The notes under the pieces are model-generated. The model was not told the DNA's origin. It searched no databases and worked only from the letters and a program-made list of their open reading frames with translations. This document shows positions 1 through 64,000 of a stretch of 64,000 nucleotides of DNA, piece after piece. The first letter of the stretch is position 1; each line of letters begins with the position of its first letter. This DNA comes from Gemmatimonadales bacterium (lineage in GTDB: Bacteria > Gemmatimonadota > Gemmatimonadetes > Gemmatimonadales > GWC2-71-9): the NCBI GenBank assembly GCA_965248285.1, contig CBDFJJ010000005.1, positions 121,447 to 185,446 on the forward strand, given 5' to 3'. The position numbers and the translations under genes are program-made.

Positions 1-173
1 ACGTGCAGCCGTTTGGCCGAAAAGCGCTTCGTGAACCCTGCGAGGACCAGTCCCGGGCTCGAGACCTGAGGCACGCGAATCGGCCGGTCGAGACCGATGT
101 CACCCGTCAGCACCTCGAGCTGGAGAGCTTTGCCTTTCCGGGCGAGGAGGTCGCTTACGGTAAGCGGTGTCAC
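1..173 (-). CDS. hprK: HPr kinase/phosphorylase, N-terminal part (gene continues beyond left edge)
   Basis: Open-ended minus-strand frame, absent from the ORF track. GTG at 173 overlaps the hpf stop (GTGA). Translation VTPLTVSDLLARKGKALQLEVLTGDIGLDRPIRVPQVSSPGLVLAGF fits the HprK N-terminal pattern. Confidence 0.55.
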   Translation of the reverse strand, partial: MTPLTVSDLLARKGKALQLEVLTGDIGLDRPIRVPQVSSPGLVLAGFTKRFSAKRLH

Positions 174-481
174 TTCTCTCCAGCCGCATGACGCCGGCTG
201 GCCGGGCTACTGGGCAGTTTGTCGAGTTGGTTTCGTAGTTTCACCATCGCGCGATCGAGAGCCGTTCGAGAGTCAGCAGCTTCAGCGCTGGCCACATGGA
301 CGTTGTCGCGCGGCATATACAGATGAAGCTCAACGATCCGCCGTTTGTGATCGTTGTCGAACACGATCTCTGCGCGTTGAGGACGCCACGCCAACCTGGC
401 GGCTCGCTCGATCAACTGCACCGCGCGATCGCGGAGCATATCATCAATTTCACAGTGACGGGCAGTTACCGTGATTTCCAC
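170..481 (-). CDS. hpf: ribosome hibernation promoting factor / RaiA family (short form)
   Basis: 103-aa ORF. MEITVTARHCEI...IVELHLYMP...ALDRAMVKLRNQLDK is typical of the sigma-54 modulation protein/HPF family. Confidence 0.8.
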   Translation of the reverse strand: MEITVTARHCEIDDMLRDRAVQLIERAARLAWRPQRAEIVFDNDHKRRIVELHLYMPRDNVHVASAEAADSRTALDRAMVKLRNQLDKLPSSPASRRHAAGEK

Positions 482-499
482 AGCAATCTCCTTTTCTCT

Positions 500-1612
500 T
501 CATGACACACCCGCGGTCTCCATCACGTGCGCCCGCGTTTGTTGGGCTGCGCGCTCCCACGACAATCCAAGCGCGAAGTTTCGCCCCCCCGAACCGAGAC
601 GCTCCCGAAACGCGACGTCAGCCGCGACACGAATCATCGCCGCCGCCAACGCCTGGTGGTCTCCATAGGGCACCAACAAACCTGTTTCCTCGTGAATGAC
701 GGATTCTCGCAATCCCGGGCTGTCAGCCGCAATGGTCGGCGTACCGCACGCGGAGGCCTCGACGTTGGAGATACCCCACCCCTCTTTCACCGAGGGAAAG
801 ACATGCGCCCAGGCCCGCCGCAGCAATTCCCGTTTTTGGCCCTCGCTGACAAATCCCAAAAACCGCACCGCGTCGCCCAAGGCCAGGCGCCCCGCGATCC
901 CCTGAAGGCGGCGGCGATCGTTTCCCTCGCCGGCGACCTGGAGAACGGCCTCGGGAAAGCGCAGTCGCACCCCTTGAAGGGCCCTGAGGGCCAAGTCTAT
1001 TCCCTTATAACGCTTGAGACGACCCACGTACAGGAAGGTAGGAACTTCCGCCCGCCCCACCGCCGCGTGCGGAACAAACCACTCCGCATCGACCCCCGGC
1101 AACACCACGCGAATGGCCGCCGGATCGACACCCCGTTGGGCCAACTCGTCGCGCGTGCTTTCGCTAATGGCGTGAAAAGCCGACCGTCGGTACACCCACG
1201 GAATGGCCCGCTCTGCGAACCAGACGAGCATCGCCACCGGAAGAGACGCTTCCTGAAACGCCGTTCTTCCGAAGAGATGGGGCACGATGGTATACATCGG
1301 CAAGCTCGTGAGCATCGGGAGATACAACGGGAGCTTGTTCACATCTTCGACGACGATATCGTACGGCGTCCGGTCGAGGGCATCCCGCACCGCCCGCCGG
1401 CCGAGAGCGGCAAAGGTGTGCCTTCCGCCTATGCGCCGGACTTCGATCCCGTCGATCACCGTCCGCGGTTTGGCTCCATCCCAACCGGAACACACCAACG
1501 TGACCTGATCTCCCGCCTGCACCAAACGCTTGAAAATCTCAAAAAAATGGATCTCCGCTCCACCCGCCAGCGGATTCTCCACATCCAGCCAGTTCACCGC
1601 AAGGATCCTCAC
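500..1612 (-). CDS. glycosyltransferase, GT4-like
   Basis: 370-aa ORF with N-terminal MRILAVNW...GGAE and a C-terminal FPSVKEGWGISNVEASACGTPTIA region typical of GT-B family 4 enzymes. Confidence 0.75.
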   Translation of the reverse strand: MRILAVNWLDVENPLAGGAEIHFFEIFKRLVQAGDQVTLVCSGWDGAKPRTVIDGIEVRRIGGRHTFAALGRRAVRDALDRTPYDIVVEDVNKLPLYLPMLTSLPMYTIVPHLFGRTAFQEASLPVAMLVWFAERAIPWVYRRSAFHAISESTRDELAQRGVDPAAIRVVLPGVDAEWFVPHAAVGRAEVPTFLYVGRLKRYKGIDLALRALQGVRLRFPEAVLQVAGEGNDRRRLQGIAGRLALGDAVRFLGFVSEGQKRELLRRAWAHVFPSVKEGWGISNVEASACGTPTIAADSPGLRESVIHEETGLLVPYGDHQALAAAMIRVAADVAFRERLGSGGRNFALGLSWERAAQQTRAHVMETAGVS

Positions 1613-2025
1613 AGCCGGCCGTGGTGCCGTGCAAGAGCATCCAACACTCCGTTGACGAACCCGGGTGCCTTCTCACCGGCGAACCACTGGGCCAAACGGA
1701 CTCCCTCGTCGATCACGACCTTTGCTGGAACGTCCGTCTCCAGAAGCTCATGGAGACCCAGACGGAGGATGTTGCGCTCAATCACGCCGATCCGCGAAAG
1801 GCGCCACTTCTCGACGGCCGCTGCGATATCATCGTCGAGGTTCCCCACCCGACCCGCAACACTCTGCACCAATCGCACCACGACGTCGCCGTCCGGTACG
1901 TGCCTCTCGTGGAATTGCAAACCGTCCACGACCGTCTCGACCGATGGCCTATGTTGCAGTTCCCACGCGTACAGTAGTTGGAGCGCTCGCGCGCGGACCT
2001 TGGTCTCACGTCGCAGCACGACCAT
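1609..2025 (-). CDS. nusB: transcription antitermination factor NusB
   Basis: 138 aa with RARALQLLYAWE, RLSRIGVIERNILRLGLHELL and FVNGVLDAL. Sits downstream of ribH, as in many bacteria. Confidence 0.85.
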   Translation of the reverse strand: MVVLRRETKVRARALQLLYAWELQHRPSVETVVDGLQFHERHVPDGDVVVRLVQSVAGRVGNLDDDIAAAVEKWRLSRIGVIERNILRLGLHELLETDVPAKVVIDEGVRLAQWFAGEKAPGFVNGVLDALARHHGRL

Positions 2026-2485
2026 CGACCCGGTCTAACGTGTCCGCCGTCTCGAGCGCCGCGACAGCCGCTTCCGTTCCTTTGTTCCCCGCCTCACCGC
2101 CGGCACGCGCCAGGGCCTGCGCGAGTGTTTCACATGTCAGCAGGCCAAAACCCACGGGGATTCCGGTTTCCTGCGCTGCTGTCCCAAGTCCACGTGCGGC
2201 TTCGGCACAGATGTAGTCGAAGTGCGGTGTCTCACCACGGATGACGGCCCCCAACGCCACCGCTGCGCGATAGGCTTTGGTGTCGAGCGCACGCCTCACC
2301 AAAAGGGGGAGTTCCCACGCCCCGGGAACCCAAACGACATCGACGCTGTCTTCGGAATACCCGCCGTCCGCCAACGCGGTCATGGCGCCTTCCAACAACC
2401 GGCGGGTCACTGCTTCGTTGAATCGGCTTACGACAACGAGCACCCGCCCGGGCGGGGAGCGGTCGAGAGATGAATCGGTTGCCAT
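2006..2485 (-). CDS. ribH: 6,7-dimethyl-8-ribityllumazine synthase
   Basis: Start moved to ATG 2485 (MATDSS...), 1 nt after the ribBA stop. VVVSRFNEAVTRRLLEGA...VWVPGAWELP is the lumazine synthase signature. Confidence 0.85.
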   Translation of the reverse strand: MATDSSLDRSPPGRVLVVVSRFNEAVTRRLLEGAMTALADGGYSEDSVDVVWVPGAWELPLLVRRALDTKAYRAAVALGAVIRGETPHFDYICAEAARGLGTAAQETGIPVGFGLLTCETLAQALARAGGEAGNKGTEAAVAALETADTLDRVDGRAAT

Positions 2486-2486
2486 C

Positions 2487-3692
2487 TCAGTGAGACAAAA
2501 AGTGCCCGAGCTTATCTCGCTTGGCGTTGAGATAGCCGCGGTTTTCGTCGGTCGGCAGCGGCTCAATCGGAACTCGCTCGACGATGCGCAATCCGTATGC
2601 CTCCAAACCCACCAGCTTCTTCGGGTTGTTGGTCAACACGCGGATGGAACTGAGCCCTTGATCCATGAGGATCTGTGCCCCGATACCGTAGTTGCGAAGA
2701 TCCGGGGCAAAACCCAATCGCTTGTTGGCTTCGACCGTGTCGTGTCCGCCGTCTTGCAGCTCGTACGCCTTGAGTTTGTTGAGCAATCCGATGCCGCGAC
2801 CCTCCTGGTCGAGATACACGATCACGCCGGCTCCGTGTTGGACGATCGCGCACATCGCACTCTGCAGCTGCCAACCGCAGTCACAGCGCGACGAACCAAA
2901 CACATCGCCGGTGAGGCACTTGGAGTGCATTCGCACCAGCACGTCCTCTCTGTTGGACACGTCGCCGTACACGAGTGCGATGTGTTCAGCGTCGTCAACA
3001 TCGTTCGAATACCCGACCACTCGAAACTCACCAAACTGTGTCGGCAACCTGGCGCTCGCGACGCGGTGGATCAAACGTTCGTGCTGCAAGCGGTACGCGA
3101 CGAGTTGGGCAACCGTGACAAAAGTGAGACCGTGCTCCGCCGAAAACTCCTCGAGTTGGGGACGGCGCATCATCTTGCCGTCGTCGTCGAGGATCTCACA
3201 GATCACCCCCGCGGGGTAGAGCCCCGCCAAGCGAGCGAGATCGACACTCGCCTCCGTTTGACCGACTCGCTGGAGAACACCGCCCGGACGGGCGCGCAAC
3301 GGAAAGACGTGCCCGGGACGTCGCAGATCTTCGGGAGCGGTTACCGGATCAATGGCAATCTGGATGGTCTTCCAACGATCCCACGCGGAAATGCCGGTCG
3401 TGACACCAAACCGCTTGGCACCGTCGATGCTCACCGTAAACGCCGTTTCGTTGGATTCGGTGTTTTCGTCCGCCATCTGGGGAAGTCCCAAGGCACTGCA
3501 CCGTGCCGGTGTCAACGTGAGGCAGATGAGGCCACGGCCGTACTTCGACATGAAGTTGATCCCGTCGTCGGTCATCCTCTCGGCGCCGCCTACGAGATCC
3601 CCCTCGTTCTCTCTATCTTCGTCGTCGGCCACAATAATCAGTCGGCCCTGACGAATATCGTCTATTGCCTGTTCAATGGTTCCAAACGCCAT
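2487..3692 (-). CDS. ribBA: bifunctional 3,4-dihydroxy-2-butanone-4-phosphate synthase / GTP cyclohydrolase II
   Basis: 401 aa. N-domain has DDEDRENEGDL. C-domain has SRCDCGWQL and EGRGIGLLNKLKAYELQ. Confidence 0.9.
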   Translation of the reverse strand: MAFGTIEQAIDDIRQGRLIIVADDEDRENEGDLVGGAERMTDDGINFMSKYGRGLICLTLTPARCSALGLPQMADENTESNETAFTVSIDGAKRFGVTTGISAWDRWKTIQIAIDPVTAPEDLRRPGHVFPLRARPGGVLQRVGQTEASVDLARLAGLYPAGVICEILDDDGKMMRRPQLEEFSAEHGLTFVTVAQLVAYRLQHERLIHRVASARLPTQFGEFRVVGYSNDVDDAEHIALVYGDVSNREDVLVRMHSKCLTGDVFGSSRCDCGWQLQSAMCAIVQHGAGVIVYLDQEGRGIGLLNKLKAYELQDGGHDTVEANKRLGFAPDLRNYGIGAQILMDQGLSSIRVLTNNPKKLVGLEAYGLRIVERVPIEPLPTDENRGYLNAKRDKLGHFLSH

Positions 3693-3702
3693 AACACCTC
3701 AC

Positions 3703-3758
3703 TCAATATCCAATATCCAACACTCAATATTCAATATTCAATATTGGATATTGGACTA
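3703..3758. repeat. heptanucleotide array 1 (YCAATAT x6 then TGGATAT-type x2), AT-rich
   Basis: Eight consecutive 7-mers: tcaatat ccaatat ccaacac tcaatat tcaatat tcaatat tggatat tggacta. An 11-bp inverted repeat pairs ccaatatccaa (3710-3720) with ttggatattgg (3745-3755). The array fills the ribE-ribBA intergenic gap and overlaps the ribE stop. Confidence 0.9.
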
Positions 3759-4355
3759 AGCATCTGTCGCCCGGGTATCGAGGAGCTGCTTCACGAACTT
3801 CCCGAGCATGTCTCCCTCCACGTGTATCCGATCGCCCGCCCCGAGAGATCCCAACGTCGTATGTTCGTACGTGAACGGAATCACCGAGACCTGCACGACG
3901 CCGGGATCGGGAATGGCATTCACCGTCATGCTCACCCCATCGAGTGCGATCGAACCGTGAAGTACGGTGATCGCTGCGATCGCGGCCGGTAGCTTCACGT
4001 CGATCAAGACGGCATCGTTGCGTGGGGTGACGCTGAGGATCTCGGCCACGCCATCGACGTGCCCTTGCACGAAGTGACCACCCAACCGCTCCCCGACCGC
4101 CAACGCCCGCTCGAGGTTCACCCGCGCACCAGCCTCCAACGCGTCGAGCGTCGTCCGGTCCCTAGTCGTAACGACAGCCTCGACGGAAAAGTTGCCGGGG
4201 CCCAGCTCCATGACCGTCAGGCAGGCACCGTTCAACGCGATGCTCTCGCCCAACGCAAGATCATCAAAGGAGGCCTCGATCGTCAGTTTCAGACGGTCGC
4301 CGTCGGTGCCAACGGCCACCACCGTCCCCTGTTCCTTTACGATCCCTGTAAACAT
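3756..4355 (-). CDS. ribE: riboflavin synthase (alpha chain)
   Basis: Start at ATG 4355 (MFTGIVKEQGTVV...). Two lumazine-binding repeats (GESIALNGACLTV / GSIALDGVSMTV). The upstream part of the 248-aa track ORF overlaps ribD and is judged non-coding. Confidence 0.85.
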   Translation of the reverse strand: MFTGIVKEQGTVVAVGTDGDRLKLTIEASFDDLALGESIALNGACLTVMELGPGNFSVEAVVTTRDRTTLDALEAGARVNLERALAVGERLGGHFVQGHVDGVAEILSVTPRNDAVLIDVKLPAAIAAITVLHGSIALDGVSMTVNAIPDPGVVQVSVIPFTYEHTTLGSLGAGDRIHVEGDMLGKFVKQLLDTRATDA

Positions 4356-5419
4356 AACTCTCGATCCACCACCAACAGCGTGTCTGGGCCCAAGGCTCGG
4401 TGCTCGACCACCGCCCAGGCCCGGGCGTCTTGTAAGGGGACGGCGCCGAGGGCGCCAAAGGCCGGAATGCCCTTCCCCAGCCAAATGGGAGCCTTGATCC
4501 AATAGAGCCGGTCGACCAGCCCCGCATCCATCAACGACCCAATCAGCGCTCCCCCACCTTCGATCAGGATCGATCGGATTCCTCGTTCTCCAAGGGCCAC
4601 CAGAGATCCGGCGAGGCCATCAGCCCCCAAAACCGTAACTTGAGTATGGGCAAGGGCTTGACTGAGTTCAACCTCCCGCGACGGCCTGGCAATGACAATA
4701 GTCGGAGCCGTTGCCGTGTCCAGGGCACGAAGATCCACCGAGATCTCGCCCTCGGTGGTGAATACTACCCTGGTCGGAACCACGCGCGGCTTCGTGGCGC
4801 CGCGGACGGTCAGCAACGGATCGTCCGCCACCACCGTTCCGCGGCCCACCCCGATGGCATCGAATCCGGCTCGCAGCCAGTGGACGTAGTCGCGGGCCTC
4901 GGGGCTCGAAATCCATTGCGAGCGGCCGGTTTCGTCGGCCAGAAACCCGTCGAGGGAGGTGGCCACCTTGACCGCCAGAAATGGGCGCCCTGGTCGGGAC
5001 GCGTCAAAGAGGAATGGGGCGTTGAGCGCCGCCCCCTCCTCGGCACCCACCCCGAGCACAACGTCGACGCCGGCACCGCGCAAGAAATCGAAGCCCCCTC
5101 CGGCGACGCTGGTGGGATCCGCAACGGCGGCAACCACCCGTGCCACGCCGGCAGCGGCCAGGGCTTCACAGCAAGGAGGAGTCTTCCCGTGGTGGGCGCA
5201 CGGCTCAAGGGTCACGACACACGTCGCGCCGACCGCGTCGTCACAGTCGTCGAGTGCGTTGGTTTCGGCGTGCGGCCCACCATACTCCGCGTGGAACCCC
5301 TCGCCAATGACATTGCCGTCACGAAGCAACACAGCGCCCACGAGTGGATTGGGCGCGACACGGCCCCACCCGCGCAAGGCGAGTTGGACGGCACGGCGCA
5401 TGGCCTCGAGCTCGGTCAC
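4337..5419 (-). CDS. ribD: bifunctional riboflavin biosynthesis deaminase/reductase
   Basis: Deaminase zinc motif HAE...TLEPCAHHGKTPPC, then a reductase domain (LLTVRG...SILIEGGGAL). Start is GTG 5419 or ATG 5401. The longer track ORF runs through heptad array 2 and is rejected. Confidence 0.85.
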   Translation of the reverse strand: MTELEAMRRAVQLALRGWGRVAPNPLVGAVLLRDGNVIGEGFHAEYGGPHAETNALDDCDDAVGATCVVTLEPCAHHGKTPPCCEALAAAGVARVVAAVADPTSVAGGGFDFLRGAGVDVVLGVGAEEGAALNAPFLFDASRPGRPFLAVKVATSLDGFLADETGRSQWISSPEARDYVHWLRAGFDAIGVGRGTVVADDPLLTVRGATKPRVVPTRVVFTTEGEISVDLRALDTATAPTIVIARPSREVELSQALAHTQVTVLGADGLAGSLVALGERGIRSILIEGGGALIGSLMDAGLVDRLYWIKAPIWLGKGIPAFGALGAVPLQDARAWAVVEHRALGPDTLLVVDRELCLQGS

Positions 5420-5436
5420 GACCCTGTCGCTTTGCT

Positions 5437-5520
5437 GAATATCCAATATCCAATATTGAATATCCAATATCGATGAATGAATTTTGGATATTGGATATTG
5501 GATATTGGATATTGGATATT
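5437..5520. repeat. heptanucleotide array 2: 12 in-phase heptads forming a long dyad
   Basis: gaatatc caatatc caatatt gaatatc caatatc | gatgaat gaatttt | ggatatt x5. The left arm (5437-5471) is nearly the reverse complement of the right arm (5486-5520). Lies between the purM stop and the ribD start. Confidence 0.95.
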
Positions 5521-5543
5521 CACCACACCCTCTTGCCGACTCT

Positions 5544-6563
5544 CTATTGAAGCCGCACTCCTTGGCCCTCGACGACCGCACCAATGACCCACGTCGGAAC
5601 GTCGGCCATGCGTGCCGCCGTTTGCACCTCATCCACGGCGTCGGAAGGCACGACCGCGACCAGACCGATCCCCATGTTGAATACGTCAAACATCTCGTTC
5701 CGCTCTACGTTACCTCTCTCTTGCAGGAAGGTGAACAGCGGCGGAACCTGCCAGGTCGACATGTCGATAGCCGCACCGCACCCGTCAGGCAGGGAACGAG
5801 AAAGATTTCCGGGCAATCCTCCCCCGGTGATATGCGCCAGCGCATGCACGCGCGGCAGAACGGAGGAGACTGCAGCGTAGTAGCTCCGATGAACGGTCAG
5901 CAGGGCGTCGCCCACCGACGTTCCCAATTCCGGGATTTCGCTGCCGACGTCGAGACTCAATTGGTCGAAGACGATGCGACGCGCCAACGAATACCCGTTG
6001 GTGTGCAAGCCGGTCGACGCGTACCCCACCAAGCTATCGCCTTGCCGCACCCGGTCGCCGTGCAGCGCATCCCCTTCGGACACGACGCCAATAATGGTGC
6101 CCGCCAAATCGTAATGGCCGGTCTGGTACAGGTCCGGCATTTCGGCGACCTCACCACCCGCCAGCGTGATATCGTGATTCCGGCATCCTCGCGCGACCCC
6201 CTCGACGATCGCGGCAACTCTGTCCGGATCGACCGAGGCTACCGCAACGTAGTCGAGGAATGCGAGGGGTCGCGCGGCATGAACGAGGATATCGTTGACA
6301 CAGTGATTGACGAGATCCTCTCCAATGGTGTCGTGCCGCTCCGCGCGGGCCGCCACCAACACTTTTGTGCCCACGCTGTCGGTGCTTGTCACGAGGATGG
6401 GGTCGCGGACGTCTTGCGGGACGCGGATCATCCCGCCGAAGCCACCCACGATGCCTCGGGACAACTCCGTGCGGGTTGAGGCGACCAGCTCGGCAATCTT
6501 GGCCGTGGCCCGCCGACCGGCATCGAGATCGACGCCGGCCTCGCGATATCTGTCAGCAGGCAT
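5544..6563 (-). CDS. purM: phosphoribosylformylglycinamidine cyclo-ligase (AIR synthetase)
   Basis: Start at ATG 6563 (MPADRYREAGVDLDAG). GGFGGM and TDSVGTK motifs. The track's TTG extension lies inside heptad array 3. Confidence 0.9.
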   Translation of the reverse strand: MPADRYREAGVDLDAGRRATAKIAELVASTRTELSRGIVGGFGGMIRVPQDVRDPILVTSTDSVGTKVLVAARAERHDTIGEDLVNHCVNDILVHAARPLAFLDYVAVASVDPDRVAAIVEGVARGCRNHDITLAGGEVAEMPDLYQTGHYDLAGTIIGVVSEGDALHGDRVRQGDSLVGYASTGLHTNGYSLARRIVFDQLSLDVGSEIPELGTSVGDALLTVHRSYYAAVSSVLPRVHALAHITGGGLPGNLSRSLPDGCGAAIDMSTWQVPPLFTFLQERGNVERNEMFDVFNMGIGLVAVVPSDAVDEVQTAARMADVPTWVIGAVVEGQGVRLQ

Positions 6564-6573
6564 AACGAAAAAC

Positions 6574-6637
6574 GAATATCCAATATCCAATATTGAATAT
6601 TGAATATTGAATTGCTGAATATTGAATAATGAACATC
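6574..6637. repeat. heptanucleotide array 3 (GAATATC/CAATATT type, 9 units, decaying)
   Basis: gaatatc caatatc caatatt gaatatt gaatatt gaattgc tgaatat tgaataa tgaacat(c). Directly upstream of purM. The last unit is the IS256-like target-site duplication. Confidence 0.9.
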
Positions 6638-8049
6638 GAGTTATTTTCGAAAGTTGTGGATTGGAGGAATGAGAAAGGCGGCGTATCCTTTCGTGTAGTC
6701 AGTTGAAACGTACACGAGATCCGGTTGTGACGACCGGAGAAAGGACACGCCACCGATGTTGAGGATAATAGAGAATGCGTCTGAGAGCAAAGGGAACGGA
6801 CTGTTCGCAGACCTGGACGAGCTTGCCAGAGAGGGAGCTCGGCGGATGCTGGTGAGTGCGTTGGACGCGGAAGTGACCGAGTATGTCGAGCGATATCGGA
6901 TTGAGCGAGACGGAGAGGGCCGCGCCCTGGTGGTGCGCAATGGCAAAGCCCGTCCCCGCAAGGTGACGCTGGGTGCTGGTACGGTCACGGTGACCGCGCC
7001 ACGGGTGCATGACCGTCGTATGCGGGCGCAGTTCACGAGCAAGATTTTGCCTCCCTATATGCGGCGGTCGCCGAAGGTGGCGGAGGTCTTGCCGGTGTTG
7101 TATCTGCGCGGTCTGTCGACGGGAGATTTTCGCGAGGCGTTGCCGATCTTGTTGGGTGAGGACGCATCAGGCTTGTCCCCGACGACGATCACGCGATTGA
7201 CGGCGGCGTGGGAGGGGGAATACCAGGCGTTTCGCCAGCGTGATCTGCGTGATCGGGAGTATGTGTACGTCTGGGTCGACGGGATCCACTTCAACATTCG
7301 CCTCGAGGCCGACCGGCTGTGTACGCTGGTGATGCTGGGCGCCCGGGCGGATGGGACGAAAGAGCTGATCGCGGTGGAGGACGGCTATCGGGAGAGCACG
7401 GAGAGCTGGTTGGCGGTGTTGCGCGATCTGAAGCGTCGGGGGATGCGGGCCCCGGTGCTGGCGATTGGGGATGGCGCGTTGGGGTTCTGGGCAGCGGTGC
7501 GGGAGGTGTGGCCGGCGACGCGGCAGCAGCGCGACTGGGTGCACCGGATGGCCAACGTGTTGGACAAGCTTCCGAAACGTTTGCAGCCGGCGGCGAAGCG
7601 GGTGTTGCGCGAGATGATGTATGCGGAGTCGCGTGCGGAGGCCGAGGCGCTGGTCGAGCGTTTCGCCACCGCGTATGCGGCCAAGTATCCCAAGGCGGTC
7701 GCCTCGCTCACGCGGGACCAGGAGCACCTGTACAGCCATTTTGATTTTCCGGCCGAGCATTGGAAACATATCCGTTCGACGAACGTGATCGAGTCTGCCT
7801 TCGCGACGGTCCGGTTACGACAGCGCGTGACCAAGGGAGCGGGCTCGCGGAGCAAAGGGCTGACGATGGCGTTCAAGCTGTTGGAGATGGCGCAGCAACG
7901 TTGGCGGAAACTCAACGCTCCAGAACTTCTCCCCCTGGTGTTGGCAGGAGAACAATTCAAAGATGGTATGCAGGAAACTGACAAAGAGAACACGGATCGG
8001 AAGGTCGCCGCTTGATCACTCACCGATCCACAACATTTGACAATACCTC
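6638..8049 (+). mobile_element. IS256-family insertion sequence (copy type A)
   Basis: Imperfect terminal inverted repeats: gagttattttcgaaagttgtggattgg versus the reverse complement of ccgatccacaacatttgacaatacctc. Flanked by an 8-bp direct repeat TGAACATC (6630-6637 and 8050-8057). Single transposase ORF. Confidence 0.85.
6756..8015 (+). CDS. IS256-family (mutator-type) transposase
   Basis: 419 aa with the typical layout: ...YVWVDGIHFNIRL...LAIGDGALGFW...HFDFPAEHWKHIRSTNVIES. Confidence 0.9.
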   Translation: MLRIIENASESKGNGLFADLDELAREGARRMLVSALDAEVTEYVERYRIERDGEGRALVVRNGKARPRKVTLGAGTVTVTAPRVHDRRMRAQFTSKILPPYMRRSPKVAEVLPVLYLRGLSTGDFREALPILLGEDASGLSPTTITRLTAAWEGEYQAFRQRDLRDREYVYVWVDGIHFNIRLEADRLCTLVMLGARADGTKELIAVEDGYRESTESWLAVLRDLKRRGMRAPVLAIGDGALGFWAAVREVWPATRQQRDWVHRMANVLDKLPKRLQPAAKRVLREMMYAESRAEAEALVERFATAYAAKYPKAVASLTRDQEHLYSHFDFPAEHWKHIRSTNVIESAFATVRLRQRVTKGAGSRSKGLTMAFKLLEMAQQRWRKLNAPELLPLVLAGEQFKDGMQETDKENTDRKVAA

Positions 8050-8091
8050 TGAACATCCGCATTAATCTGCTTTTTTCTGTGCTATCCGTGG

Positions 8092-9006
8092 CTAGAAGCC
8101 GTCCGTGTCGAAATGCACGAGATCGGTAAACGATCGTGCGCGCGCTGTGATCTCTGCGACACCGATTTCCTGAAATCGTTGCACGGAGAATCGCTCGACG
8201 GCAAACGATCCGGTAGTCGCACCGAACACCATGGCTCGGCGGAGATTCGCCCGCGAGAGGTCTCCCGAACGCGCCAGGTGCCCCATGAAGCCTCCCGCGA
8301 ACGCATCGCCGGCGCCTGTCGGATCGTAAATCTCCTCCAACGGAAATGCCGGTACGTAAAAGATACTCTTATCATCGACGAGGACGGCACCGTACTCGCC
8401 CTGTTTGATGATGACCATTCGCGGCCCGCGTTTCAGAATCCAGCGCGCCGCCCGGTAGATGTTCCAGTCACCCGACAATTGTCGCGCCTCGGCGTCGTTG
8501 ACCATGAGCACGTCGATGCGCTTCAACAACTGCATGAGCGTATCGGGTTGGCCGTCAATCCAGAAGTTCATCGTGTCGCATGCAACCAGATCTGGTTGTC
8601 GAACCTGATCCAGCACGCTCAGTTGGAGTTGCGGATCGATATTGCCGAGGAATACGAGTTTGGCATCGCGGTATGCGTCAGGGAGTTTGGGATCGAAATC
8701 TGAGAATACCCCTAATTGCGTGTCGATGGTCTCACGATTCTGGAGGTCGAAGGAGTACTTACCCTTCCACCGAAAGCTCTGACCGGCCGCCCGCTCGACC
8801 CCAGCGATGTCGATGCCTCGTTCGGCCATCCGCTCGAGTTCTTCGTTCGGGAAGTCATCGCCAATCACACCAACGGCCAGCACGGGATGAAAGAACGCGG
8901 CGGCATAGCCGAAAAAAGTGGCCGAGCCACCCAACGCATCGGCGGTGGACCCGAATGGCGTTTCTACCGAATCGAGTGCGATGCTACCGACGACGACTAA
9001 TCCCAT
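8092..9006 (-). CDS. PfkB-family carbohydrate kinase
   Basis: 304 aa. C-terminal DPTGAGDAFAGGF motif of ribokinase/PfkB kinases. Confidence 0.8.
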   Translation of the reverse strand: MGLVVVGSIALDSVETPFGSTADALGGSATFFGYAAAFFHPVLAVGVIGDDFPNEELERMAERGIDIAGVERAAGQSFRWKGKYSFDLQNRETIDTQLGVFSDFDPKLPDAYRDAKLVFLGNIDPQLQLSVLDQVRQPDLVACDTMNFWIDGQPDTLMQLLKRIDVLMVNDAEARQLSGDWNIYRAARWILKRGPRMVIIKQGEYGAVLVDDKSIFYVPAFPLEEIYDPTGAGDAFAGGFMGHLARSGDLSRANLRRAMVFGATTGSFAVERFSVQRFQEIGVAEITARARSFTDLVHFDTDGF

Positions 9007-9057
9007 GCTATCATCCGTTCCGGGGAATTGGCTGGCTGGCAGACGACTAGAGACGTA

Positions 9058-9351
9058 TCAGGCGTCGGATTCCTTTGGCTTTGACGAACCGGAGTCAGGT
9101 TTCTTGGATTTCTCCCCGCTCTTCGACGAGTCCTGCGCAGCGGAGTCAGGCTTGTCCTTCGGTGACCCCGCCCTTTTGTAGTCGGTCTCGTAGAAGCCAG
9201 ATCCTTTGAACACCACGCCCGCTCCACCCGAGATGATCCGATCGCCCGCCGTTCCGCACTTCGGACATTCGGCTCTGGTCTCGTCGCTCATCTTCTGCAT
9301 TTTTTCGTATTGGTCCCCGCATGCGGGGCATTTATACCCGTATGTGGGCAT
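9058..9351 (-). CDS. FmdB-family zinc-ribbon protein
   Basis: MPTYGYKCPACGDQYEKMQKMSDE...CPKCG is the classic FmdB/CxxC-x-CxxC N-terminus. Low-complexity acidic/serine tail. Confidence 0.8.
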   Translation of the reverse strand: MPTYGYKCPACGDQYEKMQKMSDETRAECPKCGTAGDRIISGGAGVVFKGSGFYETDYKRAGSPKDKPDSAAQDSSKSGEKSKKPDSGSSKPKESDA

Positions 9352-9420
9352 GATGCACTCTACCGACTTTGGGAATGTCGTGGAAACAACCGGGCATCTT
9401 AGCGGCCACCCGTGGCCTGG

Positions 9421-9492
9421 TCAAGCAGGGTAGTCTGGTCAAGCAGGGTGGTCTGGTCAAGCAGGGTGGTCTGGTTAAGCAGGACGGTATAC
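9421..9492. repeat. 18-bp tandem repeat (3 full units plus a diverged unit containing the mutase stop)
   Basis: tcaagcagggtRgtctgg at 9421-9438, 9439-9456 and 9457-9474. The unit at 9475-9492 (ttaagcaggacggtatac) is the 3' end of the mutase gene. Confidence 0.9.
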
Positions 9493-11043
9493 CCCCCAAG
9501 GCTTGCGTAGGGTGTCGCTGATCTCTCCCACGGTCGCTCGCGCACGCACGGCGTCCAGGATCAACGGCATCAACCGCGCGTCACCACCGGCGCCATCGGT
9601 CAGGGCTTCGACGGCCGCGGCATAAGCTGCTTTATCTCGGCCGGCGCGGGTGCTCCGCACCCGCTCCCTCTGCTGACCCGCCAACGCGTCATAATCCGGA
9701 GACGGCATGCTGCTCGGTGGTTCATACACCTCGAATTGATTCACACCCACGACCACCTTGTCTTTCGCCTCCAGCGCGCGCTGGTCGTCGTACGCCGCCT
9801 GGCTGATGGCACGCTGGAAGAAACCCGACTCGATGGCACGCGCCGCCCCACCGCGTTTCTCAACCTCCGTCAACAACTCACGCGCCTCCAGCTCGATCGT
9901 GTTTGTCAGATACTCGACGTAATGCGACCCGCCCAAGGGATCCGCGGTCTGTGCTACACCGGACTCGTGCGCGAGGACTTGCTGCGTGCGAAGTGCCAAT
10001 CGCGCCGCATTCTCAGACGGAAGTGCGAGTGCTTCGTCGTATCCGTTTGTGTGGAGGGACTGTGTTCCCCCCAACACGGCCGCCAGCGCTTGAACGGTCA
10101 CTCGGACGACGTTGTTGAGGGGCTGGTGCGCCGTGAGCGTCGAACCACCAGTCTGCGTGTGAAACCGCAAGCGGCAGCTCTTGTCACACCCTCCGTAACG
10201 GTCGCTGACGATCGTCGCCCACAGCCTCCGCGCAGCGCGGAACTTCGCCACCTCTTCGAAGAGGTCGTTGTGCGCGGCAAAGAAAAACGACATGCGCGGT
10301 GCGATGTCGTCGATGAGCAGGCCGCGCGCCACAGCACGATCCAGATACTCGATGGCGTTTGCCAAGGTAAACGCCACTTCTTGAATCGCCGTCGATCCGG
10401 CCTCGCGCATATGGTAACCGCTCACCGAGATCGGGTTGAATGCCATCCGTTCTTCCGCCACAAAAGCCAAGATGTCCGTGGCCAGCCGCAGCGAGGGTTC
10501 GAGCGGGTAGATATATGTCCCACGCGCGACGTATTCCTTGAGTACGTCATTCTGAAGGGTGCCGCGGAGCTTGTCTTGCGACGTTCCCTGCTCTTCACCC
10601 ACGACGACATACATGGCCAAAAGGATCGCGGCCGTGGCGTTGATCGTCATTGAGGTTGATACGGCATCGAGGGGAATGCCATCGAACACGGCAGCGAAGT
10701 CATCGACACTGTCGATCGCGACGCCGGCGCGGCCCACTTCTCCCTCCGCCCTCGGAGAGTCCGAGTCCAATCCCATTTGGGTCGGCAGATCGAAGGCGAC
10801 CGACAGCCCCGTCTGACCAGCGTCGAGCAATTGCCGAAAGCGTTCGTTGGTCTCTTTGGCCGTACCGAACCCTGCGTACTGTCGCATGGTCCAAAGACGA
10901 CTACGATACATACCGCCATGAATACCACGCGTAAACGGAAACTCGCCCGGTACCTCACGCTCGGCATCTCCGATATCTACCCGCTGGGGTCCGTACGATT
11001 CTTCGATTGGGATTCCGGCGGGCGATCGTCGCTCGTCGGTCAT
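9475..11043 (-). CDS. methylmalonyl-CoA mutase family, catalytic (large, TIM-barrel) subunit without B12-binding domain
   Basis: 522 aa. [28 protein letters not shown] and [13 protein letters not shown] are hallmark acyl-CoA mutase motifs. Confidence 0.85.
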
Positions 11044-12056
11044 TGGACCGCGGCTTCGACTTCCTGAAGCGTTCGCTCGACGAAAGCGACATCATCGCGG
11101 CTCCCGATCACGAGCGGTGTCCGTTGATGCAGTTCGGTGGGCACGATGTCCAAAATCGGGCCCTCGCCGTCGGACGCCGCTCCTCCGGCCTGCTCGGCCA
11201 CGAACGCGAGCGGACACGCCTCGTACAGCAAACGGAGTTTGCCCGCGGGTGACTTGGTGTCGGCCGGATACATGAATATCCCGCCGGCCAGCAGATTGCG
11301 GTGGAAGTCGGCCACGAGTGACCCGATGTAGCGGGCATTCTTTCCGTTGCCGTCGCCATCAACCCCTTTGAAACATCCTACCGCCTTTTGGTATCCGGGA
11401 GACCAACAAGTGTAGTTGCTTTCGTTGATGCTATAATATCTACCCGTTGGTGGGGTCTCCACATCGTGGTTGACGAGACGGAACTCACCGATAATCGGAT
11501 CGAGCGTGAAACAATGCACGCCGTTCCCCGCCGAATACACCATCACGGTGCTCGACCCGTAGATCACATAACCCGCGGCAACCTGGTTCCGCCCTTTTTG
11601 CAAACAGTCGACGACGTCTGCACATCCGTCGGCCGACACCCGGCGTTGGATAGAAAAGATCGTGCCGATGGAAACGTTCACGTCGATGTTCGACGACCCG
11701 TCGAGCGGATCGAACAACACGATGTACTTTCCGGAAGCCGCGCTGGCATCCGCCGGAATCGGGTCCTCCTCCTCCTCCGACGCCATGAGTGATACCCGCC
11801 CGGTATGCCGCAGCGCCTCTTTCATCACGTCATTGGCGAGCACATCGAGTTTTTGCTGCTCCTCACCTTGCACATTCACCTTGCCTGCGGTGCCCAAGAC
11901 GTCCACCAATCCGGCGCTACGCATGTGTCCCGAGATAATCTTCGCAGCTAACGTGACGTCGTAGAGAAGGTGCGAGAGTTCCCCGGTTGCCTGCGGGTGC
12001 AGACGTTCCTGCTCCGTGATGAACCGTTCGATGGTAACCAACTCAGAAAAGCGCAA
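11040..12056 (-). CDS. fbp: fructose-1,6-bisphosphatase class I
   Basis: 338 aa with [34 protein letters not shown] and GGIFMYP motifs. Confidence 0.9.
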
Positions 12057-14260
12057 CGGACCCTCTCCACAAATTGAGGTGATTTGCCCTGGTCGATCTC
12101 AAAGTAGCTCCCGTCCGTCCGGATCGTCACCGTCCCACCCTCATCCGTCCGAAACACCGCCACGTCACGATCGGCGAGCCGCCGAATAACGGCCGGCGCC
12201 GGGTGACCGAAGCGATTGTTGCGCCCAACACTAATCACCGCCACCCTCGGCCGGATGACGTCCAGAAACGGCGCCGACGTGCTTCCCGCTGAGCCGTGGT
12301 GCCCCACCTTCAAGAGCTCGACCGGGCCCAACCGAGGGTGGATCTCGGACTCGGCCGGCAATCCGGCATCGCCGGCGAATATGGCGTCGAATTCCTTGAA
12401 GCGCAGGTGAAGGATCAACGAATTCTCATTCGGCGAGGATACGCGGCCGATCCACCGGGCGGATGGGTGCAAAACCGCGACCACCACCGAATCGATCTCG
12501 AGTGTGTCTCCGGCCCGCGCCGCCCGCCACTCCCCAGCAAAGGCGTCCACGACGCCGAGATATTCCCTGTACAGAGCGGTTCCCAATGGCTGGGCCGGCT
12601 CCAACACCAGGGCGGGCCTGGTGTGCTCGATGACCGTCACCAGACCCCCCAAATGGTCGGCGTCGCCATGCGACACGAAGGCCACGTCGAGTCGTTGAAC
12701 GCCTCGCCGCCGGAAAAAGGGCATCACCACCCGACGGCCGGCATCGGCATCACCGAATCGTGGCCCTGCGTCGATGAGCATCCAACGTCCCCGAGGAGTA
12801 CGCACAGCAATCGCGTCTCCCTGCCCAACCGCCAGAACGTGTATCGACAGCTTGCCGTCATCCGATCGGCCCCTACCCCCAAGACGCGGCATCGCTACCA
12901 AACCCCAGACCACCACCGCCAGGGCGCCGGCGGCTCGATACCTGACCACCACCCACCGGGGCGCCCGCCATGTCGTCCAAACCGCCGCCCCGAGAACCCC
13001 CAACCACGGCAGGGCGAAGGACCAACCCGGTTCTCCGCTCAGATGCCCCCAGGGGATCTTGGTGGCTACCACCGCGATACGTTCGATCGCCGAGAGGACC
13101 AAACCCGCGCTCGCCGCCAATGTGGATCCGAAAGCGATACTCGCAAAGATGGCGGGTACCGCGACGCCTGCGAGGGGAACGGCGAGCAAATTCGACAGCA
13201 TCCCGATCGGCGCCACGCTGCCAAACGCCAGCGCCGTGATCGGGGCCGTCGCGAGCGTTGCACCACATGAAACCGCGGACAACCTCGTCAGACCGACGTG
13301 GCGGGATCGTGACAACCCGACTGCCCACACCGTCCCCCCGACAGCGGCGATCGATAACCATGCGCCGACCGAACTCACTGCACTGGGATCGAGCGTCCAT
13401 ACCACCAGCGCGGCCACGGCCAAGACGGCCGACGGCGGCGGTCTTCGCTGGCGCGACCGCCCCACCGCATAGATCGCCACGAACGCCGCCGCCCGCGTCG
13501 CCGGCGCGGGAAACCCGAGCAGCGCCACGTACGCCCAAGTGACGATCGCGCTGACGGGCCAGCTAACCCGCGATCCGAGCACGGCGCGGGCGACCAGGCG
13601 AGTCCAAGCGGCGACCATGCCGACGTGCAAGCCCGAGATCGCGAGGAGGTGAGCCAGCCCGGCGCCCGTAAAGAGGGCACGAAGCTCGGGATCCAGATCC
13701 TCTCGCCGGCCGAGAACAATCGCATCGACGAGTCCGGCCCGGGCGCCGTAGAGTCGGTGGATGCGGTGAGCGATGCGTTCGCGAACTCGAAAACGCAGCG
13801 GAATGCGATGGCCGGACAGTTGGCGCAGATGCCGCACACGCATCCAGCCCGGGGAGTGGACGGTGCCCACCACCACCACCGTCTCTCCGCTGATCGGCAG
13901 CCTTTCGGTGGTGAAGCGAAGACGCACCCGACCCCGGCAGCCCTCCGGCGCATGGACGACGCTGGCGGTGGCGGTTCCGCCACCACCCGGTGCGTCGTGT
14001 ACGCGGACGTACGCCGCGTGTGCTCCCTTTGCCCATTGTTGGGCACACCCTTCAGCAGCGCGGCGTCGGGCGACCGAACCCACTGTGACACCGACGAGAA
14101 GAGCACAGAGCAAACGGTGCCGCCACGCCAAGGTCTTTCGGCCGACGATAAGGAGCACCGCGGTGACACACAGGGAGGGAACGGGCGGAACCAGGACTAT
14201 GAGGGCGACCGCCATGCCTGCGGTGTACGCGACGGCGAACCGAGCGACCGGCGTCCCCAC
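11948..14260 (-). CDS. comEC: DNA internalization competence protein ComEC/Rec2
   Basis: 770 aa. Polytopic competence domain (AGLAHLLAISGLHVG) plus a C-terminal metallo-beta-lactamase domain (VGQGDA...SHGDADHLGG...VGHHGS). The 3' tail overlaps the fbp start by about 109 nt. Confidence 0.8.
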   Translation of the reverse strand: MGTPVARFAVAYTAGMAVALIVLVPPVPSLCVTAVLLIVGRKTLAWRHRLLCALLVGVTVGSVARRRAAEGCAQQWAKGAHAAYVRVHDAPGGGGTATASVVHAPEGCRGRVRLRFTTERLPISGETVVVVGTVHSPGWMRVRHLRQLSGHRIPLRFRVRERIAHRIHRLYGARAGLVDAIVLGRREDLDPELRALFTGAGLAHLLAISGLHVGMVAAWTRLVARAVLGSRVSWPVSAIVTWAYVALLGFPAPATRAAAFVAIYAVGRSRQRRPPPSAVLAVAALVVWTLDPSAVSSVGAWLSIAAVGGTVWAVGLSRSRHVGLTRLSAVSCGATLATAPITALAFGSVAPIGMLSNLLAVPLAGVAVPAIFASIAFGSTLAASAGLVLSAIERIAVVATKIPWGHLSGEPGWSFALPWLGVLGAAVWTTWRAPRWVVVRYRAAGALAVVVWGLVAMPRLGGRGRSDDGKLSIHVLAVGQGDAIAVRTPRGRWMLIDAGPRFGDADAGRRVVMPFFRRRGVQRLDVAFVSHGDADHLGGLVTVIEHTRPALVLEPAQPLGTALYREYLGVVDAFAGEWRAARAGDTLEIDSVVVAVLHPSARWIGRVSSPNENSLILHLRFKEFDAIFAGDAGLPAESEIHPRLGPVELLKVGHHGSAGSTSAPFLDVIRPRVAVISVGRNNRFGHPAPAVIRRLADRDVAVFRTDEGGTVTIRTDGSYFEIDQGKSPQFVERVRCAFLSWLPSNGSSRSRNVCTRRQPGNSRTFSTTSR

Positions 14261-14348
14261 GATCGTTTACCGCCGCGCCCGAAGAGTGTTCGCGCGACGT
14301 AACCTGGTGGTTGCTGTCTCTAACGGAGTCCTCGGTAGGGCTCGAGTT

Positions 14349-15686
14349 TCAACCCAGGACGGCCAGTTGGCGGCGGGTGGAAGTCGGGGTGCCCGTGAAT
14401 GTCGCACCGGTGGTACCGCTGAGGCGGACATGTTGGTACGACCCGATGAGGGTGGAGGGCCCCTCGATGAGCACCACCTTGTTGGTCCTTGTCCGCGACT
14501 GCAGCAAATCGCCCCGCCGGGCTTGTTTTTCCACCAGGACCTCGTGCGTACCGCCGACGAGCCCGGCGTTCTTTGTCCGCGCCACTTTGCGCACCGTCGC
14601 GATGAGCCGCTCCAACCGTTCGCCTGCCACGTCGCCGGGCACGTGATCCTTGATCTTGACGGCCGGCGTACCGTCTCGAACCGAGTACTTGAACGTGAAC
14701 GCGTCGTCGAACTGCACGCTGCGTACCAGGCTCTCGGTCTCGAGGAAATCTTCCTCTGTCTCTCCAGGAAAACCGACGATGATGTCCGTTGTGATCGCCA
14801 GCTCGGGTATGGCGGCTCGCAAACGTGCAACGCACTCGATGTACGAATCTCGATCGTAGCGTCGCAGCATGCGCTTGAGCACACTCGTCGAGCCGCTCTG
14901 AACCGGGAGATGGACGTGCTCACACACTTCCGGGACGTCGGCCATCGCCGTGATGACCGCCGAGCTGAAATCATTCGGGTGTGGACTCGTGAACCGCACT
15001 CTGCGAATGCCATCCACTCCTCCGACCGCGCGCAGGAGATCTGCAAAGTCGTGCGTTCCGTCGTGATAGCTGTTGACCGTCTGCCCAAGCAGGGTCACCT
15101 CGGTGACGCCGGTGGCGACGAGGGCCTGCACCTCACCAACGACATCCCCCAGCATACGGCTTCGTTCGGGACCGCGCGTCATCGGAACAATGCAGAACGT
15201 GCACCGATAATTGCATCCTCGTTGTACCGTCACGAAGGCACTGGCTCGATCGCCCCCGCCCCCGCCCCCGCCCCGTGCCGGCGGAACGTCTTCATAGTGT
15301 TCCCATGACTTGAAGTCGACGTCCACCGACCGCTCTCCGCCCGCCGCCCGGCGGATCAACTCCGGCAACGCACGGTATCCGTCCGGGCCGACCACGAGGT
15401 CGACGTGCGGGATCCGCTTCAAGAGATCGGGCCCCAACCGCTGCGCCATGCACCCAACCACCCCCAGCACGTCTCCTGCCCTCTTATGGCGCTTCAAATC
15501 CCCCACCCGACCGTAGATCCGTTGCTCGGCGTTGTCACGAACCGCACACGTGTTCACCAGAATCACGTCGGCATCCTCGGGGGTTTCCATAACCGAGAAT
15601 CCGTTACGGCCCAGCAGTCCGAAGATCAGCTCCGTGTCGGCCACGTTCATTTGGCAGCCGTAGGTCTCCACGTAGATCCGTTTCAT
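14349..15686 (-). CDS. miaB: tRNA-i6A37 methylthiotransferase MiaB
   Basis: MKRIYVETYGCQMNVADTE N-terminus, radical-SAM CNYRCTFC motif and a TRAM-like C-terminus. Confidence 0.9.
   Translation of the reverse strand: MKRIYVETYGCQMNVADTELIFGLLGRNGFSVMETPEDADVILVNTCAVRDNAEQRIYGRVGDLKRHKRAGDVLGVVGCMAQRLGPDLLKRIPHVDLVVGPDGYRALPELIRRAAGGERSVDVDFKSWEHYEDVPPARGGGGGGGDRASAFVTVQRGCNYRCTFCIVPMTRGPERSRMLGDVVGEVQALVATGVTEVTLLGQTVNSYHDGTHDFADLLRAVGGVDGIRRVRFTSPHPNDFSSAVITAMADVPEVCEHVHLPVQSGSTSVLKRMLRRYDRDSYIECVARLRAAIPELAITTDIIVGFPGETEEDFLETESLVRSVQFDDAFTFKYSVRDGTPAVKIKDHVPGDVAGERLERLIATVRKVARTKNAGLVGGTHEVLVEKQARRGDLLQSRTRTNKVVLIEGPSTLIGSYQHVRLSGTTGATFTGTPTSTRRQLAVLG
15253..15274 (-). repeat. (GGGGC)n pentanucleotide tract inside miaB (G-quadruplex-type motif on the coding strand)
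   Basis: The plus strand reads C5 G C5 G C5 G C4. This encodes the GGGGGG insertion in the linker ...PPARGGGGGGDRASAFVTVQRGCNYRC. Confidence 0.9.
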
Positions 15687-15693
15687 GTATCGA

Positions 15694-16938
15694 TCACGCC
15701 ACCTCTGCCAGCAGTGTTCCGTCCACCTCGTGGCGCAGGCGCGCGTGGAAACGCGCCGTGTACGGCCGGTCGGCCGACAAATAGACGTCGAGGTAGTCCT
15801 CCGTCAGTCCTTGGATGCTTCCCTGGTGCCTGCGCAGCACCACGATGTCGGCGCTGCCGCCATCCCTACGCGCGCGATAGTCAGCTCCTTTTTGCGTGGC
15901 GATTGCCCGCAACTCCGCCGAGCGGTGCGATGCGACCTGAGGGTCCACAGGCCGGCCGATCCGACGCGCCGGTGCACCCGGGCGCTCCGAGTAGGGAAAA
16001 ACATGCAAATATGTGAACGGCAGCGCTTCGATCAGCGAACGCGTGGCCCTGTAATCTTGTACGGTTTCCCCTGGAAACCCGACGATGACATCCGCACCAA
16101 GCCCCAGGGCCGGCACCTGGTCGGCAAGGGCCTCACATCGCTCCCTATAGGTCCGCGCGGTGTACCAGTGCCGACCCATGCGCTTCAGGATCGGATCACT
16201 GCCGGACTGCAGCGGAGCATGCAAATGCGGCGCCAGACGATCTGGCGCGTCGCTCATGAGGTTCGCGATGCGGTCGTCGACCTCGGTCGCCTCCACCGAA
16301 GACAGCCGAAAACGGGTACCCGACACTTCGTCGATCAATCGTTCGACCAACACTCCGAGATCCAACGCCTCGTTGAGGTCTTTCCCGTAGCTTCCGATGT
16401 GCACTCCCGTGAGGACGATCTCCTCGTGTGCTTCACTCAGCCCTTGGGCTTCCTGAACGATATCCCGAATCGGCCGGGAACGATTTGCACCTCGGGCGAG
16501 CGTAGTCGCACAAAACGTACAGTGTTCGTCGCAGCCATCTTGGATCTTCAACCACGCTCGCGTACCTCGGGGGAAGGAACGCAGAATCGGATCGATGCGA
16601 TCGGGGTCCAGACCAACCACGGGGAGCACGTCGCTCGGGTCCGCACCCGCCACTACGGAAACCACACCAGGAAGCGACGCCAGCGCGCCGTCGTCCACCG
16701 CGGCAGCGCATCCCATGACGACCGTGTGTAGTTCCGGCCGGCCGCGGTGCAGCCGTCGTACGAAGCTCCGCATCTTGGCCTCGCCGGTATGCGTGACCGT
16801 ACAGGAATTGACGATGGCAAAGTCCGCTGAATCGGGATCGGCCACGGCCGTTGCCCCCGCCGACTCGAGCGCTTGTCGCACCGCTTCGGAATCGTACTGG
16901 TTGGCCTTGCAACCAAAGGTGTGGAGATAAAAACGCAT
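15694..16938 (-). CDS. mtaB: MtaB-like radical-SAM methylthiotransferase
   Basis: Start moved to ATG 16938 (MRFYLHTFGCKANQYDSE). CDEHCTFC radical-SAM motif. Adjacent to miaB. Confidence 0.8.
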   Translation of the reverse strand: MRFYLHTFGCKANQYDSEAVRQALESAGATAVADPDSADFAIVNSCTVTHTGEAKMRSFVRRLHRGRPELHTVVMGCAAAVDDGALASLPGVVSVVAGADPSDVLPVVGLDPDRIDPILRSFPRGTRAWLKIQDGCDEHCTFCATTLARGANRSRPIRDIVQEAQGLSEAHEEIVLTGVHIGSYGKDLNEALDLGVLVERLIDEVSGTRFRLSSVEATEVDDRIANLMSDAPDRLAPHLHAPLQSGSDPILKRMGRHWYTARTYRERCEALADQVPALGLGADVIVGFPGETVQDYRATRSLIEALPFTYLHVFPYSERPGAPARRIGRPVDPQVASHRSAELRAIATQKGADYRARRDGGSADIVVLRRHQGSIQGLTEDYLDVYLSADRPYTARFHARLRHEVDGTLLAEVA

Positions 16939-16955
16939 GTTTGTCGGCTCGCCTA

Positions 16956-18098
16956 TTAGCGAATGGGCGTCACGGTAATGCCGACGGTGATGTACCACCC
17001 GCGCTCACTGGCCCCGGCACCGTCTCGCCGAAACCGCTGCAAGGCGACATCGATGACGGCGCGATTGGAGGCAAATGGCGCCCCGGTGCCAATGGAGTAG
17101 TTCCATTCGGTGGGTTGATCGGTCGTCGGGCTGAACGGCAACTGGGCGTAACGGATTCCCAGCCGCAACGGAAATTTCGCTCCCTGTCCCCCCGAGCTGA
17201 TCTCCAGCCCCGACCCCACTTCCCAGGTGTCGAACGCGCTGGTTCCGCCAGCCGATACGCCGCCTCGGGTGCGACTCCACGACCGCCACCTGGCGGTGGT
17301 CATCCAAACCACCTGGGACGTTAGCCCGAGAGACGCACCGAACGCCAACGAGGCCGGCATCGTCACACTCGGAGCAGCAGCCTCTTCCAAAAGAAGACTC
17401 AACGAAGAATTCCATCTCGCGGCCACGGAGAAACCCAGCCGCGTATTTGGCAGCCAAAGGAGCCCCCCGGACAGCGACCTTCCCGAGAAGCGCAGCACAT
17501 CGGTCTCACGGAAGGGCTGGAACTCATCATTTTCAAAGGCTCGAGCCGCCGTGACGCGACTGGATCCGGCCAGAAAGTGAAACGCCCCGCCAACCGCCAA
17601 CGTGGGTGACGCACGCCACCCGATGGCAGCCCGCACATCGACGACGCCACCCTCGGCAGTTACGTGATCATTCACGGGAATATCGATCTGACCCACCGCA
17701 ACGGTATCCGACGTCAGGAGGTCGAACGACCGCTCGGCGAACGTCGAAAAACTCACTTGCCACGAAAACGGAGACCGGGCGATGCCACCGCCCAAGAAAA
17801 TCAAGGGAAACCGGGTCTCCTGCAAACCCGTGGCGCCGGCCCCGGACGTCGTGTAGCTACGGAACGTCGTCCCGGATACGGCGCCGACGGTTACTTGGCC
17901 GAACGCGGCCGCCAACGCAGGGTTGAGAACCGATGCCCGATCGAATAGATCAGCTCCACCACCCATCGCCAGCGACCGCACGCCCGCGGCACGTCCGGGA
18001 AAGCCCAGACCCCGGATACCGAACACCGAGTTCTGTGCTTCGAGCGACGCCGGACCCACCGCTACCAGCAGACTCAAGAAGATGAGACGCTGCTTCAT
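16956..18098 (-). CDS. putative outer-membrane beta-barrel protein
   Basis: Signal peptide MKQRLIFLSLLVAVGPASLEAQ. Alternating beta-strand-like sequence, with an aromatic residue near the C-terminus. Confidence 0.55.
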   Translation of the reverse strand: MKQRLIFLSLLVAVGPASLEAQNSVFGIRGLGFPGRAAGVRSLAMGGGADLFDRASVLNPALAAAFGQVTVGAVSGTTFRSYTTSGAGATGLQETRFPLIFLGGGIARSPFSWQVSFSTFAERSFDLLTSDTVAVGQIDIPVNDHVTAEGGVVDVRAAIGWRASPTLAVGGAFHFLAGSSRVTAARAFENDEFQPFRETDVLRFSGRSLSGGLLWLPNTRLGFSVAARWNSSLSLLLEEAAAPSVTMPASLAFGASLGLTSQVVWMTTARWRSWSRTRGGVSAGGTSAFDTWEVGSGLEISSGGQGAKFPLRLGIRYAQLPFSPTTDQPTEWNYSIGTGAPFASNRAVIDVALQRFRRDGAGASERGWYITVGITVTPIR

Positions 18099-19294
18099 CG
18101 TCCAAACCTAAAGGGCGGCACATACGTAACCCGAATCGCAGGCTCCATGCCAGCCATCCGGGTCGACGCGAGACGAAGCTGCGCCGGCGAAACGCCCTCG
18201 AGCTCGAGATGCACAACCAGCGATCGAACCTGGTCGGGGAAGGCCTGCCAAAACACCAACAGACCAGAGATGTCGATCGATACGGTATCGGTCGAACCGA
18301 CGCCAACCGGCGTCCGCATGAGCAGTGAATCAGGGGTCGAGACGATTGGCGATTTCGCGCCGAAATCAGCACCTAACCCTTCCGCGACTACCAAGAGCGT
18401 GTCCCCCGGTGCGCCGAGTACCGGTTCCGCCGGAACGAACAGCAGGGTGGCGCGGACGATCTGGGACGAATCCACGATGACCGCCGGAAGATTGACTCGC
18501 AGGAACGTTCTCGCCGCGGGAGTACCGCCGACCAAAAGGGCGCCCGCCGACGGCCCCGGAAGATCAGTATCGACGAATGCGTCGAAGTCCGATTGACGTG
18601 GGTCCGCACGCTCGAGCGAATCTACGCCCGATTCCACTAGTACGTGGCGCGTAAGCTGAGCGCCAAAAGACGTCTCACGAGTTCTGAAATTCGCGAAGGC
18701 CGGTGTTGCGCCGCGAATGGAGAGTCCCAACACAACCTGGTTGTTGTTTGCTTTCAAATCTGGAAACGCGTCGCCGGGAAGGATTGTGGACACCGTGTCT
18801 TCGGTAACCGCGTCGGGGATCGCCAGCGTGCCGATGATCGTACTGTCCTCGAAAAACGGGGCCAGCTCCGTAAAGTCTCCGAGGAGGTCCGCCGATGGAT
18901 CGATACGATGCACCGTTACTTGCAGCCCGGTCACGTCGGGACTGCGCCTCAGCAGAACGAGATCGAGCTGGAAAGAATCTAGTCGCACGACCTCTCCGAA
19001 ACCGGTCGAGTCGACTGGGATGGTGTCGCTGAAGCGTACAAAGCTGATGATCCCACGACTCTGGACACCTGCTCCGCCGCCCGCGATCTGCATCGCGCGT
19101 GCCGCATCCGCTTCTACATATCCCGTGAAAGACGTGTCGCCTTCCAACACCCCGGTGAGCACCGTGTCGATGATTTCGATCTCGGCGTCAGGACAGAAGT
19201 CCGGGCAGGAGCCGGGCGTGGTGAGGCTTGGCTCACACGCTACAGCCCCCATCGCGATCCCGCCGATCAAAGCAAATCGGTGGCGTATTTCCAT
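18095..19294 (-). CDS. hypothetical lipoprotein
   Basis: 399-aa ORF coupled to the downstream OMP gene. Lipobox-like GAVAC near the N-terminus. No recognisable catalytic motif. Confidence 0.5.
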   Translation of the reverse strand: MEIRHRFALIGGIAMGAVACEPSLTTPGSCPDFCPDAEIEIIDTVLTGVLEGDTSFTGYVEADAARAMQIAGGGAGVQSRGIISFVRFSDTIPVDSTGFGEVVRLDSFQLDLVLLRRSPDVTGLQVTVHRIDPSADLLGDFTELAPFFEDSTIIGTLAIPDAVTEDTVSTILPGDAFPDLKANNNQVVLGLSIRGATPAFANFRTRETSFGAQLTRHVLVESGVDSLERADPRQSDFDAFVDTDLPGPSAGALLVGGTPAARTFLRVNLPAVIVDSSQIVRATLLFVPAEPVLGAPGDTLLVVAEGLGADFGAKSPIVSTPDSLLMRTPVGVGSTDTVSIDISGLLVFWQAFPDQVRSLVVHLELEGVSPAQLRLASTRMAGMEPAIRVTYVPPFRFGR

Positions 19295-19317
19295 CTAGTG
19301 CATCCGTGTCCGTTTCA

Positions 19318-19707
19318 TTACGGAGCCAGATCTTCAGCTCCGAACGGGTCGGGCATCAAATCGCCCATCATCCAGCGGCGCGACCCCGATGGCCCCACGG
19401 CCTCGATCACCAAGTCGGCGGCCATCTCCGACAACACCTGGCGACACGCGCCGCACGGGGCCGACGGAGGCGTCGCCTCCGATACCACCACCAGCCGGTC
19501 GAACTTCCTCGCGCCGGCGGCGATCGCGGCGCCCAGCGCCACGCGTTCCGCACAGTTCGTCACCCCAAAGGAGGCGTTCTCCACGTTGGCACCGACAAAG
19601 ATACGCCCCTCCGTGTCCTGCAACGCCGCCCCAACCCTGAATCCGCTGTATGGGGCGTAGGCGTTCGCCTGAGCCTCGGTGGCGGCCTGGACCAGCCGAT
19701 CCTTCAT
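19318..19707 (-). CDS. cdd: cytidine deaminase
   Basis: 129 aa with the CAERVA and PCGACRQ zinc-binding motifs. Confidence 0.9.
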   Translation of the reverse strand: MKDRLVQAATEAQANAYAPYSGFRVGAALQDTEGRIFVGANVENASFGVTNCAERVALGAAIAAGARKFDRLVVVSEATPPSAPCGACRQVLSEMAADLVIEAVGPSGSRRWMMGDLMPDPFGAEDLAP

Positions 19708-19722
19708 CCATTGCTCCGCGGT

Positions 19723-20895
19723 TCAACCATAGATCTCGGGGAGAAAAGATAGCCCAATCTCCGCTTCCAACCCGAAATAGTCCGCCACAGTCGCCCCCAC
19801 ATCGACAAACGCCCTCGACCCGAGGGCGGCAGGGCGGACTCGTGGACCGGTAACCAGGATCGGGACCGCCTCGCGGGAGTGGTCGGTGGACGATCCTGTT
19901 GGGTCGTTCCCGTGGTCCGCAGTGAGAATCATCAGATCCTCATCCCGAAGCAACCCAACCAGGTCGGGCAACCGCCGATCCAACTCCGCCAACCCCCCAT
20001 AAAACCCCGGTATGTCGTTCCTGTGCCCCCAGGTCTGGTCGAACTCGATGACGTTGGCGAGCAAGAACCCCGACTCCATGGTGTGGAGGGCGTTACCAAT
20101 GAATGTATAGGCATCCTCGTTCACGGCGGTGTGCCGGCTGGCGATGCCGCGCCCGGCAAACAGGTCGTCGACCTTTCCTACCCCGATCCGCTGCACGCCC
20201 GCGCCCGCCAGGCGATCCAACAGCGTGGGAGCGGTGGGCTCGAGCGAGAAATCCCTGCGATGCTCGGACATTCGGTGGAAGGAACCCGGGTCACCCACAA
20301 AAGGCCGGGCGATGACCCGGGCCACGCCGTGGTCGCCCCTCAGGATCTCTCTGGCTGCCTGTGCCCCGGCGTACAGCTCGTCGAGTGGAATCAGCTCCTC
20401 GTGGGCCGCGATCTGGAAAACGCTGTCGGCCGATGTATAGAGAATCCACGCACCGGTCTCGAGATGCTCGACGCCGTATTCTTCGATCACGGCGGTGCCC
20501 GACGCTGGCCTGTTGGCCAGCACGCCCCGGCCGGTGACCTGCGCAAACCGATCGACGATTTCCGTAGGAAAGCCGTTGGGGTACACGGGAAAGGGCCGAT
20601 CCAGGATCACACCGCACAACTCCCAATGCCCGGTGATCGAGTCTTTGCCGAGGGACTCCGGCACGGCTATGCCGTGGGCGGCTTTGGGGTTCGAGCAGCT
20701 CATCCCGTCGAGCTGCCGGCAACATCCGAGTCCCAACGCGTCGAGGTATGGCAAGTCCAAACCACCCACCGCGCGCGCCACGTTGCCAAGCGTGTTGCTT
20801 GCCGCGTCGCCGTATTCCTCAGCGTCGGGCGCCGCACCGATCCCAACACCATCGAGGACGATGAGCGCCACCCGTCCCGATTGGGAATGATTCAC
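19723..20895 (-). CDS. deoB: phosphopentomutase
   Basis: RVALIVLDGVGIG N-terminus and TADHGNDPT motif. Start proposed at GTG 20895, overlapping the alr stop (GTGA), rather than the track's ATG 20967. Confidence 0.8.
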   Translation of the reverse strand: MNHSQSGRVALIVLDGVGIGAAPDAEEYGDAASNTLGNVARAVGGLDLPYLDALGLGCCRQLDGMSCSNPKAAHGIAVPESLGKDSITGHWELCGVILDRPFPVYPNGFPTEIVDRFAQVTGRGVLANRPASGTAVIEEYGVEHLETGAWILYTSADSVFQIAAHEELIPLDELYAGAQAAREILRGDHGVARVIARPFVGDPGSFHRMSEHRRDFSLEPTAPTLLDRLAGAGVQRIGVGKVDDLFAGRGIASRHTAVNEDAYTFIGNALHTMESGFLLANVIEFDQTWGHRNDIPGFYGGLAELDRRLPDLVGLLRDEDLMILTADHGNDPTGSSTDHSREAVPILVTGPRVRPAALGSRAFVDVGATVADYFGLEAEIGLSFLPEIYG

Positions 20896-22034
20896 GTTGG
20901 AGAGTAATGACGTGGCAGCCGCGATCCGAGACCAACTAGGATTTCGTACGAAATCGTTCCCGCCCACCCCGCAAACTCGTCGAGCGTGATCTCACCTGCG
21001 CCGTCGGTACCAATCACCGTAACCACGTCTCCCACCGTGATGTCGTCCCCGACGCTGGGTCCCAGATGCACCATCGTCATGTCCATCGTGATGCGCCCCA
21101 CGACAGGAAACCGTCGCCCTCGAACCAGCAGGGCGGCTCGGCCTTGCGCGGCACGGGGGAGGCCGTCGGCGTAACCAATGCCGATCGTCGCCACGGTGCT
21201 CTCTTCGTCAGCCGCCCATTCGCCACCGTAGCTCACGGTCTCGCCGGCCCGTACTCGTCGAAGACTCACCACCCGCGCTCGAAGCGAAACCACCGGAGAG
21301 GGTGTCGGCAGCGCGTTGCCGATCTCCCCACCGAACAAGAAGATACCGGGCCGAACGAGATCGAATTTATCCTTCACCCGCCAGACGCCCGCACTGTTGC
21401 ACACATGCACCAGCTGCGGCTGTTCGGTAAATGCACTCAACGCATCCCGGAAGCGATCCAGCTGTAACAAGACTGTTGCGCCACTTTCATCGGCCGAGTG
21501 AAAATGGGTGAAGACCCCCTCCGGCGTGGACGCGACGACTGCCGCCAGCGTGGTGGTGTCATCCCATCGCACTCCGGCACGGGACATTCCCGTATCGATC
21601 TCGCAATGATACGGACGGCCTGGTGGCCATTGCCCAATGACACTGGGGTCGTCGAGAACCGGTCGGAGGTTGTGCTCGAGCATGGTGCCGAGCTGCACGG
21701 CGCTTGCGGGCGTAAACACGACCACCGGTCGCTCGACGCCGATCTCGCGCAGCTCGCGACCCTCATCCATCGTCGCCACGCCAAAGCCCCACGGATCGAG
21801 CGACTCGAGCGCACGCACGACCGCCTGGACGCCGAGTCCGTAGCCATTCGCCTTGACCATGGGAAGGAGGGCAGCGTTATGCGCCGTACGGCGCACGGCC
21901 TGGGCGTTTGCGACGAGGTTACCACGGTGACAACTCTTCGTTCCCTCGACGGCGTCGTCGACCCGGTGATCCCGAGCCCCACCGGCGGCGGGCTCTACGC
22001 CGAACGCTACATCCCGGTTGCCATGCGAGAGCAA
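20892..22034 (-). CDS. alr: alanine racemase (start uncertain)
   Basis: PMVKANGYGLG PLP-lysine motif and a conserved C-terminal domain. The track ORF (481 aa) is too long. Candidate starts are TTG 22034 and GTG 21899. Confidence 0.75.
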   Translation of the reverse strand: MLSHGNRDVAFGVEPAAGGARDHRVDDAVEGTKSCHRGNLVANAQAVRRTAHNAALLPMVKANGYGLGVQAVVRALESLDPWGFGVATMDEGRELREIGVERPVVVFTPASAVQLGTMLEHNLRPVLDDPSVIGQWPPGRPYHCEIDTGMSRAGVRWDDTTTLAAVVASTPEGVFTHFHSADESGATVLLQLDRFRDALSAFTEQPQLVHVCNSAGVWRVKDKFDLVRPGIFLFGGEIGNALPTPSPVVSLRARVVSLRRVRAGETVSYGGEWAADEESTVATIGIGYADGLPRAAQGRAALLVRGRRFPVVGRITMDMTMVHLGPSVGDDITVGDVVTVIGTDGAGEITLDEFAGWAGTISYEILVGLGSRLPRHYSPT

Positions 22035-24266
22035 TTCGCGCAACAGCGAGACATACTGTTCATCCCCCTGCCCGAGGGGCCGGAGCGACCGATCCTGCCG
22101 ACCTCCGGTCGCTCTTACTATTCGCACCGAGAACCGAGGTTCGCCGTAGCCGGTGACAACGAAACGATGTACGCCGGTAATCTCGGGCGCTTGTGGAAGA
22201 TCGACCTGCCCGGTGGCAGCCGCACCCCCCTTCCCTTCCGCGCCCGAGTGACGCTCGCGATCCGCGACCCCATCCCACCACCGAGGTGGAATCCGATCGA
22301 GCCCGGAACTGCGGCCCCGGTGAAAACGATCCAGCAACCCCGACTCTCCCCGGACGGGTCCCGTCTGGTGTTCCGCGCGGTGGGACGCCTCTGGCAGCAG
22401 CCACTCCCGAATGGAAAAGCGTCCCTTGTAGTCGACGATCCGAGGGGCGTATTTGACCCGGCGTTCTCACCAGACGGGCGCAAACTCGCCTACATCATCG
22501 GCAACCCGCGTCGGGAGCGGTACCCGGGGACGGCGGCGGGGAGGCACGAGATCCGGATCTTCGACTGGCAGACCGGGCAGACACGCACCTTGGTACCGCC
22601 GGATGAGTGTGGGTATGAAGATCTGACCTGGAGTCTCGACGGCAAGTTGATAGCGACGGGTTGCGATCGCCAGACGATCGCTATCGATCCGACCGAGGGG
22701 ACCGTCGGCCCGTTGGCGGATGCGCGCGCGGCGGAGGCCTACCCCCAGCTCGCAGCGGATGGTCAGACCCTCTACTTCGAGGGCGACGTCCCGAACACCC
22801 GGAACAGCCGGATCTACCGCTTGCGTCTCAGCGAGCCGAGCGAGCCGGAGCCGCTGCTGACGGTGGGGCGCGGGGAGATCTTTCGGATATCGCCTGATGC
22901 AGCGTGGGTGGCGCTGCCGGCTCACAACCGGCTAGGCATCAGGCTTGCGCCGCTTGGTGTGGGACGGGTCGACGAGGCAGATGTTCGGCTGTTCAGCACG
23001 GAAGGCGGCAGTGACTTCAGCTTCACCCCAGATGGATCTGCCTTGCTGTACGTTGCCGGCAACAGGTTGTGGCGCCAGCCGCTCGGGGGCGGGGAACGGG
23101 AAGAGATCCCCGTCCGACTCGAAGCGCGGGCTCCGACGCCCCCGCCGGTGCTGCTCCGGAATGCCCGGGTGTTGGACTTTGCCGCCGGCGGCTTTGGCTC
23201 GGAGACCTCGCTGTTGATCGACGGCGGGCGCATCCAGTGGATCGGCTCGGCACGGGGCCAACAGCTTCCGCCGGAGACAGTGACGCTGGATGCTCGAGGC
23301 CGGTTTGCCATTCCCGGACTTTTCGACATACACGGACACTTCGGGGGGTGCGGATGGGCCGAGTATGTTGCGGTCGGCGTCACGTCGGTGCGCAACATGG
23401 GGGGATGGCTCCCGGTTGCGAACGCACAGGCCGATCGAGGCGATTTCAGCAACGACCCCGTGACCCGCTGCTTTTACACGGGTGAGTTGTTCGAAGGTCT
23501 ACAGGGACGAAAGAGCGACGCGTTTATTCATCTGTACGACGAAGACGACGCCCGCGCCCATGTCCGTTTGTGGAAGGAGCTAGGCGCCCAATTCATCAAA
23601 CTCTATTGGGTGCTCCCGTGGCCGCTCCACCGAGCAGCCGCGGACGAGGCACGCCGTCTCGGACTCCCGGTGACCGCCCACGGCATCATTCTGGACGAAG
23701 CGGTCAAGGGAGTAACGCTGGGCTATACCGCGTTGACGCACTGGAGTCCCGTCTACGACGATGTGCTCCAGTTGTTCGCCGCGGCTGGGACGCGCTGGGA
23801 CCCCACCCTGGGAGTCGCCTCCGGCGGCGGCGAGTTGTTACGACGCGATGAGCCCGAACGGGCCGGGGGAGTCCAACCGGGCCCGTTCAGCGGTCTGGGA
23901 GACGACGCACTGCGAGGACGATGGGTGGCCGTTCTGCGGAGTATCCGTACGGCCTATCGCCGCGGCATCACGCTCCTGCCGGGGACCGACTACGGACCCA
24001 ATGCACCAGCTCTTCACTGGGAGTTGGAGTTCTTTGCCGAGGCGGGTATCCCACCGCTCGACGTGCTGCGGTTCGCCACTCAAGCCTCAGCGGCGACCGT
24101 GGGTGCGGGCGACGACCTCGGCACCCTGGAGGTCGGCAAGCTCGCCGACATAGTGTTGCTCGACGCGAATCCGCTAGAACGCATCCGCAACACACGATCT
24201 GTCTGGCGGGTGATCAAAGGCGGATGGGTGTTCGATCCAGAGGAGTTGCGGCCGCCCGGGAATTGA
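22023..24266 (+). CDS. amidohydrolase with N-terminal TolB/PD40-like beta-propeller repeats (start uncertain)
   Basis: Repeated LSPDGSRLVF / FSPDGRKLAY / FTPDGSALLY propeller motifs, then IPGLFDIHGHF...LPGTDYG...VGKLADIVLLDANPL amidohydrolase motifs. The first roughly 175 codons of the track ORF are antisense to alr and rejected. Confidence 0.7.
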   Translation: MREQFAQQRDILFIPLPEGPERPILPTSGRSYYSHREPRFAVAGDNETMYAGNLGRLWKIDLPGGSRTPLPFRARVTLAIRDPIPPPRWNPIEPGTAAPVKTIQQPRLSPDGSRLVFRAVGRLWQQPLPNGKASLVVDDPRGVFDPAFSPDGRKLAYIIGNPRRERYPGTAAGRHEIRIFDWQTGQTRTLVPPDECGYEDLTWSLDGKLIATGCDRQTIAIDPTEGTVGPLADARAAEAYPQLAADGQTLYFEGDVPNTRNSRIYRLRLSEPSEPEPLLTVGRGEIFRISPDAAWVALPAHNRLGIRLAPLGVGRVDEADVRLFSTEGGSDFSFTPDGSALLYVAGNRLWRQPLGGGEREEIPVRLEARAPTPPPVLLRNARVLDFAAGGFGSETSLLIDGGRIQWIGSARGQQLPPETVTLDARGRFAIPGLFDIHGHFGGCGWAEYVAVGVTSVRNMGGWLPVANAQADRGDFSNDPVTRCFYTGELFEGLQGRKSDAFIHLYDEDDARAHVRLWKELGAQFIKLYWVLPWPLHRAAADEARRLGLPVTAHGIILDEAVKGVTLGYTALTHWSPVYDDVLQLFAAAGTRWDPTLGVASGGGELLRRDEPERAGGVQPGPFSGLGDDALRGRWVAVLRSIRTAYRRGITLLPGTDYGPNAPALHWELEFFAEAGIPPLDVLRFATQASAATVGAGDDLGTLEVGKLADIVLLDANPLERIRNTRSVWRVIKGGWVFDPEELRPPGN

Positions 24267-24278
24267 AGACGAGGGATT

Positions 24279-24377
24279 CAGATTTCAGATTGCAGATTGC
24301 AGATTGCAGATCTCAGATTGCCCTTCCACCCCCCAGTGCACCGTAGTGCATCGCCCAATCTGCCATCTGAAATCTAG
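24279..24377. repeat. heptad dyad: (CAGATTG)x6 left arm, 35-nt loop, start of (CAATCTG)n right arm
   Basis: cagattt cagattg x3 cagatct cagattg (24279-24320), a loop, then caatctg ccatctg aaatcta (24356-24376). The array is cut by IS5-like copy 1 at CTAG. Confidence 0.9.
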
Positions 24378-25690
24378 CAGGTTGCGGAAAAATTGATGGT
24401 GAGCCGCGTTTGTCCGGGTAACACGACGGTGTACCAGCGTGCGGTCCCCTATTACCGCCCCCGCGGTGCGGTCGGCGTGACGAATGCGGCCCACACTGCC
24501 CCATCAGGGGCTGCCTCCGGCCAGGGTCAGGGTGCGTATCCGCATCAGATTGTAGACCGCGGCCGTGAACGTAAACACCCACCCGACCCGCGGGGTCCCG
24601 CGATGTCGGAGTTTGCGTAACAACCCAATCGTCTTGCCCCACCCGTAGATCTCTTCCACTTTTTTGCGCTGCCGTTGACTGATCGCATAGCTGGGATGGC
24701 GCGTCGTCCGGCCATCCACCGCGCTCCGCAACCGCGTGCGGTGCACGTTCGGCGTGACGTGGGGCGTCCAGCCCAACGCCCGCAGCGTGTCGACAAACCC
24801 GCACCGATCATAACCCTTGTCCGCCCCCAACGTCCGACGCCGGGCCGTCGGCGGTAAGCTCCCCACCATCGCCAGCGCACTCGCACACTCCGCCTCGTAG
24901 CCGGGCTGCGTCACGTCGGTCGCCACCACGAGCCCGTGCCGATTATCCATCAACACACTCGCCAAGTACGCCAATTGCGCGCCTTGCCCCCCACTCTTCC
25001 GCGTCAACCGCGCCTCCGGGTCCGTCCGCGACGCATGCGTCGCATTCGTCCGTTTCTCCTGGCGAAACGTCACGCTCGGATTCCCCGGATCATCGTCCGT
25101 TGGCGGGCGGGTGCCGGCCTTCGGCTGAAAACTCTTCTGACTCGCCCACGCGTCCAGCAAGGTCCCGTCGACGGTGAAATGCTCATTCGACAACAACGCC
25201 CGCCGCTCCGCCTCCTGTAACACTTCGGCCAGAAACGCATCCGCGATGCCCCCCTCGACCAGCCGCGTCCGATTCTTCGTAAAGACCGTCGGCACCCACA
25301 CCGCGTCGTCCAGATTCAACCCCACAAACCATCGGTACAGGATGTTGTAATCGAGCTGCTCCATCAGCTGCCGCTCGCTCCGGATCGTATACACCACCTG
25401 CAGCAATAACGCGCGTAACAAATGTTCCGGGGGAATCGACGGCCGGCCCCGCCGCGCGTACAGCCGGTCCAACTGCGGCGAGAGCCGGGCTAACACCGGG
25501 TCCACCAGCGCCCGCAGGGCGCGCAACGGATGGTCGGAGGGCACCCGATCCTCCGCACTGATATAGCTGAACAGCGCCGACTGATTCGTCTTGTTCCCGC
25601 GCATCGTGGCACTCCCATCGAGGTCCCTCTACGATAAGAACTTCCGGCTCGCGATGCTATCGTCCATTACCCGACTTTTTCCGCAACCTG
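24378..25690 (-). mobile_element. IS5-family insertion sequence, copy 1 (1313 bp)
   Basis: 15-bp perfect terminal inverted repeats CAGGTTGCGGAAAAA. CTAG on both flanks (24374-24377 and 25691-25694). Confidence 0.9.
24504..25604 (-). CDS. IS5-family DDE transposase
   Basis: 366 aa. N-terminal FSYISAEDRVPSDHPLR...GRPSIPPEHLLRALLLQVVYTIRSERQLMEQLDYNILYRWFVGL is typical of IS5-group transposases. Confidence 0.9.
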   Translation of the reverse strand: MRGNKTNQSALFSYISAEDRVPSDHPLRALRALVDPVLARLSPQLDRLYARRGRPSIPPEHLLRALLLQVVYTIRSERQLMEQLDYNILYRWFVGLNLDDAVWVPTVFTKNRTRLVEGGIADAFLAEVLQEAERRALLSNEHFTVDGTLLDAWASQKSFQPKAGTRPPTDDDPGNPSVTFRQEKRTNATHASRTDPEARLTRKSGGQGAQLAYLASVLMDNRHGLVVATDVTQPGYEAECASALAMVGSLPPTARRRTLGADKGYDRCGFVDTLRALGWTPHVTPNVHRTRLRSAVDGRTTRHPSYAISQRQRKKVEEIYGWGKTIGLLRKLRHRGTPRVGWVFTFTAAVYNLMRIRTLTLAGGSP

Positions 25691-25712
25691 CTAGAATCTG
25701 AAATCTGAAATT
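25691..25712. repeat. distal part of the CAATCTG heptad arm (after the IS)
   Basis: ctag aatctga aatctga aatt continues the heptad phase interrupted at 24377. Confidence 0.8.
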
Positions 25713-25732
25713 ATTCGTTCTCATCTTGTTGT

Positions 25733-26476
25733 TTGGGTCTTTCCCGTGTCAATTCAGATATGACCAGGGTCGGCGTGATGGCCGCGACTGCGTGCGTGGC
25801 ACTGTTAACTTCGAGTTTACCAGTCGCGAGTGCGCAATCCCCTGATCGGCGAGAGGAACGCGACCGCATGGTGCAAAACATCGTGCGGTATGGCGTGCGC
25901 GATTCCGCCACCCTCGACGCGATGGCGCGCGTTCCCCGACACGAGTTCGTTCCCCCGGAACACCGCGCGCAGGCCTACGAAGACCACCCGCTCCCCATCG
26001 GACTCGGCCAGACCATCTCGCAACCGTACATCGTGGCCTACATGACCGAGATGCTCGAGCTGCGGCCGGGCATCAAGGTGCTCGAGGTCGGCACCGGATC
26101 CGGCTACCAGGCCGCCGTGCTCGACGCGGTCGGGTGTGAGGTCTTCACCGTCGAGATCTACGAAGCGCTTGCGCGGAGCGCCCGCGACCGGTTGCAGCGG
26201 CTTGGGTTTACCCGCGTGACTACCCGCCATGCGGACGGACACTTCGGCTGGAGCGAGGAGGCACCGTTCGACGCCATCATCGTGACCGCAGCCGCGGGGT
26301 TCATTCCGCCGGCGCTGGTGGAGCAACTCCGGCCCGGCGGGCGGATGATGATCCCGGTGGGCAACCCGTTAGGCGTGCAGAACCTGATCCTGGTCACGAA
26401 AAACGAAGAGGGAGACGTCCGGACCCGGGCGGTCCTGCCGGTGCGTTTCGTCCCCATGGTGTCCGGCATCAGGTGA
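25733..26476 (+). CDS. pcm: protein-L-isoaspartate O-methyltransferase with N-terminal signal-like segment
   Basis: VPRHEFVP, GQTISQPYIVA and LEVGTGSGYQAAVL motifs. An alternative start at 25760 gives MTRVGVMAATACVALL... Confidence 0.85.
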   Translation: MGLSRVNSDMTRVGVMAATACVALLTSSLPVASAQSPDRREERDRMVQNIVRYGVRDSATLDAMARVPRHEFVPPEHRAQAYEDHPLPIGLGQTISQPYIVAYMTEMLELRPGIKVLEVGTGSGYQAAVLDAVGCEVFTVEIYEALARSARDRLQRLGFTRVTTRHADGHFGWSEEAPFDAIIVTAAAGFIPPALVEQLRPGGRMMIPVGNPLGVQNLILVTKNEEGDVRTRAVLPVRFVPMVSGIR

Positions 26477-28890
26477 TGGGGCGGCCCTCGCGCACCGTCC
26501 CTGTCGTCCTCATTTCCGCGGCCACTCTCTCGTTCGAGGTTCTCCTCGTCCGCGCGTTCTCCATCCAGTACTTCAACCACTTTGCCTTCATGGCGATCGG
26601 GGTCGCCATGCTGGGAACCGGGATGAGCGGTGTGGTGATGGCCCTTGTGAAGACGAAGTCGCCCCCCGTGCTGGACCGATGGTTCATTTCGGCCACCGCG
26701 TTGTTGGGATTCGTGCTGATGGGGAGCCTGGTCGCCGTGGACGCCGTCCGACTCGAGCCGACCCAGTTGCTGTGGGATCGGGCCCAATGGCTGCGGCTTC
26801 CGATTGTGTACACGCTGCTCGCGCTTCCCTTCGGACTCGGGGCCACGGTCGTCCTCCTCGCCCTGGTGCGGGAACCCAACCGGTCGGGCCGCATTTACGG
26901 AGCGAGCTTTCTGGGCGCTGCATTGGGAGGGGTGCTCGCTTTCGGTGTCTCGGTCATCGCGATGCCGGAACGTACGCTCGCTCTGCCGCCCCTCTTGGCG
27001 GTGGTTGCGGCCGGGTTCGCAGTTGCGACACCACGTGCCTCGCGCGCTCAGCGTTTCGTAACGGTTTTGACGGCCGTAACGGTGATGGCGGGTTGGGTAT
27101 GGCCACCGTGGCACCTCGACGTCTCGCCGCACAAGGCCTTGCCGCAGATCGAGGCGATGCCGGGCGCGGAGCGCATCCTCGACCGCCCTCACCCAGCCGG
27201 ATGGGTGAGCGCGGTGCGGTCGCCGTCGTTTCGGTACGCTCCGGGTTTGTCGCTCGGGTATCGCGGTGACATACCCAACCCGACCGCGCTGTTTGTGGAT
27301 GGAGAGTTGGCAGGTGTCGTACTCGACTCCTCGGACGTTCCGGAGCTGTACGACTGGCTTCCCTCTGCCGCGGCGTATGCAGTTGGTCGTGCGCCAAACG
27401 TGCTGGTGTTAGGTGCGGGTGGCGGGTCCGAGGTCCGGAGCGCGGTGCATCACGGTGCGGAACGGATCACGGCGGTGGAAGGTCGACCCGGCGTCATCAG
27501 TCTTCTCCGCGCGTTGCAGGATCCGAGCCTCCAGTCCAACGGGCCGTCGGTGACGTGGACCGGCAGTGACGCGCGGAGCTACGTCGCCCGGACGGGGGAG
27601 CGTTTCGATCTGATTACGGTGCAACTGTCGGGGAGCCCGGGTGGACAGGCGGGCGGTCTCCTCTCACTCAACGAGGATTTCCGCCACACGGTCGATGCGT
27701 ATCGGGAATACCTCGACCTTCTCGCGCCGGGTGGAGTGCTGACGGTCAGCAGTTGGTTGACTCTCCCGCCGAGGCGAAGTGTTCGGACGGTGATGACGGG
27801 CGGCGCGGCACTGCGCGACCGGGGCGGGGGCGGGGGCGGGGGCGGGGGCGGCGTCCCCGAACGGAGCGTGTTGATCGTAAGGAGTTGGGCCACGGTGACG
27901 CTGGTGTTGAAGCCCGACGGCCTGACGGAGCGAGACGTGGCCGCCGTTCGAGATTGGGCGGAGCGGCGGCAGTTCGATGTCGACTGGTACCCCGGGATAA
28001 CGACACCGGCATCGGAGTTTCACTTTCTCGATGATGCCGTGTTATACAGCGCGGCTCGGGCCGTGGCGGACGGCGAAGCGGCGGCTCGAGCGTTCGCCGA
28101 TGCATATCCCTTCGACGTTACTCCTGTCACGGATGCGAGACCGTTTCCCGATCACTTTCTCCGGCCCGCCCGTCTCTGGACCGTGCTTCAGGCCGGCCCC
28201 GGCGGAGTCCTCCCCATCGCTGAGCTCGGCCTGGTGGCCGTGATCGCGACGTTGGCCCAGGGTATGATGCTTGGCGCGATCCTATTACTCGTCCCGGCGT
28301 GGGTGGCGTCGGCACGCCGGGGACGCGGTCTCTCCCTGCCGCTCACCCTGTACTTCGTGGCGATCGGACTCGGGTACATGCTGGTGGAAATCGCCGCCAT
28401 TCAACAGTTGACCCTGCTGCTCGGTCAGCCGGTCTACGCGGTTACGGCCGTCCTGGTCACGGTACTCGTCTGCTCGGGCGCGGGCAGTATCTGGTCGGAC
28501 CGGTTCGAGACGAGGCGGCTTCGGTGGGTGACGTTCGCCGTGGCCGCGACATGCGTGGTGTACAGCGCGATGCTGCTGCCGTTGGTGCACGTCACGCAAT
28601 CGCTCGGATTGGCGATCCGGGCGGCCCTCGCCCTCGCCGCGATCGCGCCGGCTGCCGTGCTCATGGGGATGCCGTTTCCCGTTGGCCTGCGGCGGCTGGC
28701 TGGTGATCATCCGGTCGACCGCGCGTGGGCCTGGGCCGCCAATGGGTTCGCCTCGGTCGTGGCCACGCCGCTGGCGATGCTGGTGGCGTTAGAGTTGGGT
28801 TCGAGAGCGCTGCTCCTGCTCGGCGCCGCCGCCTACGGCGTTGCTTCGCTGAAATTCGGGCCACGGATTGCACGGAAGAAAACAGAATAA
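26473..28890 (+). CDS. polytopic membrane protein fused to a spermidine-synthase-like methyltransferase-fold domain
   Basis: 805 aa with N- and C-terminal multi-TM regions. The central VLVLGAGGGSEVRSAV...ITAVEGRP...FDLITVQL resembles the aminopropyltransferase fold. Confidence 0.65.
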   Translation: MMGRPSRTVPVVLISAATLSFEVLLVRAFSIQYFNHFAFMAIGVAMLGTGMSGVVMALVKTKSPPVLDRWFISATALLGFVLMGSLVAVDAVRLEPTQLLWDRAQWLRLPIVYTLLALPFGLGATVVLLALVREPNRSGRIYGASFLGAALGGVLAFGVSVIAMPERTLALPPLLAVVAAGFAVATPRASRAQRFVTVLTAVTVMAGWVWPPWHLDVSPHKALPQIEAMPGAERILDRPHPAGWVSAVRSPSFRYAPGLSLGYRGDIPNPTALFVDGELAGVVLDSSDVPELYDWLPSAAAYAVGRAPNVLVLGAGGGSEVRSAVHHGAERITAVEGRPGVISLLRALQDPSLQSNGPSVTWTGSDARSYVARTGERFDLITVQLSGSPGGQAGGLLSLNEDFRHTVDAYREYLDLLAPGGVLTVSSWLTLPPRRSVRTVMTGGAALRDRGGGGGGGGGGVPERSVLIVRSWATVTLVLKPDGLTERDVAAVRDWAERRQFDVDWYPGITTPASEFHFLDDAVLYSAARAVADGEAAARAFADAYPFDVTPVTDARPFPDHFLRPARLWTVLQAGPGGVLPIAELGLVAVIATLAQGMMLGAILLLVPAWVASARRGRGLSLPLTLYFVAIGLGYMLVEIAAIQQLTLLLGQPVYAVTAVLVTVLVCSGAGSIWSDRFETRRLRWVTFAVAATCVVYSAMLLPLVHVTQSLGLAIRAALALAAIAPAAVLMGMPFPVGLRRLAGDHPVDRAWAWAANGFASVVATPLAMLVALELGSRALLLLGAAAYGVASLKFGPRIARKKTE
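27821..27851 (+). repeat. (GGGGC)n pentanucleotide tract inside the coding sequence (G-quadruplex-type motif)
   Basis: G4 C G5 C G5 C G5 C G5 C GG on the coding strand. Encodes RDRGGGGGGGGGVPER. Confidence 0.9.
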
Positions 28891-28968
28891 CGCGGTCTGA
28901 CTCGGCGGGGAGCAACGCTCACCGGCTTTCCTTCTTCCCGCACTAACAGTCAGACGACTCACCCGATT

Positions 28969-30126
28969 TCAGAAGTAGATCCGCCCCCTAAGAAAACCTC
29001 CGTTCCGTTGGGAACCGAACTCCGTCCCGCTGCTCCCGACGTACACTGCCCCGTTGAAGATCAAATCGACGTTTTGTGCCAGCGCATAGGTGACGGCCGG
29101 TATGAGGACGGCGCTCTGATCGTTCGGGTTGCCGATGGCGGAGGCGCCCAGGCTCCAGAGTTGGCCGAACGGGCGACTCACGAATCCGTACATTAGGAGC
29201 TTCCCCAACGAAGGGCGACCACCGAAGAGCCTGCCCAGCCACTGGTCGGTGGAGTAGGGGGCATTCGACTCACCGCGGCCGTTGTAGAAGGTCTCGAGAA
29301 GCATCAGCGTGCCATCGGCCAAACTGTAGTTGGCTCCAAACGTCGCCTCGACCCATCTCTCCCCCGAATGGTCCGACCATGCGGCCTCTGCCCACACGCC
29401 GAGCCCAAACAGTTCGCCGGTGATGTCGCCGCCAACCGTCCTACGGCGCGACAGTGGAGCGTTTGGTTGCCCGATGCCTGCTATGGCCGAAGGTTCGTAA
29501 AGCTCGGCGACGAGTGCGGACACATCGAAGCCGACAACATGGTGTCGAGCCCGAAAAACTTTTGCGCTCGTTTGGAATCCTCCCTGGAAAACCAGTGCGG
29601 CCGTGATATCACTGAGAGCTCCAACGGCGACTTTGGTCGCAATCGCCTCGACCCCCTCGCGATCGTAACTGGGCTGTAGAGCGTCCTTTGGCCGGAACAG
29701 CTCGGTGGGATTGAAGACGAACCCCGCTCCCCACGTGAGGTACTGTTTCCCGGCAACGATTTCAAACGGACCGGGTTGCACCGCAATGAAGACGTGATTC
29801 AGGAAGTTTTGGTCTTCGATCGTAATGGCGAAGGTGTCGGCGATCTGACTCAGCTCCTGGGGTAACACGTCTCGAAGCATGACGCGGGTGTCACCCCGAA
29901 AGAGCTGGTAGATGATCGAGGCCGATGCCCGGGCCCCCCGCCCCCCGCGAGCGTCGATGTCGACCCGGAGTCGGTCGTAGTCGAGGGTGGTCCAATCGCC
30001 GTTCGAGTAACTGGTGCTGAACTGGTGTTCAAAGTAGCCGGTGAAGCGGGCGTCCTGTCCTCGCGCCGTTGTCGTTCCACCTACCAGGAAAACCACGACG
30101 GCGCTGCCAAGCCGCCATCGAATCAA
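28969..30126 (-). CDS. putative outer-membrane beta-barrel protein
   Basis: Signal peptide MIRWRLGSAVVVFLVGGTTTARGQ. C-terminal ...GGFLRGRIYF ends in an aromatic residue. Coupled to the LolA-like gene. Confidence 0.55.
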   Translation of the reverse strand: MIRWRLGSAVVVFLVGGTTTARGQDARFTGYFEHQFSTSYSNGDWTTLDYDRLRVDIDARGGRGARASASIIYQLFRGDTRVMLRDVLPQELSQIADTFAITIEDQNFLNHVFIAVQPGPFEIVAGKQYLTWGAGFVFNPTELFRPKDALQPSYDREGVEAIATKVAVGALSDITAALVFQGGFQTSAKVFRARHHVVGFDVSALVAELYEPSAIAGIGQPNAPLSRRRTVGGDITGELFGLGVWAEAAWSDHSGERWVEATFGANYSLADGTLMLLETFYNGRGESNAPYSTDQWLGRLFGGRPSLGKLLMYGFVSRPFGQLWSLGASAIGNPNDQSAVLIPAVTYALAQNVDLIFNGAVYVGSSGTEFGSQRNGGFLRGRIYF

Positions 30127-30896
30127 GTACCACTCTCCAAATGGCGAAGGGTGAACACACGCTCGGGGACGGTAACGGCAAGCTCGAGTTCCAAGAACTG
30201 CATCTTGGTGCTCGTGTCGCTCTGGAGCGCGTTATTGAGTTCGATGGAGAAGGGGTACCATCGCTCTCCCAACTGGCGTACGTCACCCATAACCGCCGTC
30301 TTCAACAGCTTGCCGCTGCGGGCATAGCGCTCTTCCTTGAGCGGCACCCACCGTTCCATATCGACCCACATCCGTCGACTCTGGTACGCCAGATCATTTC
30401 GCTTCGCGGTGAGGTGCAATACGAGCGTCGGCCGGCCATCGAGGGTTTCTTCGCCTTCCAACGTGGCATCGTAATCGTCCACCATGCTCGGGTTCTCGCT
30501 GGCATCGCCGTATGAGAAATCACTGCCCATCAAACCCTGCCGCAGCATGTGGCCCTGGATGCGCACGCTTTTCCCCACGCGGGGAAGGAAGATCCACATC
30601 GCATCGCCGCGCCGAAGAAAGCGGCTTCCTGCGTCCCTCGCCGGCGAGATGAATTCCAAGAAGGACTGATCGGTGCCCTGCGCCCACGATTCGAACACGA
30701 GCTTGCGCACGTCGCCATCGCGGTACTGGATGGACATCTCGGCCTTCGTCCGCGCCGTGCGGATCGTCATGTTGGCATCGATGCGCTCGAGGATCTCCGC
30801 AGGCGTTATCTGAGCACCAGCAGCGGACGGGACCACGACGGACGCGGCGAGGGCAAGGCCCGACGCCCAATGCAATGCACTTCTCACGTTGTGCAC
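30123..30896 (-). CDS. outer-membrane lipoprotein-sorting (LolA-like) protein
   Basis: 257 aa with a signal peptide. The family is commonly encoded beside FtsX-type ABC permeases. GTG start at 30896. Confidence 0.6.
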   Translation of the reverse strand: MHNVRSALHWASGLALAASVVVPSAAGAQITPAEILERIDANMTIRTARTKAEMSIQYRDGDVRKLVFESWAQGTDQSFLEFISPARDAGSRFLRRGDAMWIFLPRVGKSVRIQGHMLRQGLMGSDFSYGDASENPSMVDDYDATLEGEETLDGRPTLVLHLTAKRNDLAYQSRRMWVDMERWVPLKEERYARSGKLLKTAVMGDVRQLGERWYPFSIELNNALQSDTSTKMQFLELELAVTVPERVFTLRHLESGT

Positions 30897-30913
30897 TCCC
30901 TCTCTTTCGTTAT

Positions 30914-30948
30914 CGTCTCACGTCTCACGTCTCACGTCTTACGTCTCA
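30914..30948. repeat. heptad array (CGTCTCA)x5
   Basis: cgtctca cgtctca cgtctca cgtctta cgtctca. Lies immediately upstream of the LolA-like gene and 9 nt from the IS481-like end. Confidence 0.9.
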
Positions 30949-30957
30949 CGGGACAAG

Positions 30958-32315
30958 TGTCAGAGGATGCAGGTCACTTGGGACGTGCTTCTTTGACAGG
31001 TAGTGCGTACGCACGTGACATATTGAGAATTGGCGATCATTCCTGAAAGCCATGACGAGGAAACCGATAGCGAACGGTCTGCAACAGGGGCTGCGACCCT
31101 GGTTCGCGCCGCCGCAGCGCGTAGAAGCGGATGCGGTTGGCGTCGAAATCGACCTCGGCGCGCACGAGACGATGGGACCAGCGCGGATCGACCCGCCAGG
31201 TATGCCCCAGCAGCTCGGCCGTTCCCTGCTCGCTGATGCGCCGCAGGAACACCAAGCGGCCGCGCGGGCGGGTCTGCAAGTCCAACGCCCACTCTTCGGG
31301 AAACGTCCGTCGTGGCGGGGCGGCCTCCAGGCGCGGTGCCGCACGGCGGCGGACTGCTGCCACGTAGCGATCCGAACGCTCCTGCAGGGCCGCGCGGGTG
31401 GGATGATGGAAACGGGCCCACACCTTGGCCTGCCACCGACCGTTGTAGCTTTCTACCGCCGCCTGGAAGCCGGTCTCGCGTGGCGGCGCGAACACGGGGA
31501 CGATCCCCAAACTCAAACACAGGCGCGTGACACGGCCGACGGTGTCAGGGAACTGATGCGCGCCCTGGAACCGGGTGTCGTTGTCGAACTGTGCATAGGC
31601 TGGCAGCCCGAACTGCCGCCAGTGCGTTACCAGGGCCTCGACGATAGTGGTGGCGCGGACGGGTGGACCGGGCCACGACGCGACCAATCCGCCGTGCAGC
31701 GAGATGCCGTTGAGCACTTCGACCTCGGTGCCACCCTTGATCACCAACCCTTCGACGATGTCAAAGCTGTCCAGCTCCGCACAGCCCGCGGCCACCTCAG
31801 GCAGATACCAGCCTCGGGGCGGTGGGGGGCGACGGATCCGCCGGCGACCGTCCAGCGCCCCGTGCCGGGCCAGGATGCGGCCGATCGTCCGCACCGCGGG
31901 GACGCTGCGATAGTGACGGTCGCGCATCTCGCGGTAGATGGCAGCGGCCCCGTACTCCCCCAGGTCGCTCGTGTCACGCAGCTCTCGCCACAGCGTCAGC
32001 ACGACATCTTCTACGGCCGCTTCCGTGCGATGAATCGTGTGCGCGAGGTGAGACCGGTCAGACCAATCGACTCGATCCAGCCGCTGGCCGCCGACGCGCT
32101 GCACCCACCGTTGCACGGTCTGGAGGCTCACGTGAAACCGGCGCGCCACCGCACGCAGCGAGGCACCCCGCCGAACCGCGGCAACCATCTTTCGACGTCG
32201 CTCCTCGGTCCGGCCTTTTTACGCACCTTGACCCCCGAACTAGTGTTTCGTTCAAATACTATAAACCACACTCCTGACCTGGATCCTGTGACACTCCGAC
32301 CTGCATCCTGTGACA
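30958..32315 (-). mobile_element. IS481-family-like insertion sequence
   Basis: Left end is TGTCAGAGGATGCAGGTC (30958-). The reverse complement of 32298-32315 is TGTCACAGGATGCAGGTC, with 1 mismatch. Single rve-type transposase ORF. Right boundary is ambiguous because the terminal 18-mer occurs three times. No target duplication recognised. Confidence 0.7.
31037..32188 (-). CDS. rve/integrase-core DDE transposase (IS481-like)
   Basis: 383 aa with an N-terminal HTH (ASLRAVARRFHVSLQTVQRWV). Candidate DDE residues lie in SFDIVEG, AQFDNDTRF and ESYNGRW. Confidence 0.8.
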   Translation of the reverse strand: MVAAVRRGASLRAVARRFHVSLQTVQRWVQRVGGQRLDRVDWSDRSHLAHTIHRTEAAVEDVVLTLWRELRDTSDLGEYGAAAIYREMRDRHYRSVPAVRTIGRILARHGALDGRRRIRRPPPPRGWYLPEVAAGCAELDSFDIVEGLVIKGGTEVEVLNGISLHGGLVASWPGPPVRATTIVEALVTHWRQFGLPAYAQFDNDTRFQGAHQFPDTVGRVTRLCLSLGIVPVFAPPRETGFQAAVESYNGRWQAKVWARFHHPTRAALQERSDRYVAAVRRRAAPRLEAAPPRRTFPEEWALDLQTRPRGRLVFLRRISEQGTAELLGHTWRVDPRWSHRLVRAEVDFDANRIRFYALRRREPGSQPLLQTVRYRFPRHGFQE

Positions 32316-32340
32316 CCTAGGTGACCTGGATCCTGTGGCA
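32276..32340. repeat. three direct copies of the IS481-like terminal 18-mer
   Basis: gacctggatcctgtgaca (32276-32293), gacctgcatcctgtgaca (32298-32315) and gacctggatcctgtggca (32323-32340). Spacing is 22 and 25 bp. Confidence 0.85.
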
Positions 32341-32345
32341 CTTAT

Positions 32346-32366
32346 CCTCTCACGTCTCACACTCAC
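32346..32366. repeat. remnant heptads (CCTCTCA CGTCTCA CACTCAC)
   Basis: Same heptamer family and orientation as 30914-30948, on the other side of the IS. Overlaps the permease stop codon. Confidence 0.6.
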
Positions 32367-33616
32367 GCTCGCAGCGCTTCCGCAGGCTTCATCTTAACGG
32401 CCCGCCGCGCTGGGTAAAGCGTCGCCAATCCACCCGTAAAGGCGCCGAGGGCCACGCAGACTACCGTGTGAATCGCCTTCCAGTCCGGATAGATGATGTT
32501 CGTCATCGGGAAGTCGATGTTGGCGCTCATCGCCTCCGTGAAGTCGAAACCCCGGAACTCGAAGAACGCCGCCGTGCCGGTGCCCAAGAGTCCACCGACG
32601 ACGGCGCCCGCCAGGCCAATGACCAGGCCCTCCGCCACGATCGAAAGCACGATGTCGCCGCTTCGCATTCCCATCGCCGCCTGGACACCGAACTCTTGGG
32701 TGCGCTCCATGACCGTCATAAGCATCGTGTTGATGATGATGAGGCCCGCCATCCCCAGCAGGAGTAAGAGGACCAACCCAAATACGGACTGTACGGTCTG
32801 GAGCGTTCGCACCAACGGCGCTTGGTCTCTCCACGACAACACCTCGAGGCCGCTGGGCACGACGGCCTTTAGCGCCGCTCGCAGCTCGTCCGCCAACAAA
32901 TCGGCCTGATCTGCATCTTCAGCAAAGACGACGATCTCCGTCGTTGCATCCTGCAGGTCCGCCAAGTTTTGTGCCTGGTCTAGGGGCACAAACATGATCG
33001 AGTTGTCGATGGCACCGATGCCAGACACGGCTAGGGCGGAAATCTCGAGGCGCAAACCGCCCAGGGATCGGTAGGCGGTCTGACCGAGCACGGTGACGGT
33101 GTCGCCGATACCGACGTCGAGCCGTTCCGCCAGACCCTTGCCGACCATCACGTCAGCATGCCCGGGGCGAGGGAGCGTTCCGTAGGCCTTCATGGCCGCC
33201 GGATCGTAATAGTCGGCTTCGCCATCCAGGTCCAGGCCAAGGAGCAGCGCCGGTCGATTCGAGGCGGTGCCGTCGACGAGCACCGACGTGCGTATTCGAG
33301 GAAGGGCCGCGGCCACCATCGGTTGCGCTCGGATGACGGGGAGCAGCTCCGACAGGTTCGAGAGGTGCAGGTGCATGGGCATGAATTGCTCGCGCTCGGT
33401 GTACCCCTCTTTCCGGATTCGCACGTGGCCCGACTCGGTCTTGGCGTAGTTGCCGAGCGCGTTGTCCATTATGCCACCCACCCAGGCCAACGCCATGATG
33501 CCGGCCGCGACGGCGACCGTCACCGCGGAGGCGGTGAGCAAGGTGCGGCGAATGTGGCGCTGCGCATTGCGCCAGGCCATGCGGAAGAGGGGGATCTTTC
33601 GCTGCCGTTCAAACAT
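32363..33616 (-). CDS. ABC transporter permease, FtsX/MacB/LolC-like
   Basis: 417 aa. N-terminal TM, large periplasmic domain and a C-terminal FtsX 3-TM bundle ending ...YPARRAVKMKPAEALRA. Confidence 0.8.
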   Translation of the reverse strand: MFERQRKIPLFRMAWRNAQRHIRRTLLTASAVTVAVAAGIMALAWVGGIMDNALGNYAKTESGHVRIRKEGYTEREQFMPMHLHLSNLSELLPVIRAQPMVAAALPRIRTSVLVDGTASNRPALLLGLDLDGEADYYDPAAMKAYGTLPRPGHADVMVGKGLAERLDVGIGDTVTVLGQTAYRSLGGLRLEISALAVSGIGAIDNSIMFVPLDQAQNLADLQDATTEIVVFAEDADQADLLADELRAALKAVVPSGLEVLSWRDQAPLVRTLQTVQSVFGLVLLLLLGMAGLIIINTMLMTVMERTQEFGVQAAMGMRSGDIVLSIVAEGLVIGLAGAVVGGLLGTGTAAFFEFRGFDFTEAMSANIDFPMTNIIYPDWKAIHTVVCVALGAFTGGLATLYPARRAVKMKPAEALRA

Positions 33617-34919
33617 GACGCAGGGCCTCGACGGGGGCGCTGCGCGCGGCGCGCGCCGCCGGATACCACGATGCCATTGCCGCCAGAACCCCGCTCAGGA
33701 CCCAGCCAAGTGGGATACCAACGGGTGCCAAGGCCGGGTAGATGCGATCCTTCACCGGGTACCCCAAGTCGATGTCGCCGTAGACGGCAGCGATGTCGAT
33801 GCCGCCCGACAGCGCGGCGACGATGGCGAGGGCCAGGACGGTGCCGATGGCCCCCCCGATCAGGCCGGTGAGGGCCCCCTCGGTCAGGAAAAGGGTCAAG
33901 ATGCCACGGCTCCGCATCCCCATCGCCATGAGCATGCCGATCTCGCGAGTGCGCTCATAGGCCGACATCAAGACCGTGTTGGTGATACCGACGACAGCTA
34001 GGATACCGAAGATCATCAGCATGACGGTGCGGCCTCCGCGTTTCGCCTTTACGAACGCCATGAAACCGTCCTCGACCTCACGCCACCCTTTGACTTCTAG
34101 CTGGCTCCCCCCTTCGAGGGCTCCACGGAGCCGGCGGAGCGTCGACGCTTCGCGAGCACGGCCGGCGAACCGGACGGCAATCTCCGTGGCGGCGCCGTCC
34201 ATGTCGAGCATGTATTGGGCAATTGGTAGGGGCACCATGAAGCTGTTGCGGTCGATCAGTGGATTGCCGGTACCCAGCAGCCCCTCGATGGGGAGGTCCA
34301 TCGCCTCGTAGGCGCCGGTCCGGGTCTTGGTCAGGACCGTGAGCCAATCGCCGACGCCCACGCCAAAGATCTGCGCGAGCCCGTTGCCCAGAAGGATGCC
34401 CTCGTCACCCGATAGGAACGCGCCATCGGTCACGGCCTGCGGGAGTCGAAAGACGTCCGAATCGCTCCCGACGATCTGGATGCCGACACCGAAGCACGGA
34501 ACCTGATCGACACCGTTGGACAGATGTGCCTGGAACGTCAGCCGGGGCGTGGCTGCTTCGATGCCCCTAATCGCCTCTACTCGCGCCAGCAGCGCGTCTA
34601 GGTCTTTCAGTTCATAGTCAAGCGGTAGCTCATCACGATTGGCGAAATAGTCCTGCGCGTAGACTTTGGCGTGTCCTGTCTGATAGCTGATCAAGTTGTC
34701 GTAGGACTGTTGCTCGACGCCCATGAGCAATGCGGACATGAGTTGCACCAACAACACGGCAACGGCTACCGTCGTGGCCGTGATCCATGTGCGCCGCCGG
34801 TTGCGGAAGAGATTACGCCAGGCCAGCCGGAGCGTACCCATCGCCGGCAGCGATCCGGGAATCGTCTCACGCGCCATGACCACCTCCGTTGCGGCGCTCG
34901 TCGGATTCAATTGCCCCAT
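33609..34919 (-). CDS. ABC transporter permease, FtsX/MacB/LolC-like (start uncertain)
   Basis: Paralog of the downstream permease, ending ...YPAARAARSAPVEALRHV. Possible starts at 34919, 34877 and 34841. Confidence 0.8.
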   Translation of the reverse strand: MGQLNPTSAATEVVMARETIPGSLPAMGTLRLAWRNLFRNRRRTWITATTVAVAVLLVQLMSALLMGVEQQSYDNLISYQTGHAKVYAQDYFANRDELPLDYELKDLDALLARVEAIRGIEAATPRLTFQAHLSNGVDQVPCFGVGIQIVGSDSDVFRLPQAVTDGAFLSGDEGILLGNGLAQIFGVGVGDWLTVLTKTRTGAYEAMDLPIEGLLGTGNPLIDRNSFMVPLPIAQYMLDMDGAATEIAVRFAGRAREASTLRRLRGALEGGSQLEVKGWREVEDGFMAFVKAKRGGRTVMLMIFGILAVVGITNTVLMSAYERTREIGMLMAMGMRSRGILTLFLTEGALTGLIGGAIGTVLALAIVAALSGGIDIAAVYGDIDLGYPVKDRIYPALAPVGIPLGWVLSGVLAAMASWYPAARAARSAPVEALRHV

Positions 34920-35577
34920 CGCGTAACCGTACGATACGGGTTGCGTGGCCCATGACGAGTGGATCGTGTGTGGAGAAGACGAAGGTCGTGCCCAAGTTTT
35001 CGTTCATCGATTGCATCAAGGCCATCACCTCTTCGGCCGTGGTGCTATCCAGGTTGGCGGTTGGTTCGTCGGCAAGGACGAGGGTGGGATCCTTGATCAG
35101 AGCCCGCGCCACCGCGACGCGTTGTTGCTGACCACCGCTCAACTCGGCGGGCCGGCGGTCCGCGATGTCGTTCAGCCCCACCTGCTCGAGGATTTTCTCG
35201 ACCCGGTCACGCCGTTCGTCCTTGTCGGTGACCCCCTGCAGCTGGAGTGGGAACTCCACGTTTTCGCGCAGCGTCAACACCGGGATGAGGTTGAACGTCT
35301 GAAAGACGAACCCGACGTGCGTGTTCCGAAAGTCGGCCAGCGTCTTGGAGTCCAATCCCTCGATCGACTCATCGCCGATCTCGACGGTGCCCGATGTCGG
35401 AGTGTCCAACGCCCCGAGCAGGTTGAGCACCGTCGTCTTGCCCGACCCCGAGGGGCCGGCAAGAGACAGAAATGCACCTTTTTCGATCTCCAGGCTGATG
35501 CCCCTGACGGCTTGCACCGTCACCGGGCCGACCTCGTAGGTCTTGTGAACGTCGATTAAGCGGGCAGAAGGGGTCAT
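34867..35577 (-). CDS. ABC transporter ATP-binding protein (LolD/MacB-type)
   Basis: Walker A GPSGSGKTT, signature LSGGQQQRVAVARAL and Walker B LVLADEPT. Confidence 0.9.
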   Translation of the reverse strand: MTPSARLIDVHKTYEVGPVTVQAVRGISLEIEKGAFLSLAGPSGSGKTTVLNLLGALDTPTSGTVEIGDESIEGLDSKTLADFRNTHVGFVFQTFNLIPVLTLRENVEFPLQLQGVTDKDERRDRVEKILEQVGLNDIADRRPAELSGGQQQRVAVARALIKDPTLVLADEPTANLDSTTAEEVMALMQSMNENLGTTFVFSTHDPLVMGHATRIVRLRDGAIESDERRNGGGHGA

Positions 35578-35808
35578 GCGTCAGCTCCTCGGGATGCGGT
35601 CACCCGTCCTCGGCGGCCTTGCCGGCTAGCGGTGAAACTACCGCCCACACAGGCGGCGTGAAAGAGCCCGGTCGCCAGCAGAGGTAGCGAGTACTGGATA
35701 TAGTGTTTTCTAGTGTAAAAGGTCCGGTCACGCCCTCTCTTCGCCCACACACAAACAGCCTGTGTATCGCCCCAGGGTTCTTGGACAGTGATTTGAAGGT
35801 AATCATTT

Positions 35809-36702
35809 CTACGCAGCCGCGTCCAGGCCGACGAAGTCGCGTCGCACTTGAGCCGGGCTGCGATAGTCGTACTTCTCCAGCATCCACTGCTCGTTGTACG
35901 TCCGCTTGAACTCGAGCAAGGCCAGGCGGAGCTCCTCGATCGTCTCGAAGCTCCGTACCCACAAGACGTTTTCCTTCAGCGTGCGGATGAAGCGCTCAGC
36001 GACACCGTTGCCTTCGGGCTCCCGCACGAAGCTCGGAGAGCTTTCGATGCCGAAGAACGCGACCTCCTGTTGGAAATCGTCGGCCAAATAGTTCGACCCG
36101 TGGTCGTGACGCAGCCGCAGCCCGCGGGCCACGCCTTCGCCGATGCCCCCGAAGCGTTCCCGGATGCCCTGGCGAATCGGCTCCAGGGCCTCGAAGCGGT
36201 TCCCGCGCTTGGCGGCATGGAGCCCGATGCACTCGGTCGCGCAGTGATCGACGGCCACGAAGACGAAGGCTGCCCCCTCGGCGACGGTCACGGTGGCCGT
36301 CATGTCCGTGCCCCACATCACGTCGGGCGCCTCGGTGGTGATGGTCCCGTCGTGCGCCTTTGGCCCGTGCGCGTGGCCCGCGCGCTGCGGGGCCTGGAGG
36401 CCGGACTCCCGCATCAACCGCCGCACCCGTTCCTGCGAGGTCCGAATCCCGTCGACCCGCAGCTTCGCCCAGGCCTTCCGGTACCCCTCGCCATGAAACG
36501 GCGAGGCTTCGAGCACCCGGCGAATGTGGGCCACCAGGACGTCGTCCGGGGCAGCGCCGATCGGCCCGCGGCGACGACACGGCGCAGGGGACCGTGTCGC
36601 CTGCCGCCGCGCATACACACTGGAGCGGGCGCGGTGCCACACGCGGCAGACCCGCTGCACGCCATACGCCCGACGGGTGGAGATCGACTGGGCGCCACTC
36701 AT
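35809..36702 (-). CDS. IS3-family transposase OrfB (rve integrase core)
   Basis: 297 aa. WGTDMT...VDHCATECIG...HDHGSNY...ESSPSFVREPEGNGVAERF is the DDE/rve pattern. Confidence 0.85.
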   Translation of the reverse strand: MSGAQSISTRRAYGVQRVCRVWHRARSSVYARRQATRSPAPCRRRGPIGAAPDDVLVAHIRRVLEASPFHGEGYRKAWAKLRVDGIRTSQERVRRLMRESGLQAPQRAGHAHGPKAHDGTITTEAPDVMWGTDMTATVTVAEGAAFVFVAVDHCATECIGLHAAKRGNRFEALEPIRQGIRERFGGIGEGVARGLRLRHDHGSNYLADDFQQEVAFFGIESSPSFVREPEGNGVAERFIRTLKENVLWVRSFETIEELRLALLEFKRTYNEQWMLEKYDYRSPAQVRRDFVGLDAAA

Positions 36703-37091
36703 CGCGTCGACCTCCGCCGGGCCAAAGGGCCGCCGGCCTCCAGCTGATCCACCTTCGCGTACAGTAACTCGGTCTCCATCAGCAGCTCGCCGATCTTGGC
36801 CTGCAGCCGACGATGGTCTTCGTCCCGAGCATCCGGTGCGCGGCTCTTTAGGCCCGCCTGCCCCGCAGCCAGAAACTGAGCCCGCCAGTGCGACGCCCGC
36901 GCCGCCGTGATCCCCACCGCCCGCGACACCGACTCGAGATCCTCCCCGCGCAACAGACGCAGCACCACCTCACGCTTCCGCCCGGCCGAGAACCGACCCC
37001 CACGGCCGCGCCCGGCGGCCGCGCCGGTCGCCACCGATTCCTCAACGTGCTTCCTCATCTCGACACTCCTCCTGCGAGAACTCTCTCGCAA
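36699..37091 (-). CDS. IS3-family transposase OrfA (HTH)
   Basis: 130 aa with an HTH plus leucine-zipper-like C-terminus (RRLQAKIGELLMETELLYAKVDQLE). Its stop overlaps the orfB ATG (ATGA). Confidence 0.8.
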   Translation of the reverse strand: MRESSRRRSVEMRKHVEESVATGAAAGRGRGGRFSAGRKREVVLRLLRGEDLESVSRAVGITAARASHWRAQFLAAGQAGLKSRAPDARDEDHRRLQAKIGELLMETELLYAKVDQLEAGGPLARRRSTR

Positions 37092-37348
37092 TCAAGTGTC
37101 CAAGAAAACCCTAGGGCGCAGGACCTGCCAGCCTGGCCGATTCCGATCCCCTGGCCCGAAGATTTGGTGTCGTTAGTGGAAGAGGGCTGGGCGTCTACAT
37201 CCCTAGCCTTGCCCGAGCTATGCTCGCATGATATGCGTATGCAGTTGCGACTAAACGGGGCGCGTGAGATGGAAACTGGACCGGTCAATCCATTTACTAG
37301 TTAGGCCGTCTCCTACAGGGTCTCTCCCCGACGACACAGGAGCCAAGG

Positions 37349-37852
37349 ATGCACTCGATACGAGAAGACATGGAGGAGTTCCGGGGGCTACTCGAGAAGG
37401 GATCGATCCAGAAGGCCTACGGAGCACTGCTCTCGTACATGATGGGACTGCGAACACACTTCAAGAACAACCTTGCCGGTTCCACCGTGTCCGGTCTCTA
37501 TCAGGGATACATGGACATGACGTACTTCGCGTTCTTCCCGTCGTCACTCAAGCATCACAACCTCAAGATCGCGATTGTTTTCAACTACGACGCGTTTCGA
37601 TTCGAAGCCTGGCTTGTCGGACGCAACCGGGAGGTTCAGCGGCAGTACTGGGAGCTGTTCAAAGACAGCCCATGGCCCGAGTACCGTGTTGCCACGCCGG
37701 CGAAGGGTGTCGACTCGATCCTTGAATGCGACCTGGCCTCGGATTTCGACCTAGACGACCCAGACGCCTTGACCGCAGTCATCGAAACAACCGCCGTGGC
37801 GTTCATCGACGACATCAAGGGATTCCTCTCTGGGCACCAGCCTCTTGAGTAG
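37349..37852 (+). CDS. hypothetical protein
   Basis: 167-aa ORF in a lower-GC stretch between IS3 type A and the tRNA-Leu fragment. No motif recognised. Confidence 0.45.
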   Translation: MHSIREDMEEFRGLLEKGSIQKAYGALLSYMMGLRTHFKNNLAGSTVSGLYQGYMDMTYFAFFPSSLKHHNLKIAIVFNYDAFRFEAWLVGRNREVQRQYWELFKDSPWPEYRVATPAKGVDSILECDLASDFDLDDPDALTAVIETTAVAFIDDIKGFLSGHQPLE

Positions 37853-38314
37853 GCTGAGCCGCGTGACTGACCGATGCCTCGACACGGGCCGGCAGCCCAG
37901 AGAGCGGCCTAACAACCGGTTGCAGCGGACGGCGCTGAGCACCACCTAGGAGAAACCGGAAAGACTAGCACGAAACAGAAAACTCTCACATTTTTGAGTC
38001 ATGCTAAGATGGACGATCCACCAAGGGCATGACAAACACGGGTGAATGCGACCGCCACCCAAGACTTTCTGTCCTTCGATGTCGCGACGGAAACGCAGAA
38101 AGCCGTCGGCCTTCATGTGATTGCCGACTGGCTCCATCTTTCGACGGACCGCGTTCTCGTGCCAGAACTTGGTTTTGTCGTCAAGGCCCTGTGATGATAG
38201 ACACGTGGGTTTTTTGCGTCCCCGTATTGTCCCCGAGGTTGTCCCCGCCCGACGAAGATCGGTGCGTTGATCTTGTTGACGTGAGGGCACCTAACGCGAT
38301 GTGCAACAACCAGA

Positions 38315-38366
38315 TGCCCAGGGCGGGATTCGAACCCGCACGGGGTTTCCCCCAAGGGATTTTAAG
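38315..38366 (-). tRNA. 3' fragment of tRNA-Leu(UAA): anticodon loop to discriminator; not a complete gene (att-type remnant)
   Basis: Reverse complement is CTTAAAATCCCTTGGGGGAAACCCCGTGCGGGTTCGAATCCCGCCCTGGGCA. It contains an anticodon loop with TAA, a long variable arm, the T-arm GCGGG/TTCGAAT/CCCGC and the acceptor 3' strand. The sequence 5' of it cannot form the anticodon stem, D-arm or a GCCCAGG acceptor strand. Confidence 0.8.
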
Positions 38367-38491
38367 GTCTCCTCAGTCCGACGGCCATAGCCGACGGTTC
38401 CGCAGAACCCCCGTAAATACCGCGGTTTCCAATCCCCTGCCCTTTCCTTTTATAAGGGCCTTTTGGGCGTTTCGGCTGGTTTCTGCGTTTG

Positions 38492-38514
38492 TGTTACACG
38501 GTTTGTTACACGGT
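38492..38514. repeat. direct repeat tgttacacggt x2 at 12-bp spacing (possible integrase arm-type sites)
   Basis: Copies at 38492-38502 and 38504-38514, 126 bp from the tRNA-Leu fragment. Confidence 0.5.
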
Positions 38515-38561
38515 CGATCAGTCGTCTCTCCACAACCGGATCCGATACCCGGCCATCCTCA

Positions 38562-38621
38562 GAGGGCGGCGTGAGCCGGGCCACGCTCTACGTGGGTGAC
38601 GCGCTCGAGGTGTTGCGGACG
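38562..38621 (+). repeat. 60-bp direct repeat, left copy (5' end of methyltransferase gene)
   Basis: gagggcggcgtgagccgggccacgctctacgtgggtgacgcgctcgaggtgttgcggacg is identical to 62679-62738. Confidence 0.9.
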
Positions 38622-38891
38622 CTACCCGATGAATCGGTGCAAATGTGCTGTACGTCTCCGCCGTACTGGGGCCTGCGAGATTACGGGGTTGATGGCCAGC
38701 TGGGACTTGAACCCACTCCATGGCTGTACGTCGAGGATATGGTCACGGCGTTCGGATCCGGAACGACCGCAGCTGTCGCCACGGGCCTCGGCCGCAACGC
38801 CATCCACATCGATCTCAATCCCGAATATCTCAACCTCGCCATTGATCGGATCGGGCCGTTCCTGTGTGACGTGAAAGAGGTGGCGGCATGA
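38571..38891 (+). pseudogene. internally deleted DNA methyltransferase (paralog of 55450-56439)
   Basis: GTG start. It keeps N-terminal ...TSPPYWGLRDY...EDMVTAF, then jumps in frame to GSGTTAAVATGLGRNAIHIDLNPEYLNLAIDRIGPFLCDVKEVAA. About 225 codons of the full-length paralog are missing. Confidence 0.8.
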
Positions 38892-39227
38892 GGCGCATCA
38901 GCTTCGCTTTGACTGAGACCGCGTTCCTCGATGGCTCGAAGGACGTCACCCGTCGGCTCGGATGGAAGACGTTGGCTCCAGGAGCCGAGCTGCTCGCGGT
39001 CAACAAGTGCATGGGGCTGCGCAAGGGTGAGCGGGCTCGGATCTTCGGTCCGATCCGTGTGGTGGACGTCAGGCGGGAGCGGCTCTGTGTCATCACGCCG
39101 AGCGATGTTGTACGCGAAGGCTTCCCCGATTTCACTCCTGAGCAATTCATCGACCATTTTCGGGGTACACCGCATCGCATCACAGAACGAGGTGGTGACG
39201 CGCATCGAGTTTGCGAGAATAGCGTGA
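38888..39227 (+). pseudogene. ASCH-domain-like protein, probable frameshift near 39157-39165
   Basis: N-terminus ISFALTETAFLDGSKDVTRRLGWKTLAPGAELLAV is ASCH-like. A family-typical C-terminus (...EVVTRIEFARIA stop at 39227) is in the +1 frame after the run ttttcgggg. Confidence 0.45.
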
Positions 39228-39376
39228 GACGCCGCTTCGCTCTCCGCGTGTGGTGGCACTGCCTCTGTCGCGTCTTTCTACTCAACTACGACCACCGCAT
39301 GTGCTATAGTAGAGCGGGCGGCCTGGAACCTCTGGGATACGGGACAGTTGGAATTACCGAGCGGTGCGACCGGGCA

Positions 39377-39748
39377 ATGGAGCGACGGAGGGCCGGTCGC
39401 GTGACCACCGCTCTCTACCAGGACACCCGGAGAGGGCACGCCACGGAAGCCCAACGGGCGGCAATGCGGATGGTTCACGGCAAGACCGTCACGCCGAACC
39501 CCCGCGAGCGCGAGCTCGACCAGGCCATGAAGACCGTAATCTGGTATACCGCCGGCGGCATCAGCGTGAAGGACATGCCAGCGTATCCCGATGTGGAGCG
39601 TTTCGGGGAGGCCGAGTGTCCATCATGCGGACTTGTCCGGCCGGTGCTGTATCTACCGGATCGACGTTTACCCCTGGTTCCGCTGCTGTGGAGCGTTGTC
39701 CGCGGAATGCCATCTGGATTGCGAACCAGGATGCGGTTGAACAGTTGA
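39377..39748 (+). CDS. hypothetical phage-region protein
   Basis: Internal ATG within the long 38888 frame. MERRRAGRVTTALYQDTRRGHATEAQRAAM... with no motif recognised. Confidence 0.3.
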   Translation: MERRRAGRVTTALYQDTRRGHATEAQRAAMRMVHGKTVTPNPRERELDQAMKTVIWYTAGGISVKDMPAYPDVERFGEAECPSCGLVRPVLYLPDRRLPLVPLLWSVVRGMPSGLRTRMRLNS

Positions 39749-39767
39749 TGAGAATTGAGGGGACGCG

Positions 39768-40463
39768 ATGGGCTTCGCACTCGGTGTGTCGTCGAACATC
39801 GACATTGTCGCCGCCACGCTGGACGGCACCGCTCGCCAGTTGCCGTTTGCGATGGCTCGGACCATCAATGCGAGCGCCAAAGATTTTCAGAAGTTCCAGC
39901 GTAACCACATGCAGAACGTGTTCACCGTTCGGCGCAGGAACTTCGTTCTTCGGTCCGTCAAGATCAAACCGTTCGCCAACAAACGGCGTCTCGAGGCAAC
40001 GGTCAGCATTGACCCGCCCGGTGGTCAGCGCCGTGCGGACATCTTGGTCAAATTCGAGGAAGGCGGGACCAAGCGATCGCGCCGGGCGGGCGGTTCGGTG
40101 GCCGTGCCAATCGCCGTGCGGAAGAGTCGACAAAGCATCATCCGCAAGCGAGATCGGCCACGATCGTTTGCATTCCGTAAAGTTGGGCGTTCCCTACGGG
40201 GGAAGCGCCGGACGTTCCTGATCCCTGGTGTTGGCATCTACCAACGGGTCGGCGCCAAGAAAGCGGGCCGCCGTCTTGCTAGTTCGGTGAAGACGCGTCG
40301 AGTGCGGGACTTAAACATCCGACTTCTATATTCGTTGCGCCCATCAGTAGAAATCCCTAAGAGTCTGCGCTTTATCGCGAACGCCAAGAAGGTCGTTCCT
40401 CGCGTGTTCCCGGGTCACTTCAAGACGGAATTCGCGCGCGCCCTGAGAACGGCAAGGAGATAG
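39768..40463 (+). CDS. hypothetical phage protein (basic; possibly virion-associated)
   Basis: 231-aa ORF within the phage-like block. Function not recognisable from sequence. Confidence 0.45.
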   Translation: MGFALGVSSNIDIVAATLDGTARQLPFAMARTINASAKDFQKFQRNHMQNVFTVRRRNFVLRSVKIKPFANKRRLEATVSIDPPGGQRRADILVKFEEGGTKRSRRAGGSVAVPIAVRKSRQSIIRKRDRPRSFAFRKVGRSLRGKRRTFLIPGVGIYQRVGAKKAGRRLASSVKTRRVRDLNIRLLYSLRPSVEIPKSLRFIANAKKVVPRVFPGHFKTEFARALRTARR

Positions 40464-40470
40464 GACGAGT

Positions 40471-40887
40471 ATGACAACAACACAGACGAAACCAGAACCC
40501 AAGACCGGCAGCGTCGGTGCGCTGATCCAGCAAGCCGAGGAAGCGCAGGCACGCGGACGCGAGATCCTCGATGAACTGAACGAGATGAACAGGGTGTACG
40601 TGCAGCTGCTCGAAGCGTTGGAGGTACACGAAGCCACCATCGCCCGTATATGCGCGACGAGGTCAGTACGCTCAACGCATATCACGGAAGAAGCCTGTCG
40701 AGTTGCCGCGCTGAGCGTCAACGCCTTGCTACGGCACCCACATCGGTCACCGGCATGTTGCGATGGGTGGTGTTGTTGCGATGGGTGGTGTTACCGCAGG
40801 TCGTTGCGGATGGACCGTATTGGGTCGGACAGTCACCAACGCACGCGCGGTTTCAAGGAGAGGTTTAGGGGTCGCTGCGGTCCCTGA
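40471..40887 (+). CDS. hypothetical protein; 3' half doubtful
   Basis: Plausible coiled-coil N-terminus (ALIQQAEEAQARGREILDELNEMNRVYVQLLEALE). The 3' part contains an 18-bp tandem duplication, and a competing frame runs 40650-40868. Confidence 0.35.
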   Translation: MTTTQTKPEPKTGSVGALIQQAEEAQARGREILDELNEMNRVYVQLLEALEVHEATIARICATRSVRSTHITEEACRVAALSVNALLRHPHRSPACCDGWCCCDGWCYRRSLRMDRIGSDSHQRTRGFKERFRGRCGP

Positions 40888-40916
40888 CGTACCGTCCCGA
40901 TCTCCATGTACCAGGA

Positions 40917-41243
40917 ATGGACGAGATCCGCGCACGAAAGAAGGTGGCCCATGGATTGTTCCTTGGGAGGATCGTCAAGCCGAAGTGTTGTTCGCGGTGC
41001 GGTGCGGTGCCACCAAGGCATCGACCGCACGGACACCACGAGGATTACGAGTATCCCCTGGGCGTTGCACGGCTTTGTGCCGACTGCCACACAGCGCACC
41101 ATGGGCATACGTGTTGCAAGAGAAAAAAGGTACTTCTGGCGCTTGAAGCCGTGAGGGTAACGCACGAGCACAGACGATCACTATATACGGCATGTGCGCA
41201 AGTCTATGTCGTGTCGTGTGTTCGGGAAGGCTGTTTATGGTAA
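40917..41243 (+). CDS. HNH-type endonuclease (phage terminase-associated type)
   Basis: CSRCG...HGHHEDYEYPLGVARLCADCHTAHH has the HH-DY-PL-LC-CH-H spacing of small phage HNH proteins. Sits directly upstream of terS/terL. Confidence 0.65.
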   Translation: MDEIRARKKVAHGLFLGRIVKPKCCSRCGAVPPRHRPHGHHEDYEYPLGVARLCADCHTAHHGHTCCKRKKVLLALEAVRVTHEHRRSLYTACAQVYVVSCVREGCLW

Positions 41244-41746
41244 CAAAGAGATCGACCCAGGCGACATCGCGCAACGCGCGGGTCACGCAAACAGCGTTGG
41301 CCAAATTATTCCGCGTTGACGTGCGAACGATTCAGCGGTGGACCAAAGCCGGTATGCCGCGAGAGGGCGCCAGCCGGTCCTCCAAGTACGACTTGCCCCA
41401 GTGCATCGCGTGGCGACGGGAGGAAGACCGGAAAGAGGCCGAGGACCTCCGGCACCCCAAGACGTTCGAGGAAGCCCGGGCGCGGAAGATGGCGGCCGAG
41501 GCGGAATTGGCCGAACTCGACGTGATGGAGCGGCGCGGTGAGCTTGGCACGGTCGAGGAGATGGACGAAGTGATCACGACGGGGTTCGGTCGGATGCGGG
41601 CGTACGGCTTGGGTGCACCCTCTCGCCATGCTCGGGACTTTGTTGGACTCAAGACCGTGACGGCTGCGCGCAACGCCGTCCGACACCTGATCACCGAATT
41701 GTTCGACGCGTTCCATCGCATGGGCGAGGAAGACGAGGCTGCGTGA
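41237..41746 (+). CDS. terminase small subunit-like HTH protein
   Basis: VTQTALAKLFRVDVRTIQRWTKAGMP HTH. Acidic coiled region. Its stop overlaps the terL GTG (GTGA). Confidence 0.6.
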   Translation: MVTKRSTQATSRNARVTQTALAKLFRVDVRTIQRWTKAGMPREGASRSSKYDLPQCIAWRREEDRKEAEDLRHPKTFEEARARKMAAEAELAELDVMERRGELGTVEEMDEVITTGFGRMRAYGLGAPSRHARDFVGLKTVTAARNAVRHLITELFDAFHRMGEEDEAA

Positions 41747-43456
41747 GTGTGGCGCTGGAGAACCTCACTGGTCCCGCGGAGGTCAGTGACCGATTTCGCG
41801 AGCACGCCCAGGCGATCTTTGCCCCGCCGGAGGATCTAACCGGGAGCGAGTGGGCCGATAAGTACCGCGTGATCAGCCCCGGCAACCCGGAGCCCGGTCC
41901 CTGGCGCACCGATCGCGCGCCCTACCTGCGCGAGATCATGAACGTCTGTACCGACCAAAGCGTCGGCGACAAACGTGTGGTGTTCATGAAGTCCGCCCGG
42001 GTGGGTGGGACCCAGGCCGGATGTAATGTGATCGGGTTCTATACCCATGAAGTCCCGTCCCAGATGCTCGTGGTCCAGCCTACCAAGGAAGACGCCGAAG
42101 GATTTTCGAAAGAACAGTTGAAGCCCATGATCGACGACACGCCCGTCCTCCGGGAGACCTATTACCCTGAAACGGGCCGGCGAGATTCCCGCAACACCAT
42201 CCTCAAGAAGTCGTTCCCCGGGGGATTCTTGGTCATGGTGGGATCGAACAGCGCCTCGGGTTTTCGACGGCGCGACATTCAACGGGTGTTCTTGGAAGAG
42301 GTCGACGGTTACGGGCGGGTGGCGCGCGGGAGTTCGACCAATGCGGAAGGTGACCCGGTCACCCTGGCCGTCAAACGCACCCAGAACTACGACGACCGGC
42401 TGATCTACGAGAACTCCACCCCGACCATCAAGGGGCAGTCGCGCATCGAGCACGACTTCACCCTCTCCGATCAGCGTCGGTATTTCGTCCCCTGCCCCTT
42501 CTGCGGCCACATGCAGGTGTTGCACTGGCGCAACCTGCGCTGGGTGGACAATGACCCGGCGACGGTGCAGTACACCTGCGGGGAGATTTCCAACGAGGGC
42601 GAACTCGAGGCAGGATGCGGGAAACCGATCGAGGAACACCAGAAGCAATGGATGCTCCGCCGTGGGGAGTGGCGGGCCTCCCATGCGGGCCGGCGGATTA
42701 TCGGCTTTCACCTCTGGGCGGCGTATTCACCCTTTACCACGTGGGAACGCTTGGTCGAGGAGTGGCTCAACGCCCAGGGCAACAACGAACTCCTGCAAGT
42801 GTTCGTCAACACCGTGCTCGGGGAGACATGGGAGGGGCCCGCCGGCGAACAAATCGACCACACGGGACTCCTGGCACGGCGCGAGCGGTATCTCGCCGAC
42901 GTGCCGGCCGGCGTGGGGTTACTGACCGCAGGAACGGACGTGCAGGGCGATCGCCTCGAGGTCAGTGTGTGGGGATGGGGAAAGGGAGAGGAGCAGTGGC
43001 TGATTGACCACCAAGTGCTTTTTGGCGACCCACACCACGACGAGGTGTGGCGGCAGTTGGACGTGGTGCTCGATCGTCCGTGGAAGCACGCCTCCGGAGC
43101 CGACCTCCATCTCCGCGCCATGGGTGTCGACGCGGGGGGGCATCATACCCTTGAGGTCCATCAATACTGTGCGGCTCGCTTTTCCCGGGGGGTGATGGCC
43201 ATGCGAGGGGCCAACGTCCCGGGCGCGGCCGCGCTCCAGACACCGAGCACGAAAAGCAAAGCGAAAGGGAAGCTGTGGACGACGGGCACGGAGGCGCTCA
43301 AGGACCTACTATACGCCCGGCTGAAACTCACGACGTCCGCTCCGGGGTACGTCCATTTCCCGGTGCACATCGAGGACGAGTACTTCCGCCAGCTCACGGC
43401 CGAGAAGGCGGTTACCCGGTATGTGCGGAGCCGGCCGGTGCGGCAGTACCAATTAA
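41743..43456 (+). pseudogene. terL: terminase large subunit, GpA family, 3'-truncated by IS5-like copy 2
   Basis: GpA-type features include YFVPCPFCGHMQVLHWRNLRW and YFRQLTAEKAVTRYVRSRPVRQY. The reading frame runs into the IS inverted repeat at 43457. The last 20 codons of the track ORF are IS-encoded. Confidence 0.8.
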
Positions 43457-44769
43457 CAGGTTGCGGAAAAAGTCGGGTAATGGACGATAGCATCGCGAGC
43501 CGGAAGTTCTTATCGTAGAGGGACCTCGATGGGAGTGCCACGATGCGCGGGAACAAGACGAATCAGTCGGCGCTGTTCAGCTATATCAGTGCGGAGGATC
43601 GGGTGCCCTCCGACCATCCGTTGCGCGCCCTGCGGGCGCTGGTGGACCCGGTGTTAGCCCGGCTCTCGCCGCAGTTGGACCGGCTGTACGCGCGGCGGGG
43701 CCGGCCGTCGATTCCCCCGGAACATTTGTTACGCGCGTTATTGCTGCAGGTGGTGTATACGATCCGGAGCGAGCGGCAGCTGATGGAGCAGCTCGATTAC
43801 AACATCCTGTACCGATGGTTTGTGGGGTTGAATCTGGACGACGCGGTGTGGGTGCCGACGGTCTTTACGAAGAATCGGACGCGGCTGGTCGAGGGGGGCA
43901 TCGCGGATGCGTTTCTGGCCGAAGTGTTACAGGAGGCGGAGCGGCGGGCGTTGTTGTCGAATGAGCATTTCACCGTCGACGGGACCTTGCTGGACGCGTG
44001 GGCGAGTCAGAAGAGTTTTCAGCCGAAGGCCGGCACCCGCCCGCCAACGGACGATGATCCGGGGAATCCGAGCGTGACGTTTCGCCAGGAGAAACGGACG
44101 AATGCGACGCATGCGTCGCGGACGGACCCGGAGGCGCGGTTGACGCGGAAGAGTGGGGGGCAAGGCGCGCAATTGGCGTACTTGGCGAGTGTGTTGATGG
44201 ATAATCGGCACGGGCTCGTGGTGGCGACCGACGTGACGCAGCCCGGCTACGAGGCGGAGTGTGCGAGTGCGCTGGCGATGGTGGGGAGCTTACCGCCGAC
44301 GGCCCGGCGTCGGACGTTGGGGGCGGACAAGGGTTATGATCGGTGCGGGTTTGTCGACACGCTGCGGGCGTTGGGCTGGACGCCCCACGTCACGCCGAAC
44401 GTGCACCGCACGCGGTTGCGGAGCGCGGTGGATGGCCGGACGACGCGCCATCCCAGCTATGCGATCAGTCAACGGCAGCGCAAAAAAGTGGAAGAGATCT
44501 ACGGGTGGGGCAAGACGATTGGGTTGTTACGCAAACTCCGACATCGCGGGACCCCGCGGGTCGGGTGGGTGTTTACGTTTACGGCCGCGGTCTACAATCT
44601 GATGCGGATACGCACCCTGACCCTGGCCGGAGGCAGCCCCTGATGGGGCAGTGTGGGCCGCATTCGTCACGCCGACCGCACCGCGGGGGCGGTAATAGGG
44701 GACCGCACGCTGGTACACCGTCGTGTTACCCGGACAAACGCGGCCCACCATGAATTTTTCCGCAACCTG
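43457..44769 (+). mobile_element. IS5-family insertion sequence, copy 2 (1313 bp)
   Basis: Same inverted repeats as copy 1. The flanks differ: TTAA (43453-43456) versus CTAG (44770-44773). Confidence 0.9.
43543..44643 (+). CDS. IS5-family DDE transposase
   Basis: The 366-aa sequence matches copy 1 as given in the ORF track. Confidence 0.9.
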   Translation: MRGNKTNQSALFSYISAEDRVPSDHPLRALRALVDPVLARLSPQLDRLYARRGRPSIPPEHLLRALLLQVVYTIRSERQLMEQLDYNILYRWFVGLNLDDAVWVPTVFTKNRTRLVEGGIADAFLAEVLQEAERRALLSNEHFTVDGTLLDAWASQKSFQPKAGTRPPTDDDPGNPSVTFRQEKRTNATHASRTDPEARLTRKSGGQGAQLAYLASVLMDNRHGLVVATDVTQPGYEAECASALAMVGSLPPTARRRTLGADKGYDRCGFVDTLRALGWTPHVTPNVHRTRLRSAVDGRTTRHPSYAISQRQRKKVEEIYGWGKTIGLLRKLRHRGTPRVGWVFTFTAAVYNLMRIRTLTLAGGSP

Positions 44770-44799
44770 CTAGGTGGTGCTCTGCAAGGAAGGTGTGTG

Positions 44800-45192
44800 T
44801 CAGCGGGTTTTTCGAACCTTGGCGTTTATTCTTCTCACATTGCGCGCACTTGGAAGATTGACGAGAGCCGACCCAGTAAACGTCTCCTGGTTCCCGACCG
44901 GCACCCGAAGCCCGTACTCGTCGTCTGTGTCGATTACAAAACCATCAGCGTCTTGAAATTCGATCGTCGCATCTAGAACGAGCGTTTTTCTGCCCGTGTT
45001 GCGAATCGTCAGTCGCCATGCGTGTCGCCACCAGAGCTGATTCCGTTCCGTTACGCGCATAGTCACATCAACGATCTCGAAATCGTCTTGGGATACCGAT
45101 ATCCGGTGCCAGTAACGATTTGGGTCCCACTCTGAGGTGCCATGGTCGTCTGTGGACGCGAGTGGTCTAATCTCAATAACCCCCGCAAACAT
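44800..45192 (-). CDS. hypothetical protein (in an orphan fragment between two IS elements)
   Basis: 130-aa ORF in lower-GC sequence. Overlaps the upstream ORF by 130 nt, so it may be one frameshifted gene. Confidence 0.3.
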   Translation of the reverse strand: MFAGVIEIRPLASTDDHGTSEWDPNRYWHRISVSQDDFEIVDVTMRVTERNQLWWRHAWRLTIRNTGRKTLVLDATIEFQDADGFVIDTDDEYGLRVPVGNQETFTGSALVNLPSARNVRRINAKVRKTR

Positions 45193-45534
45193 GACAGTCG
45201 CCGCAAAGCCATAGGGAAACCACGTAAGCCGAATTCTAGGGGTTCATCGTTCTCAATCCAGGCAGTTAGGGTGTTTGCCCCTAGCGATTTGACGGTGAAA
45301 CGGCCCACGTCTGCAGGGCTGGCCAAGATTTCGGCAGCTCCACGGCTCCATATGGTCTCGAATGAATCCTGAGCCGAGGAGGCCGCTCGACCGAGTGTGG
45401 CGAACCGGACAACCAGGGAAGCCTCCTCGAATGGTGTCTCCACTGCGGTGATTGCTAGTTCGACACGATCCCCGTCACAGCGCCATGTCAGCTTTTCCGG
45501 TTGCGGGCCCTGCGTTGCGATGTAGCTTCTGCTC
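45063..45534 (-). pseudogene. hypothetical gene, 5'-truncated by IS3 type B
   Basis: The track ORF (to 45563) takes its ATG and first 10 codons from inside the IS3 left inverted repeat (45535-). Confidence 0.4.
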
Positions 45535-45570
45535 TGTTCCCCAATTCGAGTAGACAGATACATTGTTCAC

Positions 45571-45939
45571 TTGAAGGGGGGCAAGGTGGAAGGATATCGC
45601 AGAGCAGCAAACGGGAAGCGGTTGTTCACGGCTGAATTCAAGCGTGCCCAGGTTGGTCGTGTGCTTCGGGGAGAGAAAACGATCGCCGAGTTGAGTCGCG
45701 AGTTGGAGGTCTCGCCGTCGTTGGTTCGGCGGTGGAAGCATTTGAGCGAGAAGGGGGGAGATGCGGCGGTCTCGGCCAACGGCGAGGTGGTGCCGGCGTA
45801 CCGGTTAAAGGAAGCGGAGCAGCGGATCAAGGAATTGGAGCGCGCCCTGGGTCGCAAGACTATGGAGAACGAGATTCTCCGAGCTGCTCAGGACGAGATA
45901 AAAAAAAGACCGAGTTACTACGGCGTGTCCAAGCCGTGA
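45571..45939 (+). CDS. IS3-family transposase OrfA
   Basis: KRLFTAEFKRAQVGRVLRGEKTIAELSRELEVSPSLVRRWK HTH, then a leucine-zipper region. The start may be GTG 45586. Confidence 0.8.
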   Translation: MKGGKVEGYRRAANGKRLFTAEFKRAQVGRVLRGEKTIAELSRELEVSPSLVRRWKHLSEKGGDAAVSANGEVVPAYRLKEAEQRIKELERALGRKTMENEILRAAQDEIKKRPSYYGVSKP

Positions 45940-46775
45940 GCGATCATCCGGTGGCGGTGATGTGTCGAGTGCTGGGGATTAGCCGGAGCACGGCGTATCG
46001 GCGTCAGGCCGTCAGAGGACCGCGGTACCGGCGAGCGGACGACGAATTGGTATTAGGACAGATCCGGGTGGTACTGCGATCCCGAGCGACGTATGGCCAT
46101 CGTCGGGTCACGGCGCGGGTGAATCGGTGTTTCGGGACGCGATACAATCGCAAGCGCATCCGGCGGGTGATGCAGATACATGGGCTGTGCCTTCCTGTAG
46201 TGGATCGTCGGCGCGGTCGGGCGCACCGGGGTCGGATCATTCGCGATCGGGTCAACGAGCGATGGTGTAGTGACGCCTTGGTCATTGGATGCTGGAACGC
46301 CGAGGTCGTGCATGTGGCATTTGCGCTCGACTGCCACGATCGAGAGGTCGTGGCGCATGTCGCTGCGGCCCGGCCTTTGGTGGCGGAGGATATCCAGGAG
46401 TTGATGCGCCGCTCAGTGCGCCACCGGTTTGGCCCTGATCGTCCGTCTGAGGCCATTCAGTGGCTGAGTGATAATGGCAGTATCTATACGGCGTTGAGTA
46501 CCGAGTAGGAAGCGGAGCGGCTCCATCTCGAGCCGATTACGACACCGGCCTACAGCCCGCAATCGAACGGAATGAGTGAAGCGTTTGTCAATACGCTGAA
46601 GCGGGACTACGTGGACGGAGCGGATTGCTCAAGTGCCGAGACGGTCCTACGGCAAGTGTCGGGATGGATCGATGATTACAACGAACATGCGCCACACTCA
46701 GGGCTCGGGCAGCGATCGCCAAGACAGTATCGGCGGGAACAAACACCGAAAGAGGCACAGATTCCAAATCAATAG
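45900..46775 (+). pseudogene. IS3-family transposase OrfB with in-frame TAG at 46506-46508
   Basis: The -1 frame continues from the A8 run. rve motifs WCSDALV... and ...LSDNGSIYTALSTE, then a stop, then EAERLHLEPITTPAYSPQSNGMSEAFVNTLKRDY in the same frame. Confidence 0.8.
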
Positions 46776-46983
46776 TGTGTCATGAATTGGGGGACAGAGC
46801 AAGCCTTCCGTAGGGCGTTGATGATCTGTCCTGTTGAAAAATTCTTCCGCGCTGCCATCGTGATCTCCTCCTGTCTCGACCCGACCAGATTCTAACACTG
46901 GACTCGGTCTCGTTTCAGGGGGCTAGATCAAGTGCGAGGACGAGAAAAGAGGTTCGCATTAGCAGCCTCCCGGTCTTAGATGA

Positions 46984-47011
46984 GGGGTGGGGTGGGAGTC
47001 GCCCCCACCCC
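46984..47011 (-). terminator. GC-rich hairpin downstream of a small minus-strand ORF
   Basis: ggggtgggg (46984-46992) pairs with ccccacccc (47003-47011) across a 10-nt loop, 11 nt after the TAA at 47022-47024. No clear U-tract. Confidence 0.3.
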
Positions 47012-47021
47012 ACATCCACAC

Positions 47022-47330
47022 TTATTCGCAAATAAAGGGGCACCCCGGATCTTCCGTGACCGAGACCGTCATTTGATCTTCGTCATTCTCCGCGCCACGT
47101 ATGGAGACTTCCGGATTGCCGGCATCGCCCAGAACCACCGTCCCCGACGAGCCTCGTCCATACGCGCTCGCGTCGAACTAAGGACTCCCGATGATTGACC
47201 ACGGTTCCGCACCACCGATGGAACCGATTGTCCCCGATTTGACAAACCGTAACGTCGTAGTTTCCTCAACGTCCCAATCATGCAAATCGTACTGCATGAT
47301 CTGCGGCTCGAATCCGGAGCCCGAAGGCAT
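47022..47330 (-). pseudogene. small hypothetical gene with in-frame TAG (47178-47180)
   Basis: Own translation: MPSGSGFEPQIMQYDLHDWDVEETTTLRFVKSGTIGSIGGAEPWSIIGSP, stop, then FDASAYGRGSSGTVVLGDAGNPEVSIRGAENDEDQMTVSVTEDPGCPFICE. Both halves look protein-like and share one frame. Confidence 0.3.
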
Positions 47331-47517
47331 GAAGGTCGGAAATTCCGTGACAACCTTGGTTTCGGCAACTACGCCTCACACAAACGCAAGCATCGATGCG
47401 GCGCACAGAGAATGGATCGAAATCAAGTCCTCCGAGAGATCAAAGACCGATACCCGTCGAGATGCGGCCATTATTCCGCATGAACTTTCGGCGGCTGGTG
47501 GTATCATTGAGTCGCGG

Positions 47518-48744
47518 TCATCTACTGATCTTCCATAGGACAGGTATCCCACTGCTGCCGACGATCTCCATCCGCACGTTCAATGCTCGTGCCTCGCTTC
47601 TTCGTGACATAGCACTCGTGCCGAGGTCGTGCATGGCCCCGTCCATCCACAAGAACGCATGTTCATCACCAGACTCAGTCTCGCTTGATCCGATTACGTA
47701 CCCTTCGTTATTAATCGCTACAGCATTGCTCGAGTTTCCGCCCAACGTGCCCAAGTCAACTATCTCGCCATCCGACCAGAGAACCGCATGATACGCACCC
47801 GACTCCGTGGTGCTTACCCCGACGGCCTGACCTCTTTCGTTTACATCCAACGCCATACTGAAGCTTCCACCCAGCGTCTGCAAGTCCGTCAGGACTCCGG
47901 CACTCCACAAAAAGGCGTGGCAATCGTGAAGGTCAGGGGCGTCGAAACAGTGTCCATTAGCAGTGACAGTACTGCCGCCCACCACTTGCCTCCGATCATT
48001 CAGTGCCCTGGCCAAACTTTCTCCTCCACCGAATGCTCCGAGATCCTGAATCGTATCTTGTGACCAAATGAAGGCCCGGTGCCGACCATCGGTGGTGGTG
48101 CTTACGCCGACTATCTGGCCTGTCTCGTTGATCGCTAGAGCGCTACCCATGTCCCCACCGAGGGTTCCGAGGGTGCGGCCAGAACCATCTTCCCAGACGA
48201 ACGCACGCTGATGTCCAGCGCTAGTAACGAACGAACCGATGACCTGCCCCCGATTGTTGATGCCTCGGGCATGGCTCGAAACTCCACCAAAGGTTCCGAG
48301 GTCAAAGACACGCTTGGGAGACCAGAGAACAGCATGGTCCTCGCCAGATTTAACTTTGCTAAACCCGACGATATCACCGTGGTCGTTCATGGCGAACGCC
48401 GTACTAACCCTCCCGCCAAGCTCGCCTAGGTCTGTCATCAGTCCACGGCTCCAACGGAAAGCATGTGTCTCGCCAAGATCTGTGCTGCCCTGTCCGGCTA
48501 CGTCCCCGCTATCGTTGATGGCAAATGCCTCCCCAGCTGGCAATCCCAGCGTTCCCAATTCAACCAATTCTACTTTAGGGCTTTGGGAGATCGGCTGCGT
48601 TGCATCCCAACATGAAGCGGTCGAGGCAGCACTCGCGGAAACTAAATACCACGTCCAACTACGCACAGTCGAACGCCAATACGGCTTTGTCACAGCGTTG
48701 CGACGTCCACCAAAGTCGACATGCTCGCTACCATTCCGTGGCAC
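47518..48744 (-). CDS. HAF-family extracellular repeat protein
   Basis: About nine tandem ~43-aa repeats of the form G.AxAINdxGqVvG.s....g..HAFlW..G.m.DLGtLGG. Confidence 0.8.
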   Translation of the reverse strand: MPRNGSEHVDFGGRRNAVTKPYWRSTVRSWTWYLVSASAASTASCWDATQPISQSPKVELVELGTLGLPAGEAFAINDSGDVAGQGSTDLGETHAFRWSRGLMTDLGELGGRVSTAFAMNDHGDIVGFSKVKSGEDHAVLWSPKRVFDLGTFGGVSSHARGINNRGQVIGSFVTSAGHQRAFVWEDGSGRTLGTLGGDMGSALAINETGQIVGVSTTTDGRHRAFIWSQDTIQDLGAFGGGESLARALNDRRQVVGGSTVTANGHCFDAPDLHDCHAFLWSAGVLTDLQTLGGSFSMALDVNERGQAVGVSTTESGAYHAVLWSDGEIVDLGTLGGNSSNAVAINNEGYVIGSSETESGDEHAFLWMDGAMHDLGTSAMSRRSEARALNVRMEIVGSSGIPVLWKISR

Positions 48745-49456
48745 GTGTGACCCCTACGAAGAATATATTCGCGTCGAGTCCCGGATTATGCTCCACGGTT
48801 CCAGCATTTGACAAGTGATGCACCTTGTATCCGCCAAGGATGGCCCAGCGCCCGTCCAGGGTCAGCTCGACGTCGATGAAGATCTCTCCCGTGATGTTGA
48901 ATTTTCGGGTGTTGCGAAAGGGGACAGCTTGATCGAATGTCAAGAACCCCACGGAAAACCCCGTGCCTACCCTGAATCTGTCTGTTTGCCAGGGATGAAA
49001 GCGCAACCCAATGGGCGAGACACCGAACCCATACGCCCGTAGAGTGTCGCCGTGTCCCACCGTGAAGCCGGATCCGCCTGGTATGCTTTGAATGTCAGCA
49101 TCGAGATTATTTGTAACCAAGGCCACAGGAATCAGATCGATGGTGTATGCTAGGGCAACTCGCCGGGTGTGGACCAAAGTACGTCTGAACGTGAAAGCAA
49201 GTAACAGCATCTTTCGTCCGCTTACCAGTCCCACAGGTCCCCTGGAGCTTAGTGACAACCCGCTCCACACGCCAATCGACATTCGCGACCATGGCACCGC
49301 TGCGGCCGGTTCCGCAATGGTGTCGGCGACAAGTCTCCGTTCAGTATGTTGTCCACTAGTGCTCCCCGGCAGCGCACTCGAAAGCACAAAGGCACCGGCC
49401 AAAGGTCCCACTGGCCAGCGGTTTACAATCTTTAGGAGACATTGTAATTTCCGCAT
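48728..49456 (-). CDS. acyloxyacyl hydrolase / lipid A deacylase (PagL-like) outer-membrane protein
   Basis: Signal peptide, beta-barrel-like sequence and a C-terminal HHLSNAGTVEHNPGLD motif typical of the PagL-like family. Confidence 0.6.
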   Translation of the reverse strand: MRKLQCLLKIVNRWPVGPLAGAFVLSSALPGSTSGQHTERRLVADTIAEPAAAVPWSRMSIGVWSGLSLSSRGPVGLVSGRKMLLLAFTFRRTLVHTRRVALAYTIDLIPVALVTNNLDADIQSIPGGSGFTVGHGDTLRAYGFGVSPIGLRFHPWQTDRFRVGTGFSVGFLTFDQAVPFRNTRKFNITGEIFIDVELTLDGRWAILGGYKVHHLSNAGTVEHNPGLDANIFFVGVTRATEW

Positions 49457-49603
49457 TCGAGAAATTTTCGTGACCTCCCTGGTAGGATAATAGTTGAGAT
49501 CCCCGCAAGCCGCAGGCTGCGGGGATCCCTAACACCGGGCATTTACATCGGATCACCCGATCCACCTGCCCTTCAATTGTGGTCACGTCACCTTTCTGTC
49601 TTT

Positions 49604-50365
49604 TCAACAAAATAGCGGACAGGGCAAGACGTCGACGGAATGCGATTTCGTCTTCCAATCACCTTCTGCATCGGTAACGGTGACCTCGTACCAATATAGA
49701 CCTTCGCCCCCCACCCAGTTGGTGATCGAACTCCCAGTCCCCGCAATCGGCGACCCGTTTCGCTTCCATGAGTAGGTCAGCGGCGACTGATATTGTGACA
49801 CACTCGTGTTAATGGTGACGTACCCGTACGGATAAACGAACGTCGGGCCCGACATCGACACGTTCGGCGGATGTTCGTATTGCATGTCCATGTGAGCTTT
49901 CAGTAGACCTGCGCTCACGGTTTCCGATTCTATGAGGAGCGTATCAGCGCCTGTCATGGCCTCTGCACTACCCGCGGGATACGAACGCCCCGGCTGGTTT
50001 GAAGCGGTATCAGGGTGAAAGTCCTGTACCCAGATATTCTCAATCAACGAAGCGACGGTGTTCCCTTCTTGGTTCTTCACGAAGTTCCTCGTAACTTTTA
50101 TGCTGGTGGCAGGAAGGAACTGGGAGACCGACCCTTTGAGTTGGAGCGAGTACGTCCTGTTCTGCCCGTGGCTCGTCAGCTGCTGTGGGCAGACTGGAAG
50201 ATTTACCACGGTCATGATATTGGCACCCCAATTGTGGTCGTCCACAGCCTTGCATGGTTTGGGGTTATCGTCACCACCAGGACCGGGCCCGAATATACAT
50301 CCTGCCAGGAACATGCTGGCACCGAGTAAGCACGACGCCGTCATTATCTTTCGTTCGTGGTTCAT
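49604..50365 (-). CDS. lipoprotein with C-terminal Ig-like domain
   Basis: Start moved to ATG 50365, preceded by GGGGAGGTAAAA. Lipobox MFLAGC. C-terminal YSWKRNGSPIAGTGSSI...YEVTVTD resembles Ig-like repeats. Confidence 0.65.
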   Translation of the reverse strand: MNHERKIMTASCLLGASMFLAGCIFGPGPGGDDNPKPCKAVDDHNWGANIMTVVNLPVCPQQLTSHGQNRTYSLQLKGSVSQFLPATSIKVTRNFVKNQEGNTVASLIENIWVQDFHPDTASNQPGRSYPAGSAEAMTGADTLLIESETVSAGLLKAHMDMQYEHPPNVSMSGPTFVYPYGYVTINTSVSQYQSPLTYSWKRNGSPIAGTGSSITNWVGGEGLYWYEVTVTDAEGDWKTKSHSVDVLPCPLFC

Positions 50366-50366
50366 T

Positions 50367-50918
50367 TTACCTCCCCTTTCCCGCAAGTGGAATCTCTTCC
50401 ACAGGTGTAATGTGTTCAAGCTCCAGCGCGCTACCCTGACGAACGAGTGCGTGGGATTGTCCGTAAAGCAGCTGGCGCGGGATTGGAGCATCGGAGGCAA
50501 TGTTTCTTACATAATCAAAGGTAATCTGCTGACGTCCATTGACTGCTGCGACGCCGACGTATGGTTTTCTCGGGCGCGCTAGCCCGTTGTAGGAACCGCC
50601 AACGTAGACGACTTCAACAGCATCGATCCTGCCAAGCTCGACGCGTCGCACCTGCGCAGGCGTCTCAAGTTCCAAACGCCACGCCGTCCTCAGCACTCCA
50701 CCGTGTCCGATGCGGAGCTCTGGCAGCTTGCTGATGCGAGCCCGTGTTATTCCTGCCGCGACGTGAACAGCGTCCTCGGGGGGAACGATGATGTTCTCAA
50801 GGCGACCAGCGGGAATTCCGTATGCAAGGGCTACATCCGGCGGCTGCCCAACACCTCTCGCGGCACCGAGGTGTTGTATGACCCCGACCATCTGACGCAG
50901 TGTCCGCTGTGCGGTCAC
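50367..50918 (-). CDS. hypothetical protein
   Basis: 183-aa ORF ending 1 nt before the lipoprotein ATG (operon). No motif recognised. Confidence 0.45.
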   Translation of the reverse strand: MTAQRTLRQMVGVIQHLGAARGVGQPPDVALAYGIPAGRLENIIVPPEDAVHVAAGITRARISKLPELRIGHGGVLRTAWRLELETPAQVRRVELGRIDAVEVVYVGGSYNGLARPRKPYVGVAAVNGRQQITFDYVRNIASDAPIPRQLLYGQSHALVRQGSALELEHITPVEEIPLAGKGR

Positions 50919-51219
50919 GAACGGGAGCCGGCCGCGTGATCGCCCAGCCTGATCTCTTCACGCTCTTGGCGCGGACCACGGACCCCGAGACCGCAAAGGT
51001 GGCCCGGCGGGCTGTACGAGCTGCGGCCGGAAGGCCGGCCGCGGCGCTGACACGCACCGGTTGGTGGTTACGACGACGTGCCGGAAGCACTCAAGGACGA
51101 CGAGGATGACGGACTCCCATGGTAAAACGGGGGGCGCGGTTGGTCAAGGAGGCCACGAACAAACGACTGGCTCCATTGAACGCGAGAGGCCGCGTCCCCC
51201 ACATAAGGAGAAATAAAAG

Positions 51220-51939
51220 ATGACCCTACACTTAAAAAGTGGGGCACACGACCACCGCGACGAAGGTATGTGTGCGATGGAGGCGGCGGCGTTTCTTGCA
51301 GGGGAACCCCACAGCGACCACCCAGAATGTGTCTCGCCCGTTATCGGTGCATTTGTACGTCAATGGAATGATTGTCTGAACTCCCAGGACCGCAATCGGT
51401 TGTTGCGACCCGTGTTGTATAGGGTGCTGCACACGCGAACAAACGCGGCCGACGAAGAAACGAGGGCATGGTTGGCCACTGACTGGCTTGTCCGCGTACA
51501 AGCGCCCGCATGGCTAGAACTCGCCGGGCTGACCAAACAGGCACGGCGGCTACGTTCCCTCCCGGCGTTAACCTCAAGTGAAATAGCGGTTGCGGTACAG
51601 TCAGTCTTAGATGGTTGCCGCCGTGACGCGGCTGCGGCGAGGGCTGCGGCGAGGGCTGCGGCGTGGGATGCGGCGTGGGATGCGGCGTGGGGTGCGGCGA
51701 GGGCTGCGGCGTGGGGTGCGGCGAGGGCGGCGGCGAGGGCGGCGGCGAGGGCGGCGGTGAGGGATGCGGCGAGGGGTGCGGCGGGGGATGCGGCGTGGGC
51801 TGCGCTACACCCAACGGTCTCCCACCTACAACACAGCGCGTTGTGCTTGCTTGACCGAATGATAGACGTGGGCACAGTGCGCGGCGTCTCGGCGGAGGAA
51901 GCCCAACGCGGCGAACTGGTTGGCGTGCAACACAAGTGA
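51220..51939 (+). CDS. hypothetical protein with Cys/His-containing N-domain and AA[RW]x tetrapeptide repeat region
   Basis: Good RBS (AAGGAGAAATAAAAG ATG). N-domain GMCAMEAAAFLAGEPHSDHPECVSPV, followed by 14 tetrapeptide repeats. Confidence 0.65.
   Translation: MTLHLKSGAHDHRDEGMCAMEAAAFLAGEPHSDHPECVSPVIGAFVRQWNDCLNSQDRNRLLRPVLYRVLHTRTNAADEETRAWLATDWLVRVQAPAWLELAGLTKQARRLRSLPALTSSEIAVAVQSVLDGCRRDAAAARAAARAAAWDAAWDAAWGAARAAAWGAARAAARAAARAAVRDAARGAAGDAAWAALHPTVSHLQHSALCLLDRMIDVGTVRGVSAEEAQRGELVGVQHK
51634..51801 (+). repeat. 12-nt tandem repeat x14 (gcggcgNgggNN), in frame
   Basis: Units read directly from 51634. They encode AARA AARA AAWD AAWD AAWG AARA AAWG AARA AARA AARA AVRD AARG AAGD AAWA. 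Confidence 0.95.
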
Positions 51940-52017
51940 CGGGAGGCGGTGGTAAGCGGGGTATGACTCCAGTGACGAAACACGGTCACCTCTCTGCGAG
52001 GACGTGAGGTTTGTCAC

Positions 52018-53416
52018 GGTCAAGTCCCGAGTTGTGTGTAAAAGTATTTGAGCAAGCTCCTCGGCACGTTCATCACGCTGCTTGATGCACCTCCTGGTTC
52101 TCGAGTAACGACACGTCGACATACCGCCGCTCACCCCAGATTGTAGTCACCTTCAACGCCACCGCAGTGATCAATCGCAATGCGCTCGCCCGATCGGGAA
52201 ACGCACCGACCGCCTTGGTGCGCCGTTTGATTTCGCCGTGCAACCGCTCGAGCCCGTTCGTCGTGCGAAGCTTCTTCCAGTGCGACGGCGGAAACGCATA
52301 GAACGTGGTCGCCCCCGCAAACCCGCTCGTCAGACAGGCCATGGCTTCGGGGAGTTGCTTGCTCCACCGGGTCTGCAGCCGAGCTAGCTGCTTCCGCGCA
52401 TCGCCCAGACTCGAAGCCCGAAACACGCTGGCCACCTCGCGGGCGAGGCGTTTCCGCAGCCGCTGCGGGGCTTTCGTCAACACGTTCCGTTGCAGGTGCA
52501 CCGTACAGCGTTGCCGCTTGGCCTCCGGAAGCCACCGTCGCACGGCGGCCGCCAGGCCCGCGTGCTGATCCGCAATCACTAACTGCACCCCCGTGAGGCC
52601 GCGGTCGGTCAGCTGCTGCAACAACTCGGACCAACTCGCCTCCGACTCCTCTGCCGCCACCGACACGCCGAGCAGCTGCCGGTGACCATCCGGTCCCACG
52701 GCATACGCCACCAGCGCCGAGACGTTTTCGACCTTTCGCGCCCACCGCGCGTCCACAAACGTGGCGTCCAGGTACAGATAGGGATGCTCGCCATCGATCG
52801 GTGCCCGCTGCAGCGCCTCCACCTCGGCATCCAGCCGCTTGGCCACCCGGCTGACGGTCGAGCGCGACACCCGCTCTCCGAGCAACGCCTCCGTGAGCTC
52901 GCCCGCCTTTCGGTGCGACACACCGTTCACGTACGCACTGGCCAAGAGGTCGTCGATCTCCGCCGTCCGACGCTGGTAGCGGCCCAGCACCTCGCCCGTG
53001 GATCCACTCTCCCGTGAGCGCGGCACCGTCACGTCGATCTGGCCGAGGCTCGTCAACAAGCGGCGGGTGTACGCGCCATTGCGGCGATCGCGACGGCCCG
53101 CGACGCGCGCGTACCACTCCGCTCCCACCAACGCTTCCAACTCCGCTTCCAAGAACAGCTCCAGACTCGCCCGGATCGCACCGCGGAACATCGCTCGCAA
53201 ATCCTGACGCACGGCCTCTTGCGCCACCGGTACCATTTCGCCAACGTCCTGCATAGAGGAAGCTCCTTTTCTTGATCACTGCGTTCACAGCGATCGGATT
53301 CTCGGGTTGTTACTTCTCCCGAGGAGCTTCCTCTTTTTCTTCCACCCCGTCCAGAGGTCCGTGTCTCTCACCTCTGAATCAGACTTCAGCTTCTACACAA
53401 ATTTAGGGACACTACC
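52018..53416 (-). mobile_element. IS256-family insertion sequence (type B)
   Basis: Inverted repeats: ggtcaagtcccgagttgtgtgtaaaag versus the reverse complement of cttctacacaaatttagggacactacc. 8-bp direct repeat TTTGTCAC at 52010-52017 and 53417-53424. Confidence 0.85.
52073..53254 (-). CDS. IS256-family transposase (distinct from 6756-8015)
   Basis: 393 aa. ...YLYLDATFVDAR...LVIADQHAGL...FYAFPPSHWKKLRTTNGLERLHGEIKRRT. Confidence 0.9.
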   Translation of the reverse strand: MQDVGEMVPVAQEAVRQDLRAMFRGAIRASLELFLEAELEALVGAEWYARVAGRRDRRNGAYTRRLLTSLGQIDVTVPRSRESGSTGEVLGRYQRRTAEIDDLLASAYVNGVSHRKAGELTEALLGERVSRSTVSRVAKRLDAEVEALQRAPIDGEHPYLYLDATFVDARWARKVENVSALVAYAVGPDGHRQLLGVSVAAEESEASWSELLQQLTDRGLTGVQLVIADQHAGLAAAVRRWLPEAKRQRCTVHLQRNVLTKAPQRLRKRLAREVASVFRASSLGDARKQLARLQTRWSKQLPEAMACLTSGFAGATTFYAFPPSHWKKLRTTNGLERLHGEIKRRTKAVGAFPDRASALRLITAVALKVTTIWGERRYVDVSLLENQEVHQAA

Positions 53417-53456
53417 TTTGTCACCGCCCCCGTCATTCCCTTCTACGGAGAGAGAC

Positions 53457-53570
53457 ATGGACTTGAATGCAATTCAACAACTAGTTGACCAACGGGTAGA
53501 AGAAACGGTATCCGGCAACATGAGGCTGGGGCGCACATCGTCACCGCGCTTCGCGCGCACGGACCAATGA
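53457..53570 (+). CDS. small hypothetical protein (37 aa)
   Basis: ATG preceded by ACGGAGAGAGAC. Its stop overlaps the next ATG (ATGA). First gene of the coupled operon. Confidence 0.35.
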   Translation: MDLNAIQQLVDQRVEETVSGNMRLGRTSSPRFARTDQ

Positions 53571-53722
53571 ACTACTGGCAGATCGACTACGTCTTGGGCT
53601 GGGATCACCCCACCTCTGCGCGTCGGCTCTCGAAAATGCTCGATCGGGGCACGGTGCGCCTGACTGGCGATACATACCGAACAGGCAAAGGCTATCAAGC
53701 AGCGGTCTATGAGGCGACGTGA
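53567..53722 (+). CDS. small wHTH-like protein (51 aa)
   Basis: Own translation: MNYWQIDYVLGWDHPTSARRLSKMLDRGTVRLTGDTYRTGKGYQAAVYEAT. Coupled on both sides (ATGA, GTGA). Below the ORF-track size cut-off. Confidence 0.45.
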   Translation: MNYWQIDYVLGWDHPTSARRLSKMLDRGTVRLTGDTYRTGKGYQAAVYEAT

Positions 53723-54531
53723 CTTGGATACGAGTAGATGACGACGTGATCGACCACCCCAAAACCTATCGCCTGGCGCGCCTCCTCGGCGCCGATCGGA
53801 CGACCGCCTTCGGCCTTCTGGTGGCCGTGTGGGGGTATGCCGCGCGGCATCATGTGGACGGCGACCTCACCGAAATAGAGCTCGCCGCGCTCCATCGACG
53901 GATCGATTGGTTACCCGAAGTGTCCGCAGGACGTCCGCAGGACGTCCGATATGACATTCGGACAGTACTTGTGGACGCGGGTTGGGCCGATAAAGACCTA
54001 CAAAGTGGTCAAAATGTACGGATCGTCCTCCATGATTGGGATGAACATCAAGGAAAGCTTGCAGACAGGCGGGCTAAAGACCGTGAACGCAAACGGTTAG
54101 ACCGGGAGCGTGAAAAGAAAACCGTCCGCAGGACGTCCGCACCTACGGTACGTAACGGAACGTTACGTACTACTACCACCACCGCGCGCGAGGATCTCGT
54201 TTCACAATTAACCCCCGAAGGTCGCGAGGTGTTCGCCAGCATCCTTCGAGCCAATCAATCCCCGGAAGCGGTTGTCGGTGAATGCCGGATGATCCTCGCC
54301 GGCGAGCGCAACATTAAACCGCACCCCACACCGGCGGGGTTGAGCCTCGCCCTCACGGACCTCCGCACCAACGGCGTGCGACCGACGGCGCGTTCCCTCC
54401 GGACCTACACGGCCGACGCGATGCGCCAACTCACCGACGGGATCAGCACCCAACGCGGTGGCGGGGAGAGCACCCTCGAAGCGTTTGACAAAGCGATCGC
54501 GGACGCCAAAGAACGGGAAGCTGCCAGATGA
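53719..54531 (+). CDS. phage replication-organizer-like protein
   Basis: N-terminus WIRVDDDVIDHPKTYRLARLLG...AFGLLVAVWGYAARH resembles the DUF1376/replisome-organizer class. Basic linker. Confidence 0.45.
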   Translation: MTWIRVDDDVIDHPKTYRLARLLGADRTTAFGLLVAVWGYAARHHVDGDLTEIELAALHRRIDWLPEVSAGRPQDVRYDIRTVLVDAGWADKDLQSGQNVRIVLHDWDEHQGKLADRRAKDRERKRLDREREKKTVRRTSAPTVRNGTLRTTTTTAREDLVSQLTPEGREVFASILRANQSPEAVVGECRMILAGERNIKPHPTPAGLSLALTDLRTNGVRPTARSLRTYTADAMRQLTDGISTQRGGGESTLEAFDKAIADAKEREAAR

Positions 54532-55025
54532 TGACCGAGTTTGACGTGTTGAGCGGGCTCCGCGAGCTCGCGATGGTATTCAGGCCGCCGAACGACAAGT
54601 CCGACCTCATGCGGTTGGCGGGGGTGTACCGCAAAGCCCTCGATGATATGGACGAGATCGAGTTCCAGGGCGCGATCGCGGTCTACATCAAGACCGGCCG
54701 CTATTGGCCGCGGCCAACGCAACTGCTTGAGGCGGCGGATCAACACCGCCGCGACAACCCTCGGTCGACCTCGAGTCTCCCATTGCGTGAGCGATATCAA
54801 CGCTGGCAGAGTCGCGGTGATTGGGCGAGCGAACCCTGTCCAGTGTGCAACGCGACCGTTGAGGGCGCGGAGGACATGAATGGCAAGCGGCCCCAAATCT
54901 TTCACGAGCACCAGATCCACTACGATGCCGGCGTCGGGTATGCAGGGCCGCGCACGGGACCCGTCGACAACCGCAAGCAATTGCTCCCGACGGGTTCGGT
55001 GTCCACCACGAAGGCGGTCGCATGA
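54528..55025 (+). CDS. hypothetical phage replication-module protein with C-terminal CxxC
   Basis: 165 aa, coupled to its neighbours. Function not recognisable. Confidence 0.45.
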   Translation: MMTEFDVLSGLRELAMVFRPPNDKSDLMRLAGVYRKALDDMDEIEFQGAIAVYIKTGRYWPRPTQLLEAADQHRRDNPRSTSSLPLRERYQRWQSRGDWASEPCPVCNATVEGAEDMNGKRPQIFHEHQIHYDAGVGYAGPRTGPVDNRKQLLPTGSVSTTKAVA

Positions 55026-55453
55026 GCAACGCTCTCGTGCTGCCCGTTCCCCCGACGTCGAACCACTACTGGAAACCCCGGGCGCTGTACAACCGCAGCA
55101 AGACGACGTGGATCGGTACGATCTACAAGACGACGGAAGCCAAAGATTATTGCCATACCGTGCAGGTTATCGCGCTTCTCACCGGTTTTACGCCGTACGC
55201 GACAGGCGTGCAGGTCGTCTTTCACATGGTGTGGTATCGGGAGAACATGCGCGGGGATTTGATGAACAGGGAGAAGTGCTTGGAAGATGCGCTGCAGGGC
55301 GTGCTGTACGAGAACGATCGACAGATCAAAGCGAAGCACACCGAGTGGATCTTGGATCGTGCGCACCCTCGCGTCGAGGTATGGGTGACACCCTACGACG
55401 AGGCGGCGGCCTCAGTGAGTAAGCAAGCCTTGCGGCTGGTGGGGGCCAAGTGA
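55022..55453 (+). CDS. rusA: RusA-family Holliday junction resolvase
   Basis: VLPVPPTSNHYW...RGDLMNREKCLEDALQGVLYENDRQI matches the RusA D-x-D/N...K...DAL...Y.DD.QI pattern. Confidence 0.75.
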   Translation: MSNALVLPVPPTSNHYWKPRALYNRSKTTWIGTIYKTTEAKDYCHTVQVIALLTGFTPYATGVQVVFHMVWYRENMRGDLMNREKCLEDALQGVLYENDRQIKAKHTEWILDRAHPRVEVWVTPYDEAAASVSKQALRLVGAK

Positions 55454-56439
55454 GCCGGGCCATACTATACGTGGGCAACGCGCTTGAGGTGCTACGGACG
55501 CTACCCGACGAATCCGTGCAGTGTTGTGTCACGTCCCCGCCCTACTGGGGCCTGCGGGATTACGACGTCCCCGGCCAGCTGGGGCTCGAAGACTCCCCGG
55601 AGGAATATCTCGACACGATGGTGGCCGTGTTTGGTGCGGTGCGGCGCGCCCTGGCCGCTGACGGTGTGCTCTGGTTGAACATGGGTGATTCGTATGCAGG
55701 GCCTCGCGGCGGATCCGATGGGAAACATGCGGGCCTTCATCGTTACCGGCACAGTGGGCGAACCCGCGACAAAAGGGGTGTTGATCTCAAACCTAAAGAC
55801 CTCGTGATGATGCCGGCCCGTCTAGCGCTCGCGCTACAGGCCGACGGGTGGTGGGTGCGCTCGGACGTAGTGTGGCACAAACCCACGCCGATGCCGGAGA
55901 GCGTGAGCGATCGCCCGACGCGCGCCCACGAGTATGTGTTCCTCCTCTCCAAGAGCGATCGATATTTCTACGATGCCAACGCGATCAAGGAGCCGGTGAC
56001 GGGCAACGCGCACTCGCGTGGGAATGGTGTGAACCCGAAGGCCAAGACGCCGGCGGGATGGGATACGCGAGACGGAGAAACCCATCGAGAAAAGACGGGT
56101 CGTTACCCGCGGCCGAAACAAAACGAATCGTTCTCTGCCGCGGTGTCCGGGCTTGTCGATACACGGAACGCGCGGTCGGTGTGGACGATTCAGGCGAGGC
56201 CCTTCCCTGTCGCGCACTTCGCCACCTTCCCGCCCGAGCTCGTGGCGCGCTGCATCAAAGCCGGCTCGCGACCCGGCAATACGGTGCTCGATCCGTTCGG
56301 CGGATCAGGAACAACCGCAGCCGTCGCGACGGGCCTCGGCCGCGACGCCATCCACATCGACTTAAATCCGGAATACCTCAACCTTGCCATCGATCGGATC
56401 GGGCCGATGTTCGTGGACGTGAAAGAGGTCGCCGCATGA
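55450..56439 (+). CDS. DNA methyltransferase (N4/N6 beta-class order: SPPY ... FGGSGTT)
   Basis: 329 aa. Motif IV TSPPYWGLRDY is N-terminal and motif I DPFGGSGTTAAVA is C-terminal. GTG start overlaps the rusA stop. Confidence 0.85.
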   Translation: MSRAILYVGNALEVLRTLPDESVQCCVTSPPYWGLRDYDVPGQLGLEDSPEEYLDTMVAVFGAVRRALAADGVLWLNMGDSYAGPRGGSDGKHAGLHRYRHSGRTRDKRGVDLKPKDLVMMPARLALALQADGWWVRSDVVWHKPTPMPESVSDRPTRAHEYVFLLSKSDRYFYDANAIKEPVTGNAHSRGNGVNPKAKTPAGWDTRDGETHREKTGRYPRPKQNESFSAAVSGLVDTRNARSVWTIQARPFPVAHFATFPPELVARCIKAGSRPGNTVLDPFGGSGTTAAVATGLGRDAIHIDLNPEYLNLAIDRIGPMFVDVKEVAA

Positions 56440-57122
56440 CCCGCAATGTCATGCTCTTGATCGTCCTCGGTACGATCAGCGTCCTGATCTTAGCGGGCAT
56501 CTCGAAGCTTCTGGATGCCCGGACGATCGACGAGCTCGAACAAGACGGTGATTCGTTGCGGCTCGAGAACGCAGTACTCAAGCCGCGGCTGGAAAGATTC
56601 CAAGCCGATTCCGCCACGGTCCACACACGGCTCGCTGCTCTGGCCAGTCACAATCGTCGTCTGGAAGCTGACCGGGAGCGGGCGAGCCAACGCACGGACA
56701 CCGTGACCGTGTTGCGCGACGCCGCGCGCGCGGATATCGACATCGACACGTTGACCGCGCCGGTGCGCAGACTCCTACGGTTGGAGCAAGAGGTATCCGC
56801 TTCGCTCCGCGACGAACTCGCCACGACACAGACCGCCTTGGACAGTACGCGAGTGGAGAACGCGCTGATCACGCCGCGGTTGAACGAAGCCGAGGCGTTG
56901 GTCGTCTCCCTCAAGCATCAACGGGACGGAGCCATGACGCTCGTCGCCCGCCACGAGGCGCGGCTCGACTTCAACCTCTGGCGGTTTCTTGGTGACGAGA
57001 TCCCCCAGTTGGGCGCGTGTGCCGGCGCCGGTGGCCTCGCGGCAACGGTGTACGAGGGGAATGTGTTGGTCGGAGCGGGGATCGGGTTGGCAATGTGTTT
57101 GGTGAAAGAAGCGGTGTTTTGA
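56436..57122 (+). CDS. membrane-anchored coiled-coil protein (TM - long coiled coil - hydrophobic C-terminus)
   Basis: MTRNVMLLIVLGTISVLILAGI TM, about 150 aa of heptad-like charged sequence, then C-terminal GACAGAGGLAATVYEGNVLVGAGIGLAMCLV. Confidence 0.55.
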   Translation: MTRNVMLLIVLGTISVLILAGISKLLDARTIDELEQDGDSLRLENAVLKPRLERFQADSATVHTRLAALASHNRRLEADRERASQRTDTVTVLRDAARADIDIDTLTAPVRRLLRLEQEVSASLRDELATTQTALDSTRVENALITPRLNEAEALVVSLKHQRDGAMTLVARHEARLDFNLWRFLGDEIPQLGACAGAGGLAATVYEGNVLVGAGIGLAMCLVKEAVF

Positions 57123-57529
57123 TGCTACATGATTACGGCGACATCCGCGACCGTATTTCGGAGCCTGCGAAGTGGTGGGACGAAAGCGGTGTACCACGAT
57201 ACTCCGACTTTGCCCCCAGGGAGACAGCGAACATCTACGCCGACGAGTGCGCGTTAGTGCAGATCGCTTGCCAGAACTGCGGGACGCGGTTCGATGTGGC
57301 TTTTTCCCGTTCAAAGAGTTTCGCCGTGCTTGAAGGCGACAAGGCCACCCTGGCTGATCGTATCCGCGACGGTTCTCTCCACTATGGCGACCCGCCGAAC
57401 ACGGCATGTTGTCTTGCTGGGCCAACGATGAACTGTGACGATTTGCGTGTCATCGAATACTGGCACCAGGAAAAATTCGAGTCGAAACGTGACGAGACGC
57501 TAGAGATCGCGTTGGAGCCATGCCCATGA
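57122..57529 (+). CDS. hypothetical Cys-containing protein
   Basis: 135 aa with QIACQNCGTRF and TACCLAGPTMNCDD. Coupled on both sides. Confidence 0.5.
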   Translation: MLHDYGDIRDRISEPAKWWDESGVPRYSDFAPRETANIYADECALVQIACQNCGTRFDVAFSRSKSFAVLEGDKATLADRIRDGSLHYGDPPNTACCLAGPTMNCDDLRVIEYWHQEKFESKRDETLEIALEPCP

Positions 57530-57634
57530 CCGATACGCTACGGGAGGCGGCAGAGGAGGCTGCAAGGTTGCTGCGCACGTTCGCACCGCTAGGTGAGGAG
57601 GGAAGCAAAGTCAAACTGGGACTCGCGAACCTAG

Positions 57635-58947
57635 CAGGTTGCGGAAAAATTCATGGTGAGCCGCGTTTGTCCGGGTAACACGACGGTGTACCAGCGTGCG
57701 GTCCCCTATTACCGCCCCCGCGGTGCGGTCGGCGTGACGAATGCGGCCCACACTGCCCCATCAGGGGCTGCCTTCGGCCAGGGTCAGGGTGCGTATCCGC
57801 ATCAGATTGTAGACCGCGGCCGTGAACGTAAACACCCACCCGACCCGCGGGGTCCCGCGATGTCGGAGTTTGCGTAACAACCCAATCGTCTTGCCCCACC
57901 CGTAGATCTCTTCCACTTTTTTGCGCTGCCGTTGACTGATCGCATAGCTGGGATGGCGCGTCGTCCGGCCATCCACCGCGCTCCGCAACCGCGTGCGGTG
58001 CACGTTCGGCGTGACGTGGGGCGTCCAGCCCAACGCCCGCAGCGTGTCGACAAACCCGCACCGATCATAACCCTTGTCCGCCCCCAACGTCCGACGCCGG
58101 GCCGTCGGCGGTAAGCTCCCCACCATCGCCAGCGCACTCGCACACTCCGCCTCGTAGCCGGGCTGCGTCACGTCGGTCGCCACCACGAGCCCGTGCCGAT
58201 TATCCATCAACACACTCGCCAAGTACGCCAATTGCGCGCCTTGCCCCCCACTCTTCCGCGTCAACCGCGCCTCCGGGTCCGTCCGCGACGCATGCGTCGC
58301 ATTCGTCCGTTTCTCCTGGCGAAACGTCACGCTCGGATTCCCCGGATCATCGTCCGTTGGCGGGCGGGTGCCGGCCTTCGGCTGAAAACTCTTCTGACTC
58401 GCCCACGCGTCCAGCAAGGTCCCGTCGACGGTGAAATGCTCATTCGACAACAACGCCCGCCGCTCCGCCTCCTGTAACACTTCGGCCAGAAACGCATCCG
58501 CGATGCCCCCCTCGACCAGCCGCGTCCGATTCTTCGTAAAGACCGTCGGCACCCACACCGCGTCGTCCAGATTCAACCCCACAAACCATCGGTACAGGAT
58601 GTTGTAATCGAGCTGCTCCATCAGCTGCCGCTCGCTCCGGATCGTATACACCACCTGCAGCAATAACGCGCGTAACAAATGTTCCGGGGGAATCGACGGC
58701 CGGCCCCGCCGCGCGTACAGCCGGTCCAACTGCGGCGAGAGCCGGGCTAACACCGGGTCCACCAGCGCCCGCAGGGCGCGCAACGGATGGTCGGAGGGCA
58801 CCCGATCCTCCGCACTGATATAGCTGAACAGCGCCGACTGATTCGTCTTGTTCCCGCGCATCGTGGCACTCCCATCGAGGTCCCTCTACGATAAGAACTT
58901 CCGGCTCGCGATGCTATCGTCCATTACCCGACTTTTTCCGCAACCTG
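57635..58947 (-). mobile_element. IS5-family insertion sequence, copy 3 (1313 bp)
   Basis: Same inverted repeats as the other copies. CTAG on both flanks (57631-57634 and 58948-58951). Confidence 0.9.
57761..58861 (-). CDS. IS5-family DDE transposase
   Basis: 366 aa. Differs from copies 1 and 2 in the track translation only at ...LTLAEGSP versus ...LTLAGGSP. Confidence 0.9.
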   Translation of the reverse strand: MRGNKTNQSALFSYISAEDRVPSDHPLRALRALVDPVLARLSPQLDRLYARRGRPSIPPEHLLRALLLQVVYTIRSERQLMEQLDYNILYRWFVGLNLDDAVWVPTVFTKNRTRLVEGGIADAFLAEVLQEAERRALLSNEHFTVDGTLLDAWASQKSFQPKAGTRPPTDDDPGNPSVTFRQEKRTNATHASRTDPEARLTRKSGGQGAQLAYLASVLMDNRHGLVVATDVTQPGYEAECASALAMVGSLPPTARRRTLGADKGYDRCGFVDTLRALGWTPHVTPNVHRTRLRSAVDGRTTRHPSYAISQRQRKKVEEIYGWGKTIGLLRKLRHRGTPRVGWVFTFTAAVYNLMRIRTLTLAEGSP

Positions 58948-59132
58948 CTAGAAGCCGCCCTTGCCGCTGACGCGCCCGAAGGACCGTACCGTGCTGTGCC
59001 GTCAGACCACGACGGTGACGAGCGATGGATGGTCCGTCACTTAGCTGAGAAGGTGGGATGTATATACGGGACCCAAGGGGAGTGTGAGGATATACGTGAC
59101 GTTCTCAACCGCCACGCGCAGCAGCAGGAGGG

Positions 59133-59462
59133 ATGATGAACGACCGCACATTGTTTGAAATCGTTGAGGGCGCAAAGGACGGAGAGAAACCAACGCACGA
59201 CGAATGTTATTGGGCCATGCTTGCGCTCGATGCGCTCCTGTATTTTGAAACAAACGCGCTTCGAGGCCAGGCGTTCGGTAACACCAAGGTTCCGTTGAAG
59301 ATGGAAGGCGAGGAATCTTTTCGGCGTAACAAGACGGCCTTCCAGACGCCGCCACAACGGTACGTCGGCGACACTAACGACCCGGCAAATCCGGAGTACC
59401 AAGCGATGCGAAGGATGGCGTTCAAGGTTTTCGAGAAGGCCACGGGAGAGAGTTTACGATGA
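59133..59462 (+). CDS. hypothetical phage protein
   Basis: 109-aa ORF, translationally coupled on both sides. Confidence 0.5.
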   Translation: MMNDRTLFEIVEGAKDGEKPTHDECYWAMLALDALLYFETNALRGQAFGNTKVPLKMEGEESFRRNKTAFQTPPQRYVGDTNDPANPEYQAMRRMAFKVFEKATGESLR

Positions 59463-60097
59463 CTGAACGTCCCGACCCTGCGCCCCCAGAGGAGGTGCCA
59501 GCAGTGGCCGAGCTTCGCGCTAGACAGCGGGACAGGCTCATCGACAAGGCGCTTCACGCAGCGTGGGGAGAGATGGTCGACGACCGCAACCCAACGAGCC
59601 TCGACTACGAGTTCGTGGGGCGAATCGTGGACTACGTGCTTGCCGCCCACACCGAGGGGCCAACAGACGCAACCCACCTCATCAGAAATCTAGAGAACCC
59701 TCAGACCAGGGCGAAGCGGCGATGGCGAAACAACTCGACCACTACTACCAACACGCACCACACGGAGGTATGGGAGTATTCGTTTCACGCCAACTTCGGG
59801 CCGCTGGCTGGAAACATCCGAAGTATGATGCCCACGCGGAGGCCCAACCTGACAACGCATCGCAGGGGTCTACGGTCTCGGGTGGTGAACGTCCCGAGCA
59901 GGTTGAGGCCCAACCAAAAGCCAAGCCCGTCGCATGGCGAATACGGTCTTTGGAAAAGGACGCCGCGGGCACATGGTTTTACCAAGACAAGCGCCCTCAT
60001 CTATTCACCTTTGAGGATACGCGGTGCGAGGTTCAGCGTCTCTACACCTCTCCCCCCAAGGTCACGCCCGACGATGAAGCAGCGCACGACGCCCTAG
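59459..60097 (+). CDS. hypothetical phage protein; 3' extension probably due to stop-codon loss at 59723-59725
   Basis: The first ~88 codons look protein-like. The remainder is R/S/T/P-rich and overlaps the next gene by 375 nt. Confidence 0.35.
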   Translation: MTERPDPAPPEEVPAVAELRARQRDRLIDKALHAAWGEMVDDRNPTSLDYEFVGRIVDYVLAAHTEGPTDATHLIRNLENPQTRAKRRWRNNSTTTTNTHHTEVWEYSFHANFGPLAGNIRSMMPTRRPNLTTHRRGLRSRVVNVPSRLRPNQKPSPSHGEYGLWKRTPRAHGFTKTSALIYSPLRIRGARFSVSTPLPPRSRPTMKQRTTP

Positions 60098-60231
60098 AGG
60101 TGTTGTGTCGCGTGTTCGACGACGGTGCCGACGCGGCATTTGAGGAATGGACCGCGTGGTACGACCCGAAAGAATGGTTGGGTCCGTCACGGGCACTCGG
60201 GGCGTTCATCCGCAAGCGGTTAGAGCGATGA
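59722..60231 (+). CDS. hypothetical phage protein
   Basis: MAKQLDHYYQHAPHGGMGVFVSRQLRAAGWKHPKYD... has a protein-like composition. Its stop overlaps the next ATG. Confidence 0.45.
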   Translation: MAKQLDHYYQHAPHGGMGVFVSRQLRAAGWKHPKYDAHAEAQPDNASQGSTVSGGERPEQVEAQPKAKPVAWRIRSLEKDAAGTWFYQDKRPHLFTFEDTRCEVQRLYTSPPKVTPDDEAAHDALEVLCRVFDDGADAAFEEWTAWYDPKEWLGPSRALGAFIRKRLER

Positions 60232-60446
60232 AAACTTTGGGGCATCCGATCGTCCACATTCCGGGCCTGAGCGGTCAATATGTAGAGATTAGCGAACGCT
60301 ACGAGTACGCCGTCGACAAGTGTCACTGCCCAGCGTGTGGCGGACTCGGCACCCCGTGGGGTGGCTGGTTCTCCTGCGAAGAATGCAGCGCGAAGGCGTT
60401 GGTGGAAGACGGTCGCTGTTTTGTACGGTTGGACGAGGCCCATTGA
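60228..60446 (+). CDS. small zinc-ribbon protein
   Basis: 72 aa with CHCPACGG...FSCEEC. ATGA coupling upstream. Confidence 0.45.
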   Translation: MKTLGHPIVHIPGLSGQYVEISERYEYAVDKCHCPACGGLGTPWGGWFSCEECSAKALVEDGRCFVRLDEAH

Positions 60447-60556
60447 CAGAACTCGTGGCCTGGTTAGGCGGTCTCTTGATGGGGTTTGTGTTGAGTCTCC
60501 GGGTCCGGAAGTACCGCGGCCCACCTGTGCGGTGGGTGTATGAGGAGGAAGAATGA
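60443..60556 (+). CDS. small single-TM protein (37 aa)
   Basis: TTG start overlapping the preceding stop (TTGA). LTELVAWLGGLLMGFVLSLRVRKYRG... Confidence 0.3.
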   Translation: MTELVAWLGGLLMGFVLSLRVRKYRGPPVRWVYEEEE

Positions 60557-60750
60557 CCGATTTAATGGGTAGGAAGGAACTGGCTGCATATCTCGGGGTG
60601 AGCGAAGCGACGTTACGACGATGGGAAAAGGAAGCCGACGCGCATTGGCCCGTGCCTCCGCCTAGGCCCTTTCGTCTCGGCCGACGCATTTATTTCAGTC
60701 GCAAGGCCGTCGAAGAGTGGATTGAAAAGTGTCAAAAGACGGGAACATGA
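60553..60750 (+). CDS. excisionase/AlpA-type HTH DNA-binding protein
   Basis: RKELAAYLGVSEATLRRWEK...RIYFSRKAVEEWI is the MerR-like Xis/AlpA pattern. Lies upstream of the integrase. Confidence 0.7.
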   Translation: MTDLMGRKELAAYLGVSEATLRRWEKEADAHWPVPPPRPFRLGRRIYFSRKAVEEWIEKCQKTGT

Positions 60751-61091
60751 TTGACACGGCTGATCTCCCGACGACCTGGCGCGCTAAGGCTGGTCTGCTC
60801 CGAGAACATGGGGCTGACGGTCACGCGAAGGCCATCGAGCACTGTGCCGACGAGCTCGACGCACGGGACGCCGCGCGGGACGCGGAACCTCTCACCCTGG
60901 CTCAAGCGGTCGATTGGAGCGGGTTCAGCGACAAGCAGATCCGCCGGCTGATCCACCAGGGAGACCTCGAGGACGTCGGAAATGGGCAGGTTCGGGTGCG
61001 ACGTGGGGATCTCCCCCGGCACGTCAAAAGCCGCCGCGAGCCCTCACTGGCGTCGCGGCGGGCTCTAGGTCATCATGTCGTTGAATCCTAG
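60747..61091 (+). CDS. second HTH (excisionase-family-like) protein
   Basis: LTLAQAVDWSGFSDKQIRRLIHQGDLEDVGNGQVRVRRGDL. ATGA coupling upstream. Confidence 0.5.
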   Translation: MIDTADLPTTWRAKAGLLREHGADGHAKAIEHCADELDARDAARDAEPLTLAQAVDWSGFSDKQIRRLIHQGDLEDVGNGQVRVRRGDLPRHVKSRREPSLASRRALGHHVVES

Positions 61092-62286
61092 CATGGGGGA
61101 CTCAATGGGCTGGAGCGCCACCTACGGCTATTGGGGTTGTCGCGTGATCGTCCGCGAGCTGGCCGGCGGATGGATGCAGGGCGATATCCGGGTCACGCGC
61201 TACCCACGGAAACGTATCCGGCTCCGGCACCAAGATCGGCAGGCTGCGAAACGGTGGGCCAAGAAGACCCAGGCTGACCTGCAGAAGGGCCTGACGCAGA
61301 TTCTCGAAGCGCAGCCCACCCTCGAGCGGATCTTCGGGCTCTATCTCAAGTACCAGACACCCAAGAAGCGGAACCGCACGAGCCGCCAGCACGACGAGCG
61401 GTGCGCGGATATGTGGCAGACCTATCTCGGGGCACAGAAGACCCCGGACAAGATCACCACCGAGGAATGGGAGGAGTTCGTCGCCAAGCGCCGCTCAGGT
61501 GAGCGGGACGCGACGTGGGCCTACGTCCCCCTTAATAAGGAGAAGCCGAGACGGGGTGTCCGGGACCGTACGATCGAGCGCGACATGGATTGGCTGGTAC
61601 AGGTGCTGAACTGGGCAGTGCGGTTCCGAGAGCAGAACGGGCGGTATCTCCTGACGGACAACCCGCTCCGTGGATTCGACATCCCGTCCGAACTAAACCC
61701 ACGTAGACCCATCGTCACGCGCGACTGGATGACGAAGGTCATCGAGGCGGCCGGTCCGAGTCCACTGCGCGCCATGCTGGTGATTGCGGACGAGCATGGC
61801 CGGCGCTTGAGTGCGATTCGGCAACTGCAAGGCTCCGACATCCAACTCGGCCGCACCGAGACATGGCCACACGGCGCGATTCGGTGGCGTCATCAGTCCG
61901 ACAAGCTTCGCAAGGATTGGCGTGTGCCGATGAGCGAGCGGTTGCGTCGCGAAGTCGATCGCCACCTCGCCGCGTATCCCGTGTTGGGTGATGCCCCGTT
62001 GTTCCCGTCGCCGCGCAATCACCTCAAGTCGGTCTCGAAAGACCGTGCCGGCGCCTGGCTCCTCGCCGCCATCAAACGGGCGAAGGTGCAGAAACCCGAC
62101 GGCACGCTCTGGCACGCGATCCGCCGGCTCTGGATTACCGAACACAAAGAGATGCCGCTCCGCGAACGGATGTATGTGGCCGGCTATCTCGATCGGCAAA
62201 CGATGGAGATGGTGTACGAGCACATCGATCCGTTGTTGCTGCAGGAGACGGTGGAGACGCGCAGAGAGTATCGGGAGGCACAATGA
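61075..62286 (+). CDS. int: tyrosine recombinase / phage integrase
   Basis: Catalytic-domain pattern ...ADEHGRRLSAIRQL (Arg), ...WHAIRRLW (H-x-x-R) and ...YLDRQTMEMVYEH (Tyr region). The start may be ATG 61093. Confidence 0.8.
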   Translation: MSLNPSMGDSMGWSATYGYWGCRVIVRELAGGWMQGDIRVTRYPRKRIRLRHQDRQAAKRWAKKTQADLQKGLTQILEAQPTLERIFGLYLKYQTPKKRNRTSRQHDERCADMWQTYLGAQKTPDKITTEEWEEFVAKRRSGERDATWAYVPLNKEKPRRGVRDRTIERDMDWLVQVLNWAVRFREQNGRYLLTDNPLRGFDIPSELNPRRPIVTRDWMTKVIEAAGPSPLRAMLVIADEHGRRLSAIRQLQGSDIQLGRTETWPHGAIRWRHQSDKLRKDWRVPMSERLRREVDRHLAAYPVLGDAPLFPSPRNHLKSVSKDRAGAWLLAAIKRAKVQKPDGTLWHAIRRLWITEHKEMPLRERMYVAGYLDRQTMEMVYEHIDPLLLQETVETRREYREAQ

Positions 62287-62304
62287 GCGTGGTCGAGTCG
62301 CTAT

Positions 62305-62326
62305 TGGGCACGCGAATGGGCACGCG
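62305..62326. repeat. direct repeat tgggcacgcg x2 at 12-bp spacing (possible integrase arm-type sites)
   Basis: Copies at 62305-62314 and 62317-62326, between the int stop and the tRNA fragment. Confidence 0.5.
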
Positions 62327-62384
62327 TGATGATGACCCGAAAACACCCGAAGGGATAAGCTAGTTTATGACAAGGGGTTACGAG

Positions 62385-62419
62385 TCGGGGCGCCCGGATT
62401 TGAACCGGGGACCTCCTGC
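62385..62419 (-). tRNA. 3'-terminal tRNA fragment (variable region, T-arm, acceptor 3' strand); identity undetermined, different from the tRNA-Leu fragment
   Basis: Reverse complement is GCAGGAGGTC CCCGG TTCAAAT CCGGG CGCCCCG A. No anticodon stem, D-arm or CGGGGCG 5' acceptor strand lies upstream. Confidence 0.65.
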
Positions 62420-62678
62420 TTTAATAAGTCGCTCCAACCCGACAAAACGTCCGAAACGCGGCAGTCTGATGGGGACGTACCATGACGATTTGTCGGGATC
62501 GACCCTCGCGAACGGCAAGTGAACGGCAACTCGTTCCGGTCCCCTTCCCTCTCCTCCTGGAAGCGTTCAACTGCGGCTACAACCGCCTAGGATGGGCCGA
62601 GGATTGGCCCCAAGGCGCGTTACTGCGGTGGGCCTACAAGATGGGCCGGCGCCAGCATCCGCACTTGGTACAGCACCG

Positions 62679-62738
62679 GAGGGCGGCGTGAGCCGGGCCA
62701 CGCTCTACGTGGGTGACGCGCTCGAGGTGTTGCGGACG
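62679..62738 (+). repeat. 60-bp direct repeat, right copy (orphan 5' end of the beta-class methyltransferase gene)
   Basis: Identical to 38562-38621. Homology stops after ...EVLRT, and the frame runs on into an unrelated methyltransferase gene. Confidence 0.9.
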
Positions 62739-62774
62739 GCGCTTCACCAACCATTTCTCCGAGGGAGGACGCCG

Positions 62775-63659
62775 ATGCCACAAGTAACCGATGCGATCAA
62801 GAAGAAGAGCAAATTGACCAAGGAAGAGTGGCGCGATTACACCAAGACGGTGTGGCACATCGCGAACACTACGCACGCCGAGCACCCGGCTGTCTTTCCG
62901 GTCGAGATCCCGCACCGCCTGGTCAAGCTCTTCAGTTGGCACGGCGACACCGTCCTCGATCCGTTCGCCGGTACAGGTACGACCGCACAAGCCGCCGTGC
63001 CTCTCGGCCGCAAGGTGATCTGCGTCGACCAGAGCAAAACGTACACCAACATCATTCGCCGCGAGTGCAGCCACCTGAAGAACGGTCGCCTGACTGCGAC
63101 CGAGCTCCTGGAAGTGGTGCACGGCGACAGCCGCGACCTCTCGTTCGTCGAAGATGATTCCGTCTCACTCATCGTTTCCAGCCCGCCATACTGGAACAAG
63201 GCCAACTACGGCAAGGCTCGTGCGAACATCGGCAATGTCGCGGGCTACCGCCGCTTTCTCGATGAGATACGCCCGGTCTTCGAGGAGTGCTTTCGTGTTC
63301 TGCAGCCGGGTCGCAAGTGCTGCTTGGTCACGGCCAACGTCAATCAGCATACCGACCACGGCCTCTTGACCTTCCCGCTCGCCGCGGACTATGGGGTCAT
63401 GCTGCGCGAGATCGGCTTTATGATGGTCACCGAGGTCATCTGGTCGAAGGATGGCACAGGCGGACGGTGGGGGTCTGCGAATGCACAACGCCCCATCTTC
63501 GGGAGCTACCCGTATCCGCCGAACTTCCTCTTCAAGAACATTCACGAGTACGTCTTGGTCTTCTCCAAGCCGCCGTCGAAGAAATCGAAGGGACCCAACG
63601 TCGTGCCGTACGATGAAATCATGGCCGAGCCGCGCCAGCGGAACGGGCGGGCTCGGTAG
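62775..63659 (+). CDS. DNA methyltransferase with permuted motif order (HPAVFP-DPFAGTGTT first, SSPPYW later)
   Basis: Start placed at ATG 62775, behind GAGGGAGGA. Motif I DPFAGTGTTAQAA lies upstream of motif IV IVSSPPYWN. The track ORF start (62592) includes the orphan 60-bp fragment. Confidence 0.8.
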   Translation: MPQVTDAIKKKSKLTKEEWRDYTKTVWHIANTTHAEHPAVFPVEIPHRLVKLFSWHGDTVLDPFAGTGTTAQAAVPLGRKVICVDQSKTYTNIIRRECSHLKNGRLTATELLEVVHGDSRDLSFVEDDSVSLIVSSPPYWNKANYGKARANIGNVAGYRRFLDEIRPVFEECFRVLQPGRKCCLVTANVNQHTDHGLLTFPLAADYGVMLREIGFMMVTEVIWSKDGTGGRWGSANAQRPIFGSYPYPPNFLFKNIHEYVLVFSKPPSKKSKGPNVVPYDEIMAEPRQRNGRAR

Positions 63660-63675
63660 TAAAGGGAAACGGACG

Positions 63676-64000
63676 ATGGACTGCGAATTTCATCTTCAAG
63701 ACCCGACATCGCCGGACACAGTTTATCTCTTCGAGGCGATCATTGGTGCCTCGCGCGGCGCCGCCACATGCACAGGCATGTTTGCGTTCGCGTCGCGCGC
63801 CGGTGTTGATTCCCTGATCGGCGACCCCGAGACGCAGCACTTTCTTGGCGAGTCGACGATGTCGCTGCTTGTTGGCATCGACGCAGTCACGAACCGCCAC
63901 ACCCTCGAGCGTCTCCAGGAGCTTGAGCAGGAGCATGAGAGCTTGAGCGTCCAGGTCTTCTGGAACCCGACGAACGCTCTCTTTCACCCGAAGGTAGCTC
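63676..64000 (+). CDS. PLD-like (HxK) nuclease-family protein, N-terminal part (runs off window)
   Basis: Own translation of the open frame: MDCEFHLQDPTSPDTVYLFEAIIGASRGAATCTGMFAFASRAGVDSL...VQVFWNPTNALFHPKV. It contains an H-x-K motif. Starts 16 nt after the methyltransferase stop. Absent from the ORF track because it has no stop in the window. Confidence 0.5.
   Translation, partial: MDCEFHLQDPTSPDTVYLFEAIIGASRGAATCTGMFAFASRAGVDSLIGDPETQHFLGESTMSLLVGIDAVTNRHTLERLQELEQEHESLSVQVFWNPTNALFHPKVA

Follow-up and report, generated by a model that had tools for sequence, protein, structure and literature searches.

Clade-specific heptanucleotide repeat arrays in the spacers of a purM-rib gene string of uncultured Gemmatimonadota, with a possible role as intercistronic hairpins

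To our knowledge, neither the period of seven nor the function of bacterial heptamer repeats has been explained in the almost twenty years since their abundance was noticed. A gene string for purine and riboflavin synthesis in what is, judged from its PurM neighbours, an uncultured Gemmatimonadota bacterium raises two questions: how did heptamer arrays come to fill the spacers of an essential operon, and do they act there or are they merely tolerated?

Heptamer arrays in a purM-rib gene string

Pfam searches of the 64-kb stretch of DNA analyzed here (the window) confirmed the domains of purM, ribD, ribE and ribBA, all on the minus strand (Table 1). The gene string also takes in pfkB on its upstream side and ribH-nusB on its downstream side, and gene order together with an ancestral spacing of 6 nt suggests that pfkB-purM-ribD-ribE-ribBA-ribH-nusB is co-transcribed. 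For ribD, the GTG at about 5420 was picked as start codon since it is kept in relatives.

Table 1. Genes, heptamer arrays and the IS256-family element in the window.
Feature	Position	Strand	Description
ribBA (DHBP synthase / GTP cyclohydrolase II)	2487-3692	-	PF00926 + PF00925
Array a	about 3700-3755	-	8 in-phase heptamers; whole ribE-ribBA gap
ribE (riboflavin synthase)	3756-4355	-	PF00677
ribD (deaminase/reductase)	4337-~5420	-	PF00383 + PF01872
Array b	5437-5520	-	5 AATATCC, 15-nt loop, 5 GATATTG/GATATTC
purM (AIR synthase)	5544-6563	-	PF00586 + PF02769
Array c	6574-6637	-	~8 heptamers, TTCAATA/TTGGATA in mRNA sense
IS256/Mutator-family IS	6638-8049	+	transposase 6756-8015, PF00872
IS256-family terminal inverted repeats	6638-6664 and 8023-8049		
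IS256-family 8-bp target duplication	6630-6637 and 8050-8057		TGAACATC
pfkB-family kinase	8092-9006	-	PF00294
Array d (other heptamer family)	24273-24372	+	(CAGATTG)n, GC-rich spacer, (CAATCTG)n
Array f	30909-30952	+	(CGTCTCA)5, direct, no hairpin; upstream of a LolA-like gene (30123-30896, minus strand)

An initial annotation of this DNA had proposed that 7-mers of one family fill three gaps of the gene string, and this is borne out: the ribE-ribBA, purM-ribD and purM-upstream gaps are occupied by arrays of the AATATCC/GGATATT family (a, b and c), and a two-unit pattern, AATATYSAATATY, has 20 matches, all within these three sites, compared with 0.00 expected from dinucleotide shuffles. Its further statements that the arrays are AT-rich against GC-rich flanks (GC 0.23-0.26 versus 0.62 for the window) and lie inside one minus-strand gene string likewise agree with our data. 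With the forms CCAATAT / ATATTGG and a core of AATATT, the unit is a quasi-palindrome rich in AT. Tandem Repeats Finder located period-7 arrays at 3703-3755, 5438-5471 and 5484-5520, and 6574-6633, with 5-8 copies per array, and a self-match scan of the window returned seven regions of period 7 and none of periods 4, 5 or 8-11. All six arrays in the window are non-coding and lie between Pfam-supported genes.

In mRNA sense, array a reads TCCAATA (twice), TTGAATA (twice), TTGAGTG, TTGGATA (twice) and TTGAGTG, bounded by the ribE stop codon (3756-3758) and by the Shine-Dalgarno sequence GAGGTG and ATG (3692) of ribBA. Array b is flanked by the purM stop codon (5544-5546) and the ribD GTG, and array c stops 10 nt short of the purM ATG (6563) on its upstream side. 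A strict 7-nt phase over 8-12 units, as initially annotated, holds only for array a with its eight units; array b consists of 5+5 units around its 15-nt spacer with the phase shifted by 1, and array c includes one 8-nt unit. Self-complementarity, previously assigned to two arrays, is present to some degree in the predicted folds of all three. The spurious peptide extensions noticed in the ORF track are real, with translation giving ...ISNIQYPISNIQ...; a coding mini-ORF was considered and rejected, as translation identifies the ISNIQYPI peptides as read-through artefacts.

Overlooked in the initial annotation was an IS256-family element which abuts array c and parts pfkB from array c and purM. 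In the relatives, pfkB is the next gene upstream of purM, separated from it by array c, and the element is missing from the syntenic locus of relative L001. Beside the insertion, array c is truncated or rearranged. An IS5-family element splits the right arm of array d, which resumes at 25696-25711; the reconstructed pre-insertion state is predicted to form a hairpin of -48 kcal/mol. Heptamer arrays appear to attract IS insertions.

Distribution in relatives and growth of the arrays

Arrays of the same family were found at the purM-flanking sites in six independent assemblies or samples (L001, L201, L202, L203, L207 and L208), and all relatives with a PurM identity of at least 88% carry them at both the pfkB-purM and the purM-ribD site. 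L204 and L205, whose PurM proteins are 77-78% identical, keep the gene order and have no arrays; their purM stop and ribD start codons are separated by 6 nt (TAGAGAGCAGTG). Because these sister lineages share the gene order but not the arrays, we regard the arrays as clade-specific insertions into a putatively co-transcribed gene string in one narrow Gemmatimonadota clade.

Orthologues of array c in the relatives are hairpins of 33-103 nt between the pfkB stop codon and the purM ATG, with copy numbers ranging between 3 units (L001) and at least 10 (L208). Orthologues of array b occur in the same six assemblies and are missing from L204 and L205. Its unit counts across relatives are 5+5, 5+2 and 4+4, and the window, L001 and L208 share 5+5 units with a variant TTCAATA unit at one common place. 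Such variation in copy number and sequence between close relatives is consistent with slippage, as in other LSSRs. Array a is unique to the window among the genomes compared: it is missing from L201-L205, and L001 has an assembly gap precisely at its position. At that position, L201 carries a lone GGATATTGAGTGAGG seed which contains the ribE stop codon, and in the window ATATTGAGTG recurs at a 21-nt period. Its restriction to the window, the one seed in L201 and this periodicity show that a single GGATATTGA seed expanded in situ into array a; for arrays b and c, we infer growth in place.

The initial annotation had allowed for an assembly artefact. Assemblers do struggle at these sites, since scaffold gaps of 100 N and duplicated contig ends in L001 coincide exactly with array sites. 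Nonetheless, seven independent assemblies including the window agree on family and sites, with lineage-consistent differences, and we consider an assembly or scaffolding artefact practically negligible.

Predicted hairpins and conservation of array b

RNA folding predicted hairpins of -29.9 kcal/mol (z = -6.4) for array a and -53.8 kcal/mol (z = -8.8) for array b, and a weak one of -15.2 kcal/mol (z = -2.0) for array c; overall, predictions for arrays a and b range from about -26 to -54 kcal/mol. Together with the homologues, 14 of 14 elements are predicted to form a single long hairpin (z about -2.4 to -8.7), which would start 0-21 nt past the stop codon. The distance from its end to the downstream start codon would be 0-10 nt at purM and 12-16 nt at ribD and ribBA, where only the Shine-Dalgarno sequence is left free beside the predicted hairpin.

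Folding itself says little about selection. In 12 of 15 elements the antisense strand folds at least as well as the sense strand, and the expected asymmetry in favour of the mRNA strand was not found in this set, so the folds agree equally with a DNA-level palindrome and with an RNA hairpin. Most of the stability survives when the 7-nt blocks are put in random order; this null is exceeded only by the window's array b (0/300 shuffles) and by array c in L201 (12/300). Hairpin potential is therefore largely automatic for this heptamer unit, and we dropped the hairpin alone as evidence of selection, as its stability stems mostly from unit composition.

The stems of array b differ at 2 of 73 positions, compared with a divergence of 0.20 at purM fourfold degenerate sites (binomial P = 1.5e-5), and are thus about seven-fold more conserved, although homogenisation by slippage could partly account for the low divergence. 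Since fourfold sites have a GC content of 0.78, AT-rich DNA free of constraint would be expected to gain GC over time, while array b stays at 26% GC. A compensatory exchange of C-G to G-C between the arms was seen once in seven sequences (1 of 20 pairs). One covariation event does not suffice to establish that an RNA structure is under selection, and templated quasi-palindrome correction could yield it without selection.

Relation to known heptamer repeats and possible modes of action

With tandem 7-nt units beyond chance, the arrays are long heptanucleotide repeats of the LSSR/STRR class, a class already known; by our literature search, host and unit are new. STRR families of heterocystous cyanobacteria are defined by consensus heptamers such as CCCCAGT, TTGGTCA and CAACAGT. 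Like the STRRs of Calothrix and Nostoc, the arrays are intergenic and also lie between cistrons, as between pecE and pecF in Nostoc, and Nostoc heptamers likewise abut start codons; the unit AATATCC/GGATATT and the Gemmatimonadota host set them apart from these families. The initial annotation implied that no such arrays had been described from high-GC non-cyanobacterial genomes. This is contradicted by the survey of Mrazek et al. 2007, which, according to the summaries in PMC4679880 and PMC4692102, reports heptanucleotide repeats as the most abundant class of long SSRs in most bacterial genomes, including Actinobacteria and the high-GC Burkholderia and Xanthomonas. The GGGAATC arrays of Xanthomonas are intergenic and conserved in position between species, with variable lengths and some inverted pairs, and transcription is known for most heptamer arrays of this genus. 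The arrays described here share with LSSRs the tandem 7-nt units, the intergenic location, the high-GC non-cyanobacterial host and inverted pairs that could form stem-loops; in contrast to GGGAATC, their unit has 26% GC and is quasi-palindromic rather than G-rich, with no G-quadruplex potential. In this clade all copies belong to the hairpin type, compared with 16 of 154 arrays in a wider sample that have an inverted partner within at most 200 nt. Our literature search on Gemmatimonadota and heptamers or SSRs found no relevant paper. Many unrelated heptamer arrays co-occur in the same genomes, among them Gemmatimonadota, Acidobacteriota, Verrucomicrobiota and others.

Three further systems resemble the arrays in part. 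The (ATCTTTC)n repeats in the 5' UTRs of Haemophilus influenzae hmw1A and hmw2A are transcribed into a long hairpin which is cleaved by RNase III, with changes in expression (PMC12721329). Here, too, heptamers form an arm of a long predicted RNA hairpin near the start of a coding region, and would probably be transcribed; the right arm in hmw is a G-rich non-repeat sequence (PMC12721329), whereas here both arms are repeats. Moreover, hmw encodes a phase-variable adhesin with fast changes in copy number, in contrast to the housekeeping genes of our locus and to array b, whose count is unchanged over 20% neutral divergence. REP/BIME elements of Enterobacteria fold and are tolerated for that reason, and they stabilise mRNAs at the 3' end. 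They are, like the arrays, imperfect palindromes after stop codons in operon spacers, presumably also transcribed in our case; however, REPs have hundreds of dispersed copies, no tandem heptamers and a link to RAYT transposases, compared with 2-3 copies, all in one operon, in the stretches covered here (three sites within the 64 kb of the window). Finally, the direct TAACTGA repeats of Beggiatoaceae end a few nt from start codons, and a post-transcriptional role has been proposed (PMC4679880). Canonical Shine-Dalgarno sequences are rare there, a trait shared by purM here, yet these repeats are direct without hairpins (one indirect case in 170 sets), have 2-6 copies of a single genome-wide unit, and occur in a Gammaproteobacterium.

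Taken together, we tentatively favour a reading in which clade-specific LSSR/STRR heptamers in operon spacers serve as intercistronic coupling hairpins, the working part being the conjectural one. The arrays arose in spacers of the gene string by insertion or by slipped-strand duplication, and each would be transcribed within the polycistronic mRNA. C-type units (AAUAUCC) on the 5' side and complementary G-type units (GGAUAUU) on the 3' side may then form one AU-rich hairpin of 16-40 bp, which would loop out the extra 60-100 nt so that the stop codon of the upstream gene meets the ribosome-binding site or start codon of the next one at the helix base. Such a geometry would let the insertion be tolerated between formerly abutting, probably translationally coupled cistrons, and downstream initiation would depend on a terminating upstream ribosome that opens the stem base; the likely effect would be coupling of the neighbouring cistrons. 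By analogy with REP elements and the Haemophilus hmw hairpin, the hairpin may also be an RNA processing site, with a duplex of at least 20 bp as a candidate RNase III site or block to 3' exonucleases. Once present, the stem would have to remain intact, which would explain its sequence conservation. As the IS256-family element cuts pfkB from purM in the window, the coupling model does not apply to array c here.

That the arrays are neutral slippage junk in tolerant spacers, with an accidental hairpin and no effect on expression, appears rather unlikely. In favour of this reading, copy number and unit sequence differ between relatives, array a occurs in one genome only, block shuffles retain most of the folding energy, folding lacks a sense-strand bias, and no function has been found for the Xanthomonas and Nostoc arrays. 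Furthermore, array-bearing contigs hold 64 further unrelated period-7 arrays in 0.5 Mb, compared with 15 in 1.14 Mb of unselected loci, an excess indicating a genome-wide mutational propensity. What speaks against neutrality is array b, about seven-fold conserved with an unchanged unit count in lineages 20% diverged at neutral sites, and at 26% GC where these sites have 78%. In addition, a stem of at least 30 bp located 0-16 nt from the start codon in an essential operon must affect translation, as structure in the initiation region is established to do. An action at the DNA level, as an internal promoter or UP-like element, a platform for a nucleoid-associated or heptad-reading protein, or a cruciform, is improbable. 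It would suit islands of 23-26% GC within 62% GC DNA, a palindrome equally good on either strand, the -10-like GATATT and -35-like TTGAAT/TTGGAT motifs repeated at 18-nt spacing, and the location of array f in a divergent promoter region; purM would also need a new promoter after the IS256 insertion, and upstream of it no DNA other than array c is AT-rich. Against this, no array contains a promoter-like site by the sigma-70 consensus, which may not be that of Gemmatimonadota, no candidate binding protein is at hand, and the genes abut in the outgroups, so an internal promoter is unnecessary.

Copying of a mobile palindromic element with heptamer-built arms (REP/BIME- or MITE-like) between sites is very unlikely, even though the pfkB-purM and purM-ribD elements share the boundaries TGAATATC ... 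GATATTCAG and a similar loop (ATTCCTTCTTC at both sites in L208), and the purM-ribD insertion has extra non-repeat flanks compared with the outgroups. Comparison with the empty sites of L204 and L205 revealed no target-site duplication of the kind left by MITEs, only 2-3 copies exist in one operon (64 kb searched here, 12-21 kb per relative), array a has been shown to expand from a seed at its own site, and no dedicated transposase, RAYT-like or otherwise, came to light. The position ahead of rib and pur genes could suggest a classical cis-regulator such as an FMN riboswitch, a PurR-type operator, or an intrinsic terminator or attenuator. We consider this highly improbable and do not think that the arrays are a dedicated riboflavin or purine regulator: sister lineages have the same operon without arrays, and arrays of the same unit adjoin unrelated genes in many metagenome contigs. 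Rfam at gathering score gave no match in the whole window, including the FMN riboswitch, and a terminator scan found no hairpin with T-run at any array; the array stems are AU-rich, with a Shine-Dalgarno sequence and start codon as 3' flanks. Hence attenuation, one of the roles suggested initially, and termination find no terminator or Rfam family to build on, and processing, stability or coupling at the RNA level would be the most plausible effect. Decidedly more speculative than the coupling hairpin, and a long shot, is that heptamer hairpins have been domesticated as lineage-specific, operon-punctuating dsRNA modules, opened by ribosomes and cut by RNase III, which would tune how strongly adjoining cistrons are expressed relative to each other, with so far unrecognised heptad-specific machinery behind the co-occurring arrays. 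Either a protein or some trait of a polymerase would then read or write nucleic acid with a 7-nt period; plain slippage would be the alternative.

In practical terms, the arrays break short-read assemblies, as in the L001 scaffold gaps, and cause false N-terminal extensions in gene calls, such as the 355-aa PurM of P0005. For the biology of heptamer repeats, the locus provides a natural experiment, with the same essential operon present with and without arrays in sister lineages. It offers the ancestral state of two abutting cistrons, an array a born from a single seed, and an array b conserved well beyond neutral expectation, and is thus suited to separating the action of an RNA hairpin, by coupling or processing, from mere tolerance.

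Heptamer arrays in the purM–ribBA gene string

Tandem Repeats Finder located period-7 arrays of one family, AATATCC/GGATATT, in three spacers: array a between ribE and ribBA, array b between purM and ribD, and array c upstream of purM (see table). A self-match scan of the whole 64 kb returned seven period-7 regions and none with periods of 4, 5 or 8–11, and all 20 matches of the two-unit pattern AATATYSAATATY in the window lie within arrays a–c (0.00 expected from shuffles). The G/C content of the arrays is 23–26% compared with 62% for the window. Together with the Pfam gene calls, these results show that the arrays reported in the initial annotation are real. The strict 7-nt phase over 8–12 units described there holds only for array a, with its 8 units; array b consists of 5+5 units flanking a 15-nt spacer, and array c includes one 8-nt unit. 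The spurious peptide that the arrays create in the ORF track was reproduced by translation (ISNIQYPISNIQ). PurM of the window is 100% identical to protein P0001, and in this lineage purM leads directly into the riboflavin genes, which is an unusual operon arrangement.

Features of the window discussed in the text
Feature	Position	Strand	Basis or remark
GT4 glycosyltransferase gene	500-1612	-	Pfam
nusB	1609-2025	-	Pfam
ribH	from 2006	-	Pfam
ribBA	2487-3692	-	Pfam
Array a	3703-3755		Tandem Repeats Finder
ribE	3756-4355	-	Pfam
ribD	4337 to about 5420	-	Pfam
Array b	5438-5471 and 5484-5520		Tandem Repeats Finder
purM	5544-6563	-	Pfam
Array c	6574-6633		Tandem Repeats Finder
IS256/Mutator-family element, 1.4 kb	6638-8049		inverted repeats, PF00872 transposase, 8-bp target duplication TGAACATC
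pfkB-family kinase gene	8092-9006	-	Pfam
18-nt tandem repeat GTGGTCTGGTCAAGCAGG x4	9412-9483		between methylmalonyl-CoA mutase and Zn-ribbon genes
(CGCCCC)4 perfect hexamer array	15251-15274		reverse complement of (GGGGCG)5, 12.5 kb apart
(CAGATTG)n/(CAATCTG)n inverted pair	24273-24372, resumes 25696-25711		second heptamer family
IS5-family element	24373-25695		perfect 20-bp terminal inverted repeats TCTAGCAGGTTGCGGAAAAA; DUF772/DDE_Tnp_1 transposase 24504-25604
(GGGGCG)5 perfect hexamer array	27821-27851
(CGTCTCA)5 direct array	30909-30952		third heptamer family
12-nt repeat GGCTGCGGCGAG x14.6	51630-51804		in ORF 51220-51939 (+); encodes AARA/AAWD tetrapeptide repeat
Candidate second Mutator-like transposase ORF	52073-53254		by eye; adjoins ORF 51220-51939

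The window is placed in Gemmatimonadota by its PurM relatives. Locus L001, from an uncultured Gemmatimonadaceae MAG, is syntenic with window positions 1–18000 at ~90% nucleotide identity and carries AATATCC-family arrays between the pfkB stop codon and the purM ATG as well as between purM and ribD. Arrays of this type occupy both purM-flanking sites in five further independent contigs whose PurM is 88–93% identical (L201, L202, L203, L207 and L208). Because independent contigs share both sites, the arrays are real and heritable, and an assembly artefact, named in the initial annotation as a possible refutation, can practically be dismissed. In one of these relatives the public PurM call (P0005, 355 aa; L201 4947–6014) runs 16 codons too far, through the heptamer array, an annotation artefact of the same kind as the ORF-track peptide.

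L001 has five 100-N scaffold gaps, of which four (177–276, 2574–2673, 9834–9933 and 12802–12901) match short tandem repeats of the window, namely arrays a and c, (CGCCCC)4, and a region near CCGCCAA x2 at 17587, and at the 9834–9933 gap both contig ends duplicate one another. Thus, short-read assemblers evidently break at such repeats. For the fifth gap (14689–14788), which corresponds to window ~1813–1914 in nusB, no repeat was seen there. The spacer with the 18-nt repeat is ~42 nt longer in the window than in L001, indicating a variable-number repeat.

Origin and conservation of the arrays

Syntenic outgroup loci (L204 and L205/L206, PurM 77–78% identical) contain no arrays in 15–21 kb. In these loci the ribD start follows the purM stop at a distance of 6 nt (TAGAGAGCAGTG), and the pfkB–purM spacer of 76–82 nt is non-repetitive. 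Since the outgroups are array-free, arrays b and c are insertions gained in the common ancestor of the window's lineage and those relatives whose PurM is 88% or more identical. The gene string that received them was almost certainly co-transcribed, and purM–ribD also translationally coupled, before the insertion. Within the clade, array c ranges from 3 units in L001 to more than 10 in L208, and array b comprises 5+5, 5+2 or about 4+4 units.

Judging from the sequence comparison, array a is younger than arrays b and c. Among the loci compared it is found in the window alone, possibly also in L001, where a gap lies. The ribE–ribBA spacers of L202–L205 are unrelated sequences of 16–29 nt; L201 has at this site one GGATATTGAGTGAGG, with the ribE stop codon included, and in the window ATATTGAGTG recurs with a 21-nt period. 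Array a looks as if it grew in place out of a proto-repeat via slipped-strand duplication. Taken together, the comparisons show that AATATCC-family arrays are clade-specific, heritable heptanucleotide simple sequence repeats (SSRs) with a new AT-rich quasi-palindromic unit, which were inserted or grew in spacers of an essential gene string.

Comparison of the window with L001 or L208 revealed differences at 2 of 73 positions in the array b stems, compared with 0.20 at 4-fold degenerate sites of purM (binomial P = 1.5e-5). The unit count is unchanged and a variant unit stands at the identical place in all three. As the G/C content at 4-fold sites is 0.78, unconstrained 26%-GC DNA would be expected to erode towards GC, and array b is not eroding. 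This pattern points to either purifying selection or continuous homogenisation of array b, with the unchanged copy number arguing against heavy turnover.

Heptamer repeats and insertion sequences elsewhere

According to the summaries of Mrazek et al. 2007 in PMC4679880 and PMC4692102, heptanucleotides are the commonest class of long SSRs in most bacterial genomes, including high-GC Burkholderia, Xanthomonas and Actinobacteria. Thus, the class already stands reported, at least in these summaries, for high-GC non-cyanobacterial genomes, in which the initial annotation had not recognised it. The Xanthomonas GGGAATC arrays are intergenic, occupy the same gene intervals across related species, vary in length and sequence, and are mostly transcribed and at times inverted, with no function identified. 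Our literature search for heptamers or SSRs in Gemmatimonadota found no linking paper.

An exact scan of metagenome contigs for three CCAATAT units returned at least 120 contigs; counts cover the 80 listed (L081–L160, GC 0.26–0.69). These hold 64 additional period-7 arrays of other units in 0.5 Mb and 2–13 arrays for each other period from 4 to 12, and unselected PurM-neighbourhood loci hold 15 period-7 arrays in 1.14 Mb. Other-unit heptamer arrays are therefore ~10 times commoner in contigs picked for CCAATAT units alone than in unselected loci, and heptamer richness looks like a whole-genome property. Heptamer arrays were also found in Vicinamibacterales, Verrucomicrobiota and Longimicrobiaceae loci. 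Arrays near purM or start codons in other phyla (L064 1420–1530 and 3255–3298; L055 2623–2758; L059 4223–4260) have GC-rich or unrelated units. Arrays of (CGATCCG)n type lie directly upstream of purM in a Vicinamibacterales MAG, two arrays lie side by side in a Verrucomicrobiota contig, and in a Gemmatimonadota contig (CACCTGT)4 ends 6 nt before an ATG.

In the window, the IS5-family element lies within the right arm of the (CAGATTG)n/(CAATCTG)n array, and its removal in silico yields an unbroken 6+6-unit hairpin of about -48 kcal/mol. The IS256-family element, overlooked in the initial annotation, adjoins array c, splits pfkB from purM and is missing in the syntenic L001; transcription of purM must now start from the IS256 end or from array c. 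With these two IS copies in or beside them, heptamer arrays may either be preferred targets of insertion or offer a safe haven.

Predicted hairpins and their possible role

In mRNA sense, every element places C-type AAUAUCC units 5′ of complementary G-type GGAUAUU/GAUAUUC units. Folding of the minus-strand RNA, as the initial annotation had proposed, predicts strong structures for array a (-29.9 kcal/mol, z = -6.4) and array b (-53.8 kcal/mol, z = -8.8) and a weak one for array c (-15.2 kcal/mol, z = -2.0). A single long hairpin is predicted in 14/14 homologous elements, beginning 0–21 nt past the upstream stop codon. It ends 0–10 nt short of the purM ATG, with no Shine-Dalgarno sequence outside the stem, or 12–16 nt short of the ribD or ribBA start, where AGGAG or GAGGUG alone is left free. 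Thus, the predicted fold loops out the insert and sets stop and start codons at one helix base. An inverted partner within 200 nt was found for only 16 of 154 arrays in a wider sample; it is this clade's AATATCC family, not heptamer arrays generally, in which all copies have the hairpin architecture.

When the 7-nt blocks were shuffled in order, most of the folding energy survived; array b of the window (0/300) and array c of L201 (12/300) were the only two elements to exceed this null. The capacity to form a hairpin stems largely from the quasi-palindromic unit itself. In 12 of 15 elements the antisense strand folds no worse than the sense strand; by this comparison the sense RNA is not marked out as the selected molecule. 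RNAalifold detected one compensatory C–G to G–C pair among 20, a single event.

We tentatively favour, at slightly under an even chance, a model in which the arrays would be transcribed with the operon, fold into a long hairpin and loop out the insertion. Upstream stop and downstream start codons would thereby be brought together and the insertion tolerated, and downstream initiation would depend on the terminating ribosome opening the stem. At 20 bp or more, the duplex could plausibly also serve as an RNase III site or as a block to exonucleases. In Haemophilus influenzae, transcribed (ATCTTTC)n repeats form a long 5′-UTR hairpin whose cleavage by RNase III controls HMW1A expression (PMC12721329), and translational roles have been suggested for the Beggiatoaceae TAACTGA arrays (PMC4679880) and Nostoc heptamers just 5′ of start codons. 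Array conservation would be explained because the stem, once present, must be kept.

That the arrays are a neutral by-product of slippage is rather unlikely. Polymerase slippage is the cause put forward by Mrazek et al. 2007, as summarised in PMC4679880 and PMC4692102. The survival of most folding energy under block shuffling speaks for this reading, and the lack of erosion in array b speaks against it. Action at the DNA level, as promoter, protein platform or cruciform, appears improbable. It would fit either strand folding, and a consensus scan of the arrays found no sigma-70-like sites, the sigma-70 consensus being possibly not that of the host. We give very little weight to a mobile palindromic element; array a seems to have grown where it lies. 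A classical riboswitch or terminator is scarcely credible, since Rfam found no family in the whole window, with no FMN riboswitch ahead of the rib genes, and the consensus scan found no terminator-like site in the arrays.

The arrays belong to a known, still unexplained class of heptamer repeats and are not a new type of element. Their value lies in a clean comparative test, which brings together loci with and without arrays, the emergence of one array and a predicted hairpin that is conserved, all in an essential operon.

What the first reader, a model, noticed from the sequence alone, without database searches (positions are those of the whole stretch)
5437..5520. Twelve in-phase heptads forming a ~35-bp near-perfect dyad between purM and ribD
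The sequence reads gaatatc caatatc caatatt gaatatc caatatc / gatgaat gaatttt / ggatatt x5. The left arm is nearly the reverse complement of the right arm, and the 7-nt register is maintained through the loop. In the purM-ribD transcript this would give a very long A/U-rich hairpin. In DNA it is a potential cruciform or slipped-strand structure. A structure built from repeats can expand or contract in 7-nt steps without losing its dyad symmetry, which is an unusual design.
Basis: seen in the sequence. Interest (0 to 1): 0.65.

Follow-up and report, generated by a model that had tools for sequence, protein, structure and literature searches.

The report
Hairpin repeat built from heptad arrays
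The 84-base element between purM and ribD is real: it is one copy of a small family of hairpin-forming intergenic repeats in a Gemmatimonadota lineage, whose two arms are runs of 7-base units that grow and shrink one unit at a time. This is a new twist on known bacterial 7-base repeats, and its function has not been tested.

Summary
Window 5437-5520 is twelve in-register heptads: 5 x NAATATY, a 14-nt centre, and 5 x GGATATT. On the transcribed (minus) strand they fold into a 33-pair A/U-rich hairpin (z about -9).

It is not a one-off. The same unit family fills the two neighbouring gaps of the same operon (3700-3755 and 6574-6633). It sits at the same positions in eight related Gemmatimonadota assemblies. 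It also occurs, with the same termini (GAATATC...GATATTC) and a shared purine-rich centre (SAAGAAKGAAT), at unrelated loci in other Gemmatimonadota MAGs.

Relatives at 70-78% PurM identity have only a 2-9 nt purM-ribD spacer, so the element is a recent insertion. Copies carry 9-12 units, every indel is a multiple of 7, and the arms keep one register. Two strains 98.8% identical differ by exactly one heptad. The arms nevertheless diverge 3-4 times more slowly than purM synonymous sites.

Best reading: a dispersed, REPIN-like hairpin element with simple-sequence-repeat arms, probably acting as an intercistronic RNA hairpin (RNase III or stability site). That function is inferred, not shown.

Heptanucleotide repeats themselves are known. 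AATATCC arrays occur in many phyla, only 2-4 times more often than same-composition controls.

The parts
5437..5520 (-). The heptad dyad: 12 in-register 7-nt units, transcribed within the pfkB-purM-ribD-ribE-ribBA gene string. It forms a 33-pair A/U-rich hairpin.
5486..5520 (-). 5' arm in the mRNA: (AAUAUCC)x5, which reads GGATATT x5 on the + strand.
   Evidence: (100% matches)
5472..5485 (-). Centre or loop: two degenerate heptads (GATGAAT GAATTTT on the + strand). It matches the family centre SAAGAAKGAATWTT shared with copies at other loci.
5437..5471 (-). 3' arm in the mRNA: CGAUAUU GGAUAUU CAAUAUU GGAUAUU GGAUAUU (ending C). It ends 17 nt before the ribD GTG start.
5544..6563 (-). purM (AIR synthase), the upstream cistron. 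Its TAG stop lies 23 nt before the dyad.
4337..5419 (-). ribD, the downstream cistron, with a GTG start at 5419-5417 as in the orthologues. In this genome and in L210 the AGGAG Shine-Dalgarno seen in other copies is replaced by CAGCAAAGCG.
3700..3755 (-). Second dyad of the same unit family, in the ribE-ribBA gap. It forms a hairpin (z -7.1) ending just before the GAGG Shine-Dalgarno of ribBA. Relative L004 has only a single GGATATT here and L001 has none.
6574..6633 (-). One-sided array of the same family, (UCAAUAU)n(UGGAUAU)2, ending 11 nt before the purM ATG. It forms a weaker self-hairpin (z -3.4).
6638..8049 (+). IS256-family element inserted at the upstream edge of the purM array, with 8-bp target duplications GATGTTCA at 6630-6637 and 8050-8057. 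Relative L209 shows the empty site.
8092..9006 (-). pfkB-family kinase, the gene upstream of purM. In relatives the pfkB-purM gap carries a full dyad of the same family.

Best explanation
Window 5437-5520 is one copy of a lineage-restricted family of hairpin-forming intergenic repeats in Gemmatimonadota. Each copy has the plan (T)GAATATC-(NAATATC)n - purine-rich centre SAAGAAKGAAT - (GGATATT/CGATATT)n - GATATTC(A). The two arms are tandem heptanucleotide arrays in opposite orientation but in one continuous 7-nt register.

Shown:
- The element was inserted into what was a 2-9 nt purM-ribD spacer in a sub-clade.
- It also occupies neighbouring gaps of the same operon and unrelated loci.
- It changes length only in whole heptads, as expected from replication slippage.
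- Its arms diverge more slowly than synonymous sites.

Inferred:
- The unit core AATAT/ATATT is nearly self-complementary. A plain (CAATATT)n array would therefore fold back on itself, and U-to-C changes in one half matched by A-to-G changes in the other would turn A-U pairs into G-C pairs and give the present dyad.
- The element is transcribed inside the polycistronic pfkB-purM-ribD-ribE-ribBA message and forms a 33-pair duplex. This most probably acts as an intercistronic RNA element: a double-strand-specific RNase III substrate and/or an exonuclease barrier. It would uncouple the stability and translation of purM and ribD, which were translationally coupled in the ancestor.
- Stem length, and hence effect size, would be adjustable in 7-nt steps.
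For: Anatomy and significance.

Orthologous copies: the purM-ribD and pfkB-purM gaps of L001-L004, L059 and L209-L211 carry the element, and all fold to long hairpins.

Absence in more distant relatives: L005, L006 and L009 have TAGAGAGCAGTG-type spacers and no period-7 arrays in 84 kb.

Length changes: copies have 9-12 units and all indels are multiples of 7. L001 and L002 are 98.76% identical over 3.5 kb, and their only indel is one heptad.

Register: the phase difference between arms is 0 in all purM-operon dyads and in the independent locus L113, whereas dyads in other phyla show scattered phases.

Constraint: the array differs at 4/84 positions against 38/188 four-fold sites of purM (p = 9e-4), and at 11/84 against 70/190 (p = 5e-5). 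The 12-unit form is kept across five genomes. One compensatory C-G to G-C change is seen, and 93% of cells are paired.

Family character: the same termini and centre motif occur between a TonB-receptor gene and recO (L113), and between convergent homocysteine methyltransferase and dctM genes (L012). The centre motif is found only in Gemmatimonadota loci among 1.6 Mb searched.

Functional precedent: in Haemophilus influenzae, hmw (ATCTTTC)n repeats form one arm of a long 5'-UTR hairpin that RNase III cleaves. The hairpin is needed both for expression control and for repeat-number change (PMC12721329).
Against: - No transcript, cleavage or expression data exist for this organism, so every functional step is inferred.
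- Covariation is not statistically significant (106 of 500 shuffles reach the observed score).
- Arms versus adjacent non-arm non-coding columns is only marginal (5/70 against 8/39 variable columns, p = 0.06).
- Slow divergence could come from concerted evolution within arrays, or from lower mutability of A/T positions, rather than from selection.
- Some copies are lopsided or short (L211, L001), and the pfkB-purM gap varies from 2 to about 15 units among close relatives. Any function therefore tolerates large changes.
- No RNase III gene lies in the window, so its presence in the genome is assumed.
- The means of dispersal is unknown. There are no target-site duplications, and no RAYT-like gene was found in the DNA held.
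Confidence: 0.5

Rival explanations
1. Neutral or selfish simple-sequence repeat. Heptad arrays arise and spread by replication slippage in any tolerant intergenic gap. The dyad form follows from the nearly palindromic unit, and the element has no function for the cell.
For: - Period-7 arrays of several unrelated units occur in the window (8 arrays, against 0 for periods 8-11). They are common in many phyla.
- AATATCC x3 is only 2-4 times more frequent than same-composition permutations in viral contigs: 17 stretches against 9, 5 and 9.
- The element is absent in sister lineages that keep the same operon.
- The pfkB-purM gap is hypervariable.
- An array appears to have been born from a single GGATATT seed in the ribE-ribBA gap.
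Against: - The arms diverge 3-4 times more slowly than four-fold sites, and the 12-unit form is stable across five genomes.
- An A/T-rich tract persists in a 62% G+C genome.
- All Gemmatimonadota copies seen are dyads, against about 13% of AATATCC arrays elsewhere.
- The asymmetric centre is shared between unlinked loci.
Confidence: 0.25
2. REP/REPIN- or MITE-like mobile element, moved in trans by a transposase such as a RAYT/Y1 enzyme. On this view the hairpin is the transposition substrate and any RNA effect is incidental.
For: - Conserved inverted termini TGAATATCC...GGATATTCA and a conserved centre occur at unlinked loci in different genomes, in either orientation relative to the genes.
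- The element was inserted, together with non-heptad flanks, into a 2-9 nt spacer.
- The total size of 60-100 nt resembles REPINs (PMC3116915).
- There is no target-site duplication, as with HUH/Y1 systems.
Against: - There is no GTAG or CGTC tag at the ends.
- Internal unit number varies freely, and all length change is by heptads.
- No RAYT-like gene was found in the window or in any heptad-bearing locus held. This covers only a small part of any genome.
- Only three copies occur in 64 kb, and all three are clustered in one operon.
Confidence: 0.12
3. Platform for a single-strand RNA-binding protein (ribosomal protein S1, cold-shock proteins, CsrA-like) just upstream of start codons, acting as a translational enhancer or regulator. 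This was proposed for TAACTGA repeats in Beggiatoaceae.
For: - The 3' half-arrays end 3-22 nt before the start codons of purM, ribD and ribBA.
- The precedent and the 7-nt footprint of cold-shock proteins are discussed in PMC4679880.
- purM lacks a visible Shine-Dalgarno sequence in all copies.
Against: - The predicted duplex would hide the heptads from single-strand binders.
- Copies also lie between convergent genes (L012) and in either orientation.
Confidence: 0.06
4. DNA-level element: a cruciform or slipped structure, an operator array for a regulator of purine and riboflavin genes, or a DnaA-box-like titration site (ATATCCAAT resembles the recalled E. coli R3 box TTATCCAAA).
For: - Three consecutive gaps of one operon carry the units.
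- The single-stranded DNA fold is strong.
- The rib operon here has no FMN riboswitch or any other Rfam match.
Against: - The same dyads flank unrelated genes (recO, dctM).
- A 7-bp spacing puts successive sites on different faces of B-DNA.
- No dnaA or dnaN lies nearby.
- Rapid turnover of unit number argues against a precise operator.
- The DnaA-box resemblance is recalled from memory and was not tested.
Confidence: 0.04
5. Transcription terminator or attenuator between purM and ribD.
For: - It is a long stable hairpin directly after a stop codon.
- At L012 and L113 the dyad is clamped by G/C-rich complementary flanks (GGAGGGG...CCCCTCC). At L012 it lies between convergent genes.
Against: - There is no U-tract, the stem is A/U-rich, and the terminator scan does not call it.
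- The downstream rib genes have no evident promoter of their own.
- Synteny and tight spacing indicate one operon.
Confidence: 0.03

Closest known systems
Heptanucleotide simple-sequence repeats of bacteria: LSSRs of Mrazek et al. 2007 (as cited in PMC4679880 and PMC4692102), cyanobacterial STRR heptamers, GGGAATC in Xanthomonas and Nostoc
   Same: Tandem 7-nt units, an excess of period 7 over other periods, intergenic location close to start or stop codons, variable copy number, and patchy phylogenetic distribution.
   Different: Those arrays are described as one-sided direct arrays. Here two opposed half-arrays in one register form a long hairpin with a conserved centre and fixed termini. 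The unit and the phylum (Gemmatimonadota) are not in the papers found.
TAACTGA direct repeats of marine Beggiatoaceae, Cyanobacteria and Bacteroidetes (PMC4679880)
   Same: Heptamer arrays placed a few nucleotides upstream of start codons, including housekeeping operons. The same unit is shared across distant phyla with no known transfer mechanism.
   Different: Only one inverted set was seen among 170 in that genome. Here, every Gemmatimonadota copy seen is inverted. The unit is different, and the predicted duplex is the opposite of the proposed single-strand binding site.
Haemophilus influenzae hmw 5'-UTR (ATCTTTC)n hairpin cleaved by RNase III (PMC12721329)
   Same: A transcribed heptameric repeat forms the arm of a long RNA hairpin, and repeat number varies between strains. 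RNase III processing and the hairpin control expression. This is the best functional model.
   Different: There, only the left arm is repeat and the right arm is a G-rich non-repeat. That element lies in a 5' UTR of a phase-variable adhesin. Here both arms are repeats, the site is intercistronic, and the genes are housekeeping biosynthetic genes.
REP / REPIN elements (PMC3116915; GTAG/CGTC-tagged REPs, PMC3733652)
   Same: Short, dispersed, extragenic hairpin-forming repeats of about 60-100 nt. They are often found between genes of an operon or between convergent genes, lack target duplications, and attract IS insertions.
   Different: There is no GTAG or CGTC tag. The arms are tandem repeats of variable number rather than a fixed imperfect palindrome. 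No RAYT gene was seen, and the copy number is unknown.
Intercistronic RNase III sites and stabilising hairpins of polycistronic mRNAs (phage T7 early region; REP in malE-malF); from general knowledge
   Same: A long duplex between cistrons that can set the relative stability and translation of neighbouring genes.
   Different: Those are unique sequences, not built of repeats, and are not length-variable.

Membership tests
Heptanucleotide simple-sequence repeat (LSSR/STRR type) | Head-to-tail copies of a 7-nt unit, three or more in a row | tested here: met
   TRF period 7 at 5438-5471 (4.9 copies) and 5484-5520 (5.3 copies, 100% matches). The sequence itself.
Heptanucleotide simple-sequence repeat (LSSR/STRR type) | Genome shows an excess of period-7 arrays over neighbouring periods, with several different units | tested here: met
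   The window has 8 period-7 arrays and 0 for periods 8-11. Units include AATATCC, CAGATTG and CGTCTCA.
Heptanucleotide simple-sequence repeat (LSSR/STRR type) | Copy number changes in whole units between strains | tested here: met
   9-12 units among nine orthologous copies, with all indels multiples of 7. There is a single 7-nt indel between strains 98.76% identical.
REP / REPIN | Conserved GTAG or CGTC tetranucleotide at one end of the palindrome | tested here: not met
   The ends are TGAATATCC...GGATATTCA in all copies, with no GTAG or CGTC tag.
REP / REPIN | Many dispersed extragenic copies with a conserved sequence forming a hairpin | tested here: inconclusive
   Copies with shared termini and centre occur at four or more distinct genomic positions in several MAGs. 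Only three occur in this 64-kb window, all in one operon. No whole genome was available.
REP / REPIN | Cognate RAYT (Y1/HUH transposase) gene in the genome, flanked by the repeats | not testable with these tools
   tblastn with an E. coli RAYT sequence recalled from memory found nothing in the window or in heptad-bearing loci. This covers only a small fraction of any genome.
Intrinsic (Rho-independent) terminator | G+C-rich stem followed by a run of U | tested here: not met
   The stem is A/U-rich and is followed by CAGCAAAGCG. It is not called by the scan.
RNase III substrate (functional class) | About 20 bp or more of near-perfect double-stranded RNA | tested here: met
   Predicted helices of 19 + 13 pairs, or 20 + 13 with flanks. 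This is prediction only.
RNase III substrate (functional class) | Cleavage by RNase III in vivo or in vitro, and presence of rnc in the genome | not testable with these tools
   There is no rnc in the 64-kb window and no transcript data.
hmw-type repeat/hairpin phase-variation switch | Controls a contingency (surface or host-interaction) gene | tested here: not met
   The flanking genes are purM, ribD, ribE, ribBA and pfkB.
TAACTGA-type start-codon-proximal heptamer repeats | Direct repeats in forward orientation ending within a few nucleotides of a start codon | tested here: inconclusive
   The proximal half-arrays end 3-22 nt before start codons. The arrays are inverted pairs, the unit differs, and L012 lies between convergent genes.
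FMN riboswitch (the usual leader of ribD operons) | Match to Rfam RFN model upstream of rib genes | tested here: not met
   There are no Rfam matches at gathering thresholds anywhere in the window.

The most novel reading that the evidence does not exclude
Gemmatimonadota carry a previously undescribed class of dispersed 'repeat-armed' hairpin elements. The stem length of each is heritably adjustable in 7-nt steps. The elements act as evolvable intercistronic rheostats, processed by RNase III, that reset the expression ratios of neighbouring housekeeping genes. They also serve as preferred landing pads for insertion sequences. Their in-register, quasi-palindromic architecture would link the unexplained bacterial excess of heptamer repeats to fold-back structures rather than to polymerase footprint alone.
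Probability: 0.15. Interest if true: 0.7.

Novelty: new variant of a known kind. Interest (0 to 1): 0.5.

Why it matters
Heptamer repeats are the most over-represented long simple-sequence repeats in bacteria, yet their cause and role remain unexplained (PMC4679880, PMC4692102).

This case gives a natural series of 9-12 units, with balanced and lopsided arms and with presence or absence in otherwise syntenic operons. In that series, repeat dynamics, hairpin formation and gene-expression consequences could be tied together.

It also shows that a repeat-built hairpin can be inherited stably for long periods, with arms evolving more slowly than synonymous sites, while still changing by unit steps. 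It further hints that such arrays attract insertion sequences.

If the RNA-processing role holds, it would extend the recently shown hmw/RNase III principle from a pathogen's adhesin switch to housekeeping operons of an environmental phylum.

Tried and rejected
- **Exact-protein look-up of the window's PurM.** Not on record.
- **Rfam on the whole window.** No matches, so no FMN riboswitch or any known RNA family.
- **Sigma-70 promoter and terminator scan.** Neither is called in or next to the arrays.
- **Covariation test on five 12-unit copies.** One compensatory pair, not significant.
- **Idea that the cross-phylum occurrence of AATATCC x3 means a shared mobile element.** Weakened by control scans, in which same-composition permutations are only 2-4 times rarer in viral contigs. 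Most non-Gemmatimonadota arrays are one-sided (123 of 142), and they lack the family centre.
- **DnaA-box or origin idea.** No dnaA or dnaN in the window, and the resemblance is only recalled from memory.
- **rnc and RAYT searches in the DNA held.** Nothing found. This says nothing about the whole genome.
- **L059 (GTDB representative, about 90% identical to the window).** Its ribE-ribBA and pfkB-purM gaps are runs of N, so those two gaps could not be compared.
- **Coding reading of the array.** ORFs through it encode ISNIQYP-type repeats. This was rejected here because the array lies between well-defined cistrons and unit changes are not multiples of 3.

Full report
**1. The observation.**
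The sequence at 5437-5520 is exactly as described: five units NAATATY, two degenerate central units, and five perfect GGATATT, 84 nt in all, which is 12 x 7. Tandem Repeats Finder reports both half-arrays. A two-unit probe with up to two mismatches hits 15 times in the window against 0.05 expected. All hits lie in three adjacent intergenic gaps: 3700-3755, 5437-5520 and 6574-6633.

All flanking genes are on the minus strand. In order they are pfkB (8092-9006), purM (5544-6563), ribD (4337-5419), ribE (3756-4364) and ribBA (2487-3692). The transcribed strand of the 84 nt folds into 19 + 13 pairs with a 15-nt loop, at -39.3 kcal/mol and z = -9.6. The opposite strand and single-stranded DNA fold equally well.

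**2. Organism and orthologous loci.**
PurM homologues place the window in Gemmatimonadota. I fetched the same operon from eight close assemblies (PurM 88-94% identical, or about 90% nucleotide identity for L059) and from three more distant relatives (70-78%).

All close relatives carry a heptad dyad in the purM-ribD gap. Most also carry one in the pfkB-purM gap. The distant relatives keep the same gene order but have a purM-ribD spacer of only 2-9 nt (TAGAGAGCAGTG) and no period-7 array in 84 kb. The element is therefore a recent insertion into a formerly coupled stop-start junction.

In most copies an AGGAG Shine-Dalgarno lies directly after the last heptad. The window and L210 have CAGCAAAGCG there instead.

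**3. How it evolves.**
- The nine purM-ribD copies have 12, 12, 12, 12, 12, 11, 10, 9 and 9 units. Every length difference is a multiple of 7.
- L001 and L002 are 98.76% identical over 3.5 kb. Their only indel is one heptad in this array.
- The two arms are always in one continuous register, with phase difference 0 in all purM-operon dyads and in the independent locus L113. Dyads of the same unit in other phyla show scattered phases.
- In register, the left and right units differ by only two transitions (GAATATC against GGATATT). The core AATATT is self-complementary.
- The simplest origin (inferred) is a quasi-palindromic direct array such as (CAATATT)n, units of which still occur in several copies. 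Its two halves then acquired matching U-to-C and A-to-G changes that turn A-U pairs into G-C pairs.
- All nine copies fold to long hairpins, with z from -2.7 to -7.9. The window's copy is the most perfect.

**4. Constraint.**
Among the five 12-unit copies, the array differs at 4-5 of 84 positions where purM four-fold sites differ by about 20%. It differs at 9-12 of 84 where four-fold sites differ by about 30-37% (Fisher p = 9e-4 and 5e-5 for two comparisons).

Arms vary in 5 of 70 columns, against 8 of 39 for the loop plus the adjacent non-repeat spacer (p = 0.06). On the alignment, 93% of cells are paired, 25 of 33 pairs never vary, and there is one compensatory C-G to G-C change. Covariation is not significant.

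This dyad is therefore not a freely drifting microsatellite. The slow change could still reflect homogenisation within arrays or lower mutability of A/T positions rather than selection.

By contrast, the pfkB-purM gap ranges from two heptads (L209) to about fifteen (L210) among close relatives. The ribE-ribBA dyad of the window corresponds to a single GGATATT in L004 and to nothing in L001.

**5. A family, not a single site.**
Most of these arrays are one-sided (123 of 142). Many sit beside arrays of unrelated heptads. Period 7 is about 10-100 times more frequent than periods 8-11 in those loci.

Control scans in viral contigs show AATATCC x3 only 2-4 times more often than three same-composition permutations (17 against 9, 5 and 9). 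The cross-phylum occurrence is therefore mostly generic behaviour of heptad repeats.

Within Gemmatimonadota the picture is sharper. Copies at unrelated loci share three features with the purM-operon copies:
- The order is AATATCC-first.
- The termini are TGAATATCC...GGATATTCA.
- The asymmetric centre is SAAGAAKGAATWTT.

These unrelated loci lie between a TonB-dependent receptor gene and recO in L113, and between convergent homocysteine methyltransferase and dctM genes in L012. That centre was found only in Gemmatimonadota loci among 1.6 Mb held. The element occurs in either orientation relative to transcription.

This is the signature of a dispersed repeat family, REPIN-like in behaviour. It lacks the GTAG/CGTC tag of REPs, has no target duplications, and no RAYT-like gene was found in the DNA available.

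**6. What it most likely does.**
The gene string is conserved and tightly spaced. No promoter-like or terminator-like site is called at the arrays, and there is no riboswitch or other Rfam match. The dyad is therefore most likely transcribed inside a polycistronic message, where a 33-pair duplex would form. Such a duplex is a textbook substrate for RNase III and a barrier for 3' exonucleases (general knowledge).

The closest experimental precedent is the H. influenzae hmw leader. There, heptameric repeats form one arm of a long hairpin that RNase III cleaves, and both the hairpin and RNase III are required for expression control and for repeat-number change (PMC12721329).

I therefore favour an intercistronic RNA processing or stability element that uncouples purM from ribD, with strength set by the number of paired heptads. 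This step is inferred.

The rivals are:
- a functionless slippage product;
- a mobile REP/MITE-like element whose RNA effects are incidental;
- a single-strand protein-binding platform, as proposed for TAACTGA repeats (PMC4679880);
- a DNA-level cruciform or operator;
- a terminator.

The evidence for and against each is listed in the rival explanations.

**7. Comparison and novelty.**
Heptanucleotide repeats are known. Examples are the LSSR excess at period 7, cyanobacterial STRRs, GGGAATC in Xanthomonas and Nostoc, TAACTGA in Beggiatoaceae, and ATCTTTC in Haemophilus. None of the papers found describes two opposed heptad arrays in one register forming a conserved intercistronic hairpin, nor anything of this kind in Gemmatimonadota.

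It meets the defining features of a heptanucleotide simple-sequence repeat. It behaves like a REPIN but fails the tag test. I file it as a new variant of a known kind, of moderate interest. It is real, reproducible across independent assemblies, evolutionarily informative and testable, but without functional data.

Noticed in passing
window 6638-8049; 24373-25695; about 30951-32347: All three insertion sequences recognised in the window belong to different families (IS256, IS5, IS481-like). Each sits in or at the edge of a heptad array: the purM array, a (CAGATTG)n dyad, and a (CGTCTCA)n array. Heptad arrays may be preferred or tolerated IS landing sites, as REPs are. I did not check whether other IS copies lie away from arrays.
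   Followed up: partly
window 24275-24375 and 25695-25711: A second dyad is built from a different heptad: (CAGATTK)6, then about 35 nt, then (CAATCTG/AAATCTG)n. It lies between an amidohydrolase-type ORF (stop at 24266) and pcm (start about 25760). Its right arm is split by the IS5 element. The fold z is only -1.3 with the IS end included.
   Followed up: partly
window 30914-30950 and 32348-32360: A (CGTCTCA)5+2 direct array lies about 14 nt upstream of the Shine-Dalgarno of a LolA-like gene (30123-30896, minus strand). It is split by the IS481-like element, whose right end carries three roughly 22-nt tandem repeats (32275-32342).
   Followed up: partly
window 2487-5419 (rib genes): The ribD-ribE-ribBA genes have no FMN riboswitch, and no Rfam family matches anywhere in the 64 kb. 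How riboflavin genes are regulated in this lineage is open.
   Followed up: partly
L013, L022, L033, L047, L074, L119 and others (Candidatus Haliotispira prima chromosome): (AATATCC)4-7 lies inside the 5' coding region of a multi-copy gene family spaced about 1.3 kb apart. It sits between the ATG (with a GGAGG Shine-Dalgarno) and a lipoprotein signal peptide and lipobox. Copy number differs between paralogues and sets the reading frame. This looks like a large heptad-driven phase-variable lipoprotein family.
   Followed up: partly
window 9412-9483: Four tandem copies of an 18-nt unit (CCTGCTTGACCAGACCAC on the minus strand) start at the stop codon of the methylmalonyl-CoA-mutase-like gene. They fill the gap before the zinc-ribbon gene, and the gap is about 50 nt longer than in relatives L003 and L004.
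   Followed up: no
window 51630-51804: There are 14.6 tandem copies of a 12-nt G+C-rich unit (GGCTGCGGCGAG). This is probably a coding repeat, but it was not examined.
   Followed up: no
L059 730-830 and 3700-3800; L003 7180-7280: Runs of N, flanked by duplicated sequence, sit exactly at or next to heptad arrays in other assemblies. The arrays may break or confuse short-read assembly, so unit counts from MAGs deserve caution.
   Followed up: no
L012 3300-3390; L113 4250-4370; L080 1010-1110: At these loci the heptad dyad is clamped by complementary G/C-rich flanks, for example GGAGGGG...CCCCTCC. The repeat hairpin therefore sits on top of a short G-C stem. The purM-ribD copy lacks such a clamp.
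   Followed up: partly

Follow-up and report, generated by a model that had tools for sequence, protein, structure and literature searches.

Downstream of an amidohydrolase gene in the window (the whole 64,000-nucleotide stretch of a Gemmatimonadales genome that was analysed), arrays of seven-nucleotide units lie on either side of an insertion sequence (IS). This raises the question of what stood at this gene end before the IS arrived, and what an element of this kind might do there.

A heptad hairpin split by an IS5-family element

The upstream gene, recognised from the list of open reading frames, our own gene call and Pfam matches to PD40, Amidohydro_1 and Amidohydro_3, encodes a PD40 beta-propeller/amidohydrolase protein on the + strand (21630–24266) and ends in a TGA codon at 24264–24266. 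Downstream lies a gene for a protein-L-isoaspartate O-methyltransferase (PCMT; 25733–26476, + strand; PF01135, E = 1.5e-62), the start of which is uncertain (25733, 25761 or 25868) and the best relatives of which come from Gemmatimonadota/Gemmatimonadales MAGs; the genome is itself a MAG of 13 contigs, 93% complete with 3.9% contamination. The initial annotation had described, 3′ of the amidohydrolase gene, six CAGATTG-type heptads at 24279–24320, a 35-nt loop, CAATCTG-type heptads from 24356, an IS5-like copy at a CTAG in the third heptad of the right arm, and heptads resuming in phase at 25695–25708, the whole being a second heptad dyad with a heptamer different from that of the AATATCC elements. 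The sequence confirmed all of this, as did TRF for the left arm.

The element is placed 8–12 nt 3′ of the stop, and its heptads begin 12 nt 3′ of the TGA. Its left terminus, GACGAGGGATT (24268–24278, + strand), which is common to the closest paralogue (C9:10772), forms the outer stem in the fold by pairing with the right terminus ATTATTCGTTC. The six heptads of the left (5′) arm follow in phase (24279–24320, + strand) as CAGATTT, three times CAGATTG, CAGATCT and CAGATTG; TRF places this array at 24275–24321 (period 7, 6.9 copies, 85% matches). On the sense strand the CAGATTG unit has more G than C and four purines in seven, and it contains no G-run, falling short of the three or more Gs per unit expected of a G-tract, G-quadruplex-forming heptamer. 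The 35-nt core (24321–24355, + strand), seen in an alignment of family copies (A1), is made up of CCCTTCCACCCCCC, a small hairpin (GTGCAC-CGTA-GTGCAT) and CGCC, in that order. The proximal part of the right (3′) arm (24356–24377, + strand) comprises CAATCTG (24356–24362), CCATCTG (24363–24369), AAATCTA (24370–24376) and a G at 24377, its last four nucleotides (24374–24377) being the left copy of a CTAG target-site duplication. The right copy (25691–25694, + strand) is followed by the distal part of the arm, AATCTGA AATCTGA AATT, and the right terminus ATTCGTTC (together 25695–25720, + strand; supported by sequence, TRF and fold), with the two heptads at 25695–25708 (TRF: 25695–25711, period 7, 100% matches).

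Between the CTAG copies lies a 1313-bp IS on the − strand (24378–25690), bounded by 15-bp terminal inverted repeats (CAGGTTGCGGAAAAA/TTTTTCCGCAACCTG). Its transposase reading frame (24504–25604, − strand) matches NCBIfam model NF033581 for the IS5 family (250 bits, cut-off 140) and carries the Pfam domains DUF772 (PF05598) and DDE_Tnp_1 (PF01609). The IS5 group generates a 4-bp YTAR target duplication, and the inserted element shares with this family the DUF772 DDE transposase, a length of ~1.3 kb, inverted repeats of ~15 bp and the CTAG/YTAR duplication. What differs is the unusual size of its burst, with 201 full-length copies in a blastn census that are 99.6–100% identical and 94 of the 265 TCTAGA sites genome-wide (35%) holding the IS. 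CTAG flanks 158 of the 201 copies on both sides, most of the remaining copies having CTAA or TTAG variants, and the target logo reads T-CTAG-A. The insertion is a very recently expanded IS5-family element with the target T-CTAG-A, and it destroyed the hairpin. It landed here because the adjacent right-arm heptads AAATCTA|GAATCTG spell TCTAGA. Occupancy of TCTAGA is 59% inside heptads versus 31% outside, 27 of the 71 CAGATTG-type clusters (38%) carry an IS copy, and insertions of at least two IS types concentrate in heptad arrays; judged by these occupancy figures, a short repeat family is able to steer a transposon burst. REP elements, too, are known IS targets.

Removal of the IS and one CTAG gives ...AAATCTA GAATCTG AAATCTG AAATT, in phase, the left arm then counting six units and the right arm five or six. 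Rebuilding and folding the empty site, as the initial annotation had proposed, restored a long hairpin (z −6.8 versus −1.2 for the present IS-split sequence, in which no such hairpin forms). For the reconstructed site of 137 nt the folding energy is −50.6 kcal/mol, compared with −27.8 ± 3.4 kcal/mol in 200 dinucleotide shuffles, none of which was as good (0/200; z −6.77). Natural uninterrupted homologues are found in this genome (G000, C12:130082–130198) and in a congener (G007, C78:3055–3160 and C88), with 84–86% identity, and the reconstruction is supported because these run straight across the junction. The amidohydrolase–PCMT adjacency was absent from 30 relatives and the named genome contigs in DNA and protein searches, although homologues of both genes were found, so that no orthologous IS-free locus was available for comparison among the relatives searched; a second orthologue query, with C11:453350, gave no match. 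Rfam covariance models gave no match at E ≤ 1 across 23500–26500 of the present, IS-containing sequence.

Together these data show that, before the insertion, 24268–24377 and 25695–25720 formed one contiguous palindromic element of ~135 bp. In order, it consisted of purine-leaning CAGATTG heptads, the 35-nt core and complementary CAATCTG heptads, with short complementary termini closing the whole. The expectation that excision would restore a dyad built like the AATATCC elements holds for the hairpin and fails for the architecture: AATATCC dyads have spacers of mostly 4–28 nt and no conserved core.

A class of array dyads at gene 3′ ends

Cataloguing heptamers genome-wide, a further check proposed at the outset, revealed at least 35 families that share the design. 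There are ~1200 heptad arrays, about half of them with an inverted partner and about half solo. A partner lies within 130 nt of 49% of period-7 arrays, compared with 7.7% in a composition-matched control that used the complement without reversal. With gene positions taken from our own crude codon-usage gene caller rather than a validated annotation, 216 of 232 strict dyads are non-genic, the contexts being 118 tandem, 77 convergent, 21 divergent and 15 genic. Set against the intergenic regions of at least 60 nt (1937 tandem, 583 convergent and 755 divergent), dyads occupy 13% of convergent gaps versus 2.8% of divergent ones. The upstream stop is at a median distance of 3 nt from a dyad and the next start at 51 nt; the stop is the nearer of the two for 97 dyads and the start for 29 (p = 9e-10). 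Of 246 incoming genes, 124 have their end within an array or in contact with one.

The 5′ arm has more G than C in 208 of 230 dyads, and the sense strand is purine-rich in 352 of 393 arrays 3′ of a stop. This polarity is obeyed equally by 37 dyads of period 8 and 82 of period 9, the period scan finding no dyads of period 6 or 10, and it is kept in all 16 dyads of a sample from G019, a genome that belongs to a different family. The window element belongs to this class of tandem-array dyads (periods 7, 8 and 9) at gene 3′ ends, in which the purine- or G-rich arm lies 5′ on either strand and a stop codon is often contained. Recurrence across families and periods shows which features are constrained (position, polarity and pairing) and which vary freely (unit sequence and number).

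The median element measures 97 nt and folds at −65 kcal/mol. The core of the dyads is usually C-rich and then G-rich, with CCACCC/GGGTGG found in 97 of the 185 spacers, which is 12 times the expected number; the CGGGGGT family has a conserved core of 51–52 nt, seen in both orientations. G-tract heptamers occur in only some families, such as AGGAGGG and CGGGGGT. Stand-alone CCACCC...GGGTGG hairpins were considered as a general terminator and set aside, the loose pattern being mostly genic noise and most of its intergenic matches already carrying arrays.

These results modify the earlier proposal that the shared property is the 7-nt periodic design rather than any sequence. The existence of at least 35 unrelated heptamer families upholds it, but seven is not the defining number, because period-8 and period-9 dyads obey the same rules, and the window copy is also a member of a sequence family with a conserved core.

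Dispersal of the CAGATTG family

The genome has 71 CAGATTG-type array clusters, and the core, which also occurs in a congener, is common to ~14 of them. In alignment A1 the copies keep the 35-nt core, the order of variant heptads and the ends, and the gaps between them are of whole units. The closest paralogue is 90% identical to the window copy and shares its ACGAGGGATT...ATTCGT termini, in unrelated flanks. The family is present in G000, G002, G005 and G007 and weakly in G001, with no match at E ≤ 1e-5 in the other 26 relatives searched; an isolated CAGATTG-type array occurs in G003. The family is dispersed, and restricted to part of one Gemmatimonadales genus. Several copies have flanks that are themselves paralogous and precede Ser/Thr-kinase-like genes. 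Of 16 regex hits to the core, eight have a 5′-side gene directed into the element; the 16 include at least one hit that is not a heptad element, and the count is confounded by IS transposase neighbours.

A family with these properties could be a non-autonomous mobile element of the MITE, REPIN or PATE type, moved by a transposase encoded outside it, for which the heptads serve as binding repeats, so that its place at gene ends would reflect target choice. The 90% identity and common termini of the window and C9 copies in unrelated flanks speak for this, as do the kept order of variant heptads, the CGGGGGT core in both orientations and the seven Y1 (PF01797) transposase homologues encoded in the genome. 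We nevertheless judge it quite improbable. Neither the window copy nor the C9 copy is flanked by a target-site duplication; complementary termini (ACGAGG.../...TTCGT) are present, without the duplication that accompanies the inverted repeats of a MITE. An unsystematic look noticed no autonomous IS with matching ends, the copies near Ser/Thr-kinase-like genes may have spread by segmental duplication, and dozens of heptamer families with three periods would demand many cognate enzymes.

The REP, BIME and REPIN elements of Enterobacteria and Pseudomonas (PMC3116915) resemble the dyads in being imperfect palindromes that abound outside genes, at gene 3′ ends and in convergent gaps, and in their arrangement as inverted, hairpin-forming pairs. 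The dyads are likewise dispersed extragenic imperfect palindromes, as seen in the 71 family clusters and the non-genic position of 216/232 dyads. REP units, in contrast, are single palindromes of ~20–40 nt rather than tandem arrays, and they have no sequence similarity to the dyads found here. REPINs are linked to the RAYT (Y1) transposase; such a link was looked for in this genome and not found, only one of the seven PF01797 homologues having a period-7 array within 700 nt, compared with a heptad array within 300 nt of 22% of all genes.

Candidate roles of the dyads

Among bacterial repeats that still await an explanation, those built of heptamers are some of the most abundant and, to our knowledge, have no established function. 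In the literature, the dyads are most closely paralleled by the inverted GGGAATC heptamer repeats of Xanthomonas (PMC4692102). Rehm et al. (2015, PLoS One; PMC4692102) described G-rich heptamers, GGGAATC in Xanthomonas and GGGGA(C/T)T in Nostoc, as intergenic tandem units, mostly ~4 per array and rare between divergent genes. They lie within 50 bp of a stop codon or overlap it, with a G-rich sense strand, or upstream of open reading frames, with a C-rich one; 70–75 pairs per genome stand in 'convergent orientation' and are able to form stem-loops, length and sequence differ between close species, and in Xanthomonas transcripts tend to start or stop there (PMC4692102). The window element shares with these at least two tandem 7-nt units, an intergenic position within 50 bp of a stop with a G/purine-rich sense strand, and an inverted pair that folds as a stem-loop. 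The present genome differs in that one dominant, G-quadruplex-capable heptamer in Xanthomonas and Nostoc is replaced by at least 35 families, many of which (CAGATTG and AATATCC among them) lack G-tracts. Further differences are the additional periods 8 and 9, the conserved or GC-rich core hairpin enclosed by many dyads, and the phylum, Gemmatimonadota; IS targeting is not reported in PMC4692102. Our data extend the Xanthomonas and Nostoc rules to a distant phylum and make the question testable by comparison, in that polarity, unit number and period are separable. The LSSR of Mrazek et al. (2007), as summarised in PMC4679880 and PMC4692102, have units of 5–11 nt, most commonly heptanucleotides, and are intergenic and phylogenetically scattered, with slippage as the proposed origin; in these summaries they are defined as direct arrays, a definition outside which inverted pairing, core, polarity and stop adjacency fall.

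Taking the locus as a whole, we consider it probable that it represents an IS-split family dyad of the gene-end class that served as a REP/BIME-like hairpin at the transcript 3′ end. We prefer this reading mainly on the basis of position. Once transcribed, the dyad would form a very stable 3′-end RNA hairpin that might stabilise the mRNA 3′ end, stop transcription without a U-tract, or both, and between convergent genes it could work from both directions. It may also take the slot held in relatives by plain GC-rich stem-loops: the amidohydrolase homologue of G003 has a plain GC hairpin 3′ of its stop, and a position held by a heptad dyad in G000 is taken by plain GC hairpins in G006 and G008, a comparison made at two loci only. 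We counted in favour of the RNA hairpin its stop adjacency, the convergent bias, the strand rule, the plain hairpins in the relatives' slots and the Xanthomonas parallel. Splitting the hairpin has probably left the amidohydrolase transcript without its 3′ structure. Replication slippage may lengthen or shorten the two arms by whole units, independently of each other; whole-unit gaps in A1 and uncorrelated arm lengths were counted as support.

Intrinsic terminators share with the dyads a stable, GC-containing stem-loop just 3′ of a stop, but the dyads lack the 3′ U-tract and their stems are far longer (median element 97 nt). A canonical intrinsic terminator was rejected as an explanation: the consensus scan found no terminator at the locus, where the tail 3′ of the stem reads AAATTATTCGTTCTC and has no U-tract, and only 11% of dyads have at least four Ts in the next 8 nt. 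An RNA-level wobble signature was also absent from the sense strand, with 44 G·T and 57 A·C among the 1×1 mismatches (p = 0.23). Arm lengths were compared as well, since templated or selected pairing should leave them matched, and they proved uncorrelated (rho = −0.07); full-length pairing is not maintained, because the arms are not matched. We counted the missing U-tract and wobble signature, and the solo half of the arrays, against the RNA hairpin, and repeats merely tolerated at gene 3′ ends would be distributed much alike.

The same observations suit an account in which the dyads have no function. Here polymerase slippage, which makes long simple-sequence repeats, and palindrome-generating processes would produce them, and they would be kept where they do little harm, at gene 3′ ends; polarity would follow from a transcription-coupled mutational bias, or from the filtering out of arrays that fail to stop translation, with no RNA function involved. 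In line with this are the lack of an excess of G·U-type mismatches on the sense strand, the uncorrelated arm lengths and solo arrays, and the slippage proposal of Mrazek et al. (2007) for the heptamer excess, as summarised in PMC4679880. So, too, is the state of G003, a close relative in the same genus, in which arrays are few and short in the 400 kb sampled while ordinary hairpins are still there, and the fact that the IS has destroyed the window copy and 26 further clusters of the family without any sign of selection against it. We think this account somewhat unlikely, however, given the positional precision of the dyads (the stop lies 3 nt away at the median, and convergent gaps are occupied at 13%, divergent ones at 2.8%), a strand rule followed at 90%, and a polarity fixed across at least 35 heptamer families and two taxonomic families. 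The recurrent GC-rich, C-then-G core and the occupation of the relatives' plain-hairpin slots point the same way, and slippage alone gives no inverted partner.

Alternatively, the dyads might act as DNA, as cruciforms or as sites bound by a nucleoid protein, by a heptamer-reading, single-strand-binding protein of the cold-shock type, or by replication/recombination factors, any RNA role being incidental. Strand-symmetric mismatch spectra, a design with perfect two-fold symmetry and the attraction of at least two IS types would suit this, as would the reported binding of CspB to heptamer direct repeats (reviewed in PMC4679880) and the heptamer-binding protein speculated for Nostoc (bioRxiv 10.1101/2022.06.06.494920). 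Yet the strand rule follows the direction of the neighbouring gene, stop adjacency is not easily accounted for unless transcription or translation is involved, and the heptamers are too diverse for a single sequence-specific binder, all of which makes a DNA-level role very improbable indeed.

The transcript-end hairpin can be extended into a broader proposal, which we offer with considerable doubt: that the purine-first dyads of Gemmatimonadales, with periods 7–9, are a lineage-wide modular gene-end cassette that closes all frames, sets or protects the 3′ end by its hairpin, replaces terminators, is diversified by slippage, spreads, and provides a landing pad for IS elements. Unit lengths that are mostly not multiples of three (7 and 8, although 9 occurs) would let stop-containing units such as GTGAGAC and TAGGGTG close three frames for genes arriving from either side. 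Ordinary terminator stem-loops would thereby be replaced, slippage would give rise to dozens of heptamer families and, as a side effect, the arrays would serve as landing pads that shape IS expansion.

Structure of the interrupted dyad and its reconstruction

The CAGATTG/CAATCTG element lies between a PD40/amidohydrolase gene (assigned by Pfam), whose TGA stop codon is at 24264-24266, and a downstream gene for protein-L-isoaspartate O-methyltransferase (PCMT). Its left arm (24279-24320) consists of six in-phase heptads, CAGATTT, three CAGATTG, CAGATCT and CAGATTG, and is called by TRF as an array of period 7 with 6.9 copies. After a 35-nt spacer (24321-24355), the complementary right arm begins with CAATCTG, CCATCTG and AAATCTA (24356-24376) and resumes with two AATCTGA heptads at 25695-25708. 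These lie past a 1313-bp IS5-family insertion (24378-25690) that is bounded by terminal inverted repeats of 15 bp and flanked by a CTAG at either end (24374-24377 and 25691-25694). The minus-strand ORF of the insertion (24504-25604, 366 aa) is an IS5-family transposase that matches NF033581 at 250 bits (cut-off 140), as well as DUF772 and DDE_Tnp_1. On re-reading the sequence, the initial annotation's description of the element proved exact to the base, and we hold this structural account with high confidence.

The same annotation proposed that removing the IS restores a dyad, and this was borne out. Deletion of the IS and one CTAG in silico brings the right-arm heptads back into phase, and the rebuilt 137-nt site folds into a single long hairpin of -50.6 kcal/mol (z = -6.77; shuffled sequences, -27.8 ± 3.4 kcal/mol), whereas present-day sequence of equal length has no comparable fold (z = -1.2). 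The hairpin has been destroyed by the IS insertion. The reconstruction is supported by never-interrupted family members, which are contiguous across the junction. In an alignment of the window element with other family copies (A1), a copy in the source genome (C12:130082-130198, 84% identity) is unbroken through ...CTGAAATCTAGAATCTGAAATC..., as are two copies in a relative, G007 (C78:3055-3160, 86% identity, and another on C88). In same-genus genomes, a plain hairpin (G003) or tRNA genes (G001, G002 and G006) come after the amidohydrolase homologue, and not one of 80 retrieved loci for PCMT had the amidohydrolase upstream.

The CAGATTG family and its insertion sequences

The source genome, an uncultured Gemmatimonadota/Gemmatimonadales MAG of 6.45 Mb in 13 contigs (61% GC) whose taxonomic placement rests on its best PCMT relatives, contains 71 clusters of AGATT-type heptads once IS copies are removed in silico. 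The core CCCTTCCACCCC...GTGCGTCGCC is common to about 14 of them, and among these copies the order of variant heptads is kept (GATTTCA, GAATGCA, GATTGCA ... GATCTCA, GATTG); several also have complementary termini, ACGA.../...TCGT. Length differences among family copies in A1 are largely whole heptads. The closest paralogue of the window element, C9:10772, is 90% identical with unrelated flanks and carries an IS copy in exactly the same TCTAGA; comparison of these two copies establishes that whole-element dispersal did occur. Within the genus, four or five species carry the family. No match passed the cut-off in 26 other relatives, although G003 has an isolated CAGATTG-type array.

Several core-bearing copies precede, by about 75 nt, paralogous genes starting MADTFDRLK...LADRYAIQEELG (L006/L010 on G007:C78; L015 on G007:C88; G000 C12:415500-424200, in the source genome), which resemble Ser/Thr kinases, and a second repeat, GGGGAGTCCCGGGCTGAAGGGCC, adjoins them. 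This arrangement points to segmental duplication as the route by which some of the family spread. An origin as a MITE or REPIN is unsupported, as there is neither a link to a Y1/RAYT transposase nor a target-site duplication. CAGATTG arrays also often adjoin arrays of different period, such as TGCCCCTG octads and CCCCCGTGC nonamers (e.g. C10:94603, C13:1860371, C13:464102), and these composites are without an inverted partner.

The IS5-family element has undergone a massive recent burst: its 201 full-length copies share 99.6-100% identity and make up about 4% of the genome. Three lie in the window, at 24378-25690, about 43453-44773 and 57635-58947 (C5:179081-180393). Its target extends to T-CTAG-A. 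Counted on the IS-free genome, 94 of 265 TCTAGA sites are occupied, with an occupancy of 59% inside heptad arrays against 31% outside (odds ratio 3.25, p = 5e-4); the corresponding odds ratio is 13.7 when bare CTAG is considered. The TCTAGA target arises where AATCTAG/AATCTGA-type heptads adjoin, so an IS copy is present in 27 of the 71 family clusters, and the insertion in the window element is a consequence of the repeat's own sequence. Several IS5-family copies form tandem pairs within heptad arrays, separated by only about 12-20 nt (e.g. C13:199800/201133, C6:150009/151341).

A second mobile element, with ends GGGCCTCCCCGGTTTGGTGGACAC and GGTCTTCCCCCGGTTTGATGGACA in 15 copies each (e.g. 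C8:182864, C12:424129, C11:372861, C1:22265, C12:1055360), has a 386-aa ORF, presumably an IS30-like transposase, and a 276-aa ORF that we regard as IS3 OrfB-like. By inspection, roughly two thirds of its 30 ends fall 0-30 nt past a CAGATTG-type array, often in the dyad core; an automatic period-7 score flagged 10 of the 30. Since these ends also cluster at CAGATTG-type arrays, the repeat family is a hot spot for at least two ISs.

Periodic dyads across the genome and at gene ends

Genome-wide, TRF called 1210 arrays of period 7; at periods 6 and 10 the counts were 261 and 307. The consensus sequences of the period-7 arrays fall into 185 canonical heptamers, and for 49% of these arrays an inverted partner lies no more than 130 nt away, compared with 7.7% in a same-composition control. 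The 232 strict dyads, in 35 heptamer families, have about 4.4 units per arm and a median spacer of 36 nt (median element 97 nt, -65 kcal/mol). Spacers are usually C-rich in their first half (150 vs 32) and G-rich in their second (137 vs 36), and 97 of 185 spacers, representing 15 families, contain CCACCC/GGGTGG, a 12-fold excess over expectation. Dyads of the CGGGGGT/CGGGAGT family enclose a conserved 51-52 nt core, TCTAGCATTGCAGGTCATGGTTCTCATGGGAGTACTCGGCCGGGACGCGCAG, in both orientations (e.g. C11:251286-251407, C11:274657-274779, C7:191898-191999), which looks like a distinct embedded element.

An unexpected property is polarity: 208 of 230 dyads have a G-rich 5' arm and, in 209 of 227, that arm is rich in purines, a rule that dyad symmetry makes valid on both strands. 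In the source genome it is also followed by 35 of 37 period-8 and 79 of 82 period-9 dyads (for example, GACGGAAG and GGGCGGTA); dyads of period 6 or 10 were absent genome-wide. In G019, which belongs to a different family of the order, a 400-kb sample contained eight dyads each of heptads and octads, built from other units; all 16 were purine-first. A sample of G003 had only short arrays. Octad dyads occur between tRNA genes in G001 (L004, G001:C176, about 1060-1330). The earlier suggestion that the design is shared, and not the sequence, thus holds across units, but the design is wider than 7 nt, taking in periods 8 and 9, and obeys more rules.

Based on a home-made codon-usage caller (5329 genes, 86% coding), which is a limitation, dyads occupy 118 tandem, 77 convergent and 21 divergent gaps, with 15 genic, against 1937, 583 and 755 genome gaps of at least 60 nt, respectively. 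Median distances are 3 nt to the upstream stop and 51 nt to the next start, with 97 dyads nearer the stop and 29 nearer the start (p = 9e-10), and 124 of 246 incoming genes end within or touching the array. The sense strand is purine-rich in 352 of 393 arrays directly after a stop and pyrimidine-rich in 92 of 122 directly before a start. The first purine-rich-arm units can themselves supply the stop codon (TGA in GTGAGAC, TAG in TAGGGTG; e.g. C13:1795900, C11:744314, C11:841270), and between convergent genes one dyad can supply both.

The closest published case is the GGGAATC heptamers of Xanthomonas (Rehm et al. 2015; PMC4692102), which are intergenic, rare between divergent genes, and either overlap a stop or lie within 50 bp of one, with the G-rich strand as sense. 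They form 70-75 inverted pairs per genome, as potential stem-loops. The Gemmatimonadales dyads differ in phylum, in having many unit sequences, many of them unable to form G-quadruplexes, in including periods 8 and 9, in often enclosing cores, and in their interaction with an IS burst. A general heptamer excess, with slippage as the proposed cause, is attributed to Mrazek et al. 2007 in PMC4679880.

A possible role at transcript 3' ends

With moderate-to-low confidence, we propose that the dyads may act as hairpins at the 3' end of transcripts. This reading draws on their positional and strand rules, on the tendency of Xanthomonas transcripts to begin or end at repeats of this kind (PMC4692102), and on plain GC stem-loops in equivalent slots of relatives. 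Such stem-loops follow the amidohydrolase homologue in G003 and, in G006 and G008, the S9-peptidase-like gene that is followed by a dyad in the source genome. The absence of a U-tract after the dyads counts among the points that oppose the 3'-end reading or do not favour it. On the sense strand, G.U-type mismatches show no excess over A.C-type ones (44 vs 57), and no Rfam family matched in 23500-26500. The arm lengths of dyads are uncorrelated (rho = -0.07), so independent slippage in each arm fits better than selection for full pairing.
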